Source: Ignavibacteriota bacterium
GTDB taxonomy: Bacteria > Bacteroidota > Ignavibacteria > UBA10030 > UBA6906
Direction: 5' to 3'
NCBI GenBank assembly: GCA_963801355.1
Contig: CAWDEM010000008.1
Location: 1,504,001-1,568,000 of the forward strand
DNA length: 64,000 nt
Positions within the stretch are counted from its first letter, which is position 1, and every line of letters begins with the position of its first letter. A program made the translations under genes and the position numbers. Shown piece by piece: positions 1 through 64,000 of this stretch. The notes under the pieces are model-generated. The model ran no database searches and was not told the DNA's origin. It worked only from the letters and a program-made list of their open reading frames with translations.

Positions 1-407
1 TTAAACCAGAGCGTGTCACAAAAGGAAAACGACAGGGCACCGATCGCGGCTGCCATGGGCCTCGACAATTGCCACACGATTCCCCTGTCATTGGACGAAG
101 GTATTCGCGCAAGCAGTTTCACGAGGGAAAGATAGAGAAACAGTACTGCGAGGGAGGTCGAGAACACCGAGAGAAGGTTCACCCTGAATCCCATACTTTC
201 CGAGAACGGCAGCAGGTAGAACAACCGTCCGAAAAGAAGCGAAAGGGGAGCTCCCGGCGGATGTGGTACCTGGAGCAATCTTGCGGCCGCGGCAATCTCC
301 CCTGCGTCCCAGAAAGACACCGACGGCTGAACAGTAAAGAGATATTGTCCGGCAGAGATGCTGAATACCAGGAATGCAAAGATCCGGTGGATAGTCCTTG
401 ATTGCAT
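1..407 (-). CDS. DUF2723/TMEM260-like membrane glycosyltransferase, N-terminal part (runs off window edge)
   Basis: Not in the ORF track. Manual translation from ATG at 407 gives MQSRTIHRIFAFLVFS...QPSVSFWDAGEIAAAARLLQVPHPPGAPL, matching the DUF2723 WDxGE...HPPGxP motif, followed by hydrophobic segments. Confidence 0.85.
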   Translation of the reverse strand, partial: MQSRTIHRIFAFLVFSISAGQYLFTVQPSVSFWDAGEIAAAARLLQVPHPPGAPLSLLFGRLFYLLPFSESMGFRVNLLSVFSTSLAVLFLYLSLVKLLARIPSSNDRGIVWQLSRPMAAAIGALSFSFCDTLWF

Positions 408-547
408 ACCGCTCGACTCCGTTAGCGTGTTTTCAATGAAGGCGCGCCTCACAAGAACCCGGGAAGGACCTCAATTATGTCTCGGGTATTCGCATCCTCC
501 GCCCCTTCTTCCCGGCACCCTGTTCACTCCCGGATCATTCAGGCCCT

Positions 548-2965
548 TCACTCCAGAGCTTCGTCATACAGGAGAATATCCTCATCGTTCTCATTCTGTT
601 GCGTCCCGAACCGATAAGTCACACTCAGCACGAAGACACGTGAATCGCGTATTCCATAGGAATGTTGTACAAGCTCAGGAGATTCCAGATAAAGCTCGTG
701 GCGCATCGTTTGAAAAAGATCGGCGACAGTCAGCGTCGTGGTCAGTCTTCGATTGAAGAGATCTTGCCGAACACCAATATTCACCGCGCCCGTCGGGTCA
801 TAACTGCCCTGAGGTGTTAGCCGGGCGGAACGGTAGTTGCCATTCAGCTGGATTCTGGTGCTGGAGCCAATGTCGACATTGCATGACAGAGTGCCGCTCC
901 ACGACCACACTGAACGCGTCGACCCATAGCCCAGGTTTCCGGCATCGATCATGTTGTGAAAGCCATTCCAGCTTGCGGTGAGGGAAAAAAGGTCCCGGAT
1001 CCCTCCCGAAAACACCACTTCCACGCCGGCCGAACGATCCTCGGCAAGGTTTTCTTCGATAGTGACCAGCGTTGAATCGTTCAGCGGCTGCACCACCGAC
1101 GTGAACCGGTTACTAGTGTATCGATAGTAGAGGCTTGGAACCACACTGAACAGCTCGTGCTCCATCTTGCAGCCGATCTCGTACGAATTGATGTATTCCG
1201 GAAGGAGGCGGGGATTGCCGACCGTGACGTTCCGGGGGTCGCGGTACTCTGGAAAGGGATTCAGTTCATCAGCATGCGGCCGGTGTGTTCGCCGGCTATA
1301 GTTGAGCTGAAGTTCGAGGGCGGGCAGGACACGATACAACAGGTGGAGACTCGGGTAGAGCGCCGCATAGTTGCTGACCGCCTCGGTCCCCAGCGTGACA
1401 AGATTTGAAGTCCGGTACACCTGCTCGCCGCGCAATCCTCCCATCACACTGACCGGTCCGAACGCGCTACGGAATGTTGCGTACAATGCATGGAGCGACT
1501 GATCATGAAGAAAACGATGTGTCATGGAGAGATCTAGGACATAGGTTCTCCCCTCACCACCGAAGGATTCCGCGGCAGCGTCGCAATCAAATCCCGTGAT
1601 CTCAGCCGTGTATCCGGCCTCCAATTGCGACTCCTCTCCGAACGGTCTGACATATTCTGCAGTTAACTCAGTGGAACGCTGGACCTGCATGTTCGTCACC
1701 TTCTCTCCCTCAGTCGGCATTCCCAGACCCGCGAAATAGGTCTTTGCAAGGGTTTGCTCCTCTTCACGCTCCTGCGAACTCTGCAATTCAAACCGGATCT
1801 CATGGCGCTTATCAGGGAACTTGTGCTCCACCGCCAAGCGCAGGCCCACCTCTTCTTCGGAGCTCTCTTCTCCCGTTGCGCGTTCGGAAAACGCGGCTGC
1901 GCCGCTGTCCTCCCGTACGATCGTTGTGAGATCATCCATCGTCATCCGATTTGAAAAATAGTCTCCAGAGAGTGAGGCGGTCGTGCCTGAATTGAACTCG
2001 TGCTCGATGCCGAGTGTGCCCATGTGCGAGCGGGGGTTCGCCGATGCGCTTCCCTCCTGGCGGTATGTGCTCGTGACCGCCGTTCCCGGATCCAAAATAC
2101 GCATATCTGAATTAAACCTGTTCCGGATATCACGACGGAGACTGTAGCCGCAGAAGAGGTTGGTCTCCGCGGGCCGGACATTGAACCGGAAATTTCCACC
2201 GTGGCGGGCATCCTTCCCGACGTTTGCAGACAAAGAGCCATTTACACCTTTGTCTGCGTCTTTCTTCAGTTCAATGTTGATTATTCCGGCTGTCCCATCG
2301 GGACGATACCGGGCCGAGGGGTTTGTAATCACTTCAATCCGCTCAATGGTGTTGGCAGGCATCTGCTGGATGACCTCCGCGCGGTTTCGCCCCATCAATG
2401 GAGAATTCTTACCGTTGATGAGGATGAGCACGTCAGGCGAACCGCGGAGAGAAACATTTCCTTCGAGATCAACCTCCACCGAAGGAATATTCCTCAAGAG
2501 ATCGCTCGCTGAACCGGACACAGCAGCTATATCTTTATCCACATTGTACACCTTGCGGTCGATGTCCTGAATGATGAGCGATTTCTCTCCCGTCGTGACT
2601 ACTTCGTTCAAACTGACTGGCTTCTCTGTTAGCTCGACTGTGCCGATATCGAGGGATTGGAGCTGCGGCTCCAGGCGAATATGTGAGAGGATCCTCTGGT
2701 CATAGCTGAGGAGGCTGAACCGGAGGAAATAACTGCCGATGGAGATTCCCGCTATTGAAAACCTGCCGCTCCTCCCGGTAGTGGCCCCTGTCACCAAAGA
2801 GCTATCGGATGCGCGACACAGGTAGACATTTACAGATTCAAGGGATTTCCTAGTTATCGCGTCCACCACCTTACCGCTGATCTCCTGGGCAACAACTGCA
2901 GTAGAACACAACAACAAGCATGAGATCGTGTATATACCCGTGACCTGCCTCATTGAAACTGCCAC
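548..2965 (-). CDS. TonB-dependent receptor / outer-membrane beta-barrel with N-terminal carboxypeptidase-regulatory-like domain
   Basis: 805 aa. Signal peptide, ISGKVVD...VNVYL domain, plug motifs DLLRNIPSV and IERIEVITNPSARY, barrel ending LSVTYRFG. Start could be ATG 2953. Confidence 0.9.
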   Translation of the reverse strand: MAVSMRQVTGIYTISCLLLCSTAVVAQEISGKVVDAITRKSLESVNVYLCRASDSSLVTGATTGRSGRFSIAGISIGSYFLRFSLLSYDQRILSHIRLEPQLQSLDIGTVELTEKPVSLNEVVTTGEKSLIIQDIDRKVYNVDKDIAAVSGSASDLLRNIPSVEVDLEGNVSLRGSPDVLILINGKNSPLMGRNRAEVIQQMPANTIERIEVITNPSARYRPDGTAGIINIELKKDADKGVNGSLSANVGKDARHGGNFRFNVRPAETNLFCGYSLRRDIRNRFNSDMRILDPGTAVTSTYRQEGSASANPRSHMGTLGIEHEFNSGTTASLSGDYFSNRMTMDDLTTIVREDSGAAAFSERATGEESSEEEVGLRLAVEHKFPDKRHEIRFELQSSQEREEEQTLAKTYFAGLGMPTEGEKVTNMQVQRSTELTAEYVRPFGEESQLEAGYTAEITGFDCDAAAESFGGEGRTYVLDLSMTHRFLHDQSLHALYATFRSAFGPVSVMGGLRGEQVYRTSNLVTLGTEAVSNYAALYPSLHLLYRVLPALELQLNYSRRTHRPHADELNPFPEYRDPRNVTVGNPRLLPEYINSYEIGCKMEHELFSVVPSLYYRYTSNRFTSVVQPLNDSTLVTIEENLAEDRSAGVEVVFSGGIRDLFSLTASWNGFHNMIDAGNLGYGSTRSVWSWSGTLSCNVDIGSSTRIQLNGNYRSARLTPQGSYDPTGAVNIGVRQDLFNRRLTTTLTVADLFQTMRHELYLESPELVQHSYGIRDSRVFVLSVTYRFGTQQNENDEDILLYDEALE

Positions 2966-3243
2966 CTTTCCTTTCCGAGTCTTTCCATTGGAATGGACAA
3001 CTCCGTACTACCTCCAGTCCCCTCTACTACGGCCAACCACGGTCTCGGGGTGACCTGCCGCCAGCCCCCGGATAGGGTTCACCCCAGTTTGGTCAGGCTT
3101 GCGCATTCCCACGGGAAGTCTTCTCACTGAAGGAAGCTTCTCAGGCAAAGCGAGTCTCGAAGGAACGCGATTGGCCGAGAACAGACTCATCAAAAACGTT
3201 GATCAGCCGCGGGGCTGGCATTCGTCCCGCCGTGAGCGTCGGA

Positions 3244-3570
3244 TCAATCAGCGTGAACAGGAGGATGGAAGATCGATGATGCCAGAACGGGTGGACAGAG
3301 GAACTGAATATCGGCAAATGCTGCCGCAGGCGGGTCCGGACCACAGAGGGATGATGAAGAAACAATGGCGACGTAGTCACCGGACCCAGAATCGCAATGC
3401 CCGGAATTACTGTTGGAGCTAACGCCGTGCGGGAGCGAGTGGATATCTGAACACAGAGGACACTGCCCATCAAGCGTCGCCGACACCGGCAGGAATACCA
3501 GACACCAGGTGAGCAACAGTGCGATGATGATGGACTTGTTCGTGAACAACCTCAGTCTAGACTTGCTCAT
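3244..3570 (-). CDS. Small exported Cys/His protein with C-terminal IFHPP; candidate leader/arrest peptide (CutF/CruR-like architecture)
   Basis: 108 aa from ATG 3570: signal-like IIIALLLTWCLVFLPVSA, CPLC, further His/Cys, C-terminal LASSIFHPPVHAD. Lies upstream of and co-oriented with the TonB-dependent receptor. Confidence 0.65.
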   Translation of the reverse strand: MSKSRLRLFTNKSIIIALLLTWCLVFLPVSATLDGQCPLCSDIHSLPHGVSSNSNSGHCDSGSGDYVAIVSSSSLCGPDPPAAAFADIQFLCPPVLASSIFHPPVHAD

Positions 3571-3640
3571 ATGCAAATGTAGGAAAAACGGAGACTGCAA
3601 ACAAGTGCGAATACCGCGTGAGGGGGACTCTTTCCATCGG

Positions 3641-4143
3641 TCACGCCACCTGTTTGTAGTAATGGTGATGCAGTCCACCCAGAACGGCACTCCGGCAAAT
3701 CGCACCACCCTTCTTCTCTTGCTCACCAGGCTTCGGGATCTGTTGCCGGATTCCCTGATGTGGCCGCTGGCTATTGTAGAAAGCGACGTACTCCTCAAGA
3801 ATCGTCTCGATCTGATCTCGGCCAGTAAGCAGAAAATTGTCCAGCTCTTCTCTTCTCAACGACCCGAAGAACCGCTTCATAATACTGTTCATGTTCGGCG
3901 CTTCCACGCCTGTTCTCACCGATACCAGATTGTAGGCCAGAAAGTCGATATTGAACATCAACGCATTGTCGTGGATCAGATAGACTTTGCTGGCAATGCC
4001 TTCGCTGAACAGCATCAACTGCTGACGGACGAATTCCCTTGTAGGATTCTCAGTCAGGGCAAACCGCACGATCTCGCGTGTCTTGTGTGAGATGATTGCG
4101 AAGAAATATATTCGCTTGCCCAGCATGGTGTCGACGGTTACGA
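3641..4143 (-). CDS. Transposase exon 2 (integrase core)
   Basis: Joining the exons (526+503 nt) gives a 342-aa ORF reading AMDFVTVDT...LIHDN...YNSQRPHQG...LGGLHHHY. Confidence 0.85.
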
Positions 4144-6030
4144 GTCGAGTAGCGCGGGGGGATCTCACCCCCACGCCCTCACAGATCCGGACGTGAGACT
4201 CGCGCCTCATCCGGCTCTTACCCTCCAGCCTCCGGCCTAATGCCGAGTTGCCACAGGACAAACAACTGCGGGTCCCGTAGCGCGATACGTCCCAACCAGT
4301 ACATGGGCGCACGCGCTCGGCGTCTAAACCGTTTGAATTTCCATCGCGCCCATTGGGCGAGGGCCTTATTGATATGGCGGAGAACTTGAACACACTGAGA
4401 CCGGTAGAACCGGCCATAGTAGTTCATCCATCCACGCACCACCGGGTTGATAAGCCGCGCAAGGTCCTCCAATCGCTGGTTGTTTCTGGTGGAGGCCAGC
4501 CGCCACTCGCGGATGGTCTTGCGGATCGCTCTGGCTGACTTGGTGCTAATCGCCGGAAGAAAACCCACAAAGTGTTTCCCCCAGCGATCCTTCGCCCGTC
4601 GAGGTTGGAAGGTGTACCCCAGAAAGTCGAACTTGATATGTTCATACTCCCCACGGCGGTCGTCATCTTTGCAGTAAACGATCTGAGTCTTCGTTGGATG
4701 AAGCTCCAGACCGCACTGCTCAAATCGGACCCGGATGGCTTCCCGCACCGCCTTGGCCTGGGATTCGCTCCTGCAGTGGACAAGACCATCGTCCGCATAC
4801 CGCTCGAACCCGACAGCGGGATATGTCCGCTGCATCCAGGCATCGAACGCGTAATGCAGGAAGAGATTCGCTAGCAGCGGGCTGACGACCCCACCTTGCG
4901 GTGTGCCTCGCGTCCGTTGCTCCAGGCTCCCGTCCGGTCGCTGCACAGGGGCACGAAGCCACCGCCCAACGTACAGGCGAACCCACGGAAGGTCGGTGTG
5001 GTGGGCCACGGCGCGCTCAACCAGAGCATGATCCAGACTGTCAAAGAACGCTGTGATGTCCAGATCAATGACCCAGTCAGTGCCCCAGCAACGCTTTCTC
5101 GCCATCCCTACCGCACCGAGCGCAGACTTGCCGGGACGATAGCCATAGGAGTCCTCATGGAACACCGGTTCCACTAACGGCTCCAGGACCATCTTGACGA
5201 CCGTCTGTGCCACCCGATCCGATATTGTCGGTATGCCAAGTGGGCGCTTGCCCCCGTTATCCTTCGGTATCTCGACGAGCCGCACAGGTGACGGGAAATA
5301 CGAGCCCGACGACATCCGATTCCAGATCTTGTACAAATTATCCTTCAGATCCTTCTCGAATGCTGTCAGTGTCTCGCCATCCACGCCCCCTGCACCACAG
5401 TTCGCCTTCACCCGTTGGTAGGCTTCCCACACAAGTTGCTTTGGAATGCTGTATGGCTTGGCCTTAGTCACTGGCTCCTCTCCCGCTTCGCGGGATTGAC
5501 CAATCTCTAAAACCGGAGAGTCGGGCTCCTTTGCTCGGCCCGCATTACCAGGCGTCTTCGCTCGTACGAGCCCGTCCGTCCCTGTGCCTCGCTTCGGTAC
5601 TCTCATCCTAATGGGTCTGCCACTTGGATTTCTCCCTTAACATCAAGGCTACAGGTTCCCATGTTCCGCACAAAAGCCTATGCTCACGCTCGCGCCGTCT
5701 TCATGCCGGCCACCGCTCGGGCAGTCAGTAGGCATCTCCCGAACTTCATCCCGGACCATGGACTGGAGTCCGGTTTCGATGGCGTCCTTACGCTTTCGAC
5801 ACCTCATCAACGGTTCACTTTCGTTCGCCTTCGTGAGCTTCACCTGATCCCGTCAAGCGGGACCTTTTGCCGTAACGCTCACCACCTCGACCCTTAGATC
5901 AAAGCAGCTTACGGTGGTTTGGGCCCTGATCCTACAATCCGAGCCCGAGGGGCCTGCCCTCATCTTTTGTGCAGCAAGGCTGCGTTTAGGTGACCACGTT
6001 CAGTCTCCTTCCCGCGCCGTCATGGCGCAC
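4144..6030 (-). mobile_element. Group II intron, RmInt1-like (bacterial class D), 1887 nt
   Basis: 5' end GTGCG at 6030. Domain V GAGCCGGATGAGGCGCGAGTCTCACGTCCGGATC (~4184-4217), then domain VI ending ...CTACTCGAC at 4144. EBS1 AGTCCAT (5764-5758) and EBS2 GCGTA (5793-5789) are complementary to the upstream exon. Confidence 0.95.
4218..5471 (-). CDS. ltrA: Group II intron reverse transcriptase/maturase (no HNH endonuclease domain)
   Basis: GTG start at 5471 after GAGGAG. Motifs GAGGVDG, RPLGIPT, SYGYRPG, GTPQGGVVSP, RYADD, FDFLGY, RGWMNYY. 417 aa, similar in sequence and length to the RmInt1 protein. Confidence 0.95.
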   Translation of the reverse strand: MTKAKPYSIPKQLVWEAYQRVKANCGAGGVDGETLTAFEKDLKDNLYKIWNRMSSGSYFPSPVRLVEIPKDNGGKRPLGIPTISDRVAQTVVKMVLEPLVEPVFHEDSYGYRPGKSALGAVGMARKRCWGTDWVIDLDITAFFDSLDHALVERAVAHHTDLPWVRLYVGRWLRAPVQRPDGSLEQRTRGTPQGGVVSPLLANLFLHYAFDAWMQRTYPAVGFERYADDGLVHCRSESQAKAVREAIRVRFEQCGLELHPTKTQIVYCKDDDRRGEYEHIKFDFLGYTFQPRRAKDRWGKHFVGFLPAISTKSARAIRKTIREWRLASTRNNQRLEDLARLINPVVRGWMNYYGRFYRSQCVQVLRHINKALAQWARWKFKRFRRRARAPMYWLGRIALRDPQLFVLWQLGIRPEAGG

Positions 6031-6556
6031 AGTCCATTGCGTAGATCGATTGAATCTGTGCTGTTAGGAACTTCTTCCAGGTTAGTGACCTCCGAATCTT
6101 GCCTCTCCGCCTGAAGGCCTGAAGAATCTTCCGAATGGTCTTTGTGCTCAGAGAGATATCCAGCTTCAACAGTTCGCCCTGAATTCTCTTCGCGCCCCAG
6201 AGCAAGTTGTCGTTCTTCATGCACAAGATCAAGTTCTTAATATTGGCATCGACAGACTTGCGACCCCGCTTGGTCGGAGAGTGCTTGAATGTCCAGAACT
6301 GCTTGATCAGGGTCCGTTGCCAGGAGAGCACCGTTTCCGGTTTAATCAGGGTAAGCCGGTGCTTGATGTCAGCTGCTCCGTTCAGGACGACGAGGAACAA
6401 CTTGTCGTAGACGTCGAATTGAACCCTCCTCTTCCCGAGCCTCCGCAACAGGATCTCGTTTTCCTTCTTGAGCAAACCGATCTCAGAGATGATTGTCCTT
6501 TTTGACCGGAAGACGTGAAAGAAGAGGCGCAGTAGAATGGAAAAGAAGGCTACCAT
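6031..6556 (-). CDS. Transposase exon 1 (N-terminal/HTH region up to the first catalytic Asp)
   Basis: KPETVLSWQR, WGAKRIQGELLKL and TWKKFL motifs. Ends ...GCA ATG GAC T at the intron boundary. Confidence 0.85.
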
Positions 6557-7080
6557 GTCGGCACTGGAAGTGGGGAAAATGCTTTCCAGAGTGAAATATC
6601 GGCACTTCAGAGGTCAGATGGAATAAGTCCCCCCCACGCCCGAACGCCCATCCCAAGCTCGAAGAATTGGAGCGGGTCCCCTACAAAACACAAACCGCAC
6701 TCCGTTCTGGAGTGCGGTTGCGCAATGTGGGAGTAGCGGGGGCCCGAACTTTTGACTCTGCGAAACTCTACAGATCATTTTTGAAGAAGGTGTAGAGGTT
6801 CTCATGTGAGGATCTGTTACAGCCCAATCGTCCTATGCACGAGGACACCAGTCTAAGGTGTGCAAGCCATCGCCTCACCGCGATCAATCTCGGAAGGTGT
6901 TTGTTCGACCACGGGCTGACCCCACGATGACACGGGGCTCATAGGGCCGGTCGGATAGTGACAAGGAACAGGCCGTACACGATGTGCGAGGCATGCCTAC
7001 TATCTTTGCCCCCACCACTCCCAAGAATACCCTAAATTCGGTATGGCGTCTATTGCGGAAAACCGTATATTCAGCGGTGT

Positions 7081-10000
7081 ATGTCCTCTTCAAGATCCAA
7101 AATCCTGCTGGTCTCGTTTCTTTCGACACTCGCAGTGGCGCCGGCCGTTTTCTGTGCCAACGAGCGTGAAATCAGATTTGAACACCTCACAGTTGAACAG
7201 GGCCTGCCAAGTAATACTGTTTTCGGCATTTTGCAGGACAGCAGAGGATTCATGTGGTTTGGAACCGGGGATGCTGGGTTGTGCAAATTCGATGGCTACA
7301 GCTTTACCGTGTACAAATATGACCCCCTCGATTCAAACTCAATCCCTGCCAATAATATCAATCAAATCTATGAAGACGATTCGGGTACGCTCTGGCTTTT
7401 CGGTTGTGTAAGGTTTGAGAGAGCAACTGGAAAGTTCACGTCTTACAAGGACCTGGAGGCGTATCCTTCTTCTGCCTATGCGACTTATACACGCCCTCCG
7501 CATATGCATGAAGATATGTCTGGCGCACTCTGGTTTGCGTCCCAGGGCCTCAATAAGTTCGACCGGACAAGTGGGACGTTCACCCGGTATAGCCTGAGCA
7601 ATGATACTCTCTACGCCATCTGCGGGGATCCCGATGATGGGAGAATTTTCTGGATCGGAACCGCTCGCGGACTTGATAGATTTGACAGAGAAAACGGAAC
7701 TTTCGCGCATTATGACCATGGCTCCAGAAATGTGGTCAATACGATTCATGGAGATAAATTCGGCTTTTTGTGGATTGGCACTGACGAGGGATTATACAAA
7801 TTCAATAAAGTAACCGGAGCGTTTTCATACTATCCAATTGGCAAGAAAATTTTTGGAAGTCTCGAGAGGACTAACGTCGGCTTAATCTATGAGGACAACA
7901 GGGGTTTACTCTGGATCAGCACTGAAGCCGGGTTATTCAGATTCAACCGGGCAACCCGAACGTTCAAAGAGTATAAGAATGACGATGCTTCTGCGCGTTC
8001 TGAAGGCAGACAGGTGATGGCAATTCTTGAGGATAGAAGCGGCGAGCTCTGGGTCGGAATGTTAGGCGGAGGAGTCGCGAAATATGATCGTCCCAAAGAC
8101 AAGTTCTCTTTCTATGTCAACGATCCCAAGGACCCTCATAGCTTGAGCAATAACGATGTCACTAGAATTTATGAGGATAGCTCAGGAACGCTGTGGATCG
8201 GGACGTGGTGGGGCGGCCTTAACAAAGTCGATAGAGCACGGAAGGCTTTCACCCACTGTACACTAGAACCTGCCGATCCGAAGAGCTTGAGTGATAAAAT
8301 TGTCACTGGTCTCGTGGAGGACAGGTCGGGCGTGCTCTGGGTGGGGACAATGGGTGGCCTGAACAGGTTCAACAGAGAAACCGAGACATTTACGCACTAC
8401 ATGAATAATCCTAACAACCCCCAGAGCCTGGGTAGCAACGTTATCCGGTGCGTGCTCGCAGACAGCAAGGGCACGATCTGGGTTGGAACCTTGGGGCGCG
8501 GCCTCGACAGACTTGATCCCGTCAAGAGCGGCGGGACAGGCCAGGGAAAAGAGAGATTCAAACACTATACTCATGATGCGGGGAATCCCAACAGCCTGGG
8601 CAGTAACTACATTCTGTCACTCTTTGAAGATACGTCAGGCAGACTTTGGATTGGGACCCGTGATGAGGGGCTTGATGAATTTGATAGGAACTCTGGGAAA
8701 TTCATCCATTACAAACATGACCCCAAGGACCCCAACTCATTGGGCTGGAACTGGGTGAATGCCATCTATGAGGACAAGTCGGGCGCACTATGGGTTGGCA
8801 CCGCAACCGTGAACGCACTTAATAAGCTTGACAGAGCCACAGGAAAATTCACGCGTTACTGCTGCGACCCAAAGGACATCAAGAGCTTGAGTTTCTACAG
8901 TGTCCATTCAATCTATGAAGACAGTAGGGGTACGCTCTGGATTGGCACTGCCTCCGGTCTCAATAGGTTTGACCGGTCAACTGAAACGTTTACACACTTC
9001 ACAACAAAAGACGGCATTGCGAGCGACTTCATTGGGGCAATACTGGAAGACGACAGCGGATGCCTTTGGTTGAAAACCCTTAAGGGTGTGTCGAAGTTTA
9101 ACCCGCGCACGGGCACCTTCAGGAACTACGATGCGAGTGACGGTGTAAATATCAATCCGAGCTGGGGGAAAGCTTCTTATAAGACCAGGAATGGAGAAAT
9201 GTATTTTGGCGGGACCAACGGCTTTGTCCGCTTTCATCCGGACAGCATTAGAGATAATCCCAATGTGCCGCCGATTGTGATCACCAAGTTCCTCATATCC
9301 GACACGCTTGCCACGCTCGACACGGCTATTACTGAGAAGAAAGGGATCACACTTTCGCATGCCGAAGATGCCTTCGGGTTTGAATTTGCGTCGCTCAACT
9401 ACACGAACCCCGCGAAAAATCAATACGCCTATAAGCTTGACGGCTTCGACAAAGACTGGGTCAAATGCGGTACACGACGCTACGCCTCGTACACGCATCT
9501 TGATCCCGGTGCATATGTCTTCACCGTGAAGGGGTCGAACAACGACGGGAAATGGAACGAAGCCGGAACGTCGATCTCCGTTATCATACGGCCGCCGTAC
9601 TGGCAGACGTGGTGGTTCCGTTCTCTAGTGGCGATTGTAGTCCTCGCCCTGGTCGCACTTGCCTACAATTATCGTGTGGCAAGACTCCTGGAGATGGAGC
9701 GACTGCGAGTGCGCATTTCAACAGACCTGCACGATGAGATCGGCAGTAATCTGAGTGCGATTGCACTACAGAGTGACCTGGTGCGGTCTGGTGTCAGCAT
9801 GGGAGACAAAGGCAATGACCGGCTCATGGAGATCAGCAGGTCGGCGCGTCAGATGGCAAACGACTTGCGGGACATCGTTTGGACGATCAATCCGGGGCTT
9901 GATCGTTTGAACGACATGGTGGATCGGATGAGGACCATTGCCTCCACAATGCTGGGAGGGATATCGTATACATTCCAGGGCCAAGCCGGGACTGCGACCG

Positions 10001-10293
10001 ACAGGCTTGATATGGAATTCAGGAGGAATATTCTGCTGATGTACAAAGAGGTCCTGCACAATATTCAGAAACATGCCCGCGCAACCCAGGTTCGCATACT
10101 GATCAACGAGGATCCGGGTCATTTTGCCATCACGATTGAAGATAATGGAGTCGGGTTTGATACTGCACTTCCCAGCTCCGGCAATGGGCTAAGCAACCTC
10201 AAAAGCCGCGCTTCCTCCATGGGGGCAACACTCGAGATTGTCTCTGCCCCCGAACGGGGAACCCAGGTGAAGATTGCGGTGAGGCTGCCTTGA
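7081..10293 (+). CDS. Sensor histidine kinase with periplasmic beta-propeller repeats, Y_Y_Y domain and HisKA_3/HATPase_c
   Basis: Many EDxSGxLWxGT repeats, YAYKLDGFD...YTHLDPGAYVF, PPYWQTWWF plus TM helix, DLHDEIGSNL H-box, EDNGVGF and GNGLSN. Confidence 0.93.
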   Translation: MSSSRSKILLVSFLSTLAVAPAVFCANEREIRFEHLTVEQGLPSNTVFGILQDSRGFMWFGTGDAGLCKFDGYSFTVYKYDPLDSNSIPANNINQIYEDDSGTLWLFGCVRFERATGKFTSYKDLEAYPSSAYATYTRPPHMHEDMSGALWFASQGLNKFDRTSGTFTRYSLSNDTLYAICGDPDDGRIFWIGTARGLDRFDRENGTFAHYDHGSRNVVNTIHGDKFGFLWIGTDEGLYKFNKVTGAFSYYPIGKKIFGSLERTNVGLIYEDNRGLLWISTEAGLFRFNRATRTFKEYKNDDASARSEGRQVMAILEDRSGELWVGMLGGGVAKYDRPKDKFSFYVNDPKDPHSLSNNDVTRIYEDSSGTLWIGTWWGGLNKVDRARKAFTHCTLEPADPKSLSDKIVTGLVEDRSGVLWVGTMGGLNRFNRETETFTHYMNNPNNPQSLGSNVIRCVLADSKGTIWVGTLGRGLDRLDPVKSGGTGQGKERFKHYTHDAGNPNSLGSNYILSLFEDTSGRLWIGTRDEGLDEFDRNSGKFIHYKHDPKDPNSLGWNWVNAIYEDKSGALWVGTATVNALNKLDRATGKFTRYCCDPKDIKSLSFYSVHSIYEDSRGTLWIGTASGLNRFDRSTETFTHFTTKDGIASDFIGAILEDDSGCLWLKTLKGVSKFNPRTGTFRNYDASDGVNINPSWGKASYKTRNGEMYFGGTNGFVRFHPDSIRDNPNVPPIVITKFLISDTLATLDTAITEKKGITLSHAEDAFGFEFASLNYTNPAKNQYAYKLDGFDKDWVKCGTRRYASYTHLDPGAYVFTVKGSNNDGKWNEAGTSISVIIRPPYWQTWWFRSLVAIVVLALVALAYNYRVARLLEMERLRVRISTDLHDEIGSNLSAIALQSDLVRSGVSMGDKGNDRLMEISRSARQMANDLRDIVWTINPGLDRLNDMVDRMRTIASTMLGGISYTFQGQAGTATDRLDMEFRRNILLMYKEVLHNIQKHARATQVRILINEDPGHFAITIEDNGVGFDTALPSSGNGLSNLKSRASSMGATLEIVSAPERGTQVKIAVRLP

Positions 10294-10952
10294 ACGTGAA
10301 TTCCTCACAGGACGACCAGTCGATTACCCTCTGGGTAATTGAGGATAATGCCACGTACAGGGACACAATTGCCGCGCTGGTTGACAGCACCGAAGGCATG
10401 CGCTGCACCCACGCCTTCCCATCTTGTGAAGAGGCTCTCAAGGCACTCGAGGACGACTTCGCCCCGGAAATCATTTTGATGGATATAGGCTTGCCGGGAA
10501 TAAGCGGGATAGAAGGACTCAAACGGATCAAGGCAATTTCACCGTCAACCGGTTTAATCATGCTCACCATCTTTGACGATGAGAGGCAGATATTTGAAGC
10601 CATTTGTTCGGGCGCCTCTGGGTATCTGCTGAAAAGTGCGCAACCACACGAGATTATCGGAGCGGTGCATCAAGTTCTCGGGGGTGGGGCGCCGATGGAT
10701 GCACGAATCGCCCGGAAGGTCCTCGACATGTTTTCCCGTCTCTCCGTACCGATGGGAGAGTACGGTTTGACCGGCCGCGAAAAAGAAATCCTCCACCTGA
10801 TGGTGGACGGGCTCACGGCAAAAGGGATAGCCGAAAGGCTGTTCCTGAGCTTTCGTACCGTCGATACACATGTGAAGAATATTTATACGAAACTGCATGT
10901 ACATTCGCGTAGCGGTGCCGTATCAAAAGCGTTCAGAGAACGACTCCTGTAG
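10290..10952 (+). CDS. NarL/FixJ-family response regulator (REC + LuxR HTH)
   Basis: IEDN, LMDIGLP, GASGYLLK, LTGREKEIL...TVDTHVKNIYTKLHV. Overlaps the kinase stop codon. Confidence 0.95.
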   Translation: MNVNSSQDDQSITLWVIEDNATYRDTIAALVDSTEGMRCTHAFPSCEEALKALEDDFAPEIILMDIGLPGISGIEGLKRIKAISPSTGLIMLTIFDDERQIFEAICSGASGYLLKSAQPHEIIGAVHQVLGGGAPMDARIARKVLDMFSRLSVPMGEYGLTGREKEILHLMVDGLTAKGIAERLFLSFRTVDTHVKNIYTKLHVHSRSGAVSKAFRERLL

Positions 10953-11026
10953 CTCCCTGCGCACCTTGCTCATCACGTGGCGCTGATCCTTCCTTCACCT
11001 ACCTTCCCTGCTGTCCCCTTTCGAAA

Positions 11027-11072
11027 ATACCGAGTTCTCGGGATTGTTGTGCCCTCCTCGATGCATTACATT
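11027..11072 (+). promoter_or_regulatory. Putative NarL/LuxR-type operator abutting a sigma70 promoter
   Basis: ATACCGAG-TT-CTCGGGAT (8-2-8 inverted repeat, 1 mismatch) at 11027-11044, then TTGTTG-17 nt-TACATT. Confidence 0.55.
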
Positions 11073-11110
11073 GGCACACACCAATGTCACACAATTTCCC
11101 GGGAGGGAAC

Positions 11111-11659
11111 ATGAAGAGCCCCCAGTTAGTAATTGCTGTCCTGCTCACTGCTGGTTGTATGATGAACGGTTGTACACAGGACAAACTCCCCACCCAGCCT
11201 TCCACCACCTATCCAACCCCAACCGCGATCGGCGCGGGAGTGCTCAGGGCGAATATTGATGGATCACCCTGGACGGCCGAGGACGCCACTGGCATTCCAC
11301 TCGGGACATCAACGTACAGTGGGAACATCTTGCACATCAGCGGGGTCCGACCCGCCGTCGGAGACACCGCGGAGGCGGAAACCATCGATCTCATCATCGA
11401 CTTTAGTGCCTCGAACGCAGTCCTCGGTCCGGGTACGTACGAGCTCGGTACAATACCCGCGCAGGAGGGAGAGGCTCAGCACTTCGATGGCCTGTCATGC
11501 GTCTGCCACACAAACAGCGCACACTCAGGAACTGTGACGATCACGGCGCTTGACATGTCCAGGAAGGTCGTATCCGGGATATTTGCATTCAATGGTATTG
11601 GAGTCGACGGGCAAACGCACACTTTTAGTGAGGGAATGTTCGATGTTACGTGGAAGTAA
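11111..11659 (+). CDS. Lipoprotein, beta-rich (DUF6252-like)
   Basis: ATG after GGGAGG, lipobox-like Cys, LRANIDGSPWTA...GTVTITALD...VSGIFAF...TFSEGMFDV pattern. Confidence 0.75.
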   Translation: MKSPQLVIAVLLTAGCMMNGCTQDKLPTQPSTTYPTPTAIGAGVLRANIDGSPWTAEDATGIPLGTSTYSGNILHISGVRPAVGDTAEAETIDLIIDFSASNAVLGPGTYELGTIPAQEGEAQHFDGLSCVCHTNSAHSGTVTITALDMSRKVVSGIFAFNGIGVDGQTHTFSEGMFDVTWK

Positions 11660-11850
11660 CAATGACACGTTGCGCTCACACGATGTCGCGTTCGCACGTG
11701 CGGATTTGCCATCACCCTGACTTGAATCCAGTTCCGCCCAGAGTTAGCGAGACCAAGTCGAGGCTAACTCTGTTGGCGGGACGAGGATCCTCGTCCAGTT
11801 CCGAAAGGAACGGGACGGGACCTGCGACCACATACAACTCCAACCCATGA

Positions 11851-11884
11851 AATAAAAGAGCCTCCAGCGATTTGCCGGAGGCTC
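11851..11884 (-). terminator. Rho-independent terminator after tRNA-fMet
   Basis: GAGCCTCCGGC-AAATC-GCTGGAGGCTC hairpin followed by TTTTATTT on the minus strand. Confidence 0.8.
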
Positions 11885-11889
11885 CCGTG

Positions 11890-11962
<73 letters not shown>

Positions 11963-11977
11963 ATCATTTAGCATACT

Positions 11978-12006
11978 AATATAGCAAATCGCCCTTTCGA
12001 AGTCAA
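11978..12006 (-). promoter_or_regulatory. sigma70 promoter of tRNA-fMet
   Basis: TTGACT-17 nt-TATATT on the minus strand, 15 nt upstream of the mature tRNA. Confidence 0.75.
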
Positions 12007-12088
12007 GCCCACGACCCGGCGGTCAAGAAATATGACAGTCTGAAAGCACGCCGGGCAGACAACCACCTGGAAGCTTCCGCCAAGCCCT

Positions 12089-14782
12089 TCAGGGATTCCA
12101 CACCCACCTGGGCTTGCAGTCCGACGACGAAACGTAACGCTTTAAACTCGACAACAACGTGGCGGAAAACGGATCAACATCCGCCGTCCGCTGAAGCGGA
12201 AGCGCACACACCAGCAGCTTCCCCTTCCCTACCTTCATCTGCACAACATACCCCGCATGCCTGTGCACCCACCCGATGAAAAGCCCCGCTAACACATCCC
12301 CGAAATGTTCGGGAGGAATGCCGCGAACCGCATACGGCATCTCCATTCCCGCGGACTCAAATCCGAATCGACGGTCCGGACAAACACCACGGAATGGCCC
12401 CCTGTCGTTGCGTACCCAGCTCAACACCGACGCCCAATTCCCTTCGTACCCCCCCGTGTCCCGGTCGACTGCGATCAATGGAAAACCCGCAGGGAACACG
12501 GTAACGCTGTCCATCAACAACAACACATCCCCTCCTTGTTGCAGCGCAGCGACAGAACTCGAGTCCAATGCCGAGGTGACTTTGACCGCCGGGGTTCCCT
12601 CTTTTGCAGCTTCACGCGAAAACACTGCAAGATCCAGGTGATTTGTCGCCAACTCCGTACCAGCACTCGAGACCATCCGGAAGTTGATGTTGAGTTTCCC
12701 GGATGACTTTGCCCCCGCCGGGGGAAGCTGCATCGTGGGAAAGACCGTGACCGTGCCCGGTGGAACCTGACCGAACAAGATGCTCCCTGAATCCCCCCGC
12801 GATGTCCGCCAGTGAACCGTCACACCCCGCGCGCTCTCATCGGAATAACGGGAACACCGAACATCAATCGACGGCTCTTCATCATTCCACCAGGCGAACC
12901 TGGCGGGCCGCGCAACAATGACGTCCTGCTGCTGTATCGCCGGCAACACCTTGCCGCATTCCTTAAGGTTCCTCCACATGTCCATCAACCCGTTGCACTC
13001 CCAGTTGATGTCAGTGAACTCTGTGATGACATACCCTTCGATCCCCGGTGTGAACCGTAACATCTCAATCTGGTACTTCAGCGCATCCGACTGCGCCCGC
13101 TGGCTGACACCCAGCATCTCTCTGTAACTCCCGAACACGCTCGCGAGGTTGTACTGCGCGAACCGTGCCGCGTACCCTTCGGGGACGACAACTTCCGATT
13201 TTCCCAGACCCCTCCCCATCCACCAGGGCGCCGGATCGGGAACTGCCGGCAATCCCCACGTGCCAAACTCGGACAGCAGAAGAGGCTCTCTCCCAGTGGT
13301 CACCGCATCGCCGTACGGACTGAAGAGCCATGCAGGCCGCGCAGCCATGGCGGTGACGACATCATCAAACTGCTTCCGGCGATCGGGCATTGCGGCATAC
13401 TCGTGATAGTCGTTCAGGTCAGTCTTGAGATGGAAGTTACCCCGGCATGCGCTATTGTCCACGACAAGACGGCCCGTTGCGTACACCTTCATCCTGTCAA
13501 ATGCGCCCCGCAACCATTCCCTCTGCTCTGTCTTCTTTAGATCCACCCCCCAGCTTTCATTGATGATGCTCAGCATGACGAGCGACGGGTGGTTCCAATC
13601 GCGGTCAAGCATCTCCCGTAGCGTTTGCTCGCCGCGTGCGCCCGCTTCAGCAGTGAAGACATCCCAGTTGGGAATCTCGTACCAGACCAGCAGTCCAACT
13701 TCATCCGCAACTTTCAGGTAAAGGGGATCTGGCGCCTTGATATGGCACCGCAGCGTGTTCAGACCGATGCGCTTCGCTTTCAACATTTCGTCGCGCAGAT
13801 ACTCCTCTGAGGGCGTTGTGTAAATGGTGTGCGGATAGAAATCCTGATCCAGAGCACCGATGAGGTAGAACGGCCGCCCATTGAAAAGGATTTTCCCTCC
13901 GTCTGTCGCGATCGAACGGAAACCGAACCGGTCGCGGACGGGCGGGTTTGCATCGAGGTTCGCCTCAATTGTGTAGAGCGCCGGACTCACCGGACTCCAC
14001 AGCACCGGCTGGTTCACTTCGAGGGGGACATGCGCCAGGCTGTCCCTGACCGAAACCCGCGCGCGGGCACGGGCGACCACCTGACCTTTTTCGTCCTGGA
14101 TCTGAACTTCGAGTCGGTTGTGCGCGTCGGCCGCAATGGGTGCGGACAGGTGAAGGTTGACTTCCACTTCTCCGTTGATGTTCGGAGTGACTTCCAGCCG
14201 GGTGATCCTGCGGGGAGGCACTACATCGAGCCGGACGCTCTGCCACAACCCCGAAGTCTGCACGTACCAGGTCTGCTTCCCATGCGGGATGCTCCTGTAC
14301 ACAATCCCCTCCGTGCCTTCTCCTCCCAACACCGGATCCATGACACGGACAATGATTTCATTAGCGCCTGGATGGATGACGGCTCCGATATCGACACTGA
14401 ACGGCGTATACCCTCCCTCGTGTACACCATTGCGAGTTCCGTTTGCAAAGACCTCCGCCCTGTAGTCCACTGCTCCGAATGTCAGAACCGCCGTTTCACC
14501 TCTCCGGATGTGAGGGGCATCGAACGATTTCCTGTACCACCCCACACCCTGGTAGTCACGAAGATCAGGAAACTGAGCCTGCCAGGAACCAGGAACGGAG
14601 ATAGGCCGCCAGAATGCCCTGGCCACCACGGTTTCACTTGTGTACTGCCCACTGCTGTCGGCCGCAAAGAGCCATTCGCCGTCAAGACTCATCATGGTGA
14701 CGCGCGTTGGGGATGCACACAACGGGATTGCGGTGATCAGGAGGAGCGTGACTGAACAGCATATGCGGGGGAGATGGTCCAT
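12089..14782 (-). CDS. Glycoside hydrolase family 2, secreted
   Basis: Signal peptide, SLDGEWLF, LTFGAVDY, HEGGYTPF, RFGFRSI, RDWNHPSLVMLSIINESWG (acid/base), LLLSEFG (nucleophile). Confidence 0.92.
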   Translation of the reverse strand: MDHLPRICCSVTLLLITAIPLCASPTRVTMMSLDGEWLFAADSSGQYTSETVVARAFWRPISVPGSWQAQFPDLRDYQGVGWYRKSFDAPHIRRGETAVLTFGAVDYRAEVFANGTRNGVHEGGYTPFSVDIGAVIHPGANEIIVRVMDPVLGGEGTEGIVYRSIPHGKQTWYVQTSGLWQSVRLDVVPPRRITRLEVTPNINGEVEVNLHLSAPIAADAHNRLEVQIQDEKGQVVARARARVSVRDSLAHVPLEVNQPVLWSPVSPALYTIEANLDANPPVRDRFGFRSIATDGGKILFNGRPFYLIGALDQDFYPHTIYTTPSEEYLRDEMLKAKRIGLNTLRCHIKAPDPLYLKVADEVGLLVWYEIPNWDVFTAEAGARGEQTLREMLDRDWNHPSLVMLSIINESWGVDLKKTEQREWLRGAFDRMKVYATGRLVVDNSACRGNFHLKTDLNDYHEYAAMPDRRKQFDDVVTAMAARPAWLFSPYGDAVTTGREPLLLSEFGTWGLPAVPDPAPWWMGRGLGKSEVVVPEGYAARFAQYNLASVFGSYREMLGVSQRAQSDALKYQIEMLRFTPGIEGYVITEFTDINWECNGLMDMWRNLKECGKVLPAIQQQDVIVARPARFAWWNDEEPSIDVRCSRYSDESARGVTVHWRTSRGDSGSILFGQVPPGTVTVFPTMQLPPAGAKSSGKLNINFRMVSSAGTELATNHLDLAVFSREAAKEGTPAVKVTSALDSSSVAALQQGGDVLLLMDSVTVFPAGFPLIAVDRDTGGYEGNWASVLSWVRNDRGPFRGVCPDRRFGFESAGMEMPYAVRGIPPEHFGDVLAGLFIGWVHRHAGYVVQMKVGKGKLLVCALPLQRTADVDPFSATLLSSLKRYVSSSDCKPRWVWNP

Positions 14783-14848
14783 AGAAATCTCTCAGGAAAG
14801 GTTCCCATAATAACCACAAGTGAGAGCAGTATGTCAAGAGCATAAGCA

Positions 14849-14874
14849 TATCAGTCTACGGTATCAGTTTACGG
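14849..14874. repeat. 13-bp tandem direct repeat between the divergent GH2 and GH27 genes
   Basis: TATCAGTCTACGG followed by TATCAGTTTACGG. Confidence 0.7.
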
Positions 14875-14890
14875 TTGCTGTCTTGGCCCG

Positions 14891-14919
14891 TTGACAATAT
14901 CGATGACATTGCGTACACT
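14891..14919 (+). promoter_or_regulatory. sigma70 promoter for the GH27 gene
   Basis: TTGACA-17 nt-TACACT, 30 nt upstream of ATG 14950. Confidence 0.7.
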
Positions 14920-14949
14920 TTCCCCCACACACCTCCGGAGGCTCCCGCC

Positions 14950-17238
14950 ATGCCGCGTATCCTGTTAACACTCTCGCTGATTCTCCTCACGGAATGCTCA
15001 TTTGCCTCGGACCCCGCATACTACATCCGCAAGGATTCCTGGAATGAAACTATGCGTTTGTCGCGGGAGTCCCTTTTTGCGTACCGGGCATCGCTCCCGG
15101 ACGCCGCCCGGATGTTTCTTTCCTCATGGAAACATGCCGGCCCATTCCATGCAGCTGCGGGATCACCCTTTACTGAGATCTTTCCACCGGAAATATCACC
15201 TGTGCTCGACTCGGCATACGGCGGCATCCGCTGGACTGGACATCCTGAGTGGATAGATGGAAAGGTGACCAGTCTAGGATCAGATACCATGTGCGCACAC
15301 TTTCTCCACCGGATCATCACGGCAGGGCGCGATACTTCTATTGTCTTCTCTCTCGGAAGCGACGATGGAATCCAGGTATGGGTGAACGGACGGAATCTTC
15401 TGTCACACGACGTCAACCGCGGCGCCGAACCCGACCAGGAACGACTTCCCGTACGCCTCCACAAGGGTGCTAACACCCTCCTTGTCAAAATCAGCAATAA
15501 CAACGGGCGGACCGGATTTTTCTTCAATGTCGAAGATTCCGAGAAGCGCATGCTGTGGGAACTCGTGCGAAGGGATTTCCCGGATTCCATCAGTCTGCGG
15601 GAAATGGAGTGGGAAACCGCCGACAGCATCTGGACCGCTGACTGGTCGCCGGGAGACGTGATGCCGCTTTCCATCCGTTACGCGGATCACGCCCTGTGCG
15701 AATCATTCGCGCAGTGCCACGCACTCGGCATCAAAGCCCGCATCGTGCAAAGCCCTTCGGATCTGGCGGAAATCCGGGAAGCATACCTGGTCTTCAAAGA
15801 GGCTGACCTCGTCCAAACGATCCTCACACCGAAACCTCCCGCCACACCGCGGATCAACGGGCCGCGCAGGATCGGGGCACGGCCGGGACACCCCTTCCTG
15901 TTTCTGGTGCCTGTCAGCGGCGAACGACCCCTCACCGTGCGGGCTTCCGGACTCCCACGCGGATTGAAACTCGATCCGCAATCCGGCGTGATCAGCGGAC
16001 AAGTGAACGCACCGGGCACCTACCGCGCCACCGTCACTGCCACAAATGCCCGCGGGCAATCAACGGGGTCTATTATGATTGTGATCGGCCCGGCGATTGC
16101 ACTCACTCCACCACTGGGTTGGAACAGCTGGAACTGCTTCGCCGAGGCCGTGGACGACCAACGCGTGCGCAGCGCAGCAGGCGCCATGATCGCCACCGGA
16201 CTCAGCCAACACGGCTGGTCGTATATCAACATTGATGACTGCTGGGAGATCAGACCCGGAAGCACCGACCCCATGCTGAGCGGCGTGCCACGTGATGCGA
16301 ACGGCAGGATCAACACCAACCGGAAATTCCCCGACATGAATGGGCTCAGCGCCTACATCCATGAGAAGGGGCTGAAGATGGGGATCTATTCTTCGCCCGG
16401 CCCACTGACATGTGCAGGCTATACAGGAAGCTACAACCACGAGGCTGATGACGCCCGTCAATACGCATCATGGGGAATTGACTACCTGAAATACGACTGG
16501 TGCTCGTACGGGCAGATCGCAAAGGACCAGAGCCTTTCCGAACTGAAAAAGCCGTATGAACTCATGCGCACGGCGCTCGACGGAGTGCCGCGCGATATTC
16601 TGTATTCCCTCTGCCAGTACGGCATGGGCAACGTCTGGGAATGGGGAGCAACGGTGGGGGGCAATTGCTGGCGCACTACCGGAGATATCACGGATACCTG
16701 GGAAAGCATGTCGGAGATCGGCTTCTCCCAGGCCGGACACGAACCATACGCCGGACCCGGCCATTGGAACGATCCGGATATGCTCGTCGTCGGCAAGGTT
16801 GGATGGGGGCCGTCACTGCATCCGACACGCCTGACACCGAACGAACAATACACTCATATCAGCCTCTGGTGTCTTCTCGCCGCTCCGCTGCTGATCGGCT
16901 GCGACATGACCCAGTTGGATGACTTCACTCTCGGACTGCTCACGAATGACGAAGTGCTCGCCGTGAATCAGGACCCGCTCGGGACGCAGGCACGGCGGAT
17001 CTCAAAAGACGGCGATCTGGAAGTATGGGCAAAGAAGATGGAAGACGGATCCCACGCGGTCGGACTGTTCAACAGGGGCCGGTGGATAAAGGAAGCCACT
17101 CTCCTGTGGAAGGATCTGGGCTTGAAGGGTGATCGCAAGGTGCGGGATCTCTGGCGACAGAAGGACCTCGGCACATTCAACGGCCGGTTTTCTGCTGAAG
17201 TGCCAAGACATGGAGTGGTGCTGGTCAGAGTTAAGTGA
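14950..17238 (+). CDS. GH27 alpha-galactosidase-like enzyme with N-terminal PA14-like and Ig-like (He_PIG) domains
   Basis: ALTPPLGWNSWN, YINIDDCW, DYLKYDWC, WRTTGDI, HWNDPDML. Also GSDDGIQVWVNG (PA14-like) and GLPRGLKLDPQSGVISG (He_PIG). Confidence 0.93.
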   Translation: MPRILLTLSLILLTECSFASDPAYYIRKDSWNETMRLSRESLFAYRASLPDAARMFLSSWKHAGPFHAAAGSPFTEIFPPEISPVLDSAYGGIRWTGHPEWIDGKVTSLGSDTMCAHFLHRIITAGRDTSIVFSLGSDDGIQVWVNGRNLLSHDVNRGAEPDQERLPVRLHKGANTLLVKISNNNGRTGFFFNVEDSEKRMLWELVRRDFPDSISLREMEWETADSIWTADWSPGDVMPLSIRYADHALCESFAQCHALGIKARIVQSPSDLAEIREAYLVFKEADLVQTILTPKPPATPRINGPRRIGARPGHPFLFLVPVSGERPLTVRASGLPRGLKLDPQSGVISGQVNAPGTYRATVTATNARGQSTGSIMIVIGPAIALTPPLGWNSWNCFAEAVDDQRVRSAAGAMIATGLSQHGWSYINIDDCWEIRPGSTDPMLSGVPRDANGRINTNRKFPDMNGLSAYIHEKGLKMGIYSSPGPLTCAGYTGSYNHEADDARQYASWGIDYLKYDWCSYGQIAKDQSLSELKKPYELMRTALDGVPRDILYSLCQYGMGNVWEWGATVGGNCWRTTGDITDTWESMSEIGFSQAGHEPYAGPGHWNDPDMLVVGKVGWGPSLHPTRLTPNEQYTHISLWCLLAAPLLIGCDMTQLDDFTLGLLTNDEVLAVNQDPLGTQARRISKDGDLEVWAKKMEDGSHAVGLFNRGRWIKEATLLWKDLGLKGDRKVRDLWRQKDLGTFNGRFSAEVPRHGVVLVRVK

Positions 17239-17274
17239 ATAGGCCCGGTCTGCGGTGCATGAAGTACAGAGGAG

Positions 17275-18324
17275 CTACTCCACCTTGAAGCATCTCCTGT
17301 ACAGTTCCTCGCCTCCTTCGGCCACGACATCAATCACCGGTGTGGAGAGTGCATTCGCCAGCGCAGACCGGCCAAAGGCCGCATCAAGATATGCCGGACG
17401 GTACGTCGTGCCATCGAATGCAGGATAATACGGATTGAATGTCACTGCAGCCAGTTCGGACCGGTGACGGTAGCATATCCGGACGGAGAGTTCCTCCAGC
17501 ATTTCGAGCAGGCCGCCAACCCGCACAGGTTCCCCCGCGAGCAAAAGACGGAATGGATTGTCAAACACGAGGGCAATCCCCCTCGCCTCCGCGTGTCGCA
17601 ACCGGTCGCAGAGCGCCGCCAGACCGTCGGCCGTCACCATCCCCGGCAGCACAATCCCGGCCAGCCCCTCCGGCAGCAGTCTCAGGGACCGGAGAATGTC
17701 TTCCGCGCTATGGAAATCACTCGACGCACACTGTACCTGCACATCCCTGGCCACAAGCCGGATTCCCGACACCTGCGCGTAGTCTTCGTCCGACAATCCG
17801 AACCGGAAGATCCGCTCTATCGCTGAAGTCTCTTCTACAAGCTGGCCGATGTTCGTCGAACGGGCGCCTCCGGTCGCAAACACCACGCGATCTGCAACCG
17901 ACATGGGCGCAATCCGGTTCAGTGACCCGTCAACCAGTAGTTCGGATGCTCCGAGTGACTCCATCTGCCGGGCCACCCTGGCGAGGTCGGCCGTCTTGTT
18001 CGGACCGGCGACAACAACAAGTCCCCCTTTCTCAACAACCGTAATGACTACTTCCCCCAATGCGGTGAACGTGGAGGAGTGCTGCAGTACACGCAATCGC
18101 GCGGTGGAGACCGACAGGCATTGCTCGGAGGTCGTGACAATCATGCCGGGTTTCACAATGATGCGCGGCTTCGGGAGCAGAGTGACGTTGTCACGTTCCT
18201 CTCCGTCATAGCCGATGCCGGTGACGCCCGGCAAGTGCCCCCTGGCATACGCTGTCTGGATCAGCGTGCCGAGTGTTGTTGTCTTTCCGGTATTCTTTGC
18301 AGTTCCGGCAACCCCGATGATCAT
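17275..18324 (-). CDS. KamB-like P-loop protein (homolog of the lysine 5,6-aminomutase reactivase subunit)
   Basis: GTAKNTGKTTTL, TGIGYDGEERD...PKPRIIV.PGMIVTT, TALGEV, LVDGSLNR and NPY motifs resemble clostridial KamB. Confidence 0.7.
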   Translation of the reverse strand: MIIGVAGTAKNTGKTTTLGTLIQTAYARGHLPGVTGIGYDGEERDNVTLLPKPRIIVKPGMIVTTSEQCLSVSTARLRVLQHSSTFTALGEVVITVVEKGGLVVVAGPNKTADLARVARQMESLGASELLVDGSLNRIAPMSVADRVVFATGGARSTNIGQLVEETSAIERIFRFGLSDEDYAQVSGIRLVARDVQVQCASSDFHSAEDILRSLRLLPEGLAGIVLPGMVTADGLAALCDRLRHAEARGIALVFDNPFRLLLAGEPVRVGGLLEMLEELSVRICYRHRSELAAVTFNPYYPAFDGTTYRPAYLDAAFGRSALANALSTPVIDVVAEGGEELYRRCFKVE

Positions 18325-18327
18325 GGC

Positions 18328-20131
18328 TCAGGCAACCGTCCCTTTACCGAAGGTCCCGGGATACGCGCCATCCTCCCGGTCGCCCAGGAGCCCTGCCGAG
18401 ATGGCGGCAGGAAGATCCGGCGCAGATTTTACGCGGTCCAGGACTTCGGCGATCTTCGCGTGCATATCCGCCGTCATCGAGTCAGCTGCGGCGGTTGGCG
18501 CAAAACCCGCTTCACCCATGAAGCGCGCGGCTTCGTGAATGCCCTGTAGGCTGTCGATACGCGAAGCGATGCAGATCGGACCGCGGGAATACGCTTCGTC
18601 AGTCGACGCCACAGTCATCGCATCCACCTTGAGCGCAGTGCCGAGGGCCGCATGGAAGGATGTTGCCGCCGCGGATTGCACACGATCTTCGGTCTGTGTC
18701 ATGAATGCGATCGGCTCGCCGGGCCAGATGGGACAGTCGACGATGGCCCGCAGCGCACGAATCTTCGCCGCGTTGTAGTCCACAAAGGTCTGACGCATCA
18801 GTCCGTTGATGACGATGTGCGGACCATAACAGAAGAGAGGTTTGAGTATGCCACGCGCACCGAGACGCTTTCCCAAGTGCACGTTGATCAGAAGCCCGGC
18901 AAGAGTCTTCCACGCGGGAACGCCGCTCAGCTCATCGTTTCCCGGTATATCGAATGGCATGTTGAACCGGGCCGCGAGCCGGATGGCTTCCACCCCGTCA
19001 ACCGCCAGCCGCGCCGGATCCGTGCCGGCTCCAAGCGATCCGTACACGAGGTCAATCTTGGTCATATCCGCACCGCCATGCGCAGCCAGGACCACCGTCT
19101 CCGGCGTGTTCAGCCCTCTGTGCGCTCGAACCGTGAGCAGCGTCGAGGGATCCAGGAGTTCGCGCATCAGCCGTATATTCTCAACGGACGTGACGGTGCC
19201 GTCGTTCTGATGCGTGAGCGCGCCCTCCAGCAATCCTTCATATCGTGCCTCCCACGAAGGATTGATGAGCAGGAATCCATCCACACCCCACCGTTCGCAC
19301 ACTTTGGCGTGGATGAGGTCCATGACCGGACAGCCGGAACCGAGGAATTTGAAAATCAACGGCCGCTCGCCCGAATGACGCAGTGTCACCGGCCGGAACG
19401 CACTGCGCTCCTTCAACATCTCCCGGAGCGCCTGGAGTTCTTCCCGGGATACATTCCTCACCCCCTTGGGCATGACATTCCGCCGGAATGCATCAACGAT
19501 CACGCTGTCTGACAACGACAGGTATTCATCGAGCAAGGCCGCCTTCCTGGATCCGGATGCATCCGAAAACATTTCTCCGCGCAACCGCGCGCGCTTGACG
19601 CCGGGGCTGGATTTCCCTTCTGACCAGCGCAACAACTTCTCCACAATCTCATCCAGGGCACTCTCGATCCGCCGGTCGTGAACGCGGTAGCTGTAGCCCG
19701 CGGTGATATCGGGTTTCTTCTTCTGAACGCCTACGACTTGATCCTGCGCGGTCTTTCCCTTCGATGAATGCAACGATATCTTCGATGCGGGAGTGCTCGT
19801 CAAATCCGCGATCGAAACCAAGCTCGGCGGCAAGTTCGGAAGTAATAGCTTTGCCACCCAGAATCACGCGTGAACGCTCGCGCACGCCTGCGGCATCCAG
19901 AAGATCCACAAACCGTCCCAGAAGCTCCGCCACTCCGTACCCGAGAGTCCGGCTGACCAGTATGTCATCATACGTACCGGTCGCGGCACGCCGGACGATC
20001 TCTTCCATCGGCAGATCGGGTGAGAGCAGCTCGGTATCGAAGCCGCGGGTGGCAAGGGCGTTCCGAATGATCTTGATGCCCACATCATGCACCGGATCGA
20101 GTGGCACGCAGAGGATCCGCTTCTTGTTCAT
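18328..20131 (-). pseudogene. Cobalamin-dependent mutase-like protein (N-terminal B12-binding domain + TIM barrel), split by a 1-nt frameshift near 19755 (real lesion or sequencing error)
   Basis: ORF 20131-19649 carries DPVHDVG, LVSRTLG, ILGG and LGFDRGF (B12 domain). ORF 19857-18328 continues in the +1 frame from about GAAGGGAAAGACC. The 1804-nt span minus one base gives a 600-aa ORF. Confidence 0.75.
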
Positions 20132-20385
20132 GCCAGTTGGTCCTTCTCTCCCGGTCCCATAAGCCAGTGATAGGGATCGCCTGGCCTGTGAATGTACTTC
20201 CGCAGTCTCACCCGGACCCCGTAGCCGTCGAATTCACAGAACATGATATCGACTTCTCCGAGGCCCAGTTCGTGCCCAAGGCGGAGCGCGAGGTCTTTAC
20301 CCTCGCGCTCGCTCCCGCAGACAAGGTAGGTCTCGATGTCGAGACCGTCCATTACCGCATCAATGGCTTTCATCGTCTGACTCAT
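20128..20385 (-). CDS. Small hypothetical protein (85 aa), coupled to the mutase-like gene
   Basis: ATGA overlap with the downstream gene and operon position. Confidence 0.7.
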   Translation of the reverse strand: MSQTMKAIDAVMDGLDIETYLVCGSEREGKDLALRLGHELGLGEVDIMFCEFDGYGVRVRLRKYIHRPGDPYHWLMGPGEKDQLA

Positions 20386-20440
20386 ATGTACATGGGAGAT
20401 AATTCCGGCCCTGCGGGCCGAACAATCACCGGGTGCCTGT

Positions 20441-21907
20441 CTATTCGAACATGCCGGATTCGTTGCAGACGATTTCGATCAACATGACCAGCGCCCGAAC
20501 GATCATCCGGGCACGCTCGGGAATCAGCTGACCATGCTCATCCGTCGTACCCAACCCGGGCGAGATGAAGATGTTCGCGTCGTATGCGATGGTCGGAATG
20601 ATCCCCATCTGGCTCATGCCATCCTGGAAGATGTTTGTCCCGGAATACATGTCTTCGATGGAGAAGATGGGAATGCCGAGCTTGCCGTCTTTCCAGCTGT
20701 CTTCATAGTTCACCTCGACCGCACCGGAGTTGTAGCTCTTGGCGATCTTAAAGAACGGACGGATGCGTGAGTCGATTTTCGCGAATTCTGCGACTACGAT
20801 GTCGTGCAGTTCATCAATGGGCTTCGTCATGACTTCCGGCTTGTCACGGAGCACTTTGAGGGCCGCCACCTGACCGGAGAGGGCCTCCTTGCCTGGATCC
20901 ATGGTAACGTACGCAGCTTTACCGTACGACGTCGTCGTGCCAAACCGGGCGCCGTGGTAGCCGAGAGCACGGCGGATCGGCACCATAACTTCTTCCCTGC
21001 CGATGATCAATGCACTGGTCGGTGAGCCGCTGGCCTTGTCCATGCTGAAGATCATGATATCTGCGCCGATCTTCTTGATGCTGTTGCCGATGATCGGAAT
21101 GCCCCACGCGTTGTCGATGATGTACGGAACATCATAGGACCGGGCGATTTCGGCGATCCCCTTCTGCAGCAGCGGCGTGCCATCGGCGTCCTTCGTGCCG
21201 TAGCCGTACCCAGGAGTATCATAACCAAGCGAGGCAAATCCGCCCAGGAGCGTTTCATGCTGCTTTGCCGCGGTCCGGATTGCTGCAATCGAAGCCTTGG
21301 CATCGACGTTCTTCATCAACGGAACGGGATGGTATTTGATGCCCTGGACAGGATAGGAGGCACCCGGAAGGGGCACAAACACCGTATCGAGATTGTGCGC
21401 GCGCTTACCGTAGAATCCCAACTCGCCGGCCGTACTGCCGCGATCAGCGAGAATATCCTTGTATTTGGGGGGGTACGGACGCCCATAGCCGCCCTGATGA
21501 TGGATGTGACGCTCCCAGGGAGCGATGTACCGTGTGCGGTAGTTGTCGCCACGCCCCTGGAACGGGGGAGACACGAGGCAGTCAAAACTCACCCAGAGGC
21601 CGCCTTCACAGGTATTAACCGGCGCGGCATCATAGTCGTCGCCATAAGCGCCCTTGACGATCTCGCGGATCTGATCGACATATACGGTGAGCGAAACGAC
21701 CTTGCGCCCTTCGACCGCCATCGCTTTTTCGATATCTTCACGCAACGGAGAGGGACATCCGGAGATGGCGCCGGTGAGTCCGATTGCGCCTTTCAATTCT
21801 GCCGGCATCTTGAGCGTCTCCGCAGCCTTCTTTGCCTCCGCATAAATCTTCGGCAGGTTTGCCTGAAGCCGCTTGTACATCTGGAATTTGAACGACGGTC
21901 GTGCCAT
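20441..21907 (-). CDS. PLP-dependent fold-type I enzyme (SelA/DgaE-like)
   Basis: YIIDNAWG (Asp contacting PLP) and IFSMDKASGSPTSALIIGR (Schiff-base Lys; compare SelA FSGDKLLGGPQAG). Confidence 0.8.
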   Translation of the reverse strand: MARPSFKFQMYKRLQANLPKIYAEAKKAAETLKMPAELKGAIGLTGAISGCPSPLREDIEKAMAVEGRKVVSLTVYVDQIREIVKGAYGDDYDAAPVNTCEGGLWVSFDCLVSPPFQGRGDNYRTRYIAPWERHIHHQGGYGRPYPPKYKDILADRGSTAGELGFYGKRAHNLDTVFVPLPGASYPVQGIKYHPVPLMKNVDAKASIAAIRTAAKQHETLLGGFASLGYDTPGYGYGTKDADGTPLLQKGIAEIARSYDVPYIIDNAWGIPIIGNSIKKIGADIMIFSMDKASGSPTSALIIGREEVMVPIRRALGYHGARFGTTTSYGKAAYVTMDPGKEALSGQVAALKVLRDKPEVMTKPIDELHDIVVAEFAKIDSRIRPFFKIAKSYNSGAVEVNYEDSWKDGKLGIPIFSIEDMYSGTNIFQDGMSQMGIIPTIAYDANIFISPGLGTTDEHGQLIPERARMIVRALVMLIEIVCNESGMFE

Positions 21908-21931
21908 TGAATGCATCCTTTCTGAAGTATG

Positions 21932-22369
21932 TTACGATTGAAAGCCGCGAATGAGGACGGACGTCCCCGGCCGGAGGCCGAGGCCTTCCCCGGTGACCCG
22001 TCCTGCTGTCTTGAGAATTATGTTCTGATGATTCGGTATGTGCGTGTCGTCATATCCGGCGATCGTCCCGATCGGCTTGCCATCCACTTCCACTTCATCG
22101 CCGACGAGCAGAATACCGCCAGTGGTCAGTTCGACGAATGCCACGTAGCCGATTCGGTCCACGGTCGCGCCCGGCACGGCGTTGGACTCGTCGGTGCTGA
22201 TGAATTCGACGATGGTGCCGGCCGGAAATGCCCGTGAGATGGGGGCTATCAGATGGAGCGCACGCGATTCCAGCATCCCGCGTAACACCGTCACCACCCT
22301 GCCACTCACGTCCGCCTTGGCGGCAAAGAATGTGCGATTGGTCATCTTCTGCTCATAGGGGTCGCCCAT
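21932..22369 (-). CDS. DUF6917-like small beta protein
   Basis: PGATVDRIGYVAFVE...GDEV...IGTIAGYDDTHIPNHQNI pattern. Confidence 0.7.
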   Translation of the reverse strand: MGDPYEQKMTNRTFFAAKADVSGRVVTVLRGMLESRALHLIAPISRAFPAGTIVEFISTDESNAVPGATVDRIGYVAFVELTTGGILLVGDEVEVDGKPIGTIAGYDDTHIPNHQNIILKTAGRVTGEGLGLRPGTSVLIRGFQS

Positions 22370-22376
22370 GGTCGCC

Positions 22377-23306
22377 TCACACAAGTTTTGTGACAAACGA
22401 ATCCACATCGCCATGCAGGAAATCCACGACGGGCAGCTCGATCATGGTATAGCAGCCGGGCTTCTGTCTCATCGCGGCACGGGCCGCGGAGACCATCACC
22501 TGCGCGGTCAGTGCGGGATTGTTGACCTTGAGCTGAAAGCGCATGGACTGGTTATGGGTGATGCCGGAGACACCGTTCCGCTCCAGCAGCACGCCGTGGC
22601 CCGTGTCCATCAACGAGGCGACGTCATCCACCTCGTAGACGTACGTCCGGTCTTTCACGAAGTACGGATCTGTCTTGATGGCGTGTTCGACTTCTTCGAA
22701 CTTTGCGCCGGATTCCAGCTGGACATAGACCATCCGGCGGTGAACACCCATTCCTGCCGGCACGGTGAGGGAGATGGCATCGTGCACTCCCTTGATGGCC
22801 CGCACGGCAACCGAGTGCCCCATGGAAAGTCCGGGTCCGTAATTCGTGTATGTGATCCCCCGCGGCGCCATGACCTGGAACCACGCCCGCATGACCGAGT
22901 CAACCCCGGGATCCCAGCCGGCGGAAAGAATCGACACCGTGTTGTGTTCACGGGCAACCTTGTCGAGTTGCTTGCGCAGTGTGGGGATATCATGATGGAT
23001 GTCAAAGCTGTCGACGGTGCGAACGCCTCGCTTCAGAATGGGTTCCACTGCCTTGACCACCGCTCGTGATGGACAGCTGACGATTGCCACGTCGATGGCG
23101 CCGAGGTCTTCGATCTCGGATGCGATCTTGACGTTCTGCATGCCGATCGGGTCACGCTCGGTCAAACGGTCCTGCTTCGTGATGAACGCCGGCACTTCGA
23201 CGACGCCGACCAGCTTCATATCCGGCTCGACGAGGATGGATTCGACTGCACAACGTCCGACATTGCCGTATCCGACGACAGCGACTTTGATGCGGGGTGT
23301 GGCCAT
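22377..23306 (-). CDS. ddh: meso-diaminopimelate D-dehydrogenase family protein
   Basis: GYGNVG, TVDSFDIH, AGWDPG.DS, GPGLSMGHS, HGVLLER and NPALTAQ motifs. Confidence 0.88.
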   Translation of the reverse strand: MATPRIKVAVVGYGNVGRCAVESILVEPDMKLVGVVEVPAFITKQDRLTERDPIGMQNVKIASEIEDLGAIDVAIVSCPSRAVVKAVEPILKRGVRTVDSFDIHHDIPTLRKQLDKVAREHNTVSILSAGWDPGVDSVMRAWFQVMAPRGITYTNYGPGLSMGHSVAVRAIKGVHDAISLTVPAGMGVHRRMVYVQLESGAKFEEVEHAIKTDPYFVKDRTYVYEVDDVASLMDTGHGVLLERNGVSGITHNQSMRFQLKVNNPALTAQVMVSAARAAMRQKPGCYTMIELPVVDFLHGDVDSFVTKLV

Positions 23307-23344
23307 GACTGCTCCTGAGATAGTTCTGTTCCCTGAAGGACAGA

Positions 23345-24061
23345 TTACGTCTGTGAAGCTTTTTGTTGTTCGATGAACGCACACAGCGCAGCGCGGGCGG
23401 CATCGCCGTGCTCACGCACAAGCCGCTCCGCCGCATCGCCATCTCTTCGTGCGAGGGCCTCCAGAATGCCGGCATGCTCGCTGAGAGAGGCGGAGAGATG
23501 GGAGAGCACAGACAGATAGATGTAGTTGTAGCGCAGGGCCTGACTGCGCAAGACACGAATGTATTGAATGAGTTTTTCGTTGCGTGAAGCGTTGCTGACC
23601 GCTGCATGGAACTCTGCGTTCAGCTGGAGGATGCGGCGGTGATCGCGGGACCGGGCAGCGGCAAGACGCGTCATGCGCTCATGAATTTCCCGCAAAGCAT
23701 CCAGTTCGGCTTCGGTGATCTTTTCACTTGCCAGACGGGCCGCGAGCGACTCCAGCACGCCCTTGACCTGGTAGGTTTCCACGGCATCGTCCCGGGAGAG
23801 CTCACTCACCACGGCTCCGCGACGCGGGGTGACGTTTACAAACCCTTCGGAGTCAAGCTGCAAGAGCGCTTCACGGAGCGGAGTCCGGCTCACACCCAGC
23901 CGCGCGGCCAAATCGGGCTCGGCGAGTCTCTCTCCCGGACGGATCTTGCCGTCGATAATAGACGCCCGCACCATCTCCGCAATACGATCGCGCAGGGGCT
24001 TCACTTCCTCCAGATGCACATCCGCGAGGCTAACATCCTCCGTGCGCGCGGCGCGTGCCAT
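23345..24061 (-). CDS. GntR-family regulator (FadR/VanR type, FCD domain)
   Basis: PGERLAEPDLAARLGVSRTPLREAL HTH, plus NAEFH and EHAGILEAL FCD motifs. Confidence 0.95.
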   Translation of the reverse strand: MARAARTEDVSLADVHLEEVKPLRDRIAEMVRASIIDGKIRPGERLAEPDLAARLGVSRTPLREALLQLDSEGFVNVTPRRGAVVSELSRDDAVETYQVKGVLESLAARLASEKITEAELDALREIHERMTRLAAARSRDHRRILQLNAEFHAAVSNASRNEKLIQYIRVLRSQALRYNYIYLSVLSHLSASLSEHAGILEALARRDGDAAERLVREHGDAARAALCAFIEQQKASQT

Positions 24062-24075
24062 ACTCTGTTTCCTTT

Positions 24076-24095
24076 GTATATTGTATACAATATAC
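24076..24095. promoter_or_regulatory. GntR operator (perfect 20-bp palindrome)
   Basis: GTATATTGTATACAATATAC directly upstream of the gntR ribosome-binding site. The TTGTATACAA core fits GntR/FadR-type operators. Confidence 0.8.
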
Positions 24096-24189
24096 TGTAT
24101 CTAAATATCGGGAGGCGTTTCCAAAAAAGCAAGCCCCGCGGAACTTTTTTCAGTTGGAAATCATTCTGAATATTGCTACCCTGTTAGCA

Positions 24190-24344
24190 GATTCATCCAG
24201 AGTGGTGGAGGGACAGACCCTGCGAAGCCACAGCAACCGGTTCCGACAGCCCCCAAAGGTGTGATGCAGATGGGCGGCGGAATGCAGGTGCTAACTTCTG
24301 TTCCCGCCCCGGCCCGTGAATGGGCGGCGGGATGAAGATGAATC
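24190..24344 (+). ncRNA. SAM-I riboswitch
   Basis: P1 GATTCATC/GATGAATC; conserved ATCCAGAG, GAGGGAC, GAAGCC, GCAACC, GGTGCTAA and AAGATG elements. Upstream of metY. Confidence 0.93.
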
Positions 24345-24368
24345 CGTAATGAGCCAATAGAACGCGGC

Positions 24369-26891
<2,523 letters not shown>

Positions 26892-26895
<4 letters not shown>

Positions 26896-28280
26896 AACGC
26901 ATTGTCATGAAATTCGGCGGGACGTCCGTGGAAGATGCCCCCGCAATGGAGCGCGTCGCGGCGATAACGACGGCACAACAGTGCCCGGAACGCATCGTCG
27001 TTCTCTCCGCTGCGGCCGGCGTAACCAATCAGCTTCTCCGCACCGGTGAGCTGGCCGCACAGGGACAGGAGGCGTCGGCCCTCGAAGTGCTCAGCATCAT
27101 ACGCACACGCCACCTGGCGATTGCCCGGCAGCTGCTTCCACCCTCTCTCTCCGAGCCGGTATCCACTACAATCGATTCCTGGTGCGATGAACTGGGTGAC
27201 CTTGTGCACGGCATCTCAGTGCTCGGCGAGGCGACACCACGGTCGTTTGATCTTCTGGCATCGTTCGGCGAACGGTTCTCCACGCTGATTTTCCATGCGC
27301 ATCTGCAAGCACTGGGTCTCGCGGCGGAGCTTGTGGACGCCCGATCGTTTATGATCACCGATCACCAGTTCACGCGTGCGCTTCCCGACCTGCACGTCAT
27401 CCCGCGGAAGCTCGAGGAGCACGTCATGCCCGTTCTCCGCCGCGGAGCCATTGTGGTGACCCAGGGATTCATCGGGGCAACGGCCAACCATATCACCACC
27501 ACCATAGGGCGCGGTGGATCGGACCATTCGGCCGCGCTCATTGGATCGCTCCTGGATGCTGATGAGATTCAGATCTGGACTGATGTCGACGGCATTCTGA
27601 CTGCAGACCCATCGATCGTGCCCGATGCGCACCGCATCAAGGTCATGTCGTTCATGGAGGCATCCGAGCTCGCCTATTTCGGTGCCCGTGTCCTGCACCC
27701 GGACGCCATCCTGCCGGCAATCAGCAAACATATCCCCGTCCGCGTGCTGAACTCGCGCCGCCCCGCATCGCACGGCACGACTATTATCGCGCAGCCTGGC
27801 GCATCGGGGCACTGCATTGTGAAATCCATCGCGTACAAGGAACACATTACACTGATCAGCATCGTCTCCACGCGGATGTTCCTGGCGCATGGATTTCTCG
27901 AGAATATTTTCGATGTGTTCCACAAGTACCGCACGGTGGTGCACACGGTGGCCACGTCGGACATCAGCGTCTCGGCCACCATCAACGACACGACCCATCT
28001 CTCGGAGATCGTCGGAGAGTTGGGGCAGTTTGCGACGGTCAGAGCATCCGCAGCCAAGGCCATCGTCTGCGTTGTCGGAGACAATCTGCGGAACAGTCCG
28101 GGTGTTGCCGCGCGGGTGCTCAATGCCATCAGTGCGGTAAATATTAACATGATCTCGGCGGGCGCATCGGAGATCAACGTCAGCTTCGTGGTGGACGATG
28201 CACACCTGGAGGACGTCGTCCGCCTCCTTCACGATGAGTTTTTCAACTCACAGGACATTAACAGGGACATATTCGACTGA
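26892..28280 (+). CDS. lysC: Aspartate kinase with two ACT domains
   Basis: VMKFGGTSV, GRGGSD, WTDVDG, ELAYFGARVLHP. Confidence 0.95.
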
Positions 28281-29284
28281 TGAGCAACCGCACGTACAGG
28301 GTGATTGTCGCAGGCGCCACGGGCCTGGTGGGACGCAAGATGATCCAGGTGCTCGAAGAGCGCCGGTTCCCGGTCAGCGCGCTGATTCCTCTCGCTTCTG
28401 CCCGCTCTGTGGGGCGGTTGCTGCGGTTCCACGGGGCGGATCTGCCGGTGCAGGAGCTCTCCGAAGCTTCTCTTGCCGAGGCAAAGGCAGACATCGCGCT
28501 GTTTTCCGCGGGAGCGTCCGTCAGCAGGCAGTTTGCCCCGATTGCCGCACGTCTGGGCATCGTGGTCATTGACAACAGCAGCGCATTCCGGATGGAGCCC
28601 GGCGTGCCGCTCGTCGTCCCCGAAGTGAACCCGCAATCGGCCTTCATGCACAGGGGCATTATCGCCAACCCCAACTGCTCGACGATCCAGATGGTGGTAG
28701 CACTGAAGCCGCTACACGACGCATTTACCATCAAACGGATTGTCGTGGCCACCTACCAATCGGTCACGGGTGCGGGTTGGCGCGGGCAGCACCAATTGGA
28801 GCTGGAACTGGAAGGCAAGACGGATCCGGATCCGAAGTTCCCCCACCGCATCGCCATGAACGCCCTCCCCCATATCGACACATTCGGCGATGACGGCTAC
28901 ACAAGAGAAGAAGTGAAGATGGTGAACGAGACAAGAAAAATCATGGGGGATGATTCACTGCGGGTTACCGCGACCTGTGTGCGCGTCCCGGTGCTGGGCG
29001 GACACAGCGAAGCAATCAACGTGGAGTTCGAGATGCCTTGTGATATTGCACGGGTACGGGAACTCCTGGCGAAAGCCCCGGGAGTGATTCTCGTGGATGA
29101 TCCGCAGCGTGCGCGCTATCCCCTGCCGCTCGATGCGCACGACCGCGATGAGGTGTTTGTGGGCCGGATCCGCATCGACACAACGGTTCCCTCAGGCATC
29201 AACATGTGGGTCGTATCCGACAATCTCCGGAAGGGCGCGGCAACAAATGCGGTACAGATCGCGGAGTTGTTGAAAGAACCCTAG
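28280..29284 (+). CDS. asd: Aspartate-semialdehyde dehydrogenase
   Basis: GATGLVG, DNSSAFRM, NPNCST, CVRVPV..GHSE, DNLRKGAA. Confidence 0.97.
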   Translation: MSNRTYRVIVAGATGLVGRKMIQVLEERRFPVSALIPLASARSVGRLLRFHGADLPVQELSEASLAEAKADIALFSAGASVSRQFAPIAARLGIVVIDNSSAFRMEPGVPLVVPEVNPQSAFMHRGIIANPNCSTIQMVVALKPLHDAFTIKRIVVATYQSVTGAGWRGQHQLELELEGKTDPDPKFPHRIAMNALPHIDTFGDDGYTREEVKMVNETRKIMGDDSLRVTATCVRVPVLGGHSEAINVEFEMPCDIARVRELLAKAPGVILVDDPQRARYPLPLDAHDRDEVFVGRIRIDTTVPSGINMWVVSDNLRKGAATNAVQIAELLKEP

Positions 29285-30162
29285 AACACCATCGTCACCC
29301 CGACCATAAACGTACTATTGCTGATCGGTGCCTCCGAATCGAATGGCCAGTTGCCATCCTTCTTCCGCAGTTCATACACCCCGTAGGATAAGGCATTCTT
29401 CAATACGAAGTTCACCACAGGCACCGCCTCCGGGGTCGAACGGAGAATCCTTTCGACGAATTTATCGAGAGCCCATGTCCCTGCCCCTTCGACGATGACA
29501 CTCCCCAGCCACTGCCAGAGTTTATGACGGCGATAGATCACCGACCGTTCGTAGCCCGCGTCTACCGCGAGAAGCGGGAGTACGTGGAAACGGACCATCC
29601 CGCCGCTTCGCGTGCCGAAGCGCAGTCCGGATTCGTACATCCCCAGGAGCGAACTGTCGGCGCTGTTTGTAATCCCGCCCTTCAAGCTGAAACTCGTCCA
29701 CTGGACCCCCTGTGAGGTCAGAAGATTGATGGAGGGACCTTCAAGCGAACCCGCCAACGCGTATCCATACCCGTCTTCCCAGACACCCCCGAACCGCCAT
29801 GCAGCATACTTCACCTCTCCCGGTTCCGGCTCGCCACCGAGATCACTGGAGGCCACCCCGAGAAAGAGACAGTCGTTCCTGTGCTCGACGATCGCCTCGG
29901 ATTCGTATGATTCGCGATGGAGAAGTCCGCCGAGACGCACTTCCGCAGTCCGCGGACTGAACAACGACTGCGCGGCGCCGTCCAGACTGCTCTGCATCCA
30001 ACCGTACGACAGGCCCAGCGTCGGGTTGCGGTGTGACATGAACTGGATCCAACGGTCATGATCATGCTCACGCCATTTCACCGAATCCTCCTGAGCGGCG
30101 GCGACGCCGGTCCAGAAAGCAAGGCACAGAATCGCGCCTGTGATGACCACCTTCTTGTTCAT
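29281..30162 (-). CDS. Hypothetical exported protein, possibly an outer-membrane barrel
   Basis: Signal peptide ending AAA-Q, alternating beta-strand pattern, C-terminal VGVTMVF. Confidence 0.7.
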   Translation of the reverse strand: MNKKVVITGAILCLAFWTGVAAAQEDSVKWREHDHDRWIQFMSHRNPTLGLSYGWMQSSLDGAAQSLFSPRTAEVRLGGLLHRESYESEAIVEHRNDCLFLGVASSDLGGEPEPGEVKYAAWRFGGVWEDGYGYALAGSLEGPSINLLTSQGVQWTSFSLKGGITNSADSSLLGMYESGLRFGTRSGGMVRFHVLPLLAVDAGYERSVIYRRHKLWQWLGSVIVEGAGTWALDKFVERILRSTPEAVPVVNFVLKNALSYGVYELRKKDGNWPFDSEAPISNSTFMVGVTMVF

Positions 30163-30295
30163 TCTCATCCTCCGGTTGATCGCAAAGTCGGGTACACACC
30201 ATACTACGCAAACCGGGCCCCCGGGGTTACAGTCTCAAACCTTCCAGACCCCGTGGTTCACAGCCCCAACCCGTCCAGACCATGACGTGGCGGTT

Positions 30296-31444
30296 TCAAA
30301 CCGTCCAGACTCCGGGGATCACCGTGCCACAGTAACTGCACTTGCCATTCTTCATATGGTTCACGTGAATCGCGTACCCCCGTCGTTCGACGATCATCTT
30401 CTTGCAGCGATGACAGTAGGTATGCTCGGCATCGTGACCCGGAACGTTCCCGACATAGACGTACTTCATTCCGGCGCTCACAGCCGCCGCATGGGCGTCC
30501 TCAAGCCGTTTCACCGGCGTCGGGGCCAGCTGGTTGAGCTTGTACATCGGTACAAAGCGGCTGAAATGGAGCGGCACATCATCAAGTCCGTTCTTGCACA
30601 ACCAGTCGCACATCCGCCGGATCATATCCAGATCATCACTCCATCCCGGGATCACCAGGTTTGTGATCTCCAGCCAGACATGCATCTCATGAAACACCCG
30701 GAGTGTCCGGAGCACAGGGGCGAGTTTTCCGGCGTTCAGCCGCGAGTAGATGTTCTCGTCGAAGCTCTTCAGGTCGATATTCGCAGCATCGATCACCCGG
30801 CAGAGTTTTCGCAGCGGTTCCTCTTCTATGTAGCCGTTGGACTTCCAGACATTCCGAATCCCTTCCCGGCGGGCGATCTCCGCCGTGTCGTACGCATATT
30901 CGTAGAACGTGGTCGGCTCGGAGTACGTGTACGCGATCGATGCGCAACCGGTCCGGCGGCATTCATCCACCACCGCGCGCGGCATCAAATCCTGATTCTC
31001 GGTTTCCTTCGGACTCACCTGAGAGATTTGCCAGTTCTGACAATTCAGGCAGGCCAGATTGCATCCCGCAGCAGCGATGGAAAATGCCCGCGTCCCGGGA
31101 AGGAAGTGCAGCAGGGGTTTCTTCTCAATCGGGTCAACATGAACAGCGCAGGGGTTGCCATAGGCAATGGAGTACAGCTTTCCCCCGACGTTCACCCGGT
31201 TGCGGCAGAGTCCGGCTCCACCGACGGGGATGGTGCAATCGTTCGGGCATTTCAGGCAATGGATGGCATCTCCCGCTTGCTCCACGAAAAGCGCTTCCTT
31301 GCTCCATTTCCAGAGCTCGTCGCCGGCGGGAGCCCCGTTCAGCCACCCGGAGATCTCCGCATGCAGGTGTGCCGGCATCGGCCTCGTAAACACTGTATGC
31401 ATTGCACCAAATGCACAACACTGAAGGAATTCACGCTTTTTCAT
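30296..31444 (-). CDS. amrS: AmmeMemoRadiSam system radical SAM enzyme with Tat-like leader
   Basis: CNLACLNCQNWQISQ, DPIEKKPL.HF.PG, AYTYSEP, terminal Cys clusters. N-terminus MKKREFLQ. Confidence 0.92.
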   Translation of the reverse strand: MKKREFLQCCAFGAMHTVFTRPMPAHLHAEISGWLNGAPAGDELWKWSKEALFVEQAGDAIHCLKCPNDCTIPVGGAGLCRNRVNVGGKLYSIAYGNPCAVHVDPIEKKPLLHFLPGTRAFSIAAAGCNLACLNCQNWQISQVSPKETENQDLMPRAVVDECRRTGCASIAYTYSEPTTFYEYAYDTAEIARREGIRNVWKSNGYIEEEPLRKLCRVIDAANIDLKSFDENIYSRLNAGKLAPVLRTLRVFHEMHVWLEITNLVIPGWSDDLDMIRRMCDWLCKNGLDDVPLHFSRFVPMYKLNQLAPTPVKRLEDAHAAAVSAGMKYVYVGNVPGHDAEHTYCHRCKKMIVERRGYAIHVNHMKNGKCSYCGTVIPGVWTV

Positions 31445-33563
31445 AGCTTCTCCAGACGGGAGATGTCAATGAGATACCCGCACCTGTAATCACTGCGGCC
31501 GCACCAATGTTGGCCACTGCCTGCACCCCCACCAGCGGTAACAAGAACGGACCGACGAGCAGCGCACCTATCGCCGAGCCGAGCAGGTCCGCGCCATAGA
31601 GCCGTGACCCATTGCCGACAGGATCCTGCAACCTCACCCGCGATGTGAGTGTGAAGACGGCACCCGCACAGAGCGATCCAAACGTCAGACACACCACAAG
31701 ACCCGCCACACCTATGATGAGATCCTCTGACGTCGCGGACTGCAGGAAGGCGGAGGCCAGAAGAGTAACGGCCAGGCCGCACTGCATGACCGCATACCGG
31801 CGGGAGGTCAGTTTCAGATACCCCCCGGCAAATGCACCGATTCCCATGCCCGCCATGTAGAGACCTATGAGCGCACCGCTCATCTTGTAGACATTCCCGA
31901 ACGCGACCTGTACGATCATCAGGGCAATCAGCTCGAGCGTGATGCCGCCGAAGCCGGCGACCACCACCCCGAGCGACTCCCTGTCTGTCCGGACGATGAG
32001 GAAAAGAGCAGCAAGGAATGCTAAAGCTGGGACCCAGCTCTCAACCGCAAAGAAACGGAGCCAGTACCGAATCTGCGCGAGCATCAACACGGGATGGTCG
32101 TCACTATTTACAGGGGTCACCAGTTGCAGTGAACTGTTCAACCGCCGGGCCCTGTCCGCCAGGAGATCGTCCTGAACGTAGTCCGCGTTCGCGTATGTCG
32201 TCGCCACACCAGCGTCGGCGACGGCAGCGGAGACATCCATCCGGAGCGCCGAATCGGACGCAAGATACATATCACGGCCGGCGGGGAGAATGATGACGTT
32301 CCTGAAGGATTCACTGATAGTGTTGCGCAAGGTCGCTCGCACATTCCTTGCATCCGCCCCCGCGTAATCCGCAGACGATGAGAGCGACAGGCACAGCACC
32401 CCTGCAGACGTCAGCCTGTCATGAGCCAGCTGGATCGACTCCCTCGTGTAGAACCGGTTCGATTGGAGTGTCGACGGCTCGGGCGCAACGATGATGACCG
32501 CATCATACATTCCGGCTGCTGCACGAAGGTGCCTGCGGATATCGCCCGAGAGATACTGCACCCGGTGGTCATGCGGAAGCCGGAAGTAGCGTTGCTGCAT
32601 GTCTCTCATCCACGGGTTTTCCTCGATACAGTCCACACGTGTGAGGGGATACTTCAAGACCTCCGGGATGAGGGATGATGGGTTGCCGCCGGCAATGAGC
32701 ACCCTTCCGGACCGTGGACGCTGTGCCAGTGTGAAATGCACCAACTCTTCGGCACTCTGTATGTCACCGTTATAGACCAGAGGGATATTGTTCGCGAAAA
32801 CAGTGTTCTGTCCTCCGAAGCGCGTTGTTGTCAATTCGCCGTACGGCGTCTCTTCGTGGGCGAGGATGGTGTGTCCCGGATAGCGCAGCGCAAACGTCAG
32901 CGCATTCAAGTCGAACGTGTTGTGCGCCAGACCGAGTGCAACAACACCCGCAGGAAGCAGAAGACAAAGGTACCATTCTTTTGTGCGCAGTGCGATGACC
33001 GAGCCCGCGATTCCGGAAACGGCACACAAGTACAGAAGCAGATCCTGCGATGAGAGCAAACCGAATAGCAGGACACCGAACAACGCGCCCCCTGTCAGAC
33101 TCCCGGCCGCCTCCCATGCATAGACACTCCCCGCCGGGTTCATTGTGCCCCGGGAAACCGCTGCACGAACCAACAGGGAAAATGCCGCACCGGAGAAAAG
33201 ACAGACCGGGCTGAGGACGAGTATCGCACCGACAAGGAAGATCCATATCTCCATCATGCTCCCGGGAGGAGCGATCAGCAGGGGGAGAACGCGAAACGCT
33301 ACGAGCGTGAGGGGAGGGAGGACCATGAGAGCGCACAGAACAACCGGCGGGATGAGGGTCATTCGGAGTCCGGGTGTCCATCGCCGCGCAAGCACTGCAC
33401 CGATGCCCGTAAGGGCCAGCCAGTCGAACAGCATGATGCCGATGACGAGCTCGTTCCCGAGAAATGCCGAGAGGATTTCGCGGAGCAACACAACTTGTGT
33501 TCCCGCGGTAATAGCGCCCGCCAGAACAGTTGTGACCCGGACTCCGCTAACCACCTGCTGCAT
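31431..33563 (-). CDS. Membrane protein with a central spermidine-synthase-like SAM-binding domain
   Basis: Hydrophobic N- and C-terminal helix bundles; ETPYG, EELVH, VLIAGG, NRFYT, NSDDHPVL; repeated Y..(E/D)..GS..G motifs. Confidence 0.85.
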   Translation of the reverse strand: MQQVVSGVRVTTVLAGAITAGTQVVLLREILSAFLGNELVIGIMLFDWLALTGIGAVLARRWTPGLRMTLIPPVVLCALMVLPPLTLVAFRVLPLLIAPPGSMMEIWIFLVGAILVLSPVCLFSGAAFSLLVRAAVSRGTMNPAGSVYAWEAAGSLTGGALFGVLLFGLLSSQDLLLYLCAVSGIAGSVIALRTKEWYLCLLLPAGVVALGLAHNTFDLNALTFALRYPGHTILAHEETPYGELTTTRFGGQNTVFANNIPLVYNGDIQSAEELVHFTLAQRPRSGRVLIAGGNPSSLIPEVLKYPLTRVDCIEENPWMRDMQQRYFRLPHDHRVQYLSGDIRRHLRAAAGMYDAVIIVAPEPSTLQSNRFYTRESIQLAHDRLTSAGVLCLSLSSSADYAGADARNVRATLRNTISESFRNVIILPAGRDMYLASDSALRMDVSAAVADAGVATTYANADYVQDDLLADRARRLNSSLQLVTPVNSDDHPVLMLAQIRYWLRFFAVESWVPALAFLAALFLIVRTDRESLGVVVAGFGGITLELIALMIVQVAFGNVYKMSGALIGLYMAGMGIGAFAGGYLKLTSRRYAVMQCGLAVTLLASAFLQSATSEDLIIGVAGLVVCLTFGSLCAGAVFTLTSRVRLQDPVGNGSRLYGADLLGSAIGALLVGPFLLPLVGVQAVANIGAAAVITGAGISLTSPVWRSYEKA

Positions 33564-35046
33564 GGTCGCTTTCACCGAAGACTTCCGCTTCGTATACGTA
33601 CACTTCCGCCTCTTTCCATCCCTCCCATCCGATCCCGGCCTTATCCTGTGAGCAATGCCCGAGGAACTCTTCCAGTGACCAACCGGTCTCTGTCGCCACC
33701 TGTGGCAAGAAAGTGCCCGCCCTGTTCCCTTTTCGAATATAGATGCCATGTCTCCCGAGCTCTATCTCCTGCACTGAAGCCACCTTACGCAAGGGAGACA
33801 GGACCGATATCTCGATATCCAGGCCTTTGAGTTCCTCAAATGAAACAGGTGAAAAGCGATAATCCTCTGTGGCAGCTGCAATGGCCATATTCTGGACTGT
33901 CTTCGCCAATTCCTCTGTGCCTGAGAAATTTCCGATACATCCCCGCAGGTCGCCGTGCTTCTTGAGCGTAACAAAGGCTCCGCACGGAGTCCGAAGGGCC
34001 TCGGAGAGTTGTTCGCTCTTTAACCCGGTGATTTGACGTGTTTGCAGATATTTTTCAAGGGTAGTCCGTGCGATCACGAGGAGCCGGCGACGATCCTGGC
34101 TGCTGATGTGGAATGCTTCATCTTTTTGAGCCCCGACGGCAATCGCCGCGTAACCCACGACACGGCCTTTTTCTCCTACCGGAACATCTCCGGAGTTGTT
34201 ATATTGGATCAGAGTGAATTTCTGCGATCTGTCTGTCGCAACAATATGTTGAAGTGTCAGCACACCCGCCAGGCCACACATTGACGTGACCAATTGACGA
34301 GTCCCCGCTCGGCCATTCTCTGATACGACACGGAGTAGCTTTTCCGGAGAGCCGGACAGCACTGCATCGATTGTTTTTCTATCGATGGTCACAGCCTCCT
34401 CGTACGAGGGATAGTGCGACAGGTCGGTACTGATGACGAACAGATTTTCCTTTGTGAAATATGGCTGGAGCATCCGGGCGAGTTGTTTGCACACGCCGGG
34501 ATCTTCCGTGCCGAGGAGGATCGGCACAATTGAGAAGGGTTTCTTCAGATGATATTGGAGCAGAGGCAGCTGGACTTCCAGTGAATGTTCGACGGCGTGC
34601 GCCCGGTTGTTTTCAAGAAACATCCCGCCGCCTTGAAGGAGTTTCCGTCCGATGTCGGCATTCACCGGCACGCGTCCGAGAGGAGTGAGGAAGTCCCCCG
34701 CGACATACACCGCTGCACCCTCGTATGCAGCGTTGTGGCTGACGCCGATCAGAAAGATGTTCTCGAACGTGCGCTGAGGATCGATCTGCGCTACGCCGGA
34801 AGCAGCCACCTGTCCCGAGAAGACATATCCGGCATGAGGCACAATCAGGGCCCGCACAGCGGTCTGCCCGTTTCGTGGGGCTGCGTGTGAGAAGAAGCCC
34901 GCAAGGTCTGCACGGAGCGTCGCCGCCGAAACCGGATAGAATTGCCCGGCAACCGCTGGAGCCCGGTCTTCCGCGGATGCACACGCCCCGGAGAGGACGA
35001 TAAGTGAGCAGCAAAGCACAACCAGGAGTGAGCGGGATATCCACAT
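33547..35046 (-). CDS. amrB: Fused AmmeMemoRadiSam protein B (MEMO1-like) + protein A (AMMECR1-like) with signal peptide
   Basis: RAPAVAGQFYP, PHAGYVFSG, EHSLEVQLP, STDLSHY, MCG, then GAFVTL...LRGCIG, EISVLS, TFLPQVA and KAG. Confidence 0.93.
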   Translation of the reverse strand: MWISRSLLVVLCCSLIVLSGACASAEDRAPAVAGQFYPVSAATLRADLAGFFSHAAPRNGQTAVRALIVPHAGYVFSGQVAASGVAQIDPQRTFENIFLIGVSHNAAYEGAAVYVAGDFLTPLGRVPVNADIGRKLLQGGGMFLENNRAHAVEHSLEVQLPLLQYHLKKPFSIVPILLGTEDPGVCKQLARMLQPYFTKENLFVISTDLSHYPSYEEAVTIDRKTIDAVLSGSPEKLLRVVSENGRAGTRQLVTSMCGLAGVLTLQHIVATDRSQKFTLIQYNNSGDVPVGEKGRVVGYAAIAVGAQKDEAFHISSQDRRRLLVIARTTLEKYLQTRQITGLKSEQLSEALRTPCGAFVTLKKHGDLRGCIGNFSGTEELAKTVQNMAIAAATEDYRFSPVSFEELKGLDIEISVLSPLRKVASVQEIELGRHGIYIRKGNRAGTFLPQVATETGWSLEEFLGHCSQDKAGIGWEGWKEAEVYVYEAEVFGESDHAAGG

Positions 35047-35115
35047 GGCGGGCCTCGCGAAGAATGAGTCTGCTGCAAAGTACTGCCGGACACAGTGAAA
35101 GTCAACATACATAAT

Positions 35116-35139
35116 CACCATCTACCACACCATCTACCA
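35116..35139. repeat. 12-bp perfect tandem duplication
   Basis: CACCATCTACCA x2, just before the AAAGGAG ribosome-binding site of the DUF937 gene. Confidence 0.8.
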
Positions 35140-35155
35140 CAAAGGAGCACACACC

Positions 35156-35743
35156 ATGAGCGGAATACTGGATATACTTAGCGGCGCAATTGGCAATGAT
35201 ACGGTATCGGAGATCGGCAGCCAGCTTGGCCTTGACAAAAGCACGGCGGGCAGCCTCGTCGGCACCGCACTTCCGCTGCTTGTGTCGGCGCTGGCGAAGA
35301 ACGCCTCATCACCGAAGGGGGCGGAGTCGCTGCTCAACGCCTTGAACAAAGACCACGACGGCTCGATTCTGGACAACATCGGCGGGCTTCTTGGCGGCTC
35401 GGTGAGTGCCGATGGCGCCGGAATCCTCGGCCACATTTTCGGCAACCAGCAGGAACAGATCCAGCAGGGCCTCGGTAAAACGGCGGGGGTCGACGCATCG
35501 ACAGTGGGATCGCTTCTCCAGATTCTCGCTCCGGTTGTCATGGGGGCGCTGGGCAAGCAAACAGCTCAACAGAATCTGGATGCAGGCGGCCTGGCCGGCA
35601 TGCTGCAAGGCGCAGCCAAGAGCGCAAGTCAGTCGTCGCCCGACGTGCTCGGGTCGCTTCTCGGGATGCTGGACACCAATAAGGACGGCAGCGTAGTGGA
35701 TGATGTGGTGGGGATGCTGGGGAAACTGTTCAGGAAATCCTGA
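35156..35743 (+). CDS. DUF937-family protein
   Basis: ALPLLVSAL..N, ALNKDHDGSILD, GAGILGHIFG, LAPVVMGALGK, LDTNKDGSVVDD. Confidence 0.88.
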   Translation: MSGILDILSGAIGNDTVSEIGSQLGLDKSTAGSLVGTALPLLVSALAKNASSPKGAESLLNALNKDHDGSILDNIGGLLGGSVSADGAGILGHIFGNQQEQIQQGLGKTAGVDASTVGSLLQILAPVVMGALGKQTAQQNLDAGGLAGMLQGAAKSASQSSPDVLGSLLGMLDTNKDGSVVDDVVGMLGKLFRKS

Positions 35744-35755
35744 ATCGGAAAGGGG

Positions 35756-35783
35756 TCCTGGCCCCTCGTTAAAGGGGCCAGGA
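35756..35783. terminator. Hairpin between convergent genes
   Basis: TCCTGGCCCCT-CGTTAA-AGGGGCCAGGA, an 11-bp perfect stem. Confidence 0.7.
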
Positions 35784-35793
35784 GTCTTCCTTC

Positions 35794-37035
35794 TCAAAAA
35801 TACACAATGACAGAAGCGCTGACAATCTGTGTTGTGTATTTGTCGGTATAGGTTGACGCTGGCAGAGTTGGAAAGTCATACCTCGTACCAGCCTCATACG
35901 TCGAGCGAGAATACGCCACATCAAATGCAAATGCCTGGCTGATGAATCCTGTGCCCACGGTGAACCCTGTGCCTGACACCGGGTCGGTGTACTTGCCATT
36001 GTTCTGGTCAGCCAGAAGGGTCGGCACGGTCCGGAAGCCAGCGCGGATGGGGATAATCCCCGCGCTGGTGACGATGAGGTACTCTGCTCCCACGCGCACC
36101 TGTTTCTGATCCGATTTGCTCGGGCTCATGTCCGACGTGTCCACTCCACTCCCATTCCTCGAGTAGAAAATCCTCTTGTCACCATAGAGCCGCATCTCGA
36201 AGTCTGCAGAAATCGTTAGGTTTTCCAGCAAGCGGCCCGATGCCCCGAAACCGAACATGAGGGGCATCTCTATGGTATTCGAGAACTTGCCTTTCTCATC
36301 CGGATATCCTGTCGACACGTTAAGGTAGTCGCCTTCGTACGTCAGCTCAAAAGGGGTCCTGAGTGACGCGCCAAATTTGATGGGAATAGGCCTTTTCATC
36401 CCCTCAAAATCCACAAGCAAGCCTGCCGTGAAATTGAGTCCACTGAACTTCGCATCGAAACTGGAGCTGAAATTGTAGTTGGTGCCGGCGTAGCTGCTTT
36501 TGTATTCGTATTGGTTCTTGATGTTTCCCAGCCAGATGTTCACAGCCCCTCCGACGTAGAACATCGGATGCAATTTGATGCCTATCCCCGGGGTGATGGT
36601 ATTCGCCGCGCCATCGGACTCGTACGTGAGGTAATCATTGCTGAACCGCGCGTATTCATCGAGCTGCTTCTGAAATGCCACGGCGGGGACGATGTTGACC
36701 TTCCCTGCGTGAAGGGGAAAGGCAATACTTGCGAAGTTGTAGGTGAATTGCGGCTGGGTTAACGAGTAAAGGTCGCCCGAGCTCTCGGAAGACGTCTCCT
36801 TGAAATCCTGTTGCATCCATCGCCCGACGGCGGAGAACTCGGTGCGTTCGAGCTGACCGAGTCCCGAGGGGTTCCAGGAGATCGCAGTGGCGTCATCCGC
36901 CAGCCCGATGAACGCGCCGCCGAGTCCTTCTGCGCGCGCACCTGCACCGGTGATGTTCCAGTCTTCGTACTGCGCACTTCCCACACTCACGATCGTCAGC
37001 ATGGCGATCAGAACAAGTAGAGTCCGGGTTTGCAT
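35794..37035 (-). CDS. FadL/OmpP1/PorV-like outer-membrane beta-barrel (paralog 1)
   Basis: Signal peptide, GARAEGLGGAFIGLADDATAISWNPSGL hatch motif, GAEY, C-terminal YF. Confidence 0.85.
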   Translation of the reverse strand: MQTRTLLVLIAMLTIVSVGSAQYEDWNITGAGARAEGLGGAFIGLADDATAISWNPSGLGQLERTEFSAVGRWMQQDFKETSSESSGDLYSLTQPQFTYNFASIAFPLHAGKVNIVPAVAFQKQLDEYARFSNDYLTYESDGAANTITPGIGIKLHPMFYVGGAVNIWLGNIKNQYEYKSSYAGTNYNFSSSFDAKFSGLNFTAGLLVDFEGMKRPIPIKFGASLRTPFELTYEGDYLNVSTGYPDEKGKFSNTIEMPLMFGFGASGRLLENLTISADFEMRLYGDKRIFYSRNGSGVDTSDMSPSKSDQKQVRVGAEYLIVTSAGIIPIRAGFRTVPTLLADQNNGKYTDPVSGTGFTVGTGFISQAFAFDVAYSRSTYEAGTRYDFPTLPASTYTDKYTTQIVSASVIVYF

Positions 37036-37081
37036 AGGCGCTCCTGATGGTTATGTAGACGAACGGTGAATTTCATTCTAA

Positions 37082-37175
37082 CCTGACTTAAAAGTCAGGC
37101 AAAAAAGTCAGGCATAAAAGTCAGGCAAAAAAGCCTGGCAAAAAAGTCAGACTTCAGGATCCAGACTTCAGGATC
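37082..37175. repeat. Compound short repeat array
   Basis: Five 13-bp-period units with core AAAAGTCAGGC (37090-37152), an inverted copy CCTGACTT at 37082, then CAGACTTCAGGATC x2 (37148-37175). Confidence 0.85.
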
Positions 37176-37180
37176 TTATG

Positions 37181-37994
37181 TTATTTGCCGGTCTTGTAGT
37201 ACTTCATCGCCTCCGGCAACTCATTTTTAAGATCTGCGATTCGCGTTGCGTCAGAGGGGTGCGTGCTCAAGAACTCCGGTGGTGCCGCCCCCCCCGAGGA
37301 CTGTGCCATCCTCGTCCAGAACGAGACCGCTTCATTGGGATTGTATCCGGCCATGGCCATGAATATGAGTCCCAGGTGATCGGCCTCGGATTCGTGTGTG
37401 CGGCTAAAGGGGAGAAGTACCCCCAACTGACTGCCCAGTCCGAAAGCGGTCATCCAGAGATTCTTGGTTTCTGCGGGTTTGCTGTCCAGAGCTACCTCCA
37501 GCGCCATGCCGCCCAATTGTGTGAGCAACTCCTGGCTCATGCGCTCGCCGCCATGCTCGGCAACCGCGTGCGCAATCTCATGTCCCATCACCACCGCCAA
37601 CCCGGCATCAGTTTTCGTCACAGGAAGGATGCCCGAGTAGACCACAACCTTTCCGCCCGGCATGCACCAGGCATTAACTTCTTTGCTGTCCACCAGGTTG
37701 AATTCCCATTTGTATCCTGCCAACCCATCCGAGAGTCCCTGTTGCGCAAAGTAGGTTTCGACTGCTTTCTGAATCCGTCCCCCGACGGTGCGCACCAACT
37801 GCGTTTGCTTTGCATCCGTCGAGACTTTGTTCGAGTCCAAGAACTCGCCGTACTGCTGAAAACTCATGCTGAGCATCTGGGAATGTGGAATCAGGCTCAG
37901 CTGTTTTCGGCCTGTGATGGGAACAGTGCTGCATGAGATCACGAGGAAGGTCAACGTGAGTATCCAAACGCCCAGTCCGCACGAATCGCCTCAT
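37181..37994 (-). CDS. M48 family Zn metallopeptidase lipoprotein (possible 1-nt frameshift in the signal peptide)
   Basis: CSTVPITGRKQL, NAWCMPGG, HEIAH, ESEAD, EFLSTHP. The ATG at 37994, which has an upstream GGAGG, is out of frame with the body (37954-37181) by one base. Confidence 0.85.
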
Positions 37995-38021
37995 TGCTGC
38001 AACCCTCCGTTTCTGGTCCGA

Positions 38022-38606
38022 CTACTTCTGATCCAATTTCAGCTTGTGCAACTTCGGTTTAATGACAAACACACAGTATGGTGCGTTCGGATGGTTCCGG
38101 AAGTAGTCCTGATGATAGTTCTCCGCCTCGTAGAACTTCTCGAGCGGCTTGATCTCCGTGACAATCGGATCGGTAAACATGCTCCGGGCTTTGGCCAGGG
38201 ACCGTTCGGCTGTCGCTTTCTGCTGCGGTGTATGGTAGAAGATCACGGACCGGTACTGTGTCCCCACGTCCGCGCCCTGGCGGTTCAATGTCGTGGGGTC
38301 GTGTGCCTCCCAGAAGACGCTCAGGAGACTGTCATAGCTGATTTTCGTGGGATCAAATGTAATCCGGGCGACCTCGGCATGTCCTGTGGTGCCGCTGCAG
38401 ACTTCATCGTACGTCGGATTCGCTTTTGACCCTCCGGCGTACCCCGCAACCACGGACTCAACGCCCTGCAGCCGCTCGAACACTGCTTCGATGCACCAGA
38501 AACAGCCGCCGCCGAGGGTGGCGTGTTCGCGGACTGATGATGAACCGGATATTGTGCCGTCAGGAAGATTCATCGCGAGCATCAGAGAGACGATGAATGC
38601 AGCCAT
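38022..38606 (-). CDS. msrA: Peptide-methionine (S)-S-oxide reductase
   Basis: GGGCFWCIEA, GHAEV, HDPT..NRQG.DVGTQYRS, AENYHQDY. Confidence 0.95.
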   Translation of the reverse strand: MAAFIVSLMLAMNLPDGTISGSSSVREHATLGGGCFWCIEAVFERLQGVESVVAGYAGGSKANPTYDEVCSGTTGHAEVARITFDPTKISYDSLLSVFWEAHDPTTLNRQGADVGTQYRSVIFYHTPQQKATAERSLAKARSMFTDPIVTEIKPLEKFYEAENYHQDYFRNHPNAPYCVFVIKPKLHKLKLDQK

Positions 38607-38614
38607 TCCCCCCC

Positions 38615-39820
38615 TCAGAAGTATATGATGAGTGAAGCGCTGACCATCTGAAACGTGTTGGTGTTTTCCAGGGAGCCCCCGACCAACTGCCAGGACTGTT
38701 TCCACTTGGAGCGGGAGTATGCAAAATCCAGCGCGAACGATTGACTGATGAATCCCGTGCCAACGGTGAACCCTGTGCCGGACACCTGGTCCTTGGCGTT
38801 TCCTTTTGAGTCCTGGTCGGCAAGAAGTGTCGGCACAGTTCGGAATCCTGCACGGATGGGGATGACCCCTGCGGATGTCACGATCAGATACTCAGCCCCG
38901 ACACGCACCTGATTCAGATTCTCCTTGCTGTCGCTCAAGTCGGTCGTATCGATAGGATCCCCATCAGTCGTGAAGAGAATCCGCTTGTCGCCGTACAGAC
39001 GCGATTCAAAGTCGACGGCCAGTGTGAGGTTTTCCCCGATGCGGCCCGACGCTCCGAAGCCGTACATGAGGGGCAACTCCACCTTGTTCAGGAATTTGCC
39101 CGACTTGTCGGCGGTGGTCGCCCGGTCCCACTTATAGCTCCCGTCATACTCGAGCTCGAACGGCGTCTTGATCGTCGCACCGAGCTTTATCGGGATGGGG
39201 TTCTTCAGCCCTTCAAAATCCACAAGCAGGCCGGCAGTGAAATTCAAGCCGCTGTATGATCCCTCGTTGGTGGAGGTGTTCTTCGAGGACTTGTCCAGCG
39301 AAAAGTTCTCGAAGTTCCCGAGCCAGATGTTCACGGTCCCGCCGACATAGAACATGGGATGGAGTTTGATGCCTATGCCCGGTGTCAGCGTATTCGCGCC
39401 GCCGCTGGACTCATACTCCTGATCCTCCGTGTTCGAGCGGCCGTAGGCGTCAAGCTGCTTCTGGAATCCCACCGCGGGGACAATCGTCACTCTGCCCGCA
39501 TGCAGCGGAAAGGCGATGCTCGCGAAGTTGTATGTGAAGTGCGATTGTATTTGGGTGCGGTTATATGATGGAACGGAAGGGATTTCAGTCTTGGTGTCTT
39601 CCTGTACCCATCGTCCGACAGCGGAGAACTCCGTCCGCTCGAGCTGGCCCAGGCCCGCCGGGTTCCAGGAGATTGCCGTCGCATCGTCGGCCAATCCGAT
39701 GAACGCACCGCCAAGGCCTTCTGCGCGCGCGCCGGCACCGATAATATTCCAGCCCTGCGCATTCGCCGCTGATGCCAGCATCACCAGCGCCGCAGCAACC
39801 ACCAGTATCCGGTTCCCCAT
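38615..39820 (-). CDS. FadL/OmpP1/PorV-like outer-membrane beta-barrel (paralog 2)
   Basis: Same hatch and strand motifs as 35794-37035; C-terminal YF. Confidence 0.85.
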   Translation of the reverse strand: MGNRILVVAAALVMLASAANAQGWNIIGAGARAEGLGGAFIGLADDATAISWNPAGLGQLERTEFSAVGRWVQEDTKTEIPSVPSYNRTQIQSHFTYNFASIAFPLHAGRVTIVPAVGFQKQLDAYGRSNTEDQEYESSGGANTLTPGIGIKLHPMFYVGGTVNIWLGNFENFSLDKSSKNTSTNEGSYSGLNFTAGLLVDFEGLKNPIPIKLGATIKTPFELEYDGSYKWDRATTADKSGKFLNKVELPLMYGFGASGRIGENLTLAVDFESRLYGDKRILFTTDGDPIDTTDLSDSKENLNQVRVGAEYLIVTSAGVIPIRAGFRTVPTLLADQDSKGNAKDQVSGTGFTVGTGFISQSFALDFAYSRSKWKQSWQLVGGSLENTNTFQMVSASLIIYF

Positions 39821-39853
39821 GTGAGCTCCTGATTTTTGTTCCGGACGACCTGT

Positions 39854-41047
39854 CTACTTAATGACGATCTTGTCGCCCACTTTGATGTCCTGATCTTTCT
39901 CCACAACCCGCACCTGGGAGAGTTTTTGTTGCACCTGTACTACCACCAGTTCTCCAAGCTTCGTGACATGTTTCCCGAGCACCTCTCCCGTTGTCGGGTG
40001 AAGGATGTTCTCTCCGGCCCGGAAGGCCACGCATTTCGAACCTTTGCGGATTCCCTTGAGCGAACCGGCGTCGATATAGAAGACATCCTTCTGGGCGCTG
40101 ACGATGAATCCTTCGACAATCGGCATTTCGTTATAGATCAGAATCGCGAGGTTGTCGACCGCCTTCTCGAAATCTTCCACATCGTTCCCGCTGACCGTTT
40201 CGCCTCTCGCGACGATCGTCTCACTTGTTTCCGTGTCGATCACCCGCGCGTTCACCCTGGCACCTGAGCCGTGCGGAACGACACTTGTCAGTATGATGGC
40301 GTCCGCACCCGCCACACGGCCGACCTTCACGGCCGTCTCCTCATCCACTGCACCGGAGAGTTGCAGCTCCTGCTCTTTCAACACCTTGTCCAACGCCGTC
40401 CGCTCAATCACTTTGAAGCGGCGCAGATAGACGAGTTGCGTCACCATCTTTTCGGTGAGCGCATCGCCGAAGTTGCCCAGGTCACCCTTCACTTCAATGG
40501 GCATCACCGCGATCCCCAGTCGCGAGCCGACCTGTGTAACCCGCGAAGGATCATACGTGAGCGCCCCGACAGGAAGTGTTGAGGTCTTCACGTCCATCCG
40601 GGACCGTTCGGGAGCGTCCGGCACGGCCTCCTCTTCTTCCTTCTCGGGTTTTTGAGGAGCTTCCTCCGGCACTATCGCGAGGGACGGCGGTACCTTCTTC
40701 CTCACGAACTCCAGGTATTCATTGGCGCGACCGCTCGAGACGTATGCGGTGGAGAGCTCGATCTCCTTTTTTGCGTTCGCCGTTTCACCCAGGAAATAGT
40801 AACAGATCCCCATCTCCCGGTGAGGATAATACTCAATGAAACGCGTTCCATACGTGCGCTTTCGTCCTGCGTCCTCAAACTCGAGAGAGATTGCACTCCG
40901 GAATTCCTGTATCGCACGGAGCCAGTCCCCCTTTTCCACGAATTCCAGCCCATCGGTGTAGTAGTTGTAGAATTTGGTCTGGGCTGATGTGGCAGAAGGA
41001 GCAAGCAGGATGAACAACAGAACAAGCCACAGCGGGTGTGATTTCAT
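39854..41047 (-). CDS. Exported protein: TPR-like + CsgG/FlgO-like + FlgT-C-like domains
   Basis: Signal peptide, YYPHREMGICYY, FKVIERTALDKVLKEQEL..SGAVD..TAVKVG...GAD, YIDAGS..GIRKG, IKVGDKI. Confidence 0.8.
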   Translation of the reverse strand: MKSHPLWLVLLFILLAPSATSAQTKFYNYYTDGLEFVEKGDWLRAIQEFRSAISLEFEDAGRKRTYGTRFIEYYPHREMGICYYFLGETANAKKEIELSTAYVSSGRANEYLEFVRKKVPPSLAIVPEEAPQKPEKEEEEAVPDAPERSRMDVKTSTLPVGALTYDPSRVTQVGSRLGIAVMPIEVKGDLGNFGDALTEKMVTQLVYLRRFKVIERTALDKVLKEQELQLSGAVDEETAVKVGRVAGADAIILTSVVPHGSGARVNARVIDTETSETIVARGETVSGNDVEDFEKAVDNLAILIYNEMPIVEGFIVSAQKDVFYIDAGSLKGIRKGSKCVAFRAGENILHPTTGEVLGKHVTKLGELVVVQVQQKLSQVRVVEKDQDIKVGDKIVIK

Positions 41048-41175
41048 GGTAGTCCCCGACAGGAAAGAGGATGGTAATGCGAAGATAACTCAATATTCAG
41101 TTCAATGTCAATGCCCGGGTGGCGCACAGAATCTACTATATTTTCCCTCATTCGGTGGCTGAGGGGACCGATTAT

Positions 41176-41202
41176 CAATAGTCAATAGACTATTGACTAT
41201 TG
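41176..41202. repeat. Perfect 13-1-13 palindrome built from heptad repeats
   Basis: CAATAGTCAATAG-A-CTATTGACTATTG. Confidence 0.85.
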
Positions 41203-41209
41203 GTCAAAG

Positions 41210-42034
41210 TCAGACCCCGGGCGCGAGCGTAATGATCTCGTTGGGCTCGTTCCAGTAACTGTCCACAACCCGGAGTTCCCCCGCACCGACGGCATGCAGT
41301 CCCTCCCGCATGGTCGTGCGTGCCTTTTCAATTGTATTGCATTGCCTGCTGATATGCGCCAGCACGACCGCCCGGGGAAGCTCCCGCGATACCGCCAGTA
41401 TCTCCCTCATCAATGACGCAGATTGGTCGTTCGACAGATGGCCGATATCCCTGATTCGTCTCTTCAACCAGTCGGGACGTGTGGAGTTCTCCAGCATCAC
41501 CGTGTCGTGATTTGACTCCAGCACGATCGCCTGGGCGCCGGAAAAGCTCCCGGCCAGACCGTCGGTCGCGAACCCGAGGTCGGTGGATATGACTGCGGTC
41601 GTCGTGCCCTGGAGAGTGGTATCATGGATCGCGTACCCGAAGCAACCCCCCGGAGCGTCATGCGGGACGGGGAATGACTCCACGTCAAAGCCCGCAACTG
41701 CGCCAACACCGTCCTTCAGTACGCGCAACAATCCCTGATGTGCGGCCTTGCGTGCCATCGCATACTGCTTCTCCAGTACGGCCGCGATCGGGGCAGGACA
41801 GTACACGGGAATCCGGAGTTCCAGCACCCGCTTCAACGTTTCCGGATGGACGTGGTCTCCGTGGGTGTGGGTGATCAGCACTCCGCCCAGCGTGCGGAAT
41901 TGTACGCCGGACGCATCGAGATGCCTGCTGATGTACCGCTGGCTGAGCCCGATGTCCACCAGCAACGACCGGCCGTCATTCCAGAAGACTGTGCTGTTGC
42001 CGGCGCTCGAACTCGCAAGAACCCGAAGATGCAT
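41210..42034 (-). CDS. MBL-fold metallohydrolase (YycJ/WalJ-like)
   Basis: LASSSAGN, THTHGDH, VPHDA, STDLG, LESNHD, GHLSN, LAHIS. Confidence 0.9.
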   Translation of the reverse strand: MHLRVLASSSAGNSTVFWNDGRSLLVDIGLSQRYISRHLDASGVQFRTLGGVLITHTHGDHVHPETLKRVLELRIPVYCPAPIAAVLEKQYAMARKAAHQGLLRVLKDGVGAVAGFDVESFPVPHDAPGGCFGYAIHDTTLQGTTTAVISTDLGFATDGLAGSFSGAQAIVLESNHDTVMLENSTRPDWLKRRIRDIGHLSNDQSASLMREILAVSRELPRAVVLAHISRQCNTIEKARTTMREGLHAVGAGELRVVDSYWNEPNEIITLAPGV

Positions 42035-42429
42035 CAGCTCCCCCGTTGGCCGCCACGGCGTGGGGCCCCGACACCCTGGAACCCGCCCCCGTGAAAACCA
42101 CCTCCCCTGCCGGTACCTTTGGGCCCGCCGCCGCTGACTCCCTTACGCCCCTTCCCCTTTCGCCCGCCCGGGCCGTGAGTTTCGGCTTCCGGCGGAACTA
42201 CTTCCTTTAGCGAAAGTGCGTAATCGGTGAGTTTCTTGCCGTGCAGCGCAGTCATCGCCGCACGTGCTTCATCGTCGTTCGGCATTTCCACGAAGGCGAA
42301 CCCGGAGTGATGACCGGTCACCCGATCGATATCGAGTTTTACAGACGCCACCGTTCCGTGTGCCGCGAAGAGACCGCGGACCTTTTCCTCGTCGTACTCG
42401 CGTGGGAGATTCGCGACATGGATGTTCAC
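42034..42429 (-). CDS. RRM RNA-binding protein with Gly/Arg-rich tail
   Basis: IHVANL (RNP2), SGFAFVEM (RNP1), GRGGGF and RRGG tail. Confidence 0.92.
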   Translation of the reverse strand: MNIHVANLPREYDEEKVRGLFAAHGTVASVKLDIDRVTGHHSGFAFVEMPNDDEARAAMTALHGKKLTDYALSLKEVVPPEAETHGPGGRKGKGRKGVSGGGPKGTGRGGGFHGGGFQGVGAPRRGGQRGS

Positions 42430-43211
42430 TGTTGACTCCGTTCATGTGAGAGTTCTTTTGCATCCGGGGTTACCGGCGTTGCCGCGTCACGGGAAGCCGG
42501 AGGATCCGGATGCTTCACCGGAGGTGGTGCATATCCGACCACCGATCCGGCACGAATGCGCACGAGGTATGGTGAAAGTGTCGTCCCGGGCAACGTGCGC
42601 ACACCATCTTCGATCTTGATCGGCCCGATGCCGGTGCCGGCGCCGATCTTGCAGTTCGCGCCGATTTCGATGAGACCGTAGCGGAACGTTCCGCATCCTT
42701 CGTAGGCGTGCACCGTCATCTGGCTGAATGCGCCGACGAGGGTGTTATCGCCGATGAAGATCAGCTCCGGACGGAAATGATCGAGCCAGACCATCTGCAT
42801 GATCTCAACATTCTTCCCGATGTGGGCACCCATCCACCGGTACCACCGGTTTTTGAAAGGCGTACCTTTCATGATAAATGATACACCAACCTGGCAAAGA
42901 AGCAATATCCGTCTGGGAAGCGGCAGACAGATCGTGCGCCAGTTGATGGCATCCGGTTCTTCCGGCGCCCCCAGGCCGGAGAACGTATAGTGCCGCTGCA
43001 CCGGTGTCAGGAAAGCCTCCAGGCGCTCAGTCCCCTCCGGTGTGCGCGGGTCCAGGGTGGCCACATCACGTCCCTTTCCCCGCGCAGTCTTGGATATCGT
43101 GATCGTGCGGTGGTGTTTCTTCCCCAGGTGTATTGCCCTGCGGATGATATCCACCGTCACTTCGCGCATGACCTCTTCGGGCGTTGCCGTGGGGCGCTCG
43201 TGGCTGCTCAT
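42426..43211 (-). CDS. Hexapeptide-repeat acyltransferase with N-terminal extension
   Basis: KNRWYRWMGAHIGKNV, DHFRPELIFIGDNTLVG, IEIGANCKIGAG. Confidence 0.75.
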   Translation of the reverse strand: MSSHERPTATPEEVMREVTVDIIRRAIHLGKKHHRTITISKTARGKGRDVATLDPRTPEGTERLEAFLTPVQRHYTFSGLGAPEEPDAINWRTICLPLPRRILLLCQVGVSFIMKGTPFKNRWYRWMGAHIGKNVEIMQMVWLDHFRPELIFIGDNTLVGAFSQMTVHAYEGCGTFRYGLIEIGANCKIGAGTGIGPIKIEDGVRTLPGTTLSPYLVRIRAGSVVGYAPPPVKHPDPPASRDAATPVTPDAKELSHERSQQ

Positions 43212-44638
43212 GACCGTTCACCGTTCGCGAAGTGCATCGCCTCTCCCGACACGTTGCGTATCAGGCGGGCGTGCGACCGTTCACCGATAAACCGCAGGAG
43301 AATCTTGTACGTGTCATAATCAAATCGTTGTGAAGGGCGCATGTCGAACTGTTCCGTCCCGTCGCCAAACCGGCCCGAACCGACGAGGCACCAGTTGTCC
43401 ACAAGAAATGCCTCGCCTGACTCGCCGTCGGGGGCCTGCTCCTGCAGTACGATGGCGCCTTTGAAAGGCCACGCCTTGACTTTGCGCCCGGAGAACGCGG
43501 CCTCGACCCTCATGTTGTAGAGGAGGGCGGGTTCCTCTCCCACGCAGGCACCTTCGCACGTATGGATCTGATAGCCGAAACAGGGCCCGCGTCCGGATTC
43601 CAGACCGATGAGCCTGTGGCACAGGTGATGCTCCCTGGCGGCGTCGCGCAGAAACTCTTCAGCCTGTCTCTGCGATTTGAACAGCGCCAGAATGTTGGAT
43701 GCAGTCGCGGATTCGATGATCTCGGTTTTTTCCAGGCGTACGGCCAGATACCCTTCGCGGGTCAGTGACTTGCGCGCAAGGATGACCCGGCGCGTGCTGC
43801 GCGACATTCTATTGTAGATCGGATGCAACTCCTTGATCAAAGAAGATTCCAGAAGGAGTGCTCCGAGTTCACCGGACGTCGTACGCGTCTCGATGCGATG
43901 CACCTGACGGCACATTTCCATCCCCCGCGCGGTCCGGTCATCCCCGGCAAAGTGCCCCTGCACGCGCCCCCGGATGTTTTTGCTTTTCCCTACATACAGC
44001 AGTTCGTTCTGCGGACCGTAGAACAGATAGACGCCGGGCGACTCCGGAAGCCCGGCCAGCATGGCCCGGTCCACATCCACCGGCAGTCGTTTCTCCTTCA
44101 TGACATGCCGTATCGCTTCAGCGACCCGGTCGGGGTCCTCCTTGTGTTCCACGCAATGGAGGAATGCCAGCACCGCCTGCGCATCGCCCAGGGCACGGTG
44201 GCGCTCCGGGCATGTAAGGCCGTGGCGATCGATCAGACTGCTCAGGTCGTGGTGCCGGTGTTCCGGATAGAGTTTTCTTGACAGCTTCATCGTGCAGAGA
44301 CACCGCGGAGAAAACTCACGGCCGGTCCTGGCAAACTCTGCCTTCAGAAATCCGTAGTCGAACCGCGCATTATGCGCGACAAAGACCGCGCCGTCAAGAA
44401 CGCGCGAGACGTCGCGGGCAATCGACGAAAACGACGGAGCGTTTTCCACATCGCGGTTGGATATCCCGGTCAGCTGTTCGATCATCGGATGAATGTAGCA
44501 GTCCGGATTCACGAGCGTGGAATACGTCTTCCGGACCTTGCCCCCTTCGACGCGAAGAATGCCGATTTCAATGATGCGGCTGTACAGCGCGCTCATGCCG
44601 GTGGTTTCAAGATCGACGATGGCCAGTGGCTCGTTCAT
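43208..44638 (-). CDS. DEDDh 3'-5' exonuclease (Pol III epsilon-like) fused to a GIY-YIG (UvrC/Cho-like) domain
   Basis: VDLETTG, AHNARFD, HRALGDA; PESPGVYLF, LYVGKSKNIRGRV..HF, GELGALLLE. Confidence 0.92.
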   Translation of the reverse strand: MNEPLAIVDLETTGMSALYSRIIEIGILRVEGGKVRKTYSTLVNPDCYIHPMIEQLTGISNRDVENAPSFSSIARDVSRVLDGAVFVAHNARFDYGFLKAEFARTGREFSPRCLCTMKLSRKLYPEHRHHDLSSLIDRHGLTCPERHRALGDAQAVLAFLHCVEHKEDPDRVAEAIRHVMKEKRLPVDVDRAMLAGLPESPGVYLFYGPQNELLYVGKSKNIRGRVQGHFAGDDRTARGMEMCRQVHRIETRTTSGELGALLLESSLIKELHPIYNRMSRSTRRVILARKSLTREGYLAVRLEKTEIIESATASNILALFKSQRQAEEFLRDAAREHHLCHRLIGLESGRGPCFGYQIHTCEGACVGEEPALLYNMRVEAAFSGRKVKAWPFKGAIVLQEQAPDGESGEAFLVDNWCLVGSGRFGDGTEQFDMRPSQRFDYDTYKILLRFIGERSHARLIRNVSGEAMHFANGERS

Positions 44639-45792
44639 GCATGTCCTACATGTATCACGTCATCGCCGAAGCGGGCACGGATCTTATCCACCGCTTTCAG
44701 CAGCTCTTCACGTTGTCCCCGCCGTGGATTCAGAGGGAGCTCCATCTGCGATGCATCGTCAAAATTGCAGAGGTGAACACCGAGCAGTCTCACCGCCTGG
44801 CGTGTGTCGTATGCCCCGTGGAACAGGCCCCTGACCGTCTCGAAGATCACCGGATCGTCATCCGTGGGATCGATGGTCCGCGCACGCGTGATGGTCGTGA
44901 AGTCGGCATACCGCAGCTTCAGCTGAATGGTACGGGCACGCCATCCCTGTTCGCGCACGCTTGCACAGACATCTTCCACAAGCGCATGGAGCTCCTCTTC
45001 GAGATCGGGAAGCGACCGCAGATCCACACTGAATGTTTCTTCCCTGCTGATGCTCTTTCGTGTATGCCCGACCGACACCGTGTCGCTCCCGCGGCCGTGC
45101 GCCACCTCATACAACCAGCCACCGGAGGCTCCCAGGAGGTGCACGAGCCGTTCTTCGGTGGCCATCTGAAGATCGGCGATCGTGCGGAATCCCCGCGCGC
45201 GGAGCGTCTCCTCCGTCCTGGTACCAACGCCCGGAATGACCGCGATGGAAAGTGGCGCGAGAAAGAATTCCTCCCGGCCCGCCGGCACGATGCAGACCCC
45301 GTTGGGCTTCACAGTGCCCACCGCGATCTTGGCGAGGGTTTTGCTGGTCGCCAGCGCGATGGAACAGGGCAGCTGAAATTCCTCCGCAACGAGCCGCTGA
45401 ACCGTGCGCATGAATCCCGGAAGGTCGTTGCCGTAGAGCGATTCGCATCCGGTGAAATCCATATACATCTCGTCAATGGATGCCCGCTCCACGACAGGGG
45501 CGAGCTGTTCCATCCGCTTCGCCAGCCGGTCCGAGATTTCGCCGTACTCATGATGGCTGGACCGCGCCAGGATGAGATGCGGGCAGAGACGCAGCGCCTG
45601 CGCCGTGGACATCGCGGAGCGTACACCGAATGCGCGGGCTTCGTACGATGCCGATGCCACCACACCGCGGCCGCCGGGAGCCCCGCCCACAGCCACGGGC
45701 TTGCCGATCAGCCCGGGATCCTTCAGACGCTCAACCGACACGAAAAAGCAATCGAGATCCAGATGCGCAATCTGTTTGGTTGGCGGCGTCAT
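44635..45792 (-). CDS. dinB: DNA polymerase IV
   Basis: HLDLDCFFVSVE, SASYEARAFGVRSAM, SIDEMY, LAKIA, KLRYADF, VRLLGV. Confidence 0.96.
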   Translation of the reverse strand: MTPPTKQIAHLDLDCFFVSVERLKDPGLIGKPVAVGGAPGGRGVVASASYEARAFGVRSAMSTAQALRLCPHLILARSSHHEYGEISDRLAKRMEQLAPVVERASIDEMYMDFTGCESLYGNDLPGFMRTVQRLVAEEFQLPCSIALATSKTLAKIAVGTVKPNGVCIVPAGREEFFLAPLSIAVIPGVGTRTEETLRARGFRTIADLQMATEERLVHLLGASGGWLYEVAHGRGSDTVSVGHTRKSISREETFSVDLRSLPDLEEELHALVEDVCASVREQGWRARTIQLKLRYADFTTITRARTIDPTDDDPVIFETVRGLFHGAYDTRQAVRLLGVHLCNFDDASQMELPLNPRRGQREELLKAVDKIRARFGDDVIHVGHA

Positions 45793-45907
45793 GGTTGCTG
45801 CGCGGAATGTGCGTACGATACGGAGCCGGGGGATGCCGCGTGAAACAGGTGCAGCATCCCCCGTTCAAACCGATCCCGTTACTTCACCCCCTGCAGGGTG
45901 AAGCGGG

Positions 45908-46447
45908 CTACTTCATTTCCTTCTTGTATTGCTCGTACTTCTGGACCTCGGAATCAAGTTCCTTGAACGTCTCGGATGCACGGAAACGTGTGTAGAGATC
46001 CTTGTTGTTCTTGATCTCCTGCAGCAGCGTTTCATTCGCAGAGCCGATCGGGAGCTCCATCATCACAAATGCCCGGTACAGGTCTCCCTCCCTGACCGTC
46101 TTCTGATCTTTCATTTTGCTGCCGTTCATCGTGGTGGAGACCACGAGTTTTGTGGCCTGTGTGAATTGCGCCAGCAACGTTGCTTCCTGGCCTACGCCGG
46201 TTTCGTCTTCGAACCTCTTCTGCAGTGCGTTCACCTTGGTCTCCAGCATCCGGCCCAGCTCGGCACGGGCCCCGGTCGAGGCCTTGTCAATGGCCACCTG
46301 CATATCCTGCGAAGTCGCCGAGTTGGCCGAGCGCAAATACAATGGATCCTGGGGCGCATTCGGATACCAGGACGGTATCCCGCTGCCGCATCCCACCAGG
46401 CCGAACGCAACCACCACGAGCATTGCTACCAATACTGTTGTGCGCAT
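45908..46447 (-). CDS. LPP20-like lipoprotein
   Basis: Strong AAAGGAGG site, lipobox LVGC, PSW, helical A...ARAEL motif. Confidence 0.8.
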   Translation of the reverse strand: MRTTVLVAMLVVVAFGLVGCGSGIPSWYPNAPQDPLYLRSANSATSQDMQVAIDKASTGARAELGRMLETKVNALQKRFEDETGVGQEATLLAQFTQATKLVVSTTMNGSKMKDQKTVREGDLYRAFVMMELPIGSANETLLQEIKNNKDLYTRFRASETFKELDSEVQKYEQYKKEMK

Positions 46448-46481
46448 AGTTGCCTCCTTTGAGGAAATGTTGGTACGAGAG

Positions 46482-48005
46482 CTACTCCAGAGCCTTATCG
46501 ATTTCCGCCTTGACAAGATCGCCGACCTTCCGGGCCATCGCCTCTAACAAGCGGCTTCCCGCGTTCTGATACGTTGCACCACCTTCTTTTTCATTTTCAA
46601 GAATGACGCTCCCCAGCACCACTCCGGTCTTGCAGTCGAGTACGTGCACCACCGCACGCCCGGCACTGAAATACATTTGCGGCATCGGGTTGCTCCGCTC
46701 GGTTGCCTCCACCTGACCGATGACGGCGATCTCCGCGATCTTTCCCAGCGCTCCAGTCACCGCATGGTAGTCGCCGCTGGTGATCGCTTGTGTCAGCTGC
46801 TGCTCCGGCACCAATCGCAGCACCTTTGAATCCTCAATCACGGTGTAGCGTCCGCCCACCAGCAGACGCTGGATCTGTTCCTGCACCGACGATTTCACTC
46901 GCGGAACGCCAAGATTGGATTCCACGATCCGGATTGCAACGGTCGACGAGCTCCTGCTCTTCAACAGGAACGAGAAATCCACAAACGCGGAGTTGTTGCA
47001 CCGGGCGAGATCGGGGAAGCGTCCTGCAAACGCGACAAGACCCGGCAGCGCGAGCGTCACCCGGATCCGGTTATTAGCCTCACCGGAAGTTATTTCGTTC
47101 ACCGGGATGTTGAAGTCACCGTTGGACGACGTGCGGAAATCCGTCGGCAGCTTTCCCGTGGCGGGAGGCACGAACGCCGCCGCCAGCTGCGCGTTGTGTA
47201 CCGGCACAACGCCGTGGTCAGACCTGTACATCACCCGTCCACGGAGCGGCTCTCCGAGCGCTTTGGCGCGCTGGGCTTCCTGGCGATCACCCCTCTGAAC
47301 CTCGAATTGCAGCCGGCTGAGATACCCGCACAGCTGACTCTGGAGCACCGGAAGCACCGGCACGCTGGGGCCGGAGCCTTCGAGCGAGGCAGAGAGTGTC
47401 CTCTCCAGCGACGCTTCGGCCAGCGAGACGACCTTCATGGCCTCCAGCAGCTGGCCGCATGCCGTAAACGGGTCATCCTGATCCATGGCCTTCCGGGCGG
47501 CGCCGTGGTACACGCGTGCGGAAGACACCGCATCCTGCATCTTCTCCCGGAAACGCTCCTCAACTTCCGCCTGCGAGATCGCCCCGTATGCATACAGAAT
47601 CTCCGCGTCCTCGTCATACCACCGCTCCAGTACGATGCCCTCCAGCGTGGCGGTCGTGATCTGTTCCGTCGTCGACGCGTAGGCGTCGGTCACCGCAGCA
47701 TCGGTGCCGGTCATGGTCTCCTGTACGGCCCTCGTCACGCTGCTGTTGATACGGACTTTGATCTGTGATGCGATTTGCGCGCGCGCGCGCCCCGCGGCAT
47801 CCTCCCACGCAGTATCGCCCTTCCCTTCCGCCTTTGCCATTCCCAGCCCCTGATACCATCCGGCCTTTGCCGGAAGGTTCGGGAGATCCCGTGCCCAGCG
47901 CGGACGCTCCTGGGCGTTCGCCAGCCCGCCTGCACAGAGCAGAAGGCATGCGAGTAGCCGAATGCCATAACTCCATCTGCCCCGGAAACATCTGTGTGAC
48001 CTCAT
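46482..48005 (-). CDS. Exported LPP20-domain protein
   Basis: Signal peptide, RPRWA...YQGLG...ARAQIASQIKVRINS. Confidence 0.75.
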   Translation of the reverse strand: MRSHRCFRGRWSYGIRLLACLLLCAGGLANAQERPRWARDLPNLPAKAGWYQGLGMAKAEGKGDTAWEDAAGRARAQIASQIKVRINSSVTRAVQETMTGTDAAVTDAYASTTEQITTATLEGIVLERWYDEDAEILYAYGAISQAEVEERFREKMQDAVSSARVYHGAARKAMDQDDPFTACGQLLEAMKVVSLAEASLERTLSASLEGSGPSVPVLPVLQSQLCGYLSRLQFEVQRGDRQEAQRAKALGEPLRGRVMYRSDHGVVPVHNAQLAAAFVPPATGKLPTDFRTSSNGDFNIPVNEITSGEANNRIRVTLALPGLVAFAGRFPDLARCNNSAFVDFSFLLKSRSSSTVAIRIVESNLGVPRVKSSVQEQIQRLLVGGRYTVIEDSKVLRLVPEQQLTQAITSGDYHAVTGALGKIAEIAVIGQVEATERSNPMPQMYFSAGRAVVHVLDCKTGVVLGSVILENEKEGGATYQNAGSRLLEAMARKVGDLVKAEIDKALE

Positions 48006-48018
48006 GATCCTTCTCCGG

Positions 48019-49551
48019 TTATCGAGCGATGGTTGACACCAGCATATTGATTGCGTCGTACATATCCTGATCGCGGCACTCTTCGCAAATGACTTCGCGC
48101 CCTTTCATCACCTTGCCGGTTTCCACATTGATCAGCCGTGCCGAAAACACGATGCTCGTGCCGAGCTTTCCCACGGTGCCCAGGAGCACAACGTCGGCCT
48201 TCAGGATTTTCCCCACGCTCACACCTTGATCTTCCGTCAGCCCGCTCAACTGGAACCGCTGCTCCTTGAGAATGCCCTCGATGTGATCGCGTTCGACCAG
48301 CGTCACGTAGTCCACGTTCGAGAGTGCATTGGACATCGTGCTGATGCAGACGTCGGCCACCTCGGCCGGCACGCCTTTCGCTTTGAACGAGAGAATGGCG
48401 AGCTTGACCGGAGTGCCGGGAGGGAGTGCCGGTTCTGTGCTTCCCGCGCGCGCCCGGATTCTTCCGCTCAGGGACGGCAACGCACCCGATGCCACACTCG
48501 CTTCTCCCTTGAACTGCAACTTCCAGACAGCGACCGCGCCATCGTCGCCTCCGCCCGCCAGCCAGCTGTTGTCATCCGAGACCGCCAGCACCTTCGGGCG
48601 CTGGGTCATGGTGACGGTGCTTCCGCTTTCTCCTTTGCGCAGGTCAACGAGGGCAATGGTATTGTCTTCGTCCCCCGCAACAGCCACATGATCGTTTCCC
48701 GGTCCGAGGGCCATGACTTCCGCGGTGGAGGGAGTCTTGACCTGCTTGACTTCCGCGCCGCTTTGCCAATCGTACGCGATGATGGCGCTGCGGCGCTCAA
48801 GATCACGGCCGCTCATGACGCCTCCCTTGGGCAGTGCGACTTCTTCGAGGGAGACGGCAAACACGTTTGTTGCACGATTCGTCGCCGCAGCGTGGACGAC
48901 CGATTGCGATCCGTGAAGCTCGCCGCCCGCCAGTGCCAGAGTGCGGAGCGGTTTCATCGTCGCCGGGTTCCACGCAACGACGTCACCGAGCTGCATCACC
49001 GCCACGAGTTGCTGTCCCAACCGGTCAAAACCCAGAAACAGGATATCATCGATCTTGTCGCTGGCATTGATGGTCCCAGCGGGCATCAGCCCCTTCAGGT
49101 CAAACAATTCGATCCGTTCGTCCCCGGTAGCAACGGCGAGGTATTGCTTCCCGGCGTCAATCGCCAGACGATCCGGTTTCCCCTTCGTGCGGAAGGATGT
49201 CCCGGTCGGGCCTTTCAGAAGATCGTGGATGGTGACCTCACCTGTCTTGTCCACCGCAACGTACGACCGGTCGCCGCTGAGAAAGGCAAGGAAGAGAACC
49301 GCATCTTCCAGCCTGGCGGTGCTGATCGCCTGTTTCTTCTCCAGGTCCCAGCAGTACACTGCACCGCTCTTGTCACCCGACAGGAGGAGCGACCCGTGAG
49401 AGGGGAATGCGAGCGCGGTGACTTCTTCGTTCTCCTCCGGTTGGAGGACGGCATGCGCCGTCACCCGGATATCTTGAGCAGTCACCGGGATGCTCAGCAC
49501 AAGACAGAGCAACCCGGCGGCCGCATGGAGCGGCCACCGTGTCATGGTCAT
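48019..49551 (-). CDS. Exported WD40 propeller + C-terminal CsgG/FlgO-like domain protein
   Basis: LLSGDKSGAVYCWD and LAGGGDDGAVAVWK repeats; LVERDHIEGILKEQRFQLSG...VGKILKAD...ARLINVETG. Confidence 0.82.
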   Translation of the reverse strand: MTMTRWPLHAAAGLLCLVLSIPVTAQDIRVTAHAVLQPEENEEVTALAFPSHGSLLLSGDKSGAVYCWDLEKKQAISTARLEDAVLFLAFLSGDRSYVAVDKTGEVTIHDLLKGPTGTSFRTKGKPDRLAIDAGKQYLAVATGDERIELFDLKGLMPAGTINASDKIDDILFLGFDRLGQQLVAVMQLGDVVAWNPATMKPLRTLALAGGELHGSQSVVHAAATNRATNVFAVSLEEVALPKGGVMSGRDLERRSAIIAYDWQSGAEVKQVKTPSTAEVMALGPGNDHVAVAGDEDNTIALVDLRKGESGSTVTMTQRPKVLAVSDDNSWLAGGGDDGAVAVWKLQFKGEASVASGALPSLSGRIRARAGSTEPALPPGTPVKLAILSFKAKGVPAEVADVCISTMSNALSNVDYVTLVERDHIEGILKEQRFQLSGLTEDQGVSVGKILKADVVLLGTVGKLGTSIVFSARLINVETGKVMKGREVICEECRDQDMYDAINMLVSTIAR

Positions 49552-49576
49552 TGTCACCCAGTTGTCCCGAATGGTG

Positions 49577-50128
49577 TTACAACAGGAAGCTGAGACCGAC
49601 TGCGAACAGCAGAAGCCCGCCCTCCTGATCCTTGTTCAGTGTAAACAGGTAGTTGCCGCCGATATCGAGTGCGGTCTTTTTCGCAAAGAAGTACTTCAAG
49701 CCGGCATTAATACCGATACTCCCTTTGTCTTCGCTGTCACTGAAATCATTCTTGAAGTATTGTGCGCCGAGATACGGAACTGCCTTGGCATTGCGCATCA
49801 GGAACGAGTAGACAATAAACGCCGTGCTGCCGAAGGTTGTCTTCGTTTCCGACTCATATTTCACAGTTCCCAGGGTGTAGTCGATGACGGGAGTGGTAGA
49901 GGTGGTGATGCTCAACGTCGGCCCGATGCCGATCTGCAGGGCGTCGGTGATGTACGGACCAATTTTCCCCGATATCATCCCGGAGCCGAAGCTCATGTCC
50001 TGACCGATCGTTGTGAAGTACATACCCTGGAACTGCAATTCAACGTCTCCCCTTTGCTGTTGGGCGAAGGCTGATGCGGCGATCAGCATGAGCACAATCA
50101 CCACTAGACCGTTGTGTGCGAAACGCAT
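49577..50128 (-). CDS. Small outer-membrane beta-barrel protein
   Basis: AAGGAGG site, signal peptide AFA-Q, VPYLG, AGLKYFF, C-terminal VGLSFLL. Confidence 0.8.
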   Translation of the reverse strand: MRFAHNGLVVIVLMLIAASAFAQQQRGDVELQFQGMYFTTIGQDMSFGSGMISGKIGPYITDALQIGIGPTLSITTSTTPVIDYTLGTVKYESETKTTFGSTAFIVYSFLMRNAKAVPYLGAQYFKNDFSDSEDKGSIGINAGLKYFFAKKTALDIGGNYLFTLNKDQEGGLLLFAVGLSFLL

Positions 50129-50257
50129 GGGCACCTCCTTGATAGTGTTGGTCCTCTAATACGGCAGTCGCTAATTTGCACGAATGTAAAGCATTCCTCT
50201 TCAACAAGCAAATGAAGTGCTTGCGTTTATTCGCATCAAACCGTACTTTTGTGCCTG

Positions 50258-52435
50258 ATGGCACCTATTTCATCCCTCACCAATCGGCTCCAGAAATCGC
50301 GCCCGGCAATGATGGTCGCCGTGGTGGCTTTTGGATGCATCGCCGGAATCGGGCTCTCCAGCCTGACGCTTTTTGAGACCCTTGAGCTCAAGACACTGGA
50401 TTTGCGCTTCCGCTATGAATCCCACCCGGAATGGGCCGATACCAACGTTGTCATCGTGGCTGTCGACCAGAACAGCCTGGATTTCTTTGCGTCAACAAGG
50501 GGTCAGAAGTGGCCGTGGCCCAGGGAGTACTACGGCCTCCTGCTGGAATTCCTGCAGGGTGCGCAACCGAGAGTAGTGGCATTTGATTACGATTTTTCGC
50601 AAAAGGACGAGGACCGCCTCGAGGTGGACGGCAGCGAGTCGGATGCGGTGTTTGCCGATGCCATGGGCTCCAGCAAGAAGGTTGTGCTCGGCTTCAGTCT
50701 CGCAAGAGGCGACCAGGGAGACCAGCCGGGCGGCTCGTTGATCCCCCGGCATCTGCTGCCACGCGGAAGAGACTCCTCCGGACCGGGACCGTATGATCGG
50801 GTCGTCGCCCCGCTCCCTCTCTTCCAGGAGAACGCAGCCCTCCTTGGAGCCACAAATTTCGGCACCGACGAAGACGGCATTGCACGACGAAGCCAGCTGA
50901 CATATGATTTCGACACCAGCAGGGTTCCGCAGTTCGCATTTGCGGCGAATCTCGAAGCCACGTTGACCCCCACGGGGGCTGTCGACTCTGTTCTCGCTTC
51001 CATACCGCTTGACCAACACGGGGAATTTCTTGTGTACTGGTATGGGAAGGGCGGACCTGCCGGTGTCTTCCGTTACTACTCCGCGCACGCGCTGATCGTC
51101 TCGGGAGTCAAGCTGCGGGGAGGTTTTGCACCGGATATCTCTCCGGATCTCTTCCGCGGCAAATGTGTTCTCATCGGTGGTTCGGCAGCAGGCCTCTGGG
51201 ACTTCAAGCCCACGCCGTTCACGTTTCTCGAAATCTACCCCGGCGTGGAAATCCAGGCCACACTGCTGAGCAACCTGCTGAACCGGCATTTCATCACCCG
51301 CACGCCTCCATGGGGCGGCTACGCCCTCGCAGTGTTGCTCGCTATCCTTGCCGCGCTGGCATTCTACCGCATCCGCCGGGTCTGGCTTGCTTCTCTGGTG
51401 ATTCTCGTGCTGATTGGGGTGTATATCGTTGCCGCATTCTCCATGTTCCGGTGGGAGTTGCTCTGGCTGCCCCTCGTCACACCGCTCGCCGCAGTGGCGA
51501 CAACGTATGCCCTGGCTGCGGTGACCAGCTATGCCGTGGAGGGGCAGCAGCGCAGGATGCTGCGGCGCGCCTTCAACAGGTACTTCAGTCCGCATGTCGT
51601 GGCGGACATCCTCGAGAACTCCGCCCAGGTCGAACTCGGAGGGAAAACCATCGAGGCGACCGCGTTCTTTTCGGACATCAAGGATTTCACATCGTTTGCC
51701 GAACGCACCTCGCCGAAGGATCTCGTCCATTTTCTCAACGAGTATTTTTCGGTGGCAAGCGACGTCATCTTGCGCAACGAAGCGATGCTGGATAAATATA
51801 TCGGCGATGCCATCATGGCAATTTTCGGTGCGCCGATACCGCGCGCGGATAACGCCCGCGTCGCCTGTCTGACCGCGCTCGAAGTGCAGGAGGTCCTCGC
51901 CCGGTATCATACCCGGCCGGACCGTAGTCCCGATATGCCGGTGTTCATCACCCGCATCGGTCTGCACACGGGCAACATGGTTATCGGGAACATCGGCGGG
52001 AGCGCCCGTCTGGACTACACCGCGATCGGCGACACGGTGAATGTGGCATCGCGGCTGGAGGGCGTGAACAAGGTCTTCGGCACGAACATCATCGTGAGCG
52101 AAACCACGTATGAACAGGCCGGAGATGCCATCGCAGCGCGGCCGCTGGATTTCCTCAAAGTGAAGGGGAAAGCGATCCCCATCCGCATCTTCGAACTGAT
52201 CGGTCGCGCGGGCACACTCTCCATACTGCAGGCGAATATCATCGGAGCGTTCACGGAAGGACTCCAGCTGTACCGGCAACGGGAATTTCAAAAGGCCATC
52301 GGGGTGTTCACCAAGATCCACGAGATCGATCCCAACCCCATCCCGTCAGCGATATATCTGAAGCGTTGCGCCGAACTTTCACAACAATCTCTGCCCGATG
52401 ACTGGGACGGAGTCTACACCATGACATCGAAATAA
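50258..52435 (+). CDS. CHASE2-domain class III adenylate/guanylate cyclase
   Basis: VDQNS, WPWPR, DEDGIARR and PGVEIQA (CHASE2); 3 TM helices; FSDIKDFT, DKYIGDAIMA, DYTAIGDTVNVASRLE; C-terminal WDGV. Confidence 0.94.
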   Translation: MAPISSLTNRLQKSRPAMMVAVVAFGCIAGIGLSSLTLFETLELKTLDLRFRYESHPEWADTNVVIVAVDQNSLDFFASTRGQKWPWPREYYGLLLEFLQGAQPRVVAFDYDFSQKDEDRLEVDGSESDAVFADAMGSSKKVVLGFSLARGDQGDQPGGSLIPRHLLPRGRDSSGPGPYDRVVAPLPLFQENAALLGATNFGTDEDGIARRSQLTYDFDTSRVPQFAFAANLEATLTPTGAVDSVLASIPLDQHGEFLVYWYGKGGPAGVFRYYSAHALIVSGVKLRGGFAPDISPDLFRGKCVLIGGSAAGLWDFKPTPFTFLEIYPGVEIQATLLSNLLNRHFITRTPPWGGYALAVLLAILAALAFYRIRRVWLASLVILVLIGVYIVAAFSMFRWELLWLPLVTPLAAVATTYALAAVTSYAVEGQQRRMLRRAFNRYFSPHVVADILENSAQVELGGKTIEATAFFSDIKDFTSFAERTSPKDLVHFLNEYFSVASDVILRNEAMLDKYIGDAIMAIFGAPIPRADNARVACLTALEVQEVLARYHTRPDRSPDMPVFITRIGLHTGNMVIGNIGGSARLDYTAIGDTVNVASRLEGVNKVFGTNIIVSETTYEQAGDAIAARPLDFLKVKGKAIPIRIFELIGRAGTLSILQANIIGAFTEGLQLYRQREFQKAIGVFTKIHEIDPNPIPSAIYLKRCAELSQQSLPDDWDGVYTMTSK

Positions 52436-52450
52436 CCAGGAGGGCTGATC

Positions 52451-53689
52451 ATGAAACGCATACCATGTGTCGGTGCGCTGCTCCTGTTTCTGGCGCTTGC
52501 GACCTGCGCGGAAACGGTCTATACGAAACGGGACAACAACTACATTCGCGAAGGCCCGGGAGCCTACTACGAACTGGTGGCGGTCGTGCAACAAAACACC
52601 GCGGTCAACGTCGTCACGCACGACGGTTCCTGGCTCAAGGTGAAACTGACAGACAAAAAGACGGGGTGGATGTCGTCCAATAGTCTGACCGACGCCAAAC
52701 CCGCCGGCGCACGGGTGATGAAACTGGAAAACGTCTGGAGCTCGCCGAAAGCATCGCGCGCCGGCGTCTCCGCCGCCATCCGCGGGTTTGCCGAGAAACG
52801 CGCCAAGACTCCCCCCGGATCGGTGGAAAAGGTCCTGAAGAATTCCGGAAAGACATTCCGCGAAGCCGATCTCGACGCATTCCGCAAGGATGTGGAGGCG
52901 TACAAAGCCGGGTTGGCGGGATCACTCAAAATGGAAGACCTGTCCCTCGCACCCATCGAGTATGACGCCGGCATTGAGGAACAGCAAGTCGGCCTGGGAA
53001 TCGCCGCACGGCTGATCGAAAAGGGGTTCATCACCGATCGTACCGCGGTCGAGTACGTCAACATGATTTGCGCGACACTGGCCGCCAACTCGTCTGTGTA
53101 TGACTGGGATTTCACGGTCTTCATACTGGATGATTCGACAGTCAACGGCTTTGCGCTCCCCGGGGGGTACGTGTTCATTACCAAAGGCGCCGTGCAGTTG
53201 TGCGACGATGAATCGGAACTTGCCGCGATCATTGCCCACGAGATGGCGCACGTCGTCCGGAAACACGGCGCACAGGAGATGAGCAAACGGAAGGTGCACA
53301 TCAAGGCGGACGATGCATTCAACGAGCTTGAAGAAGAGACCGGAGAAAAAACTCAGGATGAAGCCGAACTCGATGATCTGATGCAGCAGACGTACGAACG
53401 GCTCGTCTCACCGAGGCTGCTCGAGTATGAACTCGAAGCCGACCGCGTCGCCGCAGTGCTCCTCGCACAGGCGGGCTATGAGCCGCGCGGACTCGTGCGT
53501 ATCGGGCTGAAGGTGGCCCGTCTGCCGAAAGAGAAGCCGGGCATGTTTGACCCGAATTACATGGCGCCCGATCTGGTGGGCGAGCGTGCCAGGGCGACCG
53601 AAAAATTCGTAGTTGAACACTTCCGTGACTCTGCACACGGCGCCACGCTGCGTGATCGTTGCCTGGCGCGGACGGTGCATCTACGCTAA
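52451..53689 (+). CDS. SH3-domain M48 family metallopeptidase, exported
   Basis: IREGPG...WLKVK...GWM (SH3), NGFALPGG, AHEMAH, ELEAD. Confidence 0.88.
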   Translation: MKRIPCVGALLLFLALATCAETVYTKRDNNYIREGPGAYYELVAVVQQNTAVNVVTHDGSWLKVKLTDKKTGWMSSNSLTDAKPAGARVMKLENVWSSPKASRAGVSAAIRGFAEKRAKTPPGSVEKVLKNSGKTFREADLDAFRKDVEAYKAGLAGSLKMEDLSLAPIEYDAGIEEQQVGLGIAARLIEKGFITDRTAVEYVNMICATLAANSSVYDWDFTVFILDDSTVNGFALPGGYVFITKGAVQLCDDESELAAIIAHEMAHVVRKHGAQEMSKRKVHIKADDAFNELEEETGEKTQDEAELDDLMQQTYERLVSPRLLEYELEADRVAAVLLAQAGYEPRGLVRIGLKVARLPKEKPGMFDPNYMAPDLVGERARATEKFVVEHFRDSAHGATLRDRCLARTVHLR

Positions 53690-53717
53690 AGACACGGAAC
53701 ACCATAACGCCGGACAC

Positions 53718-54653
53718 ATGATCGCCATCTCCACATCTCATCTCTCGAAAACGTACACCGCGGGATTCCGCGGCAAACGGCATGTCCACGCACTTCAGGA
53801 TTTTTCGCTCGATGTGGAGAGCGGACAGATCTTCAGCCTCCTCGGGCCGAACGGTGCAGGCAAGACAACGTTCATCAAGATCCTCCTCTCCCTCACCCGG
53901 AAAACAGGCGGCAGCGCACGGCTCATGAATCTTCCGGTGTCCGATCACAGGGCCCGCCTGCACGTCGGTTACCTTCCCGAGAATCACCGGTACCCTGGTT
54001 ACCTCACGGGCGAACAGGTGTTGCGCTCGTTCGGCACATTGAGCGGGATTTCCGGCGCTGCCGTCCGCTCGCGGACCACTTCCATGCTCGAGCTCGTCGG
54101 GATGAAGGAGTGGCGGAACACCAAGGTGAAGAAGTATTCCAAAGGGATGATGCAGCGGCTCGGCCTAGCCCAGGCGATGATCAACGAACCCGATCTGCTC
54201 TTCCTGGATGAACCCACGGACGGCGTGGATCCCGTGGGCCGTGCGGAAATCCGTGATCTTCTCAGGAACCTGCGCACCAGGGGCACGACCATTTTCCTGA
54301 ATTCCCACCTGTTGTCAGAGGTGGAGTTGATTTCGGACCGCGTCGCGATCCTCGACAAGGGCCGCCTGCTGAAGGTCGGCACTGTGGACGAACTCACCTC
54401 GACCGGTGAACGCTACCACATCGGCTTCGACGGCGCGCTTCCCGAGGCATTCCGGACCGAAGCAGCGGCCAAGGTGCTGACGTTCGGCGAAGCGAAGAAC
54501 GGCCTCACCATCGATGTCGAAAGCATCGCGGAACTGAACGCGATGATCGACATGCTCCGGCGTCACCAGGTGCCGATCATCGCTGTGGCAAAAGAACGCA
54601 GCACGCTCGAAGAGTCATTCTTGAACCTTATCAAACGCGAGGTGCCGGCATGA
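53718..54653 (+). CDS. ABC transporter ATP-binding protein
   Basis: GPNGAGKTT, YSKGM, LDEPT, NSH. Confidence 0.95.
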   Translation: MIAISTSHLSKTYTAGFRGKRHVHALQDFSLDVESGQIFSLLGPNGAGKTTFIKILLSLTRKTGGSARLMNLPVSDHRARLHVGYLPENHRYPGYLTGEQVLRSFGTLSGISGAAVRSRTTSMLELVGMKEWRNTKVKKYSKGMMQRLGLAQAMINEPDLLFLDEPTDGVDPVGRAEIRDLLRNLRTRGTTIFLNSHLLSEVELISDRVAILDKGRLLKVGTVDELTSTGERYHIGFDGALPEAFRTEAAAKVLTFGEAKNGLTIDVESIAELNAMIDMLRRHQVPIIAVAKERSTLEESFLNLIKREVPA

Positions 54654-55480
54654 AACTCCTCGCGTTGATTCGACTCACGCTGCGCGAGCTGTCGGCAAAA
54701 GCGACCTTTATCATCCTGGCGGCAATCTCCACCATCGTCCTGCTGGGGCTCGCCGCCGCCGTGGGAACCACCTCCACACCCGACGGAACGGTGCTGCAGG
54801 TGTTCGGCCAGCAGGCGTCTCCGCCGATGCCGGATGACCAGATCACCGAGGCCATCCGCGGGATGCAAGCCGGCCTTGCAGGCGGACTCTTCACCGGGAT
54901 CATTCTCTTCGGCATTTTTGCCACGGCCGGCGTCATCCCCGATGCACTTGAGAAAGGCACGGTCGACCTGTACCTCTCAAAGCCCATCGCGCGTTGGGAG
55001 CTCCTCCTCGGCAAATACCTTGGAGCGGTGGTCGCGATCTTTGTGAATGTCCTCTACTTCATGGCCGGCGCGTGGATCATTTTCGGCATCAAATGCGGTG
55101 TGTGGGATACACGCATCCTCCTGTCAACCTTCACGATTACATACATGTTCGCCTGCCTGTACGCCGTCCTCACGTTCATTGCCGTTCTGACGCGCAACAC
55201 GCCAGTCTCCATTATTCTCGTGTACCTCTATCTGTTCGTCATCGGACCGGTCCTGCAGAACCGCGAAACTGTTCTGTATCTCATCTCCGACAACACCATC
55301 TACCGGAGCTTCATTGACGGAGTGTCCTATCTCTTTCCCCAGCTCGACGCCATGCGCACGAATGGGGCGAAACAACTGCTCGCGCAGGAAATGGACTGGA
55401 AGCCGTTCGTGCAGTCGTTGCTGTCCGCTTCCGCCTTCTTTCTGGGAGGTGCCGTATTGCTGAAACAGCGTGACTTCTGA
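54650..55480 (+). CDS. ABC-2 type permease
   Basis: EKGTVDLYLSKPIARWELLLGKYLG motif and multiple TM helices. Confidence 0.9.
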   Translation: MKLLALIRLTLRELSAKATFIILAAISTIVLLGLAAAVGTTSTPDGTVLQVFGQQASPPMPDDQITEAIRGMQAGLAGGLFTGIILFGIFATAGVIPDALEKGTVDLYLSKPIARWELLLGKYLGAVVAIFVNVLYFMAGAWIIFGIKCGVWDTRILLSTFTITYMFACLYAVLTFIAVLTRNTPVSIILVYLYLFVIGPVLQNRETVLYLISDNTIYRSFIDGVSYLFPQLDAMRTNGAKQLLAQEMDWKPFVQSLLSASAFFLGGAVLLKQRDF

Positions 55481-56087
55481 TCCACACACGGTGAGGGGGA
55501 GACTCATCATGCCGGCGGCCAGGGTGACGGGGAGACTCATCATACCGGTGCCCGGGGTGACGGGGAGACTCATCATGCTGGTGCCCGGGGTGACAGGGAG
55601 ACTCATCATGCTGGCAATGTCGGCCATACTCCTGGGGGGATGTGCATTGCACTTCGTCTGGGATCCGGCCCCAGCCGATAGTCAATTGTGGATGGTGGAT
55701 CGACGGTCCACAATTGGTGCGGGTGTCACCCCGGCCGACTCAGCGGCAGACGGAGACGGTTTCCGGGAAGCCGTCAGACGCCTATCAACCCCCGAGCTGG
55801 AAAAACGGAAACAGAACCGCCGGGAGTATCAGCAGCGCCATTATGCGGAAGTGCTCTACGAGCTCGCACAGATGGACGCGCCGGGGGCATTACTGGCTTC
55901 ACTGCGCTCACAAGCCCAGCTCGAATTGCAGCTTCCCAACAATACGCTCTACGTGACGATCCCTATTGTCCAGCCTCCCCCATCAAAGACCACTTTGCCG
56001 GGCTTCTCCGCACTTCCAAGTGCTCACATGCAGATTCCTCTTCTGGAGGATCGTCGATTTCCGGCCGATCCCTGGAGTCTGAAGTGA
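55470..56087 (+). CDS. Hypothetical lipoprotein with an 11-aa N-terminal repeat; start uncertain
   Basis: Lipobox LLGGC preceded by VTGRLIM repeats. The stop overlaps the next gene's GTG. Confidence 0.6.
   Translation: MTSDPHTVRGRLIMPAARVTGRLIIPVPGVTGRLIMLVPGVTGRLIMLAMSAILLGGCALHFVWDPAPADSQLWMVDRRSTIGAGVTPADSAADGDGFREAVRRLSTPELEKRKQNRREYQQRHYAEVLYELAQMDAPGALLASLRSQAQLELQLPNNTLYVTIPIVQPPPSKTTLPGFSALPSAHMQIPLLEDRRFPADPWSLK
55490..55613 (+). repeat. 33-bp tandem repeat, about 3.7 copies
   Basis: Units start at 55490, 55523, 55556 and 55589; consensus GGTGACGGGGAGACTCATCATGCYGGTGCCCGG. Confidence 0.92.
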
Positions 56088-56791
56088 AGCCCTCCTGGCG
56101 GGAGCTTTCCTACGTTGTCCGCGTACGGGAGGCCGTTCCCCAAACACGCAGCACAGTCATCGCCGCGGCCATGGGGATTGCCAACATATTTCTCTGTGCT
56201 TTTTTCGAGCGGTATGTCGCCGGCCCCGGGTGGCGCGAAGCCCTTGTGACGCTCCTGGCACTCGAGAGCGGCCTGCTGATGATCGTTGCCATGGGAATTC
56301 ACCTGCAAACAATCGACCCCGTGCTCAAGCGCACGCGGGTCCACCCGGTGCACCCGGGCGCCAGGTTTGCATTTGTGGTGCTGACGCTGCTGCGCCACCG
56401 GTACGTTCTCGTGCTCTGGGGGAGCGCCCTCTTTTCACTGACCCTCATGGTCCACCCCACCCCCGGCTCTCTGCCATTTGTCGTTCTCGCCTTTCTTGTA
56501 CCGGGAATCGCGCTGGTGATCATCTCCGCAACGTTGTTCGTGCTGTTTGAACGGTGGACCGCGTCGGGCGCCGTCGCGCTGGCAGCACTGGGAGTTGTTG
56601 CATGTGTGACGTCAATGGTAACGATCATGTTCCCGGGATCGCATCTGCTCGAGCTGCTCATGCCGCTGCGCTGGTGCTCTCTCTCGTGCAGCGCGGCGCT
56701 GTCAGGAGATTTTTTCCTCAGCGCCGCACAGCTTCTGCCCTTTGCCGCCCTGGCCGCCATTGCATGGGTCGGAGGAGCACACTATGCCTGA
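56084..56791 (+). CDS. Hypothetical membrane protein (ABC permease-like)
   Basis: GTG start after GGAG, overlapping the upstream TGA; about 6 hydrophobic segments. Confidence 0.7.
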   Translation: MKPSWRELSYVVRVREAVPQTRSTVIAAAMGIANIFLCAFFERYVAGPGWREALVTLLALESGLLMIVAMGIHLQTIDPVLKRTRVHPVHPGARFAFVVLTLLRHRYVLVLWGSALFSLTLMVHPTPGSLPFVVLAFLVPGIALVIISATLFVLFERWTASGAVALAALGVVACVTSMVTIMFPGSHLLELLMPLRWCSLSCSAALSGDFFLSAAQLLPFAALAAIAWVGGAHYA

Positions 56792-57452
56792 GCTGCTGCT
56801 CTTCCCAGTGGAACTGCGACGTTTCTTCGAGGAGCCGCGGAATAGCGTGATTCTCCCCGCAGCGATCCTCGTGCCCTTCTTCTCACTCTGGCCCTACTTC
56901 CCGTCGCCGTTCGTTCCCGCGCTCACCGCGACGTTTGCGTGCATGGAGCCGTACTTCCTGAACATGTGGTACCTCTGGCCAGGCCAATTGGAAAGTCTCG
57001 CGCTCCGGCCTCTGAACTGGAGACGCGTCGTCGCCGCCAAGAACCTGACGGCACTCTGTCTCACCCTGACAACCTTCTCCTGCTTCGCCGTCATCACGTG
57101 CTATTTTCACAACGGGAGGGTCCCCCCCGGCACGATCGGGCCGGCGTTCCTCCATTGCATCCTGGGAGGATTCGCCCTCGCCATGTTCGGCAACAACTAC
57201 TCCGTTGTGAGTCCCCGGGCACGGATTGGATGGACACTTGATGATCTTGCGGCTTCCGTGCTGGCGCTCATCGTCGCCGGTGCCGCCATGGTCCCCGTCA
57301 TCGTCCTCACCTATCTCATCGGGCCGTGGCCTGCAAACGGGGCTCTGATCATGCTGGCCCTCATTCTCTGGGCCGGATGGTCCCTCCCCGCATCCGCAAC
57401 ACGCATTGCACACAGTATACCGGAACTATGGGCGAACGCGACGTACTCGTAG
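56784..57452 (+). CDS. Hypothetical membrane protein (ABC permease-like)
   Basis: GGAGGAG site; RPLNWRRVVAAKN loop; multiple TM helices. Confidence 0.72.
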   Translation: MPELLLFPVELRRFFEEPRNSVILPAAILVPFFSLWPYFPSPFVPALTATFACMEPYFLNMWYLWPGQLESLALRPLNWRRVVAAKNLTALCLTLTTFSCFAVITCYFHNGRVPPGTIGPAFLHCILGGFALAMFGNNYSVVSPRARIGWTLDDLAASVLALIVAGAAMVPVIVLTYLIGPWPANGALIMLALILWAGWSLPASATRIAHSIPELWANATYS

Positions 57453-58216
57453 AGATCACAGGACTTTCCAAGACCTTCGAGCAGGGCATACCGGTCCTGG
57501 AAAACCTCGGCCTCACCGTGGAAGCGGGGGCGATCTACGGATTTCTGGGATTGAACGGCGCGGGAAAGACCACGACCATCCGCATCATTGCCGGACTCTT
57601 GCGCCCCGACGCGGGGCAGATACGGCTGCTGGGCTCGCCGTGGTCCGGCACCAATCCAGAGATCAAATCACGCCTGGGTTTTGTGCTCGATGAGCCCCTG
57701 TACTTCGACTGGCTTTCGGCACGCGAGTACCTCGAGTGGAACGGGCGCATGTACGGCCTGTCGCGTGAAGTGAGCCACGAGCGGGCCGCTGAGTTGCTCG
57801 AGTTCCTGGACCTCCCCGGAACCGACACGCAGCAGATCGACACTTTCTCCACGGGAATGAAAAAGAAAATTTCGCTCGCTGCCGCGATCATCCACAAACC
57901 GTCATTGGTGATTCTGGATGAACCGTTTGAGGGGATCGACCCGCTTGCAGCGCGGGACATCCGGGACACGCTCACCTTGATGGCTTCCAGGGGATCGACG
58001 ATCCTTGTCACTTCGCATATCCTCGAAACCATCGAGCGGCTCTGCTCGCATATCGGCATTCTGCACAAAGGGAAAATGCTTCTGGAGTGCCGCATGGACG
58101 AGTACCGCAGCCGCGCCGAGCACATGCTGCGCCATACGGAGACCCGCTCGCTGGCAGATTTGTTTGTCGGGCTCGTAGGCGACACGAAGAGGAAGAACCC
58201 ACCATCCTATGTCTGA
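57428..58216 (+). CDS. ABC transporter ATP-binding protein
   Basis: GLNGAGKTT, FSTGM, LDEPF, TSH. Confidence 0.94.
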   Translation: MGERDVLVEITGLSKTFEQGIPVLENLGLTVEAGAIYGFLGLNGAGKTTTIRIIAGLLRPDAGQIRLLGSPWSGTNPEIKSRLGFVLDEPLYFDWLSAREYLEWNGRMYGLSREVSHERAAELLEFLDLPGTDTQQIDTFSTGMKKKISLAAAIIHKPSLVILDEPFEGIDPLAARDIRDTLTLMASRGSTILVTSHILETIERLCSHIGILHKGKMLLECRMDEYRSRAEHMLRHTETRSLADLFVGLVGDTKRKNPPSYV

Positions 58217-58904
58217 CTATTCCCTCCCGTTTCTCATGCTGGTCCGCCCCCGGCATGCGGCTGACCGATTGCCGTTTGTCGTTGCCTGGTGGCGTCCGTT
58301 CGCGGTTGTCGCGATCCTCACCATGGGCCTGAGTCTGCTGTCGCATGCGCTGGCGGTTTCCATCGCAGTGGCACATCTCCCCCCATCCGCAACCGCCGAT
58401 GACGCCGGGCAGGTCCGGCGATGGCTCGATGCCGGACTTGTTTCCCGAACTCTCCTGTTGCCTCTTCGCACGGCGGTGGAATGTGGCTTTTCGGCGCTCC
58501 TCCTATTGGCCTTTTCCCGCGCATTCACCGGACGCCCCGCCGGATCGTTCCGGGGTTTCTTCGTGCTTTCACTCGCTGCGTCGGTATTTCTCCTTCTCGG
58601 TCGCGCTGTGGCCGCGGGATGGTATTGGATCGCAAATGACGGCATACCTTCATCTCCGGGAATGGTTCTCTCGGCCGCACACCTGTTTCCTTCGGTGGGA
58701 GATTATGGCGTCATTCTTTTGCTAACATCAATAAATCTCTTTACATTATTGTACCTGGGGTCGGTGACGTTGGGGTTGGCTGTTCTCTGCAGGTGCAATG
58801 CGCGGAAAGCCTTTCTTGTGGCCGTCGCGGCGTGGACGGTATCCACTGCGTTTTCCATCACCGTGCTTTTTCTGCTCCGGAACGCATATCAGATCCGGTT
58901 CTAG
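58209..58904 (+). CDS. Yip1-like membrane protein
   Basis: About 5 TM helices, LVRP start motif, SINLFTL...LGLAV. Confidence 0.65.
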   Translation: MSDYSLPFLMLVRPRHAADRLPFVVAWWRPFAVVAILTMGLSLLSHALAVSIAVAHLPPSATADDAGQVRRWLDAGLVSRTLLLPLRTAVECGFSALLLLAFSRAFTGRPAGSFRGFFVLSLAASVFLLLGRAVAAGWYWIANDGIPSSPGMVLSAAHLFPSVGDYGVILLLTSINLFTLLYLGSVTLGLAVLCRCNARKAFLVAVAAWTVSTAFSITVLFLLRNAYQIRF

Positions 58905-58988
58905 CGCCTGCATCATGCCCTCCCCCGGGCAGAGACCGCCCCGCGGCATTTCCACTGACATTGACGTAGACCGCAAAAGGAATATTTC

Positions 58989-59921
58989 ATGGCAAAGAAA
59001 CTACAGTTTGAAGACCTCGAATCCCCTCTGATTCACCACCGTAAAACGGGGGACCAATTCCATACGGTTGGGGTGATCGGGTTGGGGGTGATGGGTCAGG
59101 GTATTGTGGAGACCATTGCCGGATCGGGCATTGAGGTGATCGGCGTCGAGAAGAACGATGTCACATTGAAGGCCGGGCTGGATGGGCTGAATCATGCGAT
59201 GGATCTGGAGATTAAGCGCTGGGGGAAGACGGCCTCCGAAAAGCGCGCGGTGCTCTCCCGTGTGCGGGGCACCACCGCGATCACGGATCTCAAAGATGTG
59301 GATATCGTGATTGAGGCGGTCGACGAGGATTTTGAGCTGAAGCGGGATCTGATCGATCAGTTCTACGCGATCGGCAAGTCCAAAGCGGTCTACATCTCCA
59401 ATACCGCTTCACTGAGTCTGACGAAGCTAGCAGAGCATGCGAAGCACCCCGACCAGATTATCGGCATGCACTTTCTGAACCCCGTGCCGGTTGTGCCGCT
59501 GGTGGAGATCGTGCGGGGGATGAAGACGTCGGATGCGACCTTTGCCCTCGTGAAGTCGCTTGCGCGGCGCATCGGCAAAACCCCCGTCGAAGTATTCGAA
59601 TATCCCGGTTTCATCACCACGCGCATCATTCTTACCTTCTTGAACGAAGCGATGCACGTGCTGATGGAAGGCATTGCCACCGCGGATCACATCGATACGG
59701 CCATGAAGCTGGGGTTCAACATGCAAACAGGCCCGCTGGAAATGGCGGATGCCATGGGTCTCGACGAGGTGCTGGCCTGGATGGATTCGCTCTGGCGTGA
59801 ACTCGGCGAGCCGCGCTACCGTCCGTGTCCTCTGCTGCGCCGCATGGTGCGGGAAGGGAAACTCGGGAAGAAAGTCGGCGAAGGGTTTTTCAAATACAAC
59901 GAAGACGGAAAACGAAAATGA
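58989..59921 (+). CDS. hbd: 3-hydroxybutyryl-CoA dehydrogenase
   Basis: GLGVMG, IEAVDE, SNTASL, GMHFLNP, PGFI, GPLEMAD..GLD, GKLGKK.GEGFF.Y. Confidence 0.9.
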   Translation: MAKKLQFEDLESPLIHHRKTGDQFHTVGVIGLGVMGQGIVETIAGSGIEVIGVEKNDVTLKAGLDGLNHAMDLEIKRWGKTASEKRAVLSRVRGTTAITDLKDVDIVIEAVDEDFELKRDLIDQFYAIGKSKAVYISNTASLSLTKLAEHAKHPDQIIGMHFLNPVPVVPLVEIVRGMKTSDATFALVKSLARRIGKTPVEVFEYPGFITTRIILTFLNEAMHVLMEGIATADHIDTAMKLGFNMQTGPLEMADAMGLDEVLAWMDSLWRELGEPRYRPCPLLRRMVREGKLGKKVGEGFFKYNEDGKRK

Positions 59922-61126
59922 ACGTCCTGGTCTTGAATTGCGGCAGCTCCTCGGTCAAGTATCAGTTTATCGACGGGATCGCGAAGAAGAAACTGGCAGG
60001 CGGGGTGGTCGAACGCATCGGCATGAGCGGCGCAACATTGACAAATGTGCGCCATGACGGCGATGAAGTCAAGATTGCTGGTGAGATCGTGGATCATACC
60101 GTGGCGATCGAATACATCCTCGCGATTCTGCTGAGCCGATCCCACGGTGTCATCAGCGACAAATCCGACATCCACGCCGTTGGGCACCGGGTGGTGCATG
60201 GCGGCGAAACCTTTTCGGGTTCCGTGTTGATCACCAAAGAGGTGGTCCACACACTCCGCGAGAACATCGAGCTTGCGCCCCTGCACAACCCCCACAATCT
60301 GCGCGGCATCGAGGCGTGTGACGCCAATCTCCCCGGCATTCCCCAGGTTGGTGTCTTCGACACCTCCTTCCATCTGGGTATGCCGAAGAAGGCGTATCTG
60401 TACGGCATCCCCTATTCCCTGTACACGCAGTACAAGATCCGCCGTTACGGCTTCCACGGCACGTCGCACCGCTTTGTCGCCAACCGCGCGGCCCAACTGC
60501 TCACGCGCAATTATGCCGACCTCAAGATCGTGACCTGTCATCTCGGGAACGGATGCAGCATGGCCGCAGTCGACCGCGGCGTTTCCGTGGACACCACCAT
60601 GGGGTTCACCCCGCTGGAAGGGCTGCTGATGGGCACCCGGAGCGGCGATCTGGATCCCTCCGTCATCCTGTTCCTGATGGCCAAGGAAGGCCTGACGATG
60701 AACGAAGCCTCAACACTGCTGAACAAGCACAGCGGGCTTCAGGGAATCTCGGGCGTCAGCAGCGATATGCGGGAGATCATCGCCGAGATGAACAACGGCG
60801 ACAAGAAGGCCACCTGGGCTTTCGAAGTCTTCTGCTACCGGGTGAGGAAATACATCGGCGCCTACGCTGCTGCCATGGGCGGGATCAACGCCGTGGTCTT
60901 CACCGGCGGCATCGGAGAAAACAGCAAGGAGGTCCGGAAATCCTGCTGTCAGGATTTGCAGTTCCTTGGCATCGATGTCGATGAAGACATTAACGCCTCG
61001 CCGGACAAAGAGAAGAATATCTCGAAGGCGGGAACCTCCACTGCCGTATTGGTCATCCCGACGAACGAGGAGCTGGTCATCGCGCTCGACACAGAAGAGA
61101 TCGTCGAGAAGCTCCCCAGAGGTTAA
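59918..61126 (+). CDS. ackA: Acetate kinase
   Basis: LNCGSSSVK, GHRVVHGG, APLHNP, YGFHGTSH, GTRSGD, FTGGIGEN, PTNEEL. Confidence 0.97.
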   Translation: MNVLVLNCGSSSVKYQFIDGIAKKKLAGGVVERIGMSGATLTNVRHDGDEVKIAGEIVDHTVAIEYILAILLSRSHGVISDKSDIHAVGHRVVHGGETFSGSVLITKEVVHTLRENIELAPLHNPHNLRGIEACDANLPGIPQVGVFDTSFHLGMPKKAYLYGIPYSLYTQYKIRRYGFHGTSHRFVANRAAQLLTRNYADLKIVTCHLGNGCSMAAVDRGVSVDTTMGFTPLEGLLMGTRSGDLDPSVILFLMAKEGLTMNEASTLLNKHSGLQGISGVSSDMREIIAEMNNGDKKATWAFEVFCYRVRKYIGAYAAAMGGINAVVFTGGIGENSKEVRKSCCQDLQFLGIDVDEDINASPDKEKNISKAGTSTAVLVIPTNEELVIALDTEEIVEKLPRG

Positions 61127-61725
61127 CCTTCAAACTGTGCGCCGCCGCCCGTCGCCTGTATGAGCTCCTGCCGGAGCGACTCCAGCCGCGAGCGGCGGAT
61201 TTCCAACCGGAAGTGGACAATCTCGTCGTAGCAGGTGCCGGCAATGCGCGCGCCGGAGCGAGAGACGACGTGCATGACCTGACTGACCCGGGAATGGTCC
61301 ACGGCAACGAGGAGTGGTGCGGTGATCAGTTTCACCTCCCGCCCGGCCTGCTTCACGGCAAGCGACGCTGCTTCACCATACGCCCGGACCAGCCCCCCCG
61401 TTCCCAGCTTTGTCCCCCCGAAATACCGCGTCACCACGACAAGGACGTTGGTCAATACCTCATGGTCAATAGCAGCAAGAATGGGCTTCCCCGCAGTACC
61501 CCCCGGCTCGCCGTCATCTGAAGTCCTGCTGTCCTGCCCGTCAACGCCGATGCGGTATGCATAACAGTGGTGGGTAGCGTCATGAAATTTCCTGCGGATG
61601 GACTGCAGAAATTCCTCCGCTTCCTCTTTCATCCCTGCAGGGACCGCATCTGCAATGAAGCGCGAGGCAAGTATGCGCGTTTCGGCGTGTCCCGCCCGCG
61701 TCACGGTGGCGTATTCATCGACCAT
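61123..61725 (-). CDS. yigZ: IMPACT/YigZ family protein
   Basis: SRFIA, ATHHCYAY, SDDGEPGGTAG, VTRYFGGTKLGTGGLVRAY. Confidence 0.93.
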   Translation of the reverse strand: MVDEYATVTRAGHAETRILASRFIADAVPAGMKEEAEEFLQSIRRKFHDATHHCYAYRIGVDGQDSRTSDDGEPGGTAGKPILAAIDHEVLTNVLVVVTRYFGGTKLGTGGLVRAYGEAASLAVKQAGREVKLITAPLLVAVDHSRVSQVMHVVSRSGARIAGTCYDEIVHFRLEIRRSRLESLRQELIQATGGGAQFEG

Positions 61726-61867
61726 AGCTGCAATATACGCCGAGATTCCTCCTGTTCAAAACCGGTCCCCGTACGTTTCCCTTACTCCCTCACGCAAGGT
61801 TCCATCGTGAAGGGTCCCTTGCAGCTTACCTTGCCCTTCTGTATCTTCATCCGAACAGAGGAGAACG

Positions 61868-62998
61868 ATGAAAATCGGCATAGTTTGTTACCCGACGTAC
61901 GGCGGAAGCGGTGTTATTGCGACAGAGCTCGGCAAGGCGCTCGCCGACCGCGGCCACCTCATTCACTTCATCAGCTATGCCATGCCGATGAGGCTGGACG
62001 GCTATCTCGGCAACATTTTTTACCATGAAGTGGAAATGACAAGTTATCCCCTCTTCGAGTTCCCCCTCTACACGCCGGCGCTTGCGAGCAAGATCGTTGA
62101 AGTGTCCCGATTCGAGAAACTGGACATTGTCCACGCGCACTATGCCATCCCCCACGCCACAAGCGCCTATCTGGCCAAGCAGATACTGCACGACGAGCTG
62201 CGCGTGATCACGACGCTCCACGGTACCGATATCACGCTGGTAGGCCTCGAACCCAGCTTCCTCCCCGTGATGAAGTTCAGCATCGAGAAAAGCGACGGCG
62301 TCACCGCCGTGTCGCGGTTCCTCCGGGAGAAGACCCTGACCAACTACGGTATCGAGAAGGACATCCGCGTTATCCCGAACTTTGTCGACACCGAGAAGTA
62401 CCGGCGCATCGATTGCCAGCAGGTGCGCGATCGATTCGCCTCCGCAGGAGAGCGGGTGCTGGTCCATGTCTCGAATTTCCGGCTTGTCAAGCGCGTCCCG
62501 GACGTCATCCGCATTTTCAATGAGGTCCTGAAAAAAATCCCGGCAACCCTGGTCCTCGTGGGCGACGGCCCGGACCGCTCGGCCTGCGAACATCTGGCCC
62601 ATGAGCTCGGTCTCCATGACCGTGTGCGATTCCTGGGAAAGCAAACCGAACTGGTTCCGATTCTTTCTGCCGCCGACGTGATGCTGATGCCAAGCCAATC
62701 CGAAAGCTTCGGCCTGGCAGGCCTGGAGGGGATGGCCTGTGAAGTACCGTTAGTCTCCACGAGCGTCGGCGGACTGCCGGAACTGCAGGTCCACGGCGAA
62801 ACAGGATACATTGCGGAAATCGGCGACATCGACCGGATGGCGCGCTATACGATCGAACTCCTTTCGAACGACGCCCGCCTCGCCCTGTTCCGACGCGCTT
62901 GCCGGGCCCGGGCCGTCGAGCAATTCGACCTCAAACGGATCGTCAGTGACTATGAACAGTACTACGACGAATGCCTGCAGGCGTCTCCATCACCATAA
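61868..62998 (+). CDS. bshA: N-acetyl-alpha-D-glucosaminyl L-malate synthase (bacillithiol biosynthesis)
   Basis: KIGIVCYPTYGGSG..ATELG, HAHYAIPHA, TTLHGTDIT, HVSNFR..KR, ESFGL. Confidence 0.95.
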   Translation: MKIGIVCYPTYGGSGVIATELGKALADRGHLIHFISYAMPMRLDGYLGNIFYHEVEMTSYPLFEFPLYTPALASKIVEVSRFEKLDIVHAHYAIPHATSAYLAKQILHDELRVITTLHGTDITLVGLEPSFLPVMKFSIEKSDGVTAVSRFLREKTLTNYGIEKDIRVIPNFVDTEKYRRIDCQQVRDRFASAGERVLVHVSNFRLVKRVPDVIRIFNEVLKKIPATLVLVGDGPDRSACEHLAHELGLHDRVRFLGKQTELVPILSAADVMLMPSQSESFGLAGLEGMACEVPLVSTSVGGLPELQVHGETGYIAEIGDIDRMARYTIELLSNDARLALFRRACRARAVEQFDLKRIVSDYEQYYDECLQASPSP

Positions 62999-63009
62999 GG
63001 GAGGCAACA

Positions 63010-63312
63010 ATGACGGAAATTGTGCGCTGGAACAAATCCAAAAAACCTACGCTTGTTGAACTCCAGGCAATGCTCCGGGCGGAGGGACTTGCCCATGAGC
63101 TCTATGCAGACGCCCCGCATACAAAATACGGTCGCCATAAGCATGCGTTTGAAGATTTTATCGTCATCGTCACAGGGAAAATGAAACTGGTCACTGACCT
63201 TCACGAGTGGACATTGAAACCGGGGGATCGGCTCAACCTTCCGGCGAATACCGTCCATTCAGCGGAAATGATGGGCAAAGAAGAAGTGCAGTATCTGTCA
63301 GCTGCAAAGTAG
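63010..63312 (+). CDS. Cupin domain protein
   Basis: HKH...E and LKPGDRLNLPANTVHSA motifs; GGAGG site. Confidence 0.88.
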   Translation: MTEIVRWNKSKKPTLVELQAMLRAEGLAHELYADAPHTKYGRHKHAFEDFIVIVTGKMKLVTDLHEWTLKPGDRLNLPANTVHSAEMMGKEEVQYLSAAK

Positions 63313-63354
63313 GAGTCTACCGGCACCGCGAGTGAGCACGACGTCTGCGGAAGG

Positions 63355-63912
63355 TCACATCCTCCCCGTAGCACCCTTCCGTCGTACCATCCAATCCACA
63401 AAACCCACGAGGGGCACCATGAGCAGGACCATCACGGTGATCTTTCCCGCCTGACTCCCGAATGCCATGTGAATGATCCGCGTCAACCAGCCGCTGCTTA
63501 CCGCGTACCCATGCTCCAGCCACCTCCCTGCACCATCCAGAAGCACCTGTCCCGGCAGCTCCTGCTGCATGTTTCCGACTTCACCGGTCCGGGCAAGGAG
63601 AATCCACACCACAGCTGCCATTCCCACCACGAGCAGTACTCCGACAATCGACGCCGCGTGTTCGAGAATCCGAAAGAGCCAGGGCACCGGCGGCTGAATG
63701 CCCAGACGCGAAAGCACGCGCTGTGTGAATTCCGGTCCGGGGGCGAGAACCGGCGCGGTCCGCATGAGTCGGTCAAACGATACGAGGCATGCGTACGTCG
63801 CAGCGCAGGACGTGCAGAGGTCCAGATGACGCCGGACCGGGAAGGCCGCGTTGCCGTCCAGCTCTCCGTCGGCGAGGAGTTGAAGGGTTTCGTGAGTTGG
63901 ATGCTCTGTCAT
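63355..63912 (-). CDS. Zinc-binding (HxxxCxxC) membrane anti-sigma factor
   Basis: LADGEL...RRHLDLCTSC followed by TM helices. Confidence 0.85.
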   Translation of the reverse strand: MTEHPTHETLQLLADGELDGNAAFPVRRHLDLCTSCAATYACLVSFDRLMRTAPVLAPGPEFTQRVLSRLGIQPPVPWLFRILEHAASIVGVLLVVGMAAVVWILLARTGEVGNMQQELPGQVLLDGAGRWLEHGYAVSSGWLTRIIHMAFGSQAGKITVMVLLMVPLVGFVDWMVRRKGATGRM

Positions 63913-64000
63913 GCCGCCCTCACTTCATCGTTGTATCGTTCCATCAGCCGCTTGCGAAGGAGTGACCTCCCCCGGAAGAGATGTGTTTTCACGCTGCTCA
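63909..64000 (-). CDS. ECF sigma factor, C-terminal fragment (gene starts beyond the window)
   Basis: Manual translation SSVKTHLFRGRSLLRKRL...RAA* fits sigma region 4.2. ATGA overlap with the anti-sigma gene. Confidence 0.8.
   Translation of the reverse strand, partial: SSVKTHLFRGRSLLRKRLMERYNDEVRAA

Follow-up and report, generated by a model that had tools for sequence, protein, structure and literature searches.

What is a meso-diaminopimelate (meso-DAP) dehydrogenase doing in one operon with a B12-binding mutase and a KamB-like NTPase? The question is raised by seven genes of the window, a 64,000-nucleotide stretch of contig CAWDEM010000008.1 from an Ignavibacteriota bacterium (Table 1). 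The answer in which we place a little better than even confidence is that these genes form an inducible operon serving an uncharacterised AdoCbl-dependent diamino acid pathway, with meso-DAP or a close analogue, perhaps peptidoglycan-derived, as the favoured substrate. In the pathway that we infer (use of AdoCbl, reaction type, order and direction of the steps and substrate alike), the central enzyme would be an isomerase of ~600 aa that begins with a B12-binding domain and ends in a KamD-like TIM barrel, working with an 85-aa small subunit, its cofactor kept supplied or reactivated by the KamB-like NTPase. By analogy, it may carry out a radical 1,2-rearrangement, most likely migration of an amino group, the substrate being a diamino acid either as such or in an oxidised or cyclic-imine form; a DgaE-like PLP enzyme and a DUF6917 protein would then eliminate an amino group, while Ddh would be responsible for NADP-linked oxidative deamination of the D-amino centre. 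An earlier note on this DNA knew of no characterised pathway with such a gene set, and the literature searched yielded no account of the cluster or its pathway.

Table 1. Features of the operon (positions in the window)
Feature	Position	Strand	Basis
KamB-like P-loop NTPase; putative B12 chaperone or reactivase	17275..18324	-	NF052386 193.1 bits vs cut-off 210
Mutase, linker helices and KamD-like TIM barrel, frame B	18328..19753	-	Foldseek 1xrs_A E 6.4e-15
Frame break in mutase, one extra base in AAA run, frame +1	19754..19756	-	alignment to intact homologues
Mutase, N-terminal B12-binding Rossmann domain, frame A	19754..20131	-	PF02310 37.7 bits, over cut-off
85-aa protein, predicted mutase small subunit (sm85)	20128..20385	-	complex prediction, conserved position
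Fold-type-I PLP enzyme, 491 aa, distantly SelA/DgaE/class-V-like; probable eliminating lyase	20441..21916	-	weak SelA/DgaE/class-V matches
DUF6917 protein, small beta-barrel	21932..22357	-	PF21891 141.8 bits vs cut-off 27
Ddh, meso-diaminopimelate D-dehydrogenase type II	22377..23300	-	TIGR01921 300.9 bits vs cut-off 180.6
GntR-family regulator with FCD effector domain	23345..24061	-	PF00392 67.9 bits, PF07729 91.9 bits
20-nt perfect palindrome with TTGTATACAA core; putative GntR/FCD operator	24076..24095	.	core kept across loci

The layout that had been described, seven co-oriented genes behind a perfect palindrome, is borne out by the list of open reading frames and by family assignment against Pfam and NCBIfam with their curated cut-offs: the minus strand encodes, in order, a GntR/FCD regulator, Ddh, the DUF6917 protein, the PLP enzyme, the 85-aa protein, the B12/TIM-barrel protein and the KamB-like protein. 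The regulator joins a GntR winged helix to an FCD domain (FadR/FCD subfamily), both over the Pfam cut-off. The palindrome lies 15 nt from the GntR start, on its upstream side; allowing up to two mismatches, its 12-nt core is also present ahead of the GntR gene in 38 of the 46 related loci and in none of the 46 equal-length control stretches taken from the same loci, so that the "perfect GntR operator" of the earlier note holds as a putative operator. Catabolism is the usual target of control by GntR/FCD repressors; here the protein bound at the palindrome would repress the operon until a carboxylate effector binds.

Do these genes stay together elsewhere? Counted over the 47 genome loci with at least 4.4 kb of upstream sequence, the GntR gene is present in 43, the PLP enzyme in 45, and Ddh, DUF6917 and sm85 in 46 each; where downstream flank was available (54 loci), KamB follows the mutase in 52. 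A second clade (~48% identical; 62 of 80 metagenome loci, split by identity to the window's PLP enzyme, at most 69% as against at least 74%) keeps DUF6917, the PLP enzyme, sm85, the mutase and KamB together in several gene orders. The co-occurrence in other genomes that the earlier note looked for is thus found in both clades, with the order shuffled in the second. Accompanying genes among the 62 second-clade loci, many of them on short contigs, encode RidA (35), an FAD oxidoreductase (32), an FCD regulator (25) and a 12-TM protein (14); Ddh was not found there, save for a partial, 43%-identical match at a contig edge (L094). The flavoprotein resembles GidA/TrmFO, not known D-amino-acid dehydrogenases; that it serves the same step as Ddh is a guess. 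One locus (L050) has sm85, mutase and KamB without the Ddh-PLP half. No conserved transporter or downstream carbon-handling enzyme was found in the window's own clade.

In the window the mutase is divided between two open reading frames that overlap in different frames, one for the B12 domain (19649-20131) and one for the barrel (18328-19857, 509 aa), and G000 aligns to the intact mutase in two pieces. When aligned with intact homologues of ~600 aa, the reading frame breaks right after "...IEGK"; a 94%-like public contig (run X4) has one base fewer at 19755, inside the AAA. B12 domain and barrel form a single ~600-aa protein in 64 of 66 homologous loci, which vindicates the joined, "repaired" mutase proposed earlier. 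Is the operon nevertheless a decaying remnant in this genome, with a real frameshift and a non-functional mutase? The frame break is there in the assembled sequence, and because of it the operon may be inactive in this genome, but we regard decay as rather unlikely: 1) The break amounts to one base in a 3-base homopolymer. 2) The remaining mutase gene and all its neighbours are intact. 3) With P0003, which is uninterrupted across the junction, the barrel ORF shares 94% identity. 4) lysA, another essential gene of the assembly, has an internal TGA. 5) Two other MAG loci (L056 and L066) are also frame-broken in the mutase gene. This whole picture fits consensus errors. (A technical note: none of the sequencing runs searched held reads of the source organism, the best containing 0.19 of the words.)

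The favoured diamino acid pathway would include an enzyme that eliminates an amino group. The earlier note had called the PLP enzyme SelA-like, which stands as a distant relationship, and had inferred a cleavage step in the pathway; for the PLP enzyme an eliminating lyase is the likelier role. The enzyme falls well short of every NCBIfam cut-off (28.4 bits against 385.3 for the DgaE family TIGR01437), and its PLP-lysine segment alone aligns with DgaE and fold-type-I enzymes; the columns of alignment A3 average 83% identity. The second-clade orthologue (L116) reaches 54.8 bits (E 7e-15, also under the cut-off of 385.3) against the DgaE ammonia-lyase family, and its usual upstream neighbour is RidA; on these two counts the enzyme looks closer to an ammonia-lyase acting by elimination than to an enzyme that cleaves C-C bonds. 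DgaE (D-glucosaminate-6-phosphate ammonia-lyase, SelA-related) is the nearest named family, but the window enzyme is ~120 residues longer and the sugar-acid or PTS context is absent around it. The neighbouring protein was rightly called DUF6917-like: its H-x-P-N-H sits in an invariant DDTHxPNHQN block (alignment A4). Its ORF stays open to 22414 (21932-22414), its gene is present in one copy in the genome, and structure comparison of its model (pLDDT 87.7) found no clear fold relative.

The pointer to meso-DAP is Ddh. The family assignment of the earlier note is sound, but a merely family-level label understates the case, since the substrate-site residues are retained: the protein matches the meso-DAP dehydrogenase of S. 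thermophilum (3WB9) over its whole length by profile (E 1.9e-141) and keeps W121, D122, M152, T171, R181, H227 and N253 of that enzyme, the sole change among the residues compared being F146 to Tyr. These we take to be contacts of the meso-DAP substrate site, T171, R181 and H227 touching the distal L-centre; the latter three are invariant in 15/15 cluster Ddh sequences. By its sequence, then, this is an orthodox type II meso-DAP dehydrogenase, beyond mere family membership. (The ORF stays open to 23384, i.e., 22377-23384; 23300 is the likely true start.) What sets it apart from the S. thermophilum enzyme is that its gene goes with the B12 module and is otherwise not found in the class: among 151 class genomes the mutase is present in 11, Ddh over cut-off in 12 and both in 11, the twelfth Ddh genome being 85% complete. 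The genome has no second Ddh.

Might the same machinery act on another substrate (D-lysine, D-ornithine, 2,4-diaminobutyrate, or a beta- or hydroxy-amino acid), with Ddh as a relaxed D-amino-acid dehydrogenase working on the rearranged product? The closest solved Ddh, that of S. thermophilum, reportedly has just such a relaxed specificity, and the second clade manages without Ddh altogether; a DgaE-like lyase with RidA would also suit elimination from a 2,3- or 2,4-disubstituted amino acid after an amino shift. The invariance of the three presumed L-centre contacts and the lack of a racemase in the cluster weigh in the other direction, and we think another substrate improbable, though well worth keeping in mind: the known relatives use D-Lys, beta-Lys and D-Orn, as described in PMC3958899.

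A biosynthetic or salvage role, in which the mutase and PLP enzyme would convert some other compound to L-2-amino-6-oxopimelate (tetrahydrodipicolinate), which Ddh would reduce to meso-DAP for cell wall and lysine, fares considerably worse. Ddh in biosynthesis does normally run reductively, toward meso-DAP, and in the window's closest relatives the operon and metY-metX-aspartate kinase-aspartate semialdehyde dehydrogenase stand back to back; but that neighbourhood recurs in just 4 to 7 of 68 loci (ASD 7, MetY 6, MetX 6, AK 4, a divergent MetY match in L015 being left out) and has its own SAM riboswitch. The genome encodes DapF and LysA, which makes Ddh dispensable for biosynthesis, and 139 of the 151 class genomes do without it; the flavoprotein, RidA and transporters of the second clade suit oxidation and uptake, and GntR/FCD repressors are mostly catabolic. 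Salvage or biosynthesis is therefore quite improbable.

To return to the favoured catabolic reading: is its central enzyme a radical isomerase? The B12 domain occupies residues 1-125 of the mutase (the Rossmann domain beginning at residue 5) and matches KamE (7.7e-13) and OraE (1.3e-9) by profile; the barrel, at residues ~250-600, matches KamD by profile (E 6.4e-5), and its ORF scores 24.0 bits against the KamD-barrel family PF09043 (cut-off 25). The structure comparison that had been proposed puts KamD first (TMq 0.53), followed by OAM (3kow_B, 7e-10) and GlmE (1.3e-8), so that the barrel, as modelled, is of the KamD/OraE/GlmE mutase type and not the methyltransferase or corrinoid-acceptor type. 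That the 600-aa protein is instead a corrinoid methyl-carrier or methyltransferase fusion is scarcely credible: its B12 domain also matches MtgC (1.2e-8) and 1y80 (1.1e-6), and pterin-binding DHPS barrels appear in Foldseek at ~3e-6, but the KamD, OAM and GlmE barrel matches are stronger by several orders of magnitude, the KamB-like partner is conserved, Pfam finds no B12-binding_2 helical cap ahead of the Rossmann domain, and no methyltransferase was found among the conserved neighbours. The family stands as a single isolated full-length cluster in a set of 1.84 billion representatives, its next full-length relative there being a KamD-KamE fusion (E 1e-9). A PduO-type adenosyltransferase encoded in the genome is counted as AdoCbl supply.

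Whether such an isomerase would move amino groups as the aminomutases do is another matter. The canonical base-off/His-on B12 motif is DxHxxG; here it is DPVHDVG-x-K, with D-P-V-H-D-V-G invariant in both clades and an Asp-His spacing longer by one residue. In 5,6-LAM and 4,5-OAM, Lys144/Lys629 of the Rossmann domain forms the internal aldimine with PLP, and KamD holds PLP through Tyr263 (stacking), Ser238, Asn299, Arg184, Arg268 and Ser189 (PMC3958899 and PMC4256349 for the lysines, PMC3958899 for the KamD site). The lysine, 11 residues past the His, is absent from the window mutase: neither clade has a conserved Lys at +9 to +13, and the OraE Lys629 position aligns with an invariant Ile. At ~15% identity, which makes the alignment approximate, Tyr263 of KamD corresponds to an invariant Tyr followed by a Gly-rich loop, Ser238 to an invariant Arg, Arg184 to Asn, Arg268 to Ala and Asn299 to Glu. 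An aminomutase mechanism is accordingly unsecured, the PLP lysine being missing and, in this alignment, four of the KamD residues unconserved. The earlier note's interpretation of the operon is supported, with the missing lysine as one correction to it.

Two further proteins accompany the mutase. The 85-aa protein matches no Pfam or NCBIfam family, and its gene is conserved immediately upstream of the mutase; its predicted complex with the mutase reaches an ipSAE of 0.81 (best control 0.00), a mark that 58 of 80 solved complexes attain, as do 2 of 110 mismatched pairs, with run agreement of at least 82% and partner pLDDT of at least 81. It is a predicted small subunit of the mutase. The KamB-like protein is probably a cofactor chaperone or reactivase. 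Its NF052386 match is full-length, if below cut-off; its orthologue in the second clade (L116) passes the cut-off of 210 with 246.6 bits, and the Walker A sequence GTAKNTGKTT is invariant (alignment A8).

How does this system compare with known ones? Lysine 5,6-aminomutase (KamDE), with its KamB/KamC reactivase, shares the TIM-barrel fold, the KamB-like partner and, in KamE, the closest B12 Rossmann domain; the surroundings of the PLP-stacking Tyr and a GL-x-x-PE segment of KamD align with the window barrel. The reference architecture of 5,6-LAM and 4,5-OAM is barrel first, then a dimerisation domain and the B12 domain, whereas the window mutase is a single chain fused in the reverse order, from B12 to barrel; an OAM_dimer domain, present in P0193 and P0215 (KamDE/OraE-type), is missing from its Pfam matches. 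An unrelated 85-aa protein is its predicted subunit, and the cluster showed no partner of the KamC type. D-ornithine 4,5-aminomutase OraSE, with Ord and OrtAB, follows a like logic: a small subunit with a B12 mutase, a dehydrogenase of the DapB/Ddh fold class, and (presumably, on the OrtAB side) a PLP enzyme with a small partner protein. But OraE has its barrel first and uses Lys629 for PLP, the window dehydrogenase is a true Ddh (27.5 bits with the Ord model, cut-off 400), the window PLP enzyme is, unlike OrtB, fold-type I and DgaE-like, and, in contrast to the oxidative ornithine pathway, the operon shows no evident CoA-dependent step. GlmES with methylaspartase offers an AdoCbl isomerase followed by ammonia elimination, as proposed here, although the eliminating enzyme of the window is PLP-dependent, a GlmL/MutL-type partner is absent and the barrel is nearer KamD than GlmE. 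GlmS and methylmalonyl-CoA mutase have a Lys five residues past the His, and it is exactly there that the sole invariant Lys of the window B12 domain lies.

The seven closely spaced, co-oriented genes that the earlier note had claimed are all present, identified by Pfam/NCBIfam, and the gaps between them are minimal: the stop of the 85-aa gene overlaps the start of the B12 ORF, and the KamB-like gene starts 3 nt beyond the stop of the barrel ORF. Most economically, this operon is read as an inducible catabolic route made up of three types of step, whose order, direction and substrate, like any need for PLP in the mutase, we infer: 1) an AdoCbl isomerase would rearrange a diamino acid, or an oxidised or cyclic-imine form of it; 2) the PLP lyase, with DUF6917, would eliminate an amino group; 3) a dehydrogenase would oxidise a D-amino centre (Ddh in the window, perhaps a flavoprotein with RidA in the second, divergent clade of loci).

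Features of the operon and its surroundings in the window
Feature	Position	Strand	Basis or remark
Operon, seven genes densely arranged	17275-24095	-	ORF list
GntR regulator with FCD effector domain	within 17275-24095	-	Pfam/NCBIfam
Diaminopimelate dehydrogenase Ddh	within 17275-24095	-	TIGR01921 300.9 bits, cut-off 180.6
DUF6917 protein	within 17275-24095	-	Pfam/NCBIfam
491-aa fold-type-I PLP enzyme	within 17275-24095	-	faint SelA/DgaE/class-V likeness only
85-aa protein	within 17275-24095	-	without Pfam/NCBIfam family
B12-binding domain ORF	within 17275-24095	-	Pfam/NCBIfam
509-aa ORF	within 17275-24095	-	weak KamD-barrel match
KamB-like protein	within 17275-24095	-	193.1 bits, cut-off 210; Walker A motif invariant
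SAM-I riboswitch RF00162	24190-24344	+	66.6 bits, E 3e-14
metY	24455-25789		divergent from the operon
GH2 glycosidase (-), alpha-galactosidase with He_PIG domain (+)	12089-17238		downstream flank of the operon
Radical SAM protein (382 aa) adjoining 772-aa protein with spermine/spermidine synthase domain	30296-33749	-	

Do these genes keep company elsewhere? A scan in which each species was represented by a single genome yielded 68 loci, nearly all of them, going by record title, from Ignavibacteriota/Bacteroidota MAGs; the titles of three say Gemmatimonadota (Gemmatimonadaceae, Gemmatimonadales, Longimicrobiales), while Synechococcus, Patescibacteria and plain "bacterium" occur as labels of single loci. 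Among the 47 loci in which 4.4 kb or more precede the mutase gene, Ddh, DUF6917 and the 85-aa gene are each found in 46, the PLP enzyme in 45 and the GntR gene in 43, the exceptions to the last being the three Gemmatimonadota loci and L050. Downstream, the ORF criterion places a KamB-like gene in 52 of 54 loci with the flank available (the two misses do have tblastn matches, misplaced by the ORF extension), and the B12 domain and barrel share one ORF in 64/66. No further conserved neighbour gene was found in the first-clade loci. In the Ignavibacteria locus L050 (9729-12822), the trio of 85-aa gene, mutase and KamB-like gene stands without Ddh, DUF6917 and PLP gene, none of which lies within 10 kb to either side.

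The co-occurrence in other genomes by which the earlier note's proposal was to be judged also extends to more distant relatives. The PLP enzyme has counterparts at 65-69% identity in Bacillota (Thermanaerosceptrum, Calderihabitans, Peptococcaceae; the cultured species are Thermanaerosceptrum fracticalcis and Calderihabitans maritimus), and a metagenome scan with one of these as the query retrieved 80 loci. Eighteen are of the window type, with a PLP enzyme at least 74% identical to the window's; Ddh is present in 16 of them and the GntR gene in 15 (locus L148 begins inside Ddh), the remaining two being short contigs. The other 62 constitute the second clade (PLP enzyme at most 69%, barrel at most 50% identical to the window's; the mutases of the two clades are ~48% identical). 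Around their PLP gene, in several gene orders, lie DUF6917 (48 loci), the 85-aa gene (~41), the mutase (37) and the KamB-like gene (~28), counts that are lower bounds, as many contigs are short. That the set stays constant while its order is shuffled is strong evidence that DUF6917, PLP enzyme, small protein, mutase and KamB-like protein function together.

Ddh is not part of this shared set: one partial, 43%-identical match at the edge of L094 is all that was found of it in the 62 second-clade loci. These have instead a 427-aa FAD oxidoreductase (32/62), a RidA-family imine/enamine deaminase (35/62, usually immediately 5' of the PLP gene) and an FCD-domain regulator with a different helix-turn-helix (25/62). 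The flavoprotein may stand in for Ddh; this is a guess, because its best PDB sequence relatives are of the GidA/MnmG and TrmFO type (E 1e-7 to 1e-8). A 12-TM membrane protein without Pfam family, a candidate substrate transporter, occurs in 14/62: in L090 (7199-8584) it is ~461 aa long, also without NCBIfam family, and lies inside the cluster, and it is met again in L083, L086, L088, L091, L097, L100, L107, L110, L112, L129, L136 and L137. In two loci of one second-clade subgroup, Dpp/Opp-type ABC transporter genes adjoin the cluster (L093:10450-15543, with an SBP_bac_5 binding protein and the transporter genes beside the FCD regulator; L105:18952-20888, with ATPases carrying an oligo_HPY domain), a hint that the compound taken up may be a peptide or resemble one.

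What might the pathway act on? By its sequence, the cluster Ddh is a conventional type-II enzyme: with its profile the S. thermophilum structure 3WB9 is matched at E 1.9e-141, and it retains W121, D122, M152, T171, R181, H227 and N253, with F146 replaced by Tyr, all of them positions that we take to be meso-DAP contacts. It is the only Ddh of its genome, which also encodes DapF and LysA and in which no DapL-type aminotransferase (TIGR03542) scored over the cut-off. In a survey of 151 genomes of the class, the mutase occurs in 11 and a Ddh over the cut-off in 12; all 11 are among the 12. The twelfth, without mutase match, is 85% complete with 7% contamination, and the remaining 139 have no Ddh over the cut-off. 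The survey says, of genomes that are kin and not independent, that Ddh in this lineage would be part of the B12 module and not of general lysine synthesis, and this co-occurrence is the main reason for favouring meso-DAP, or another compound that fits its binding site, as pathway intermediate. Two rival readings are less favoured: the substrate may be another D- or diamino acid, or, much less probably, the operon may be a salvage route towards meso-DAP.

The PLP enzyme (83% mean column identity over 15 sequences) has a lysine-bearing segment that can be aligned with fold-type-I enzymes. Its nearest named family is the ammonia-lyase DgaE, although at 54.8 bits for the second clade, far under the cut-off; from this likeness and the regular RidA neighbour in that clade it is read as an eliminating lyase, which would release an enamine or imine. 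DUF6917 is its constant companion, and atlas sequence searches place both families in other phyla as well. The DUF6917 model is a small beta-barrel (pLDDT 87.7), for which Foldseek gave no PDB match at E <= 0.001 and a wide VIA-align search no convincing fold relative (best Z 4.3, to generic small beta-barrels; PTS IIA-gut Z 3.8). Its invariant DDTHxPNHQN block may mark a site of metal binding or catalysis.

Is the operon alive in this strain? Its B12 and barrel ORFs overlap in two different frames, and an intact mutase query matches the organism's genome in two pieces. Joining them, as the earlier note did, agrees with the relatives: with 8000 candidates scored, more than 1000 proteins reach E <= 0.001, and nearly all of the 120 matches listed are single proteins of 589-614 aa, alignment to which places the window's frame switch directly after "...IEGK". 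The homologue P0003, 94% identical to the barrel ORF, runs across the junction without a break, and a contig of a 94%-like relative from the public read run X4 has exactly one base fewer at 19755, inside an AAA run (19754-19756). A real pseudogene, and with it an operon dead in this strain, is what the frame break would mean at face value; assembly error is more likely, because 1) the same assembly has one internal in-frame TGA in a lysA match (453.4 bits; locus L079, on contig C4, outside the window), which may itself be another consensus error or a real break, and 2) the mutase is split over frames in the MAG loci L056 (9992-11590) and L066 (9992-12833, its PLP gene split too), suggesting indel errors of those assemblies. 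None of the public runs contained the organism's reads (best share of words 0.19).

Foldseek, given an AlphaFold model of an intact homologue (mean pLDDT 76.2), ranks KamD (1xrs_A, E 6.4e-15), ornithine aminomutase (7e-10) and GlmE (1.3e-8) first and pterin-type barrels only at ~3e-6, which makes the reading of the operon as a methyltransferase system very unlikely and bears out the mutase-type barrel of the earlier note. Profiles of the B12 domain point the same way (KamE 7.7e-13, OraE 1.3e-9), as does one of the barrel only (KamD 6.4e-5). The 600-aa protein, as sequence and model agree, has the aminomutase fold, and it probably catalyses AdoCbl radical chemistry.

We nevertheless place it outside both known families of PLP/B12 aminomutases. 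In lysine 5,6-aminomutase, according to PMC3958899, PLP forms an imine with Lys144 of the Rossmann domain, its pyridine nitrogen is met by Ser238, Tyr263 stacks on it, Asn299 makes a contact, and its phosphate is bound by Arg184, Arg268 and Ser189. In an alignment to KamD that is approximate at ~15% identity, the stacking Tyr is invariant in the mutase family and the adjoining G-L-x-x-P-E segment is common to both, whereas Ser238 becomes an invariant Arg, Arg184 Asn, Arg268 Ala and Asn299 Glu. Compared with OraE, the Rossmann-domain lysine is absent: an invariant Ile stands at the position of Lys629. The sole invariant Lys of the B12 domain lies five residues past the His, the usual position in GlmS and methylmalonyl-CoA mutase, and the motif D-P-V-H-D-V-G exceeds its canonical form by one residue. 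The barrel lysines K358, K408 and K456 are invariant in both clades, K358 being five residues ahead of the stacking Tyr. The domain order is the reverse of that in KamDE and OraE, and Pfam detects no dimerisation domain in the family.

When 1.84 billion cluster representatives were searched with a profile, 305 proteins reached E <= 0.001. Only one, P0123, is a full-length family member, the other strong matches being shorter than ~600 aa and for the most part fragments; the next full-length protein, from outside the family, is a KamD-KamE fusion (E 1.1e-9). With a sole full-length cluster and so distant a next relative, the family is tightly conserved and isolated. Its named records come from Ignavibacteriota/Bacteroidota, Gemmatimonadota and Bacillota, and the operon's proteins go by the public names "cobalamin-binding", "methylmalonyl-CoA mutase cobalamin-binding subunit" and "hypothetical".

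How could such a fold work? A far-reaching proposal, which we consider unlikely, is that the 600-aa protein defines a class of AdoCbl isomerase of its own, its aminomutase fold having lost the Rossmann-domain PLP "lock", in the first described catabolic pathway for meso-DAP. Two options offer themselves: 1) PLP may sit on a barrel lysine, K358 being the candidate; 2) there would be no PLP, and the substrate would be the product of Ddh acting on meso-DAP, the cyclic imine tetrahydrodipicolinate, whose own C=N would replace the PLP aldimine in a radical amino shift. Together with the DgaE-like lyase and DUF6917, the protein would make up this pathway for meso-diaminopimelate, a cell-wall amino acid.

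What we rate as new is an AdoCbl isomerase of known aminomutase fold whose architecture, small subunit and partner set are all new; to our knowledge the AdoCbl-dependent enzymes comprise only about a dozen kinds, to which additions are rare. A literature search, largely of papers outside the subscription journals, found the cluster nowhere described, in keeping with the earlier note's statement that no characterised pathway has this gene set. The family is large, strongly conserved, isolated in sequence space and accompanied by fixed partner genes across several phyla, and since it departs from both known PLP/B12 aminomutases at the mechanism-defining residue, it can reveal how such a fold functions once the PLP lock is gone. 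Should meso-DAP be the substrate, the operon would account for the use of this major constituent of bacterial necromass by anaerobes of sediment, soil and gut. Cultured Bacillota carry enzymes that permit a direct test.

Complex prediction sets the 85-aa protein on conserved barrel loops (265-273, 306-309, 480-483 and 511-523 in homologue numbering) with a median score of 0.81, whereas the three controls reach 0.00 at best; between runs, 82% or more of the contacts agree, and partner pLDDT is at least 81. That mark is reached by 58/80 solved complexes and 2/110 mismatched pairs, a calibration that custom alignments make only rough here. The prediction supports binding of the 85-aa protein to the mutase. 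Profile-to-PDB searches gave no significant match for the 85-aa protein, the KamB-like protein or DUF6917. The genome encodes a PduO-type adenosyltransferase; no cobalamin riboswitch was detected in 17000-24600 at E <= 0.01.

The perfect GntR operator of the earlier note stands as a sequence, with a putative role: a perfect 20-nt palindrome lies 15 nt upstream of the GntR start, its 12-nt core recurs upstream of the GntR gene with at most two mismatches in 38/46 related loci and in 0/46 control stretches, and its 10-nt core is exact in 20/46. A promoter/terminator scan gave signal no higher than shuffles. The same intergenic region holds the SAM-I riboswitch, which precedes metY, metX and the genes of aspartate kinase and aspartate-semialdehyde dehydrogenase. 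These diverge from the operon and, having this riboswitch of their own, are controlled separately from it; gene by gene, that neighbourhood is found at just 4-7 of the 68 loci. On the opposite flank, the alpha-galactosidase is common to the closest relatives, L002 and L003.
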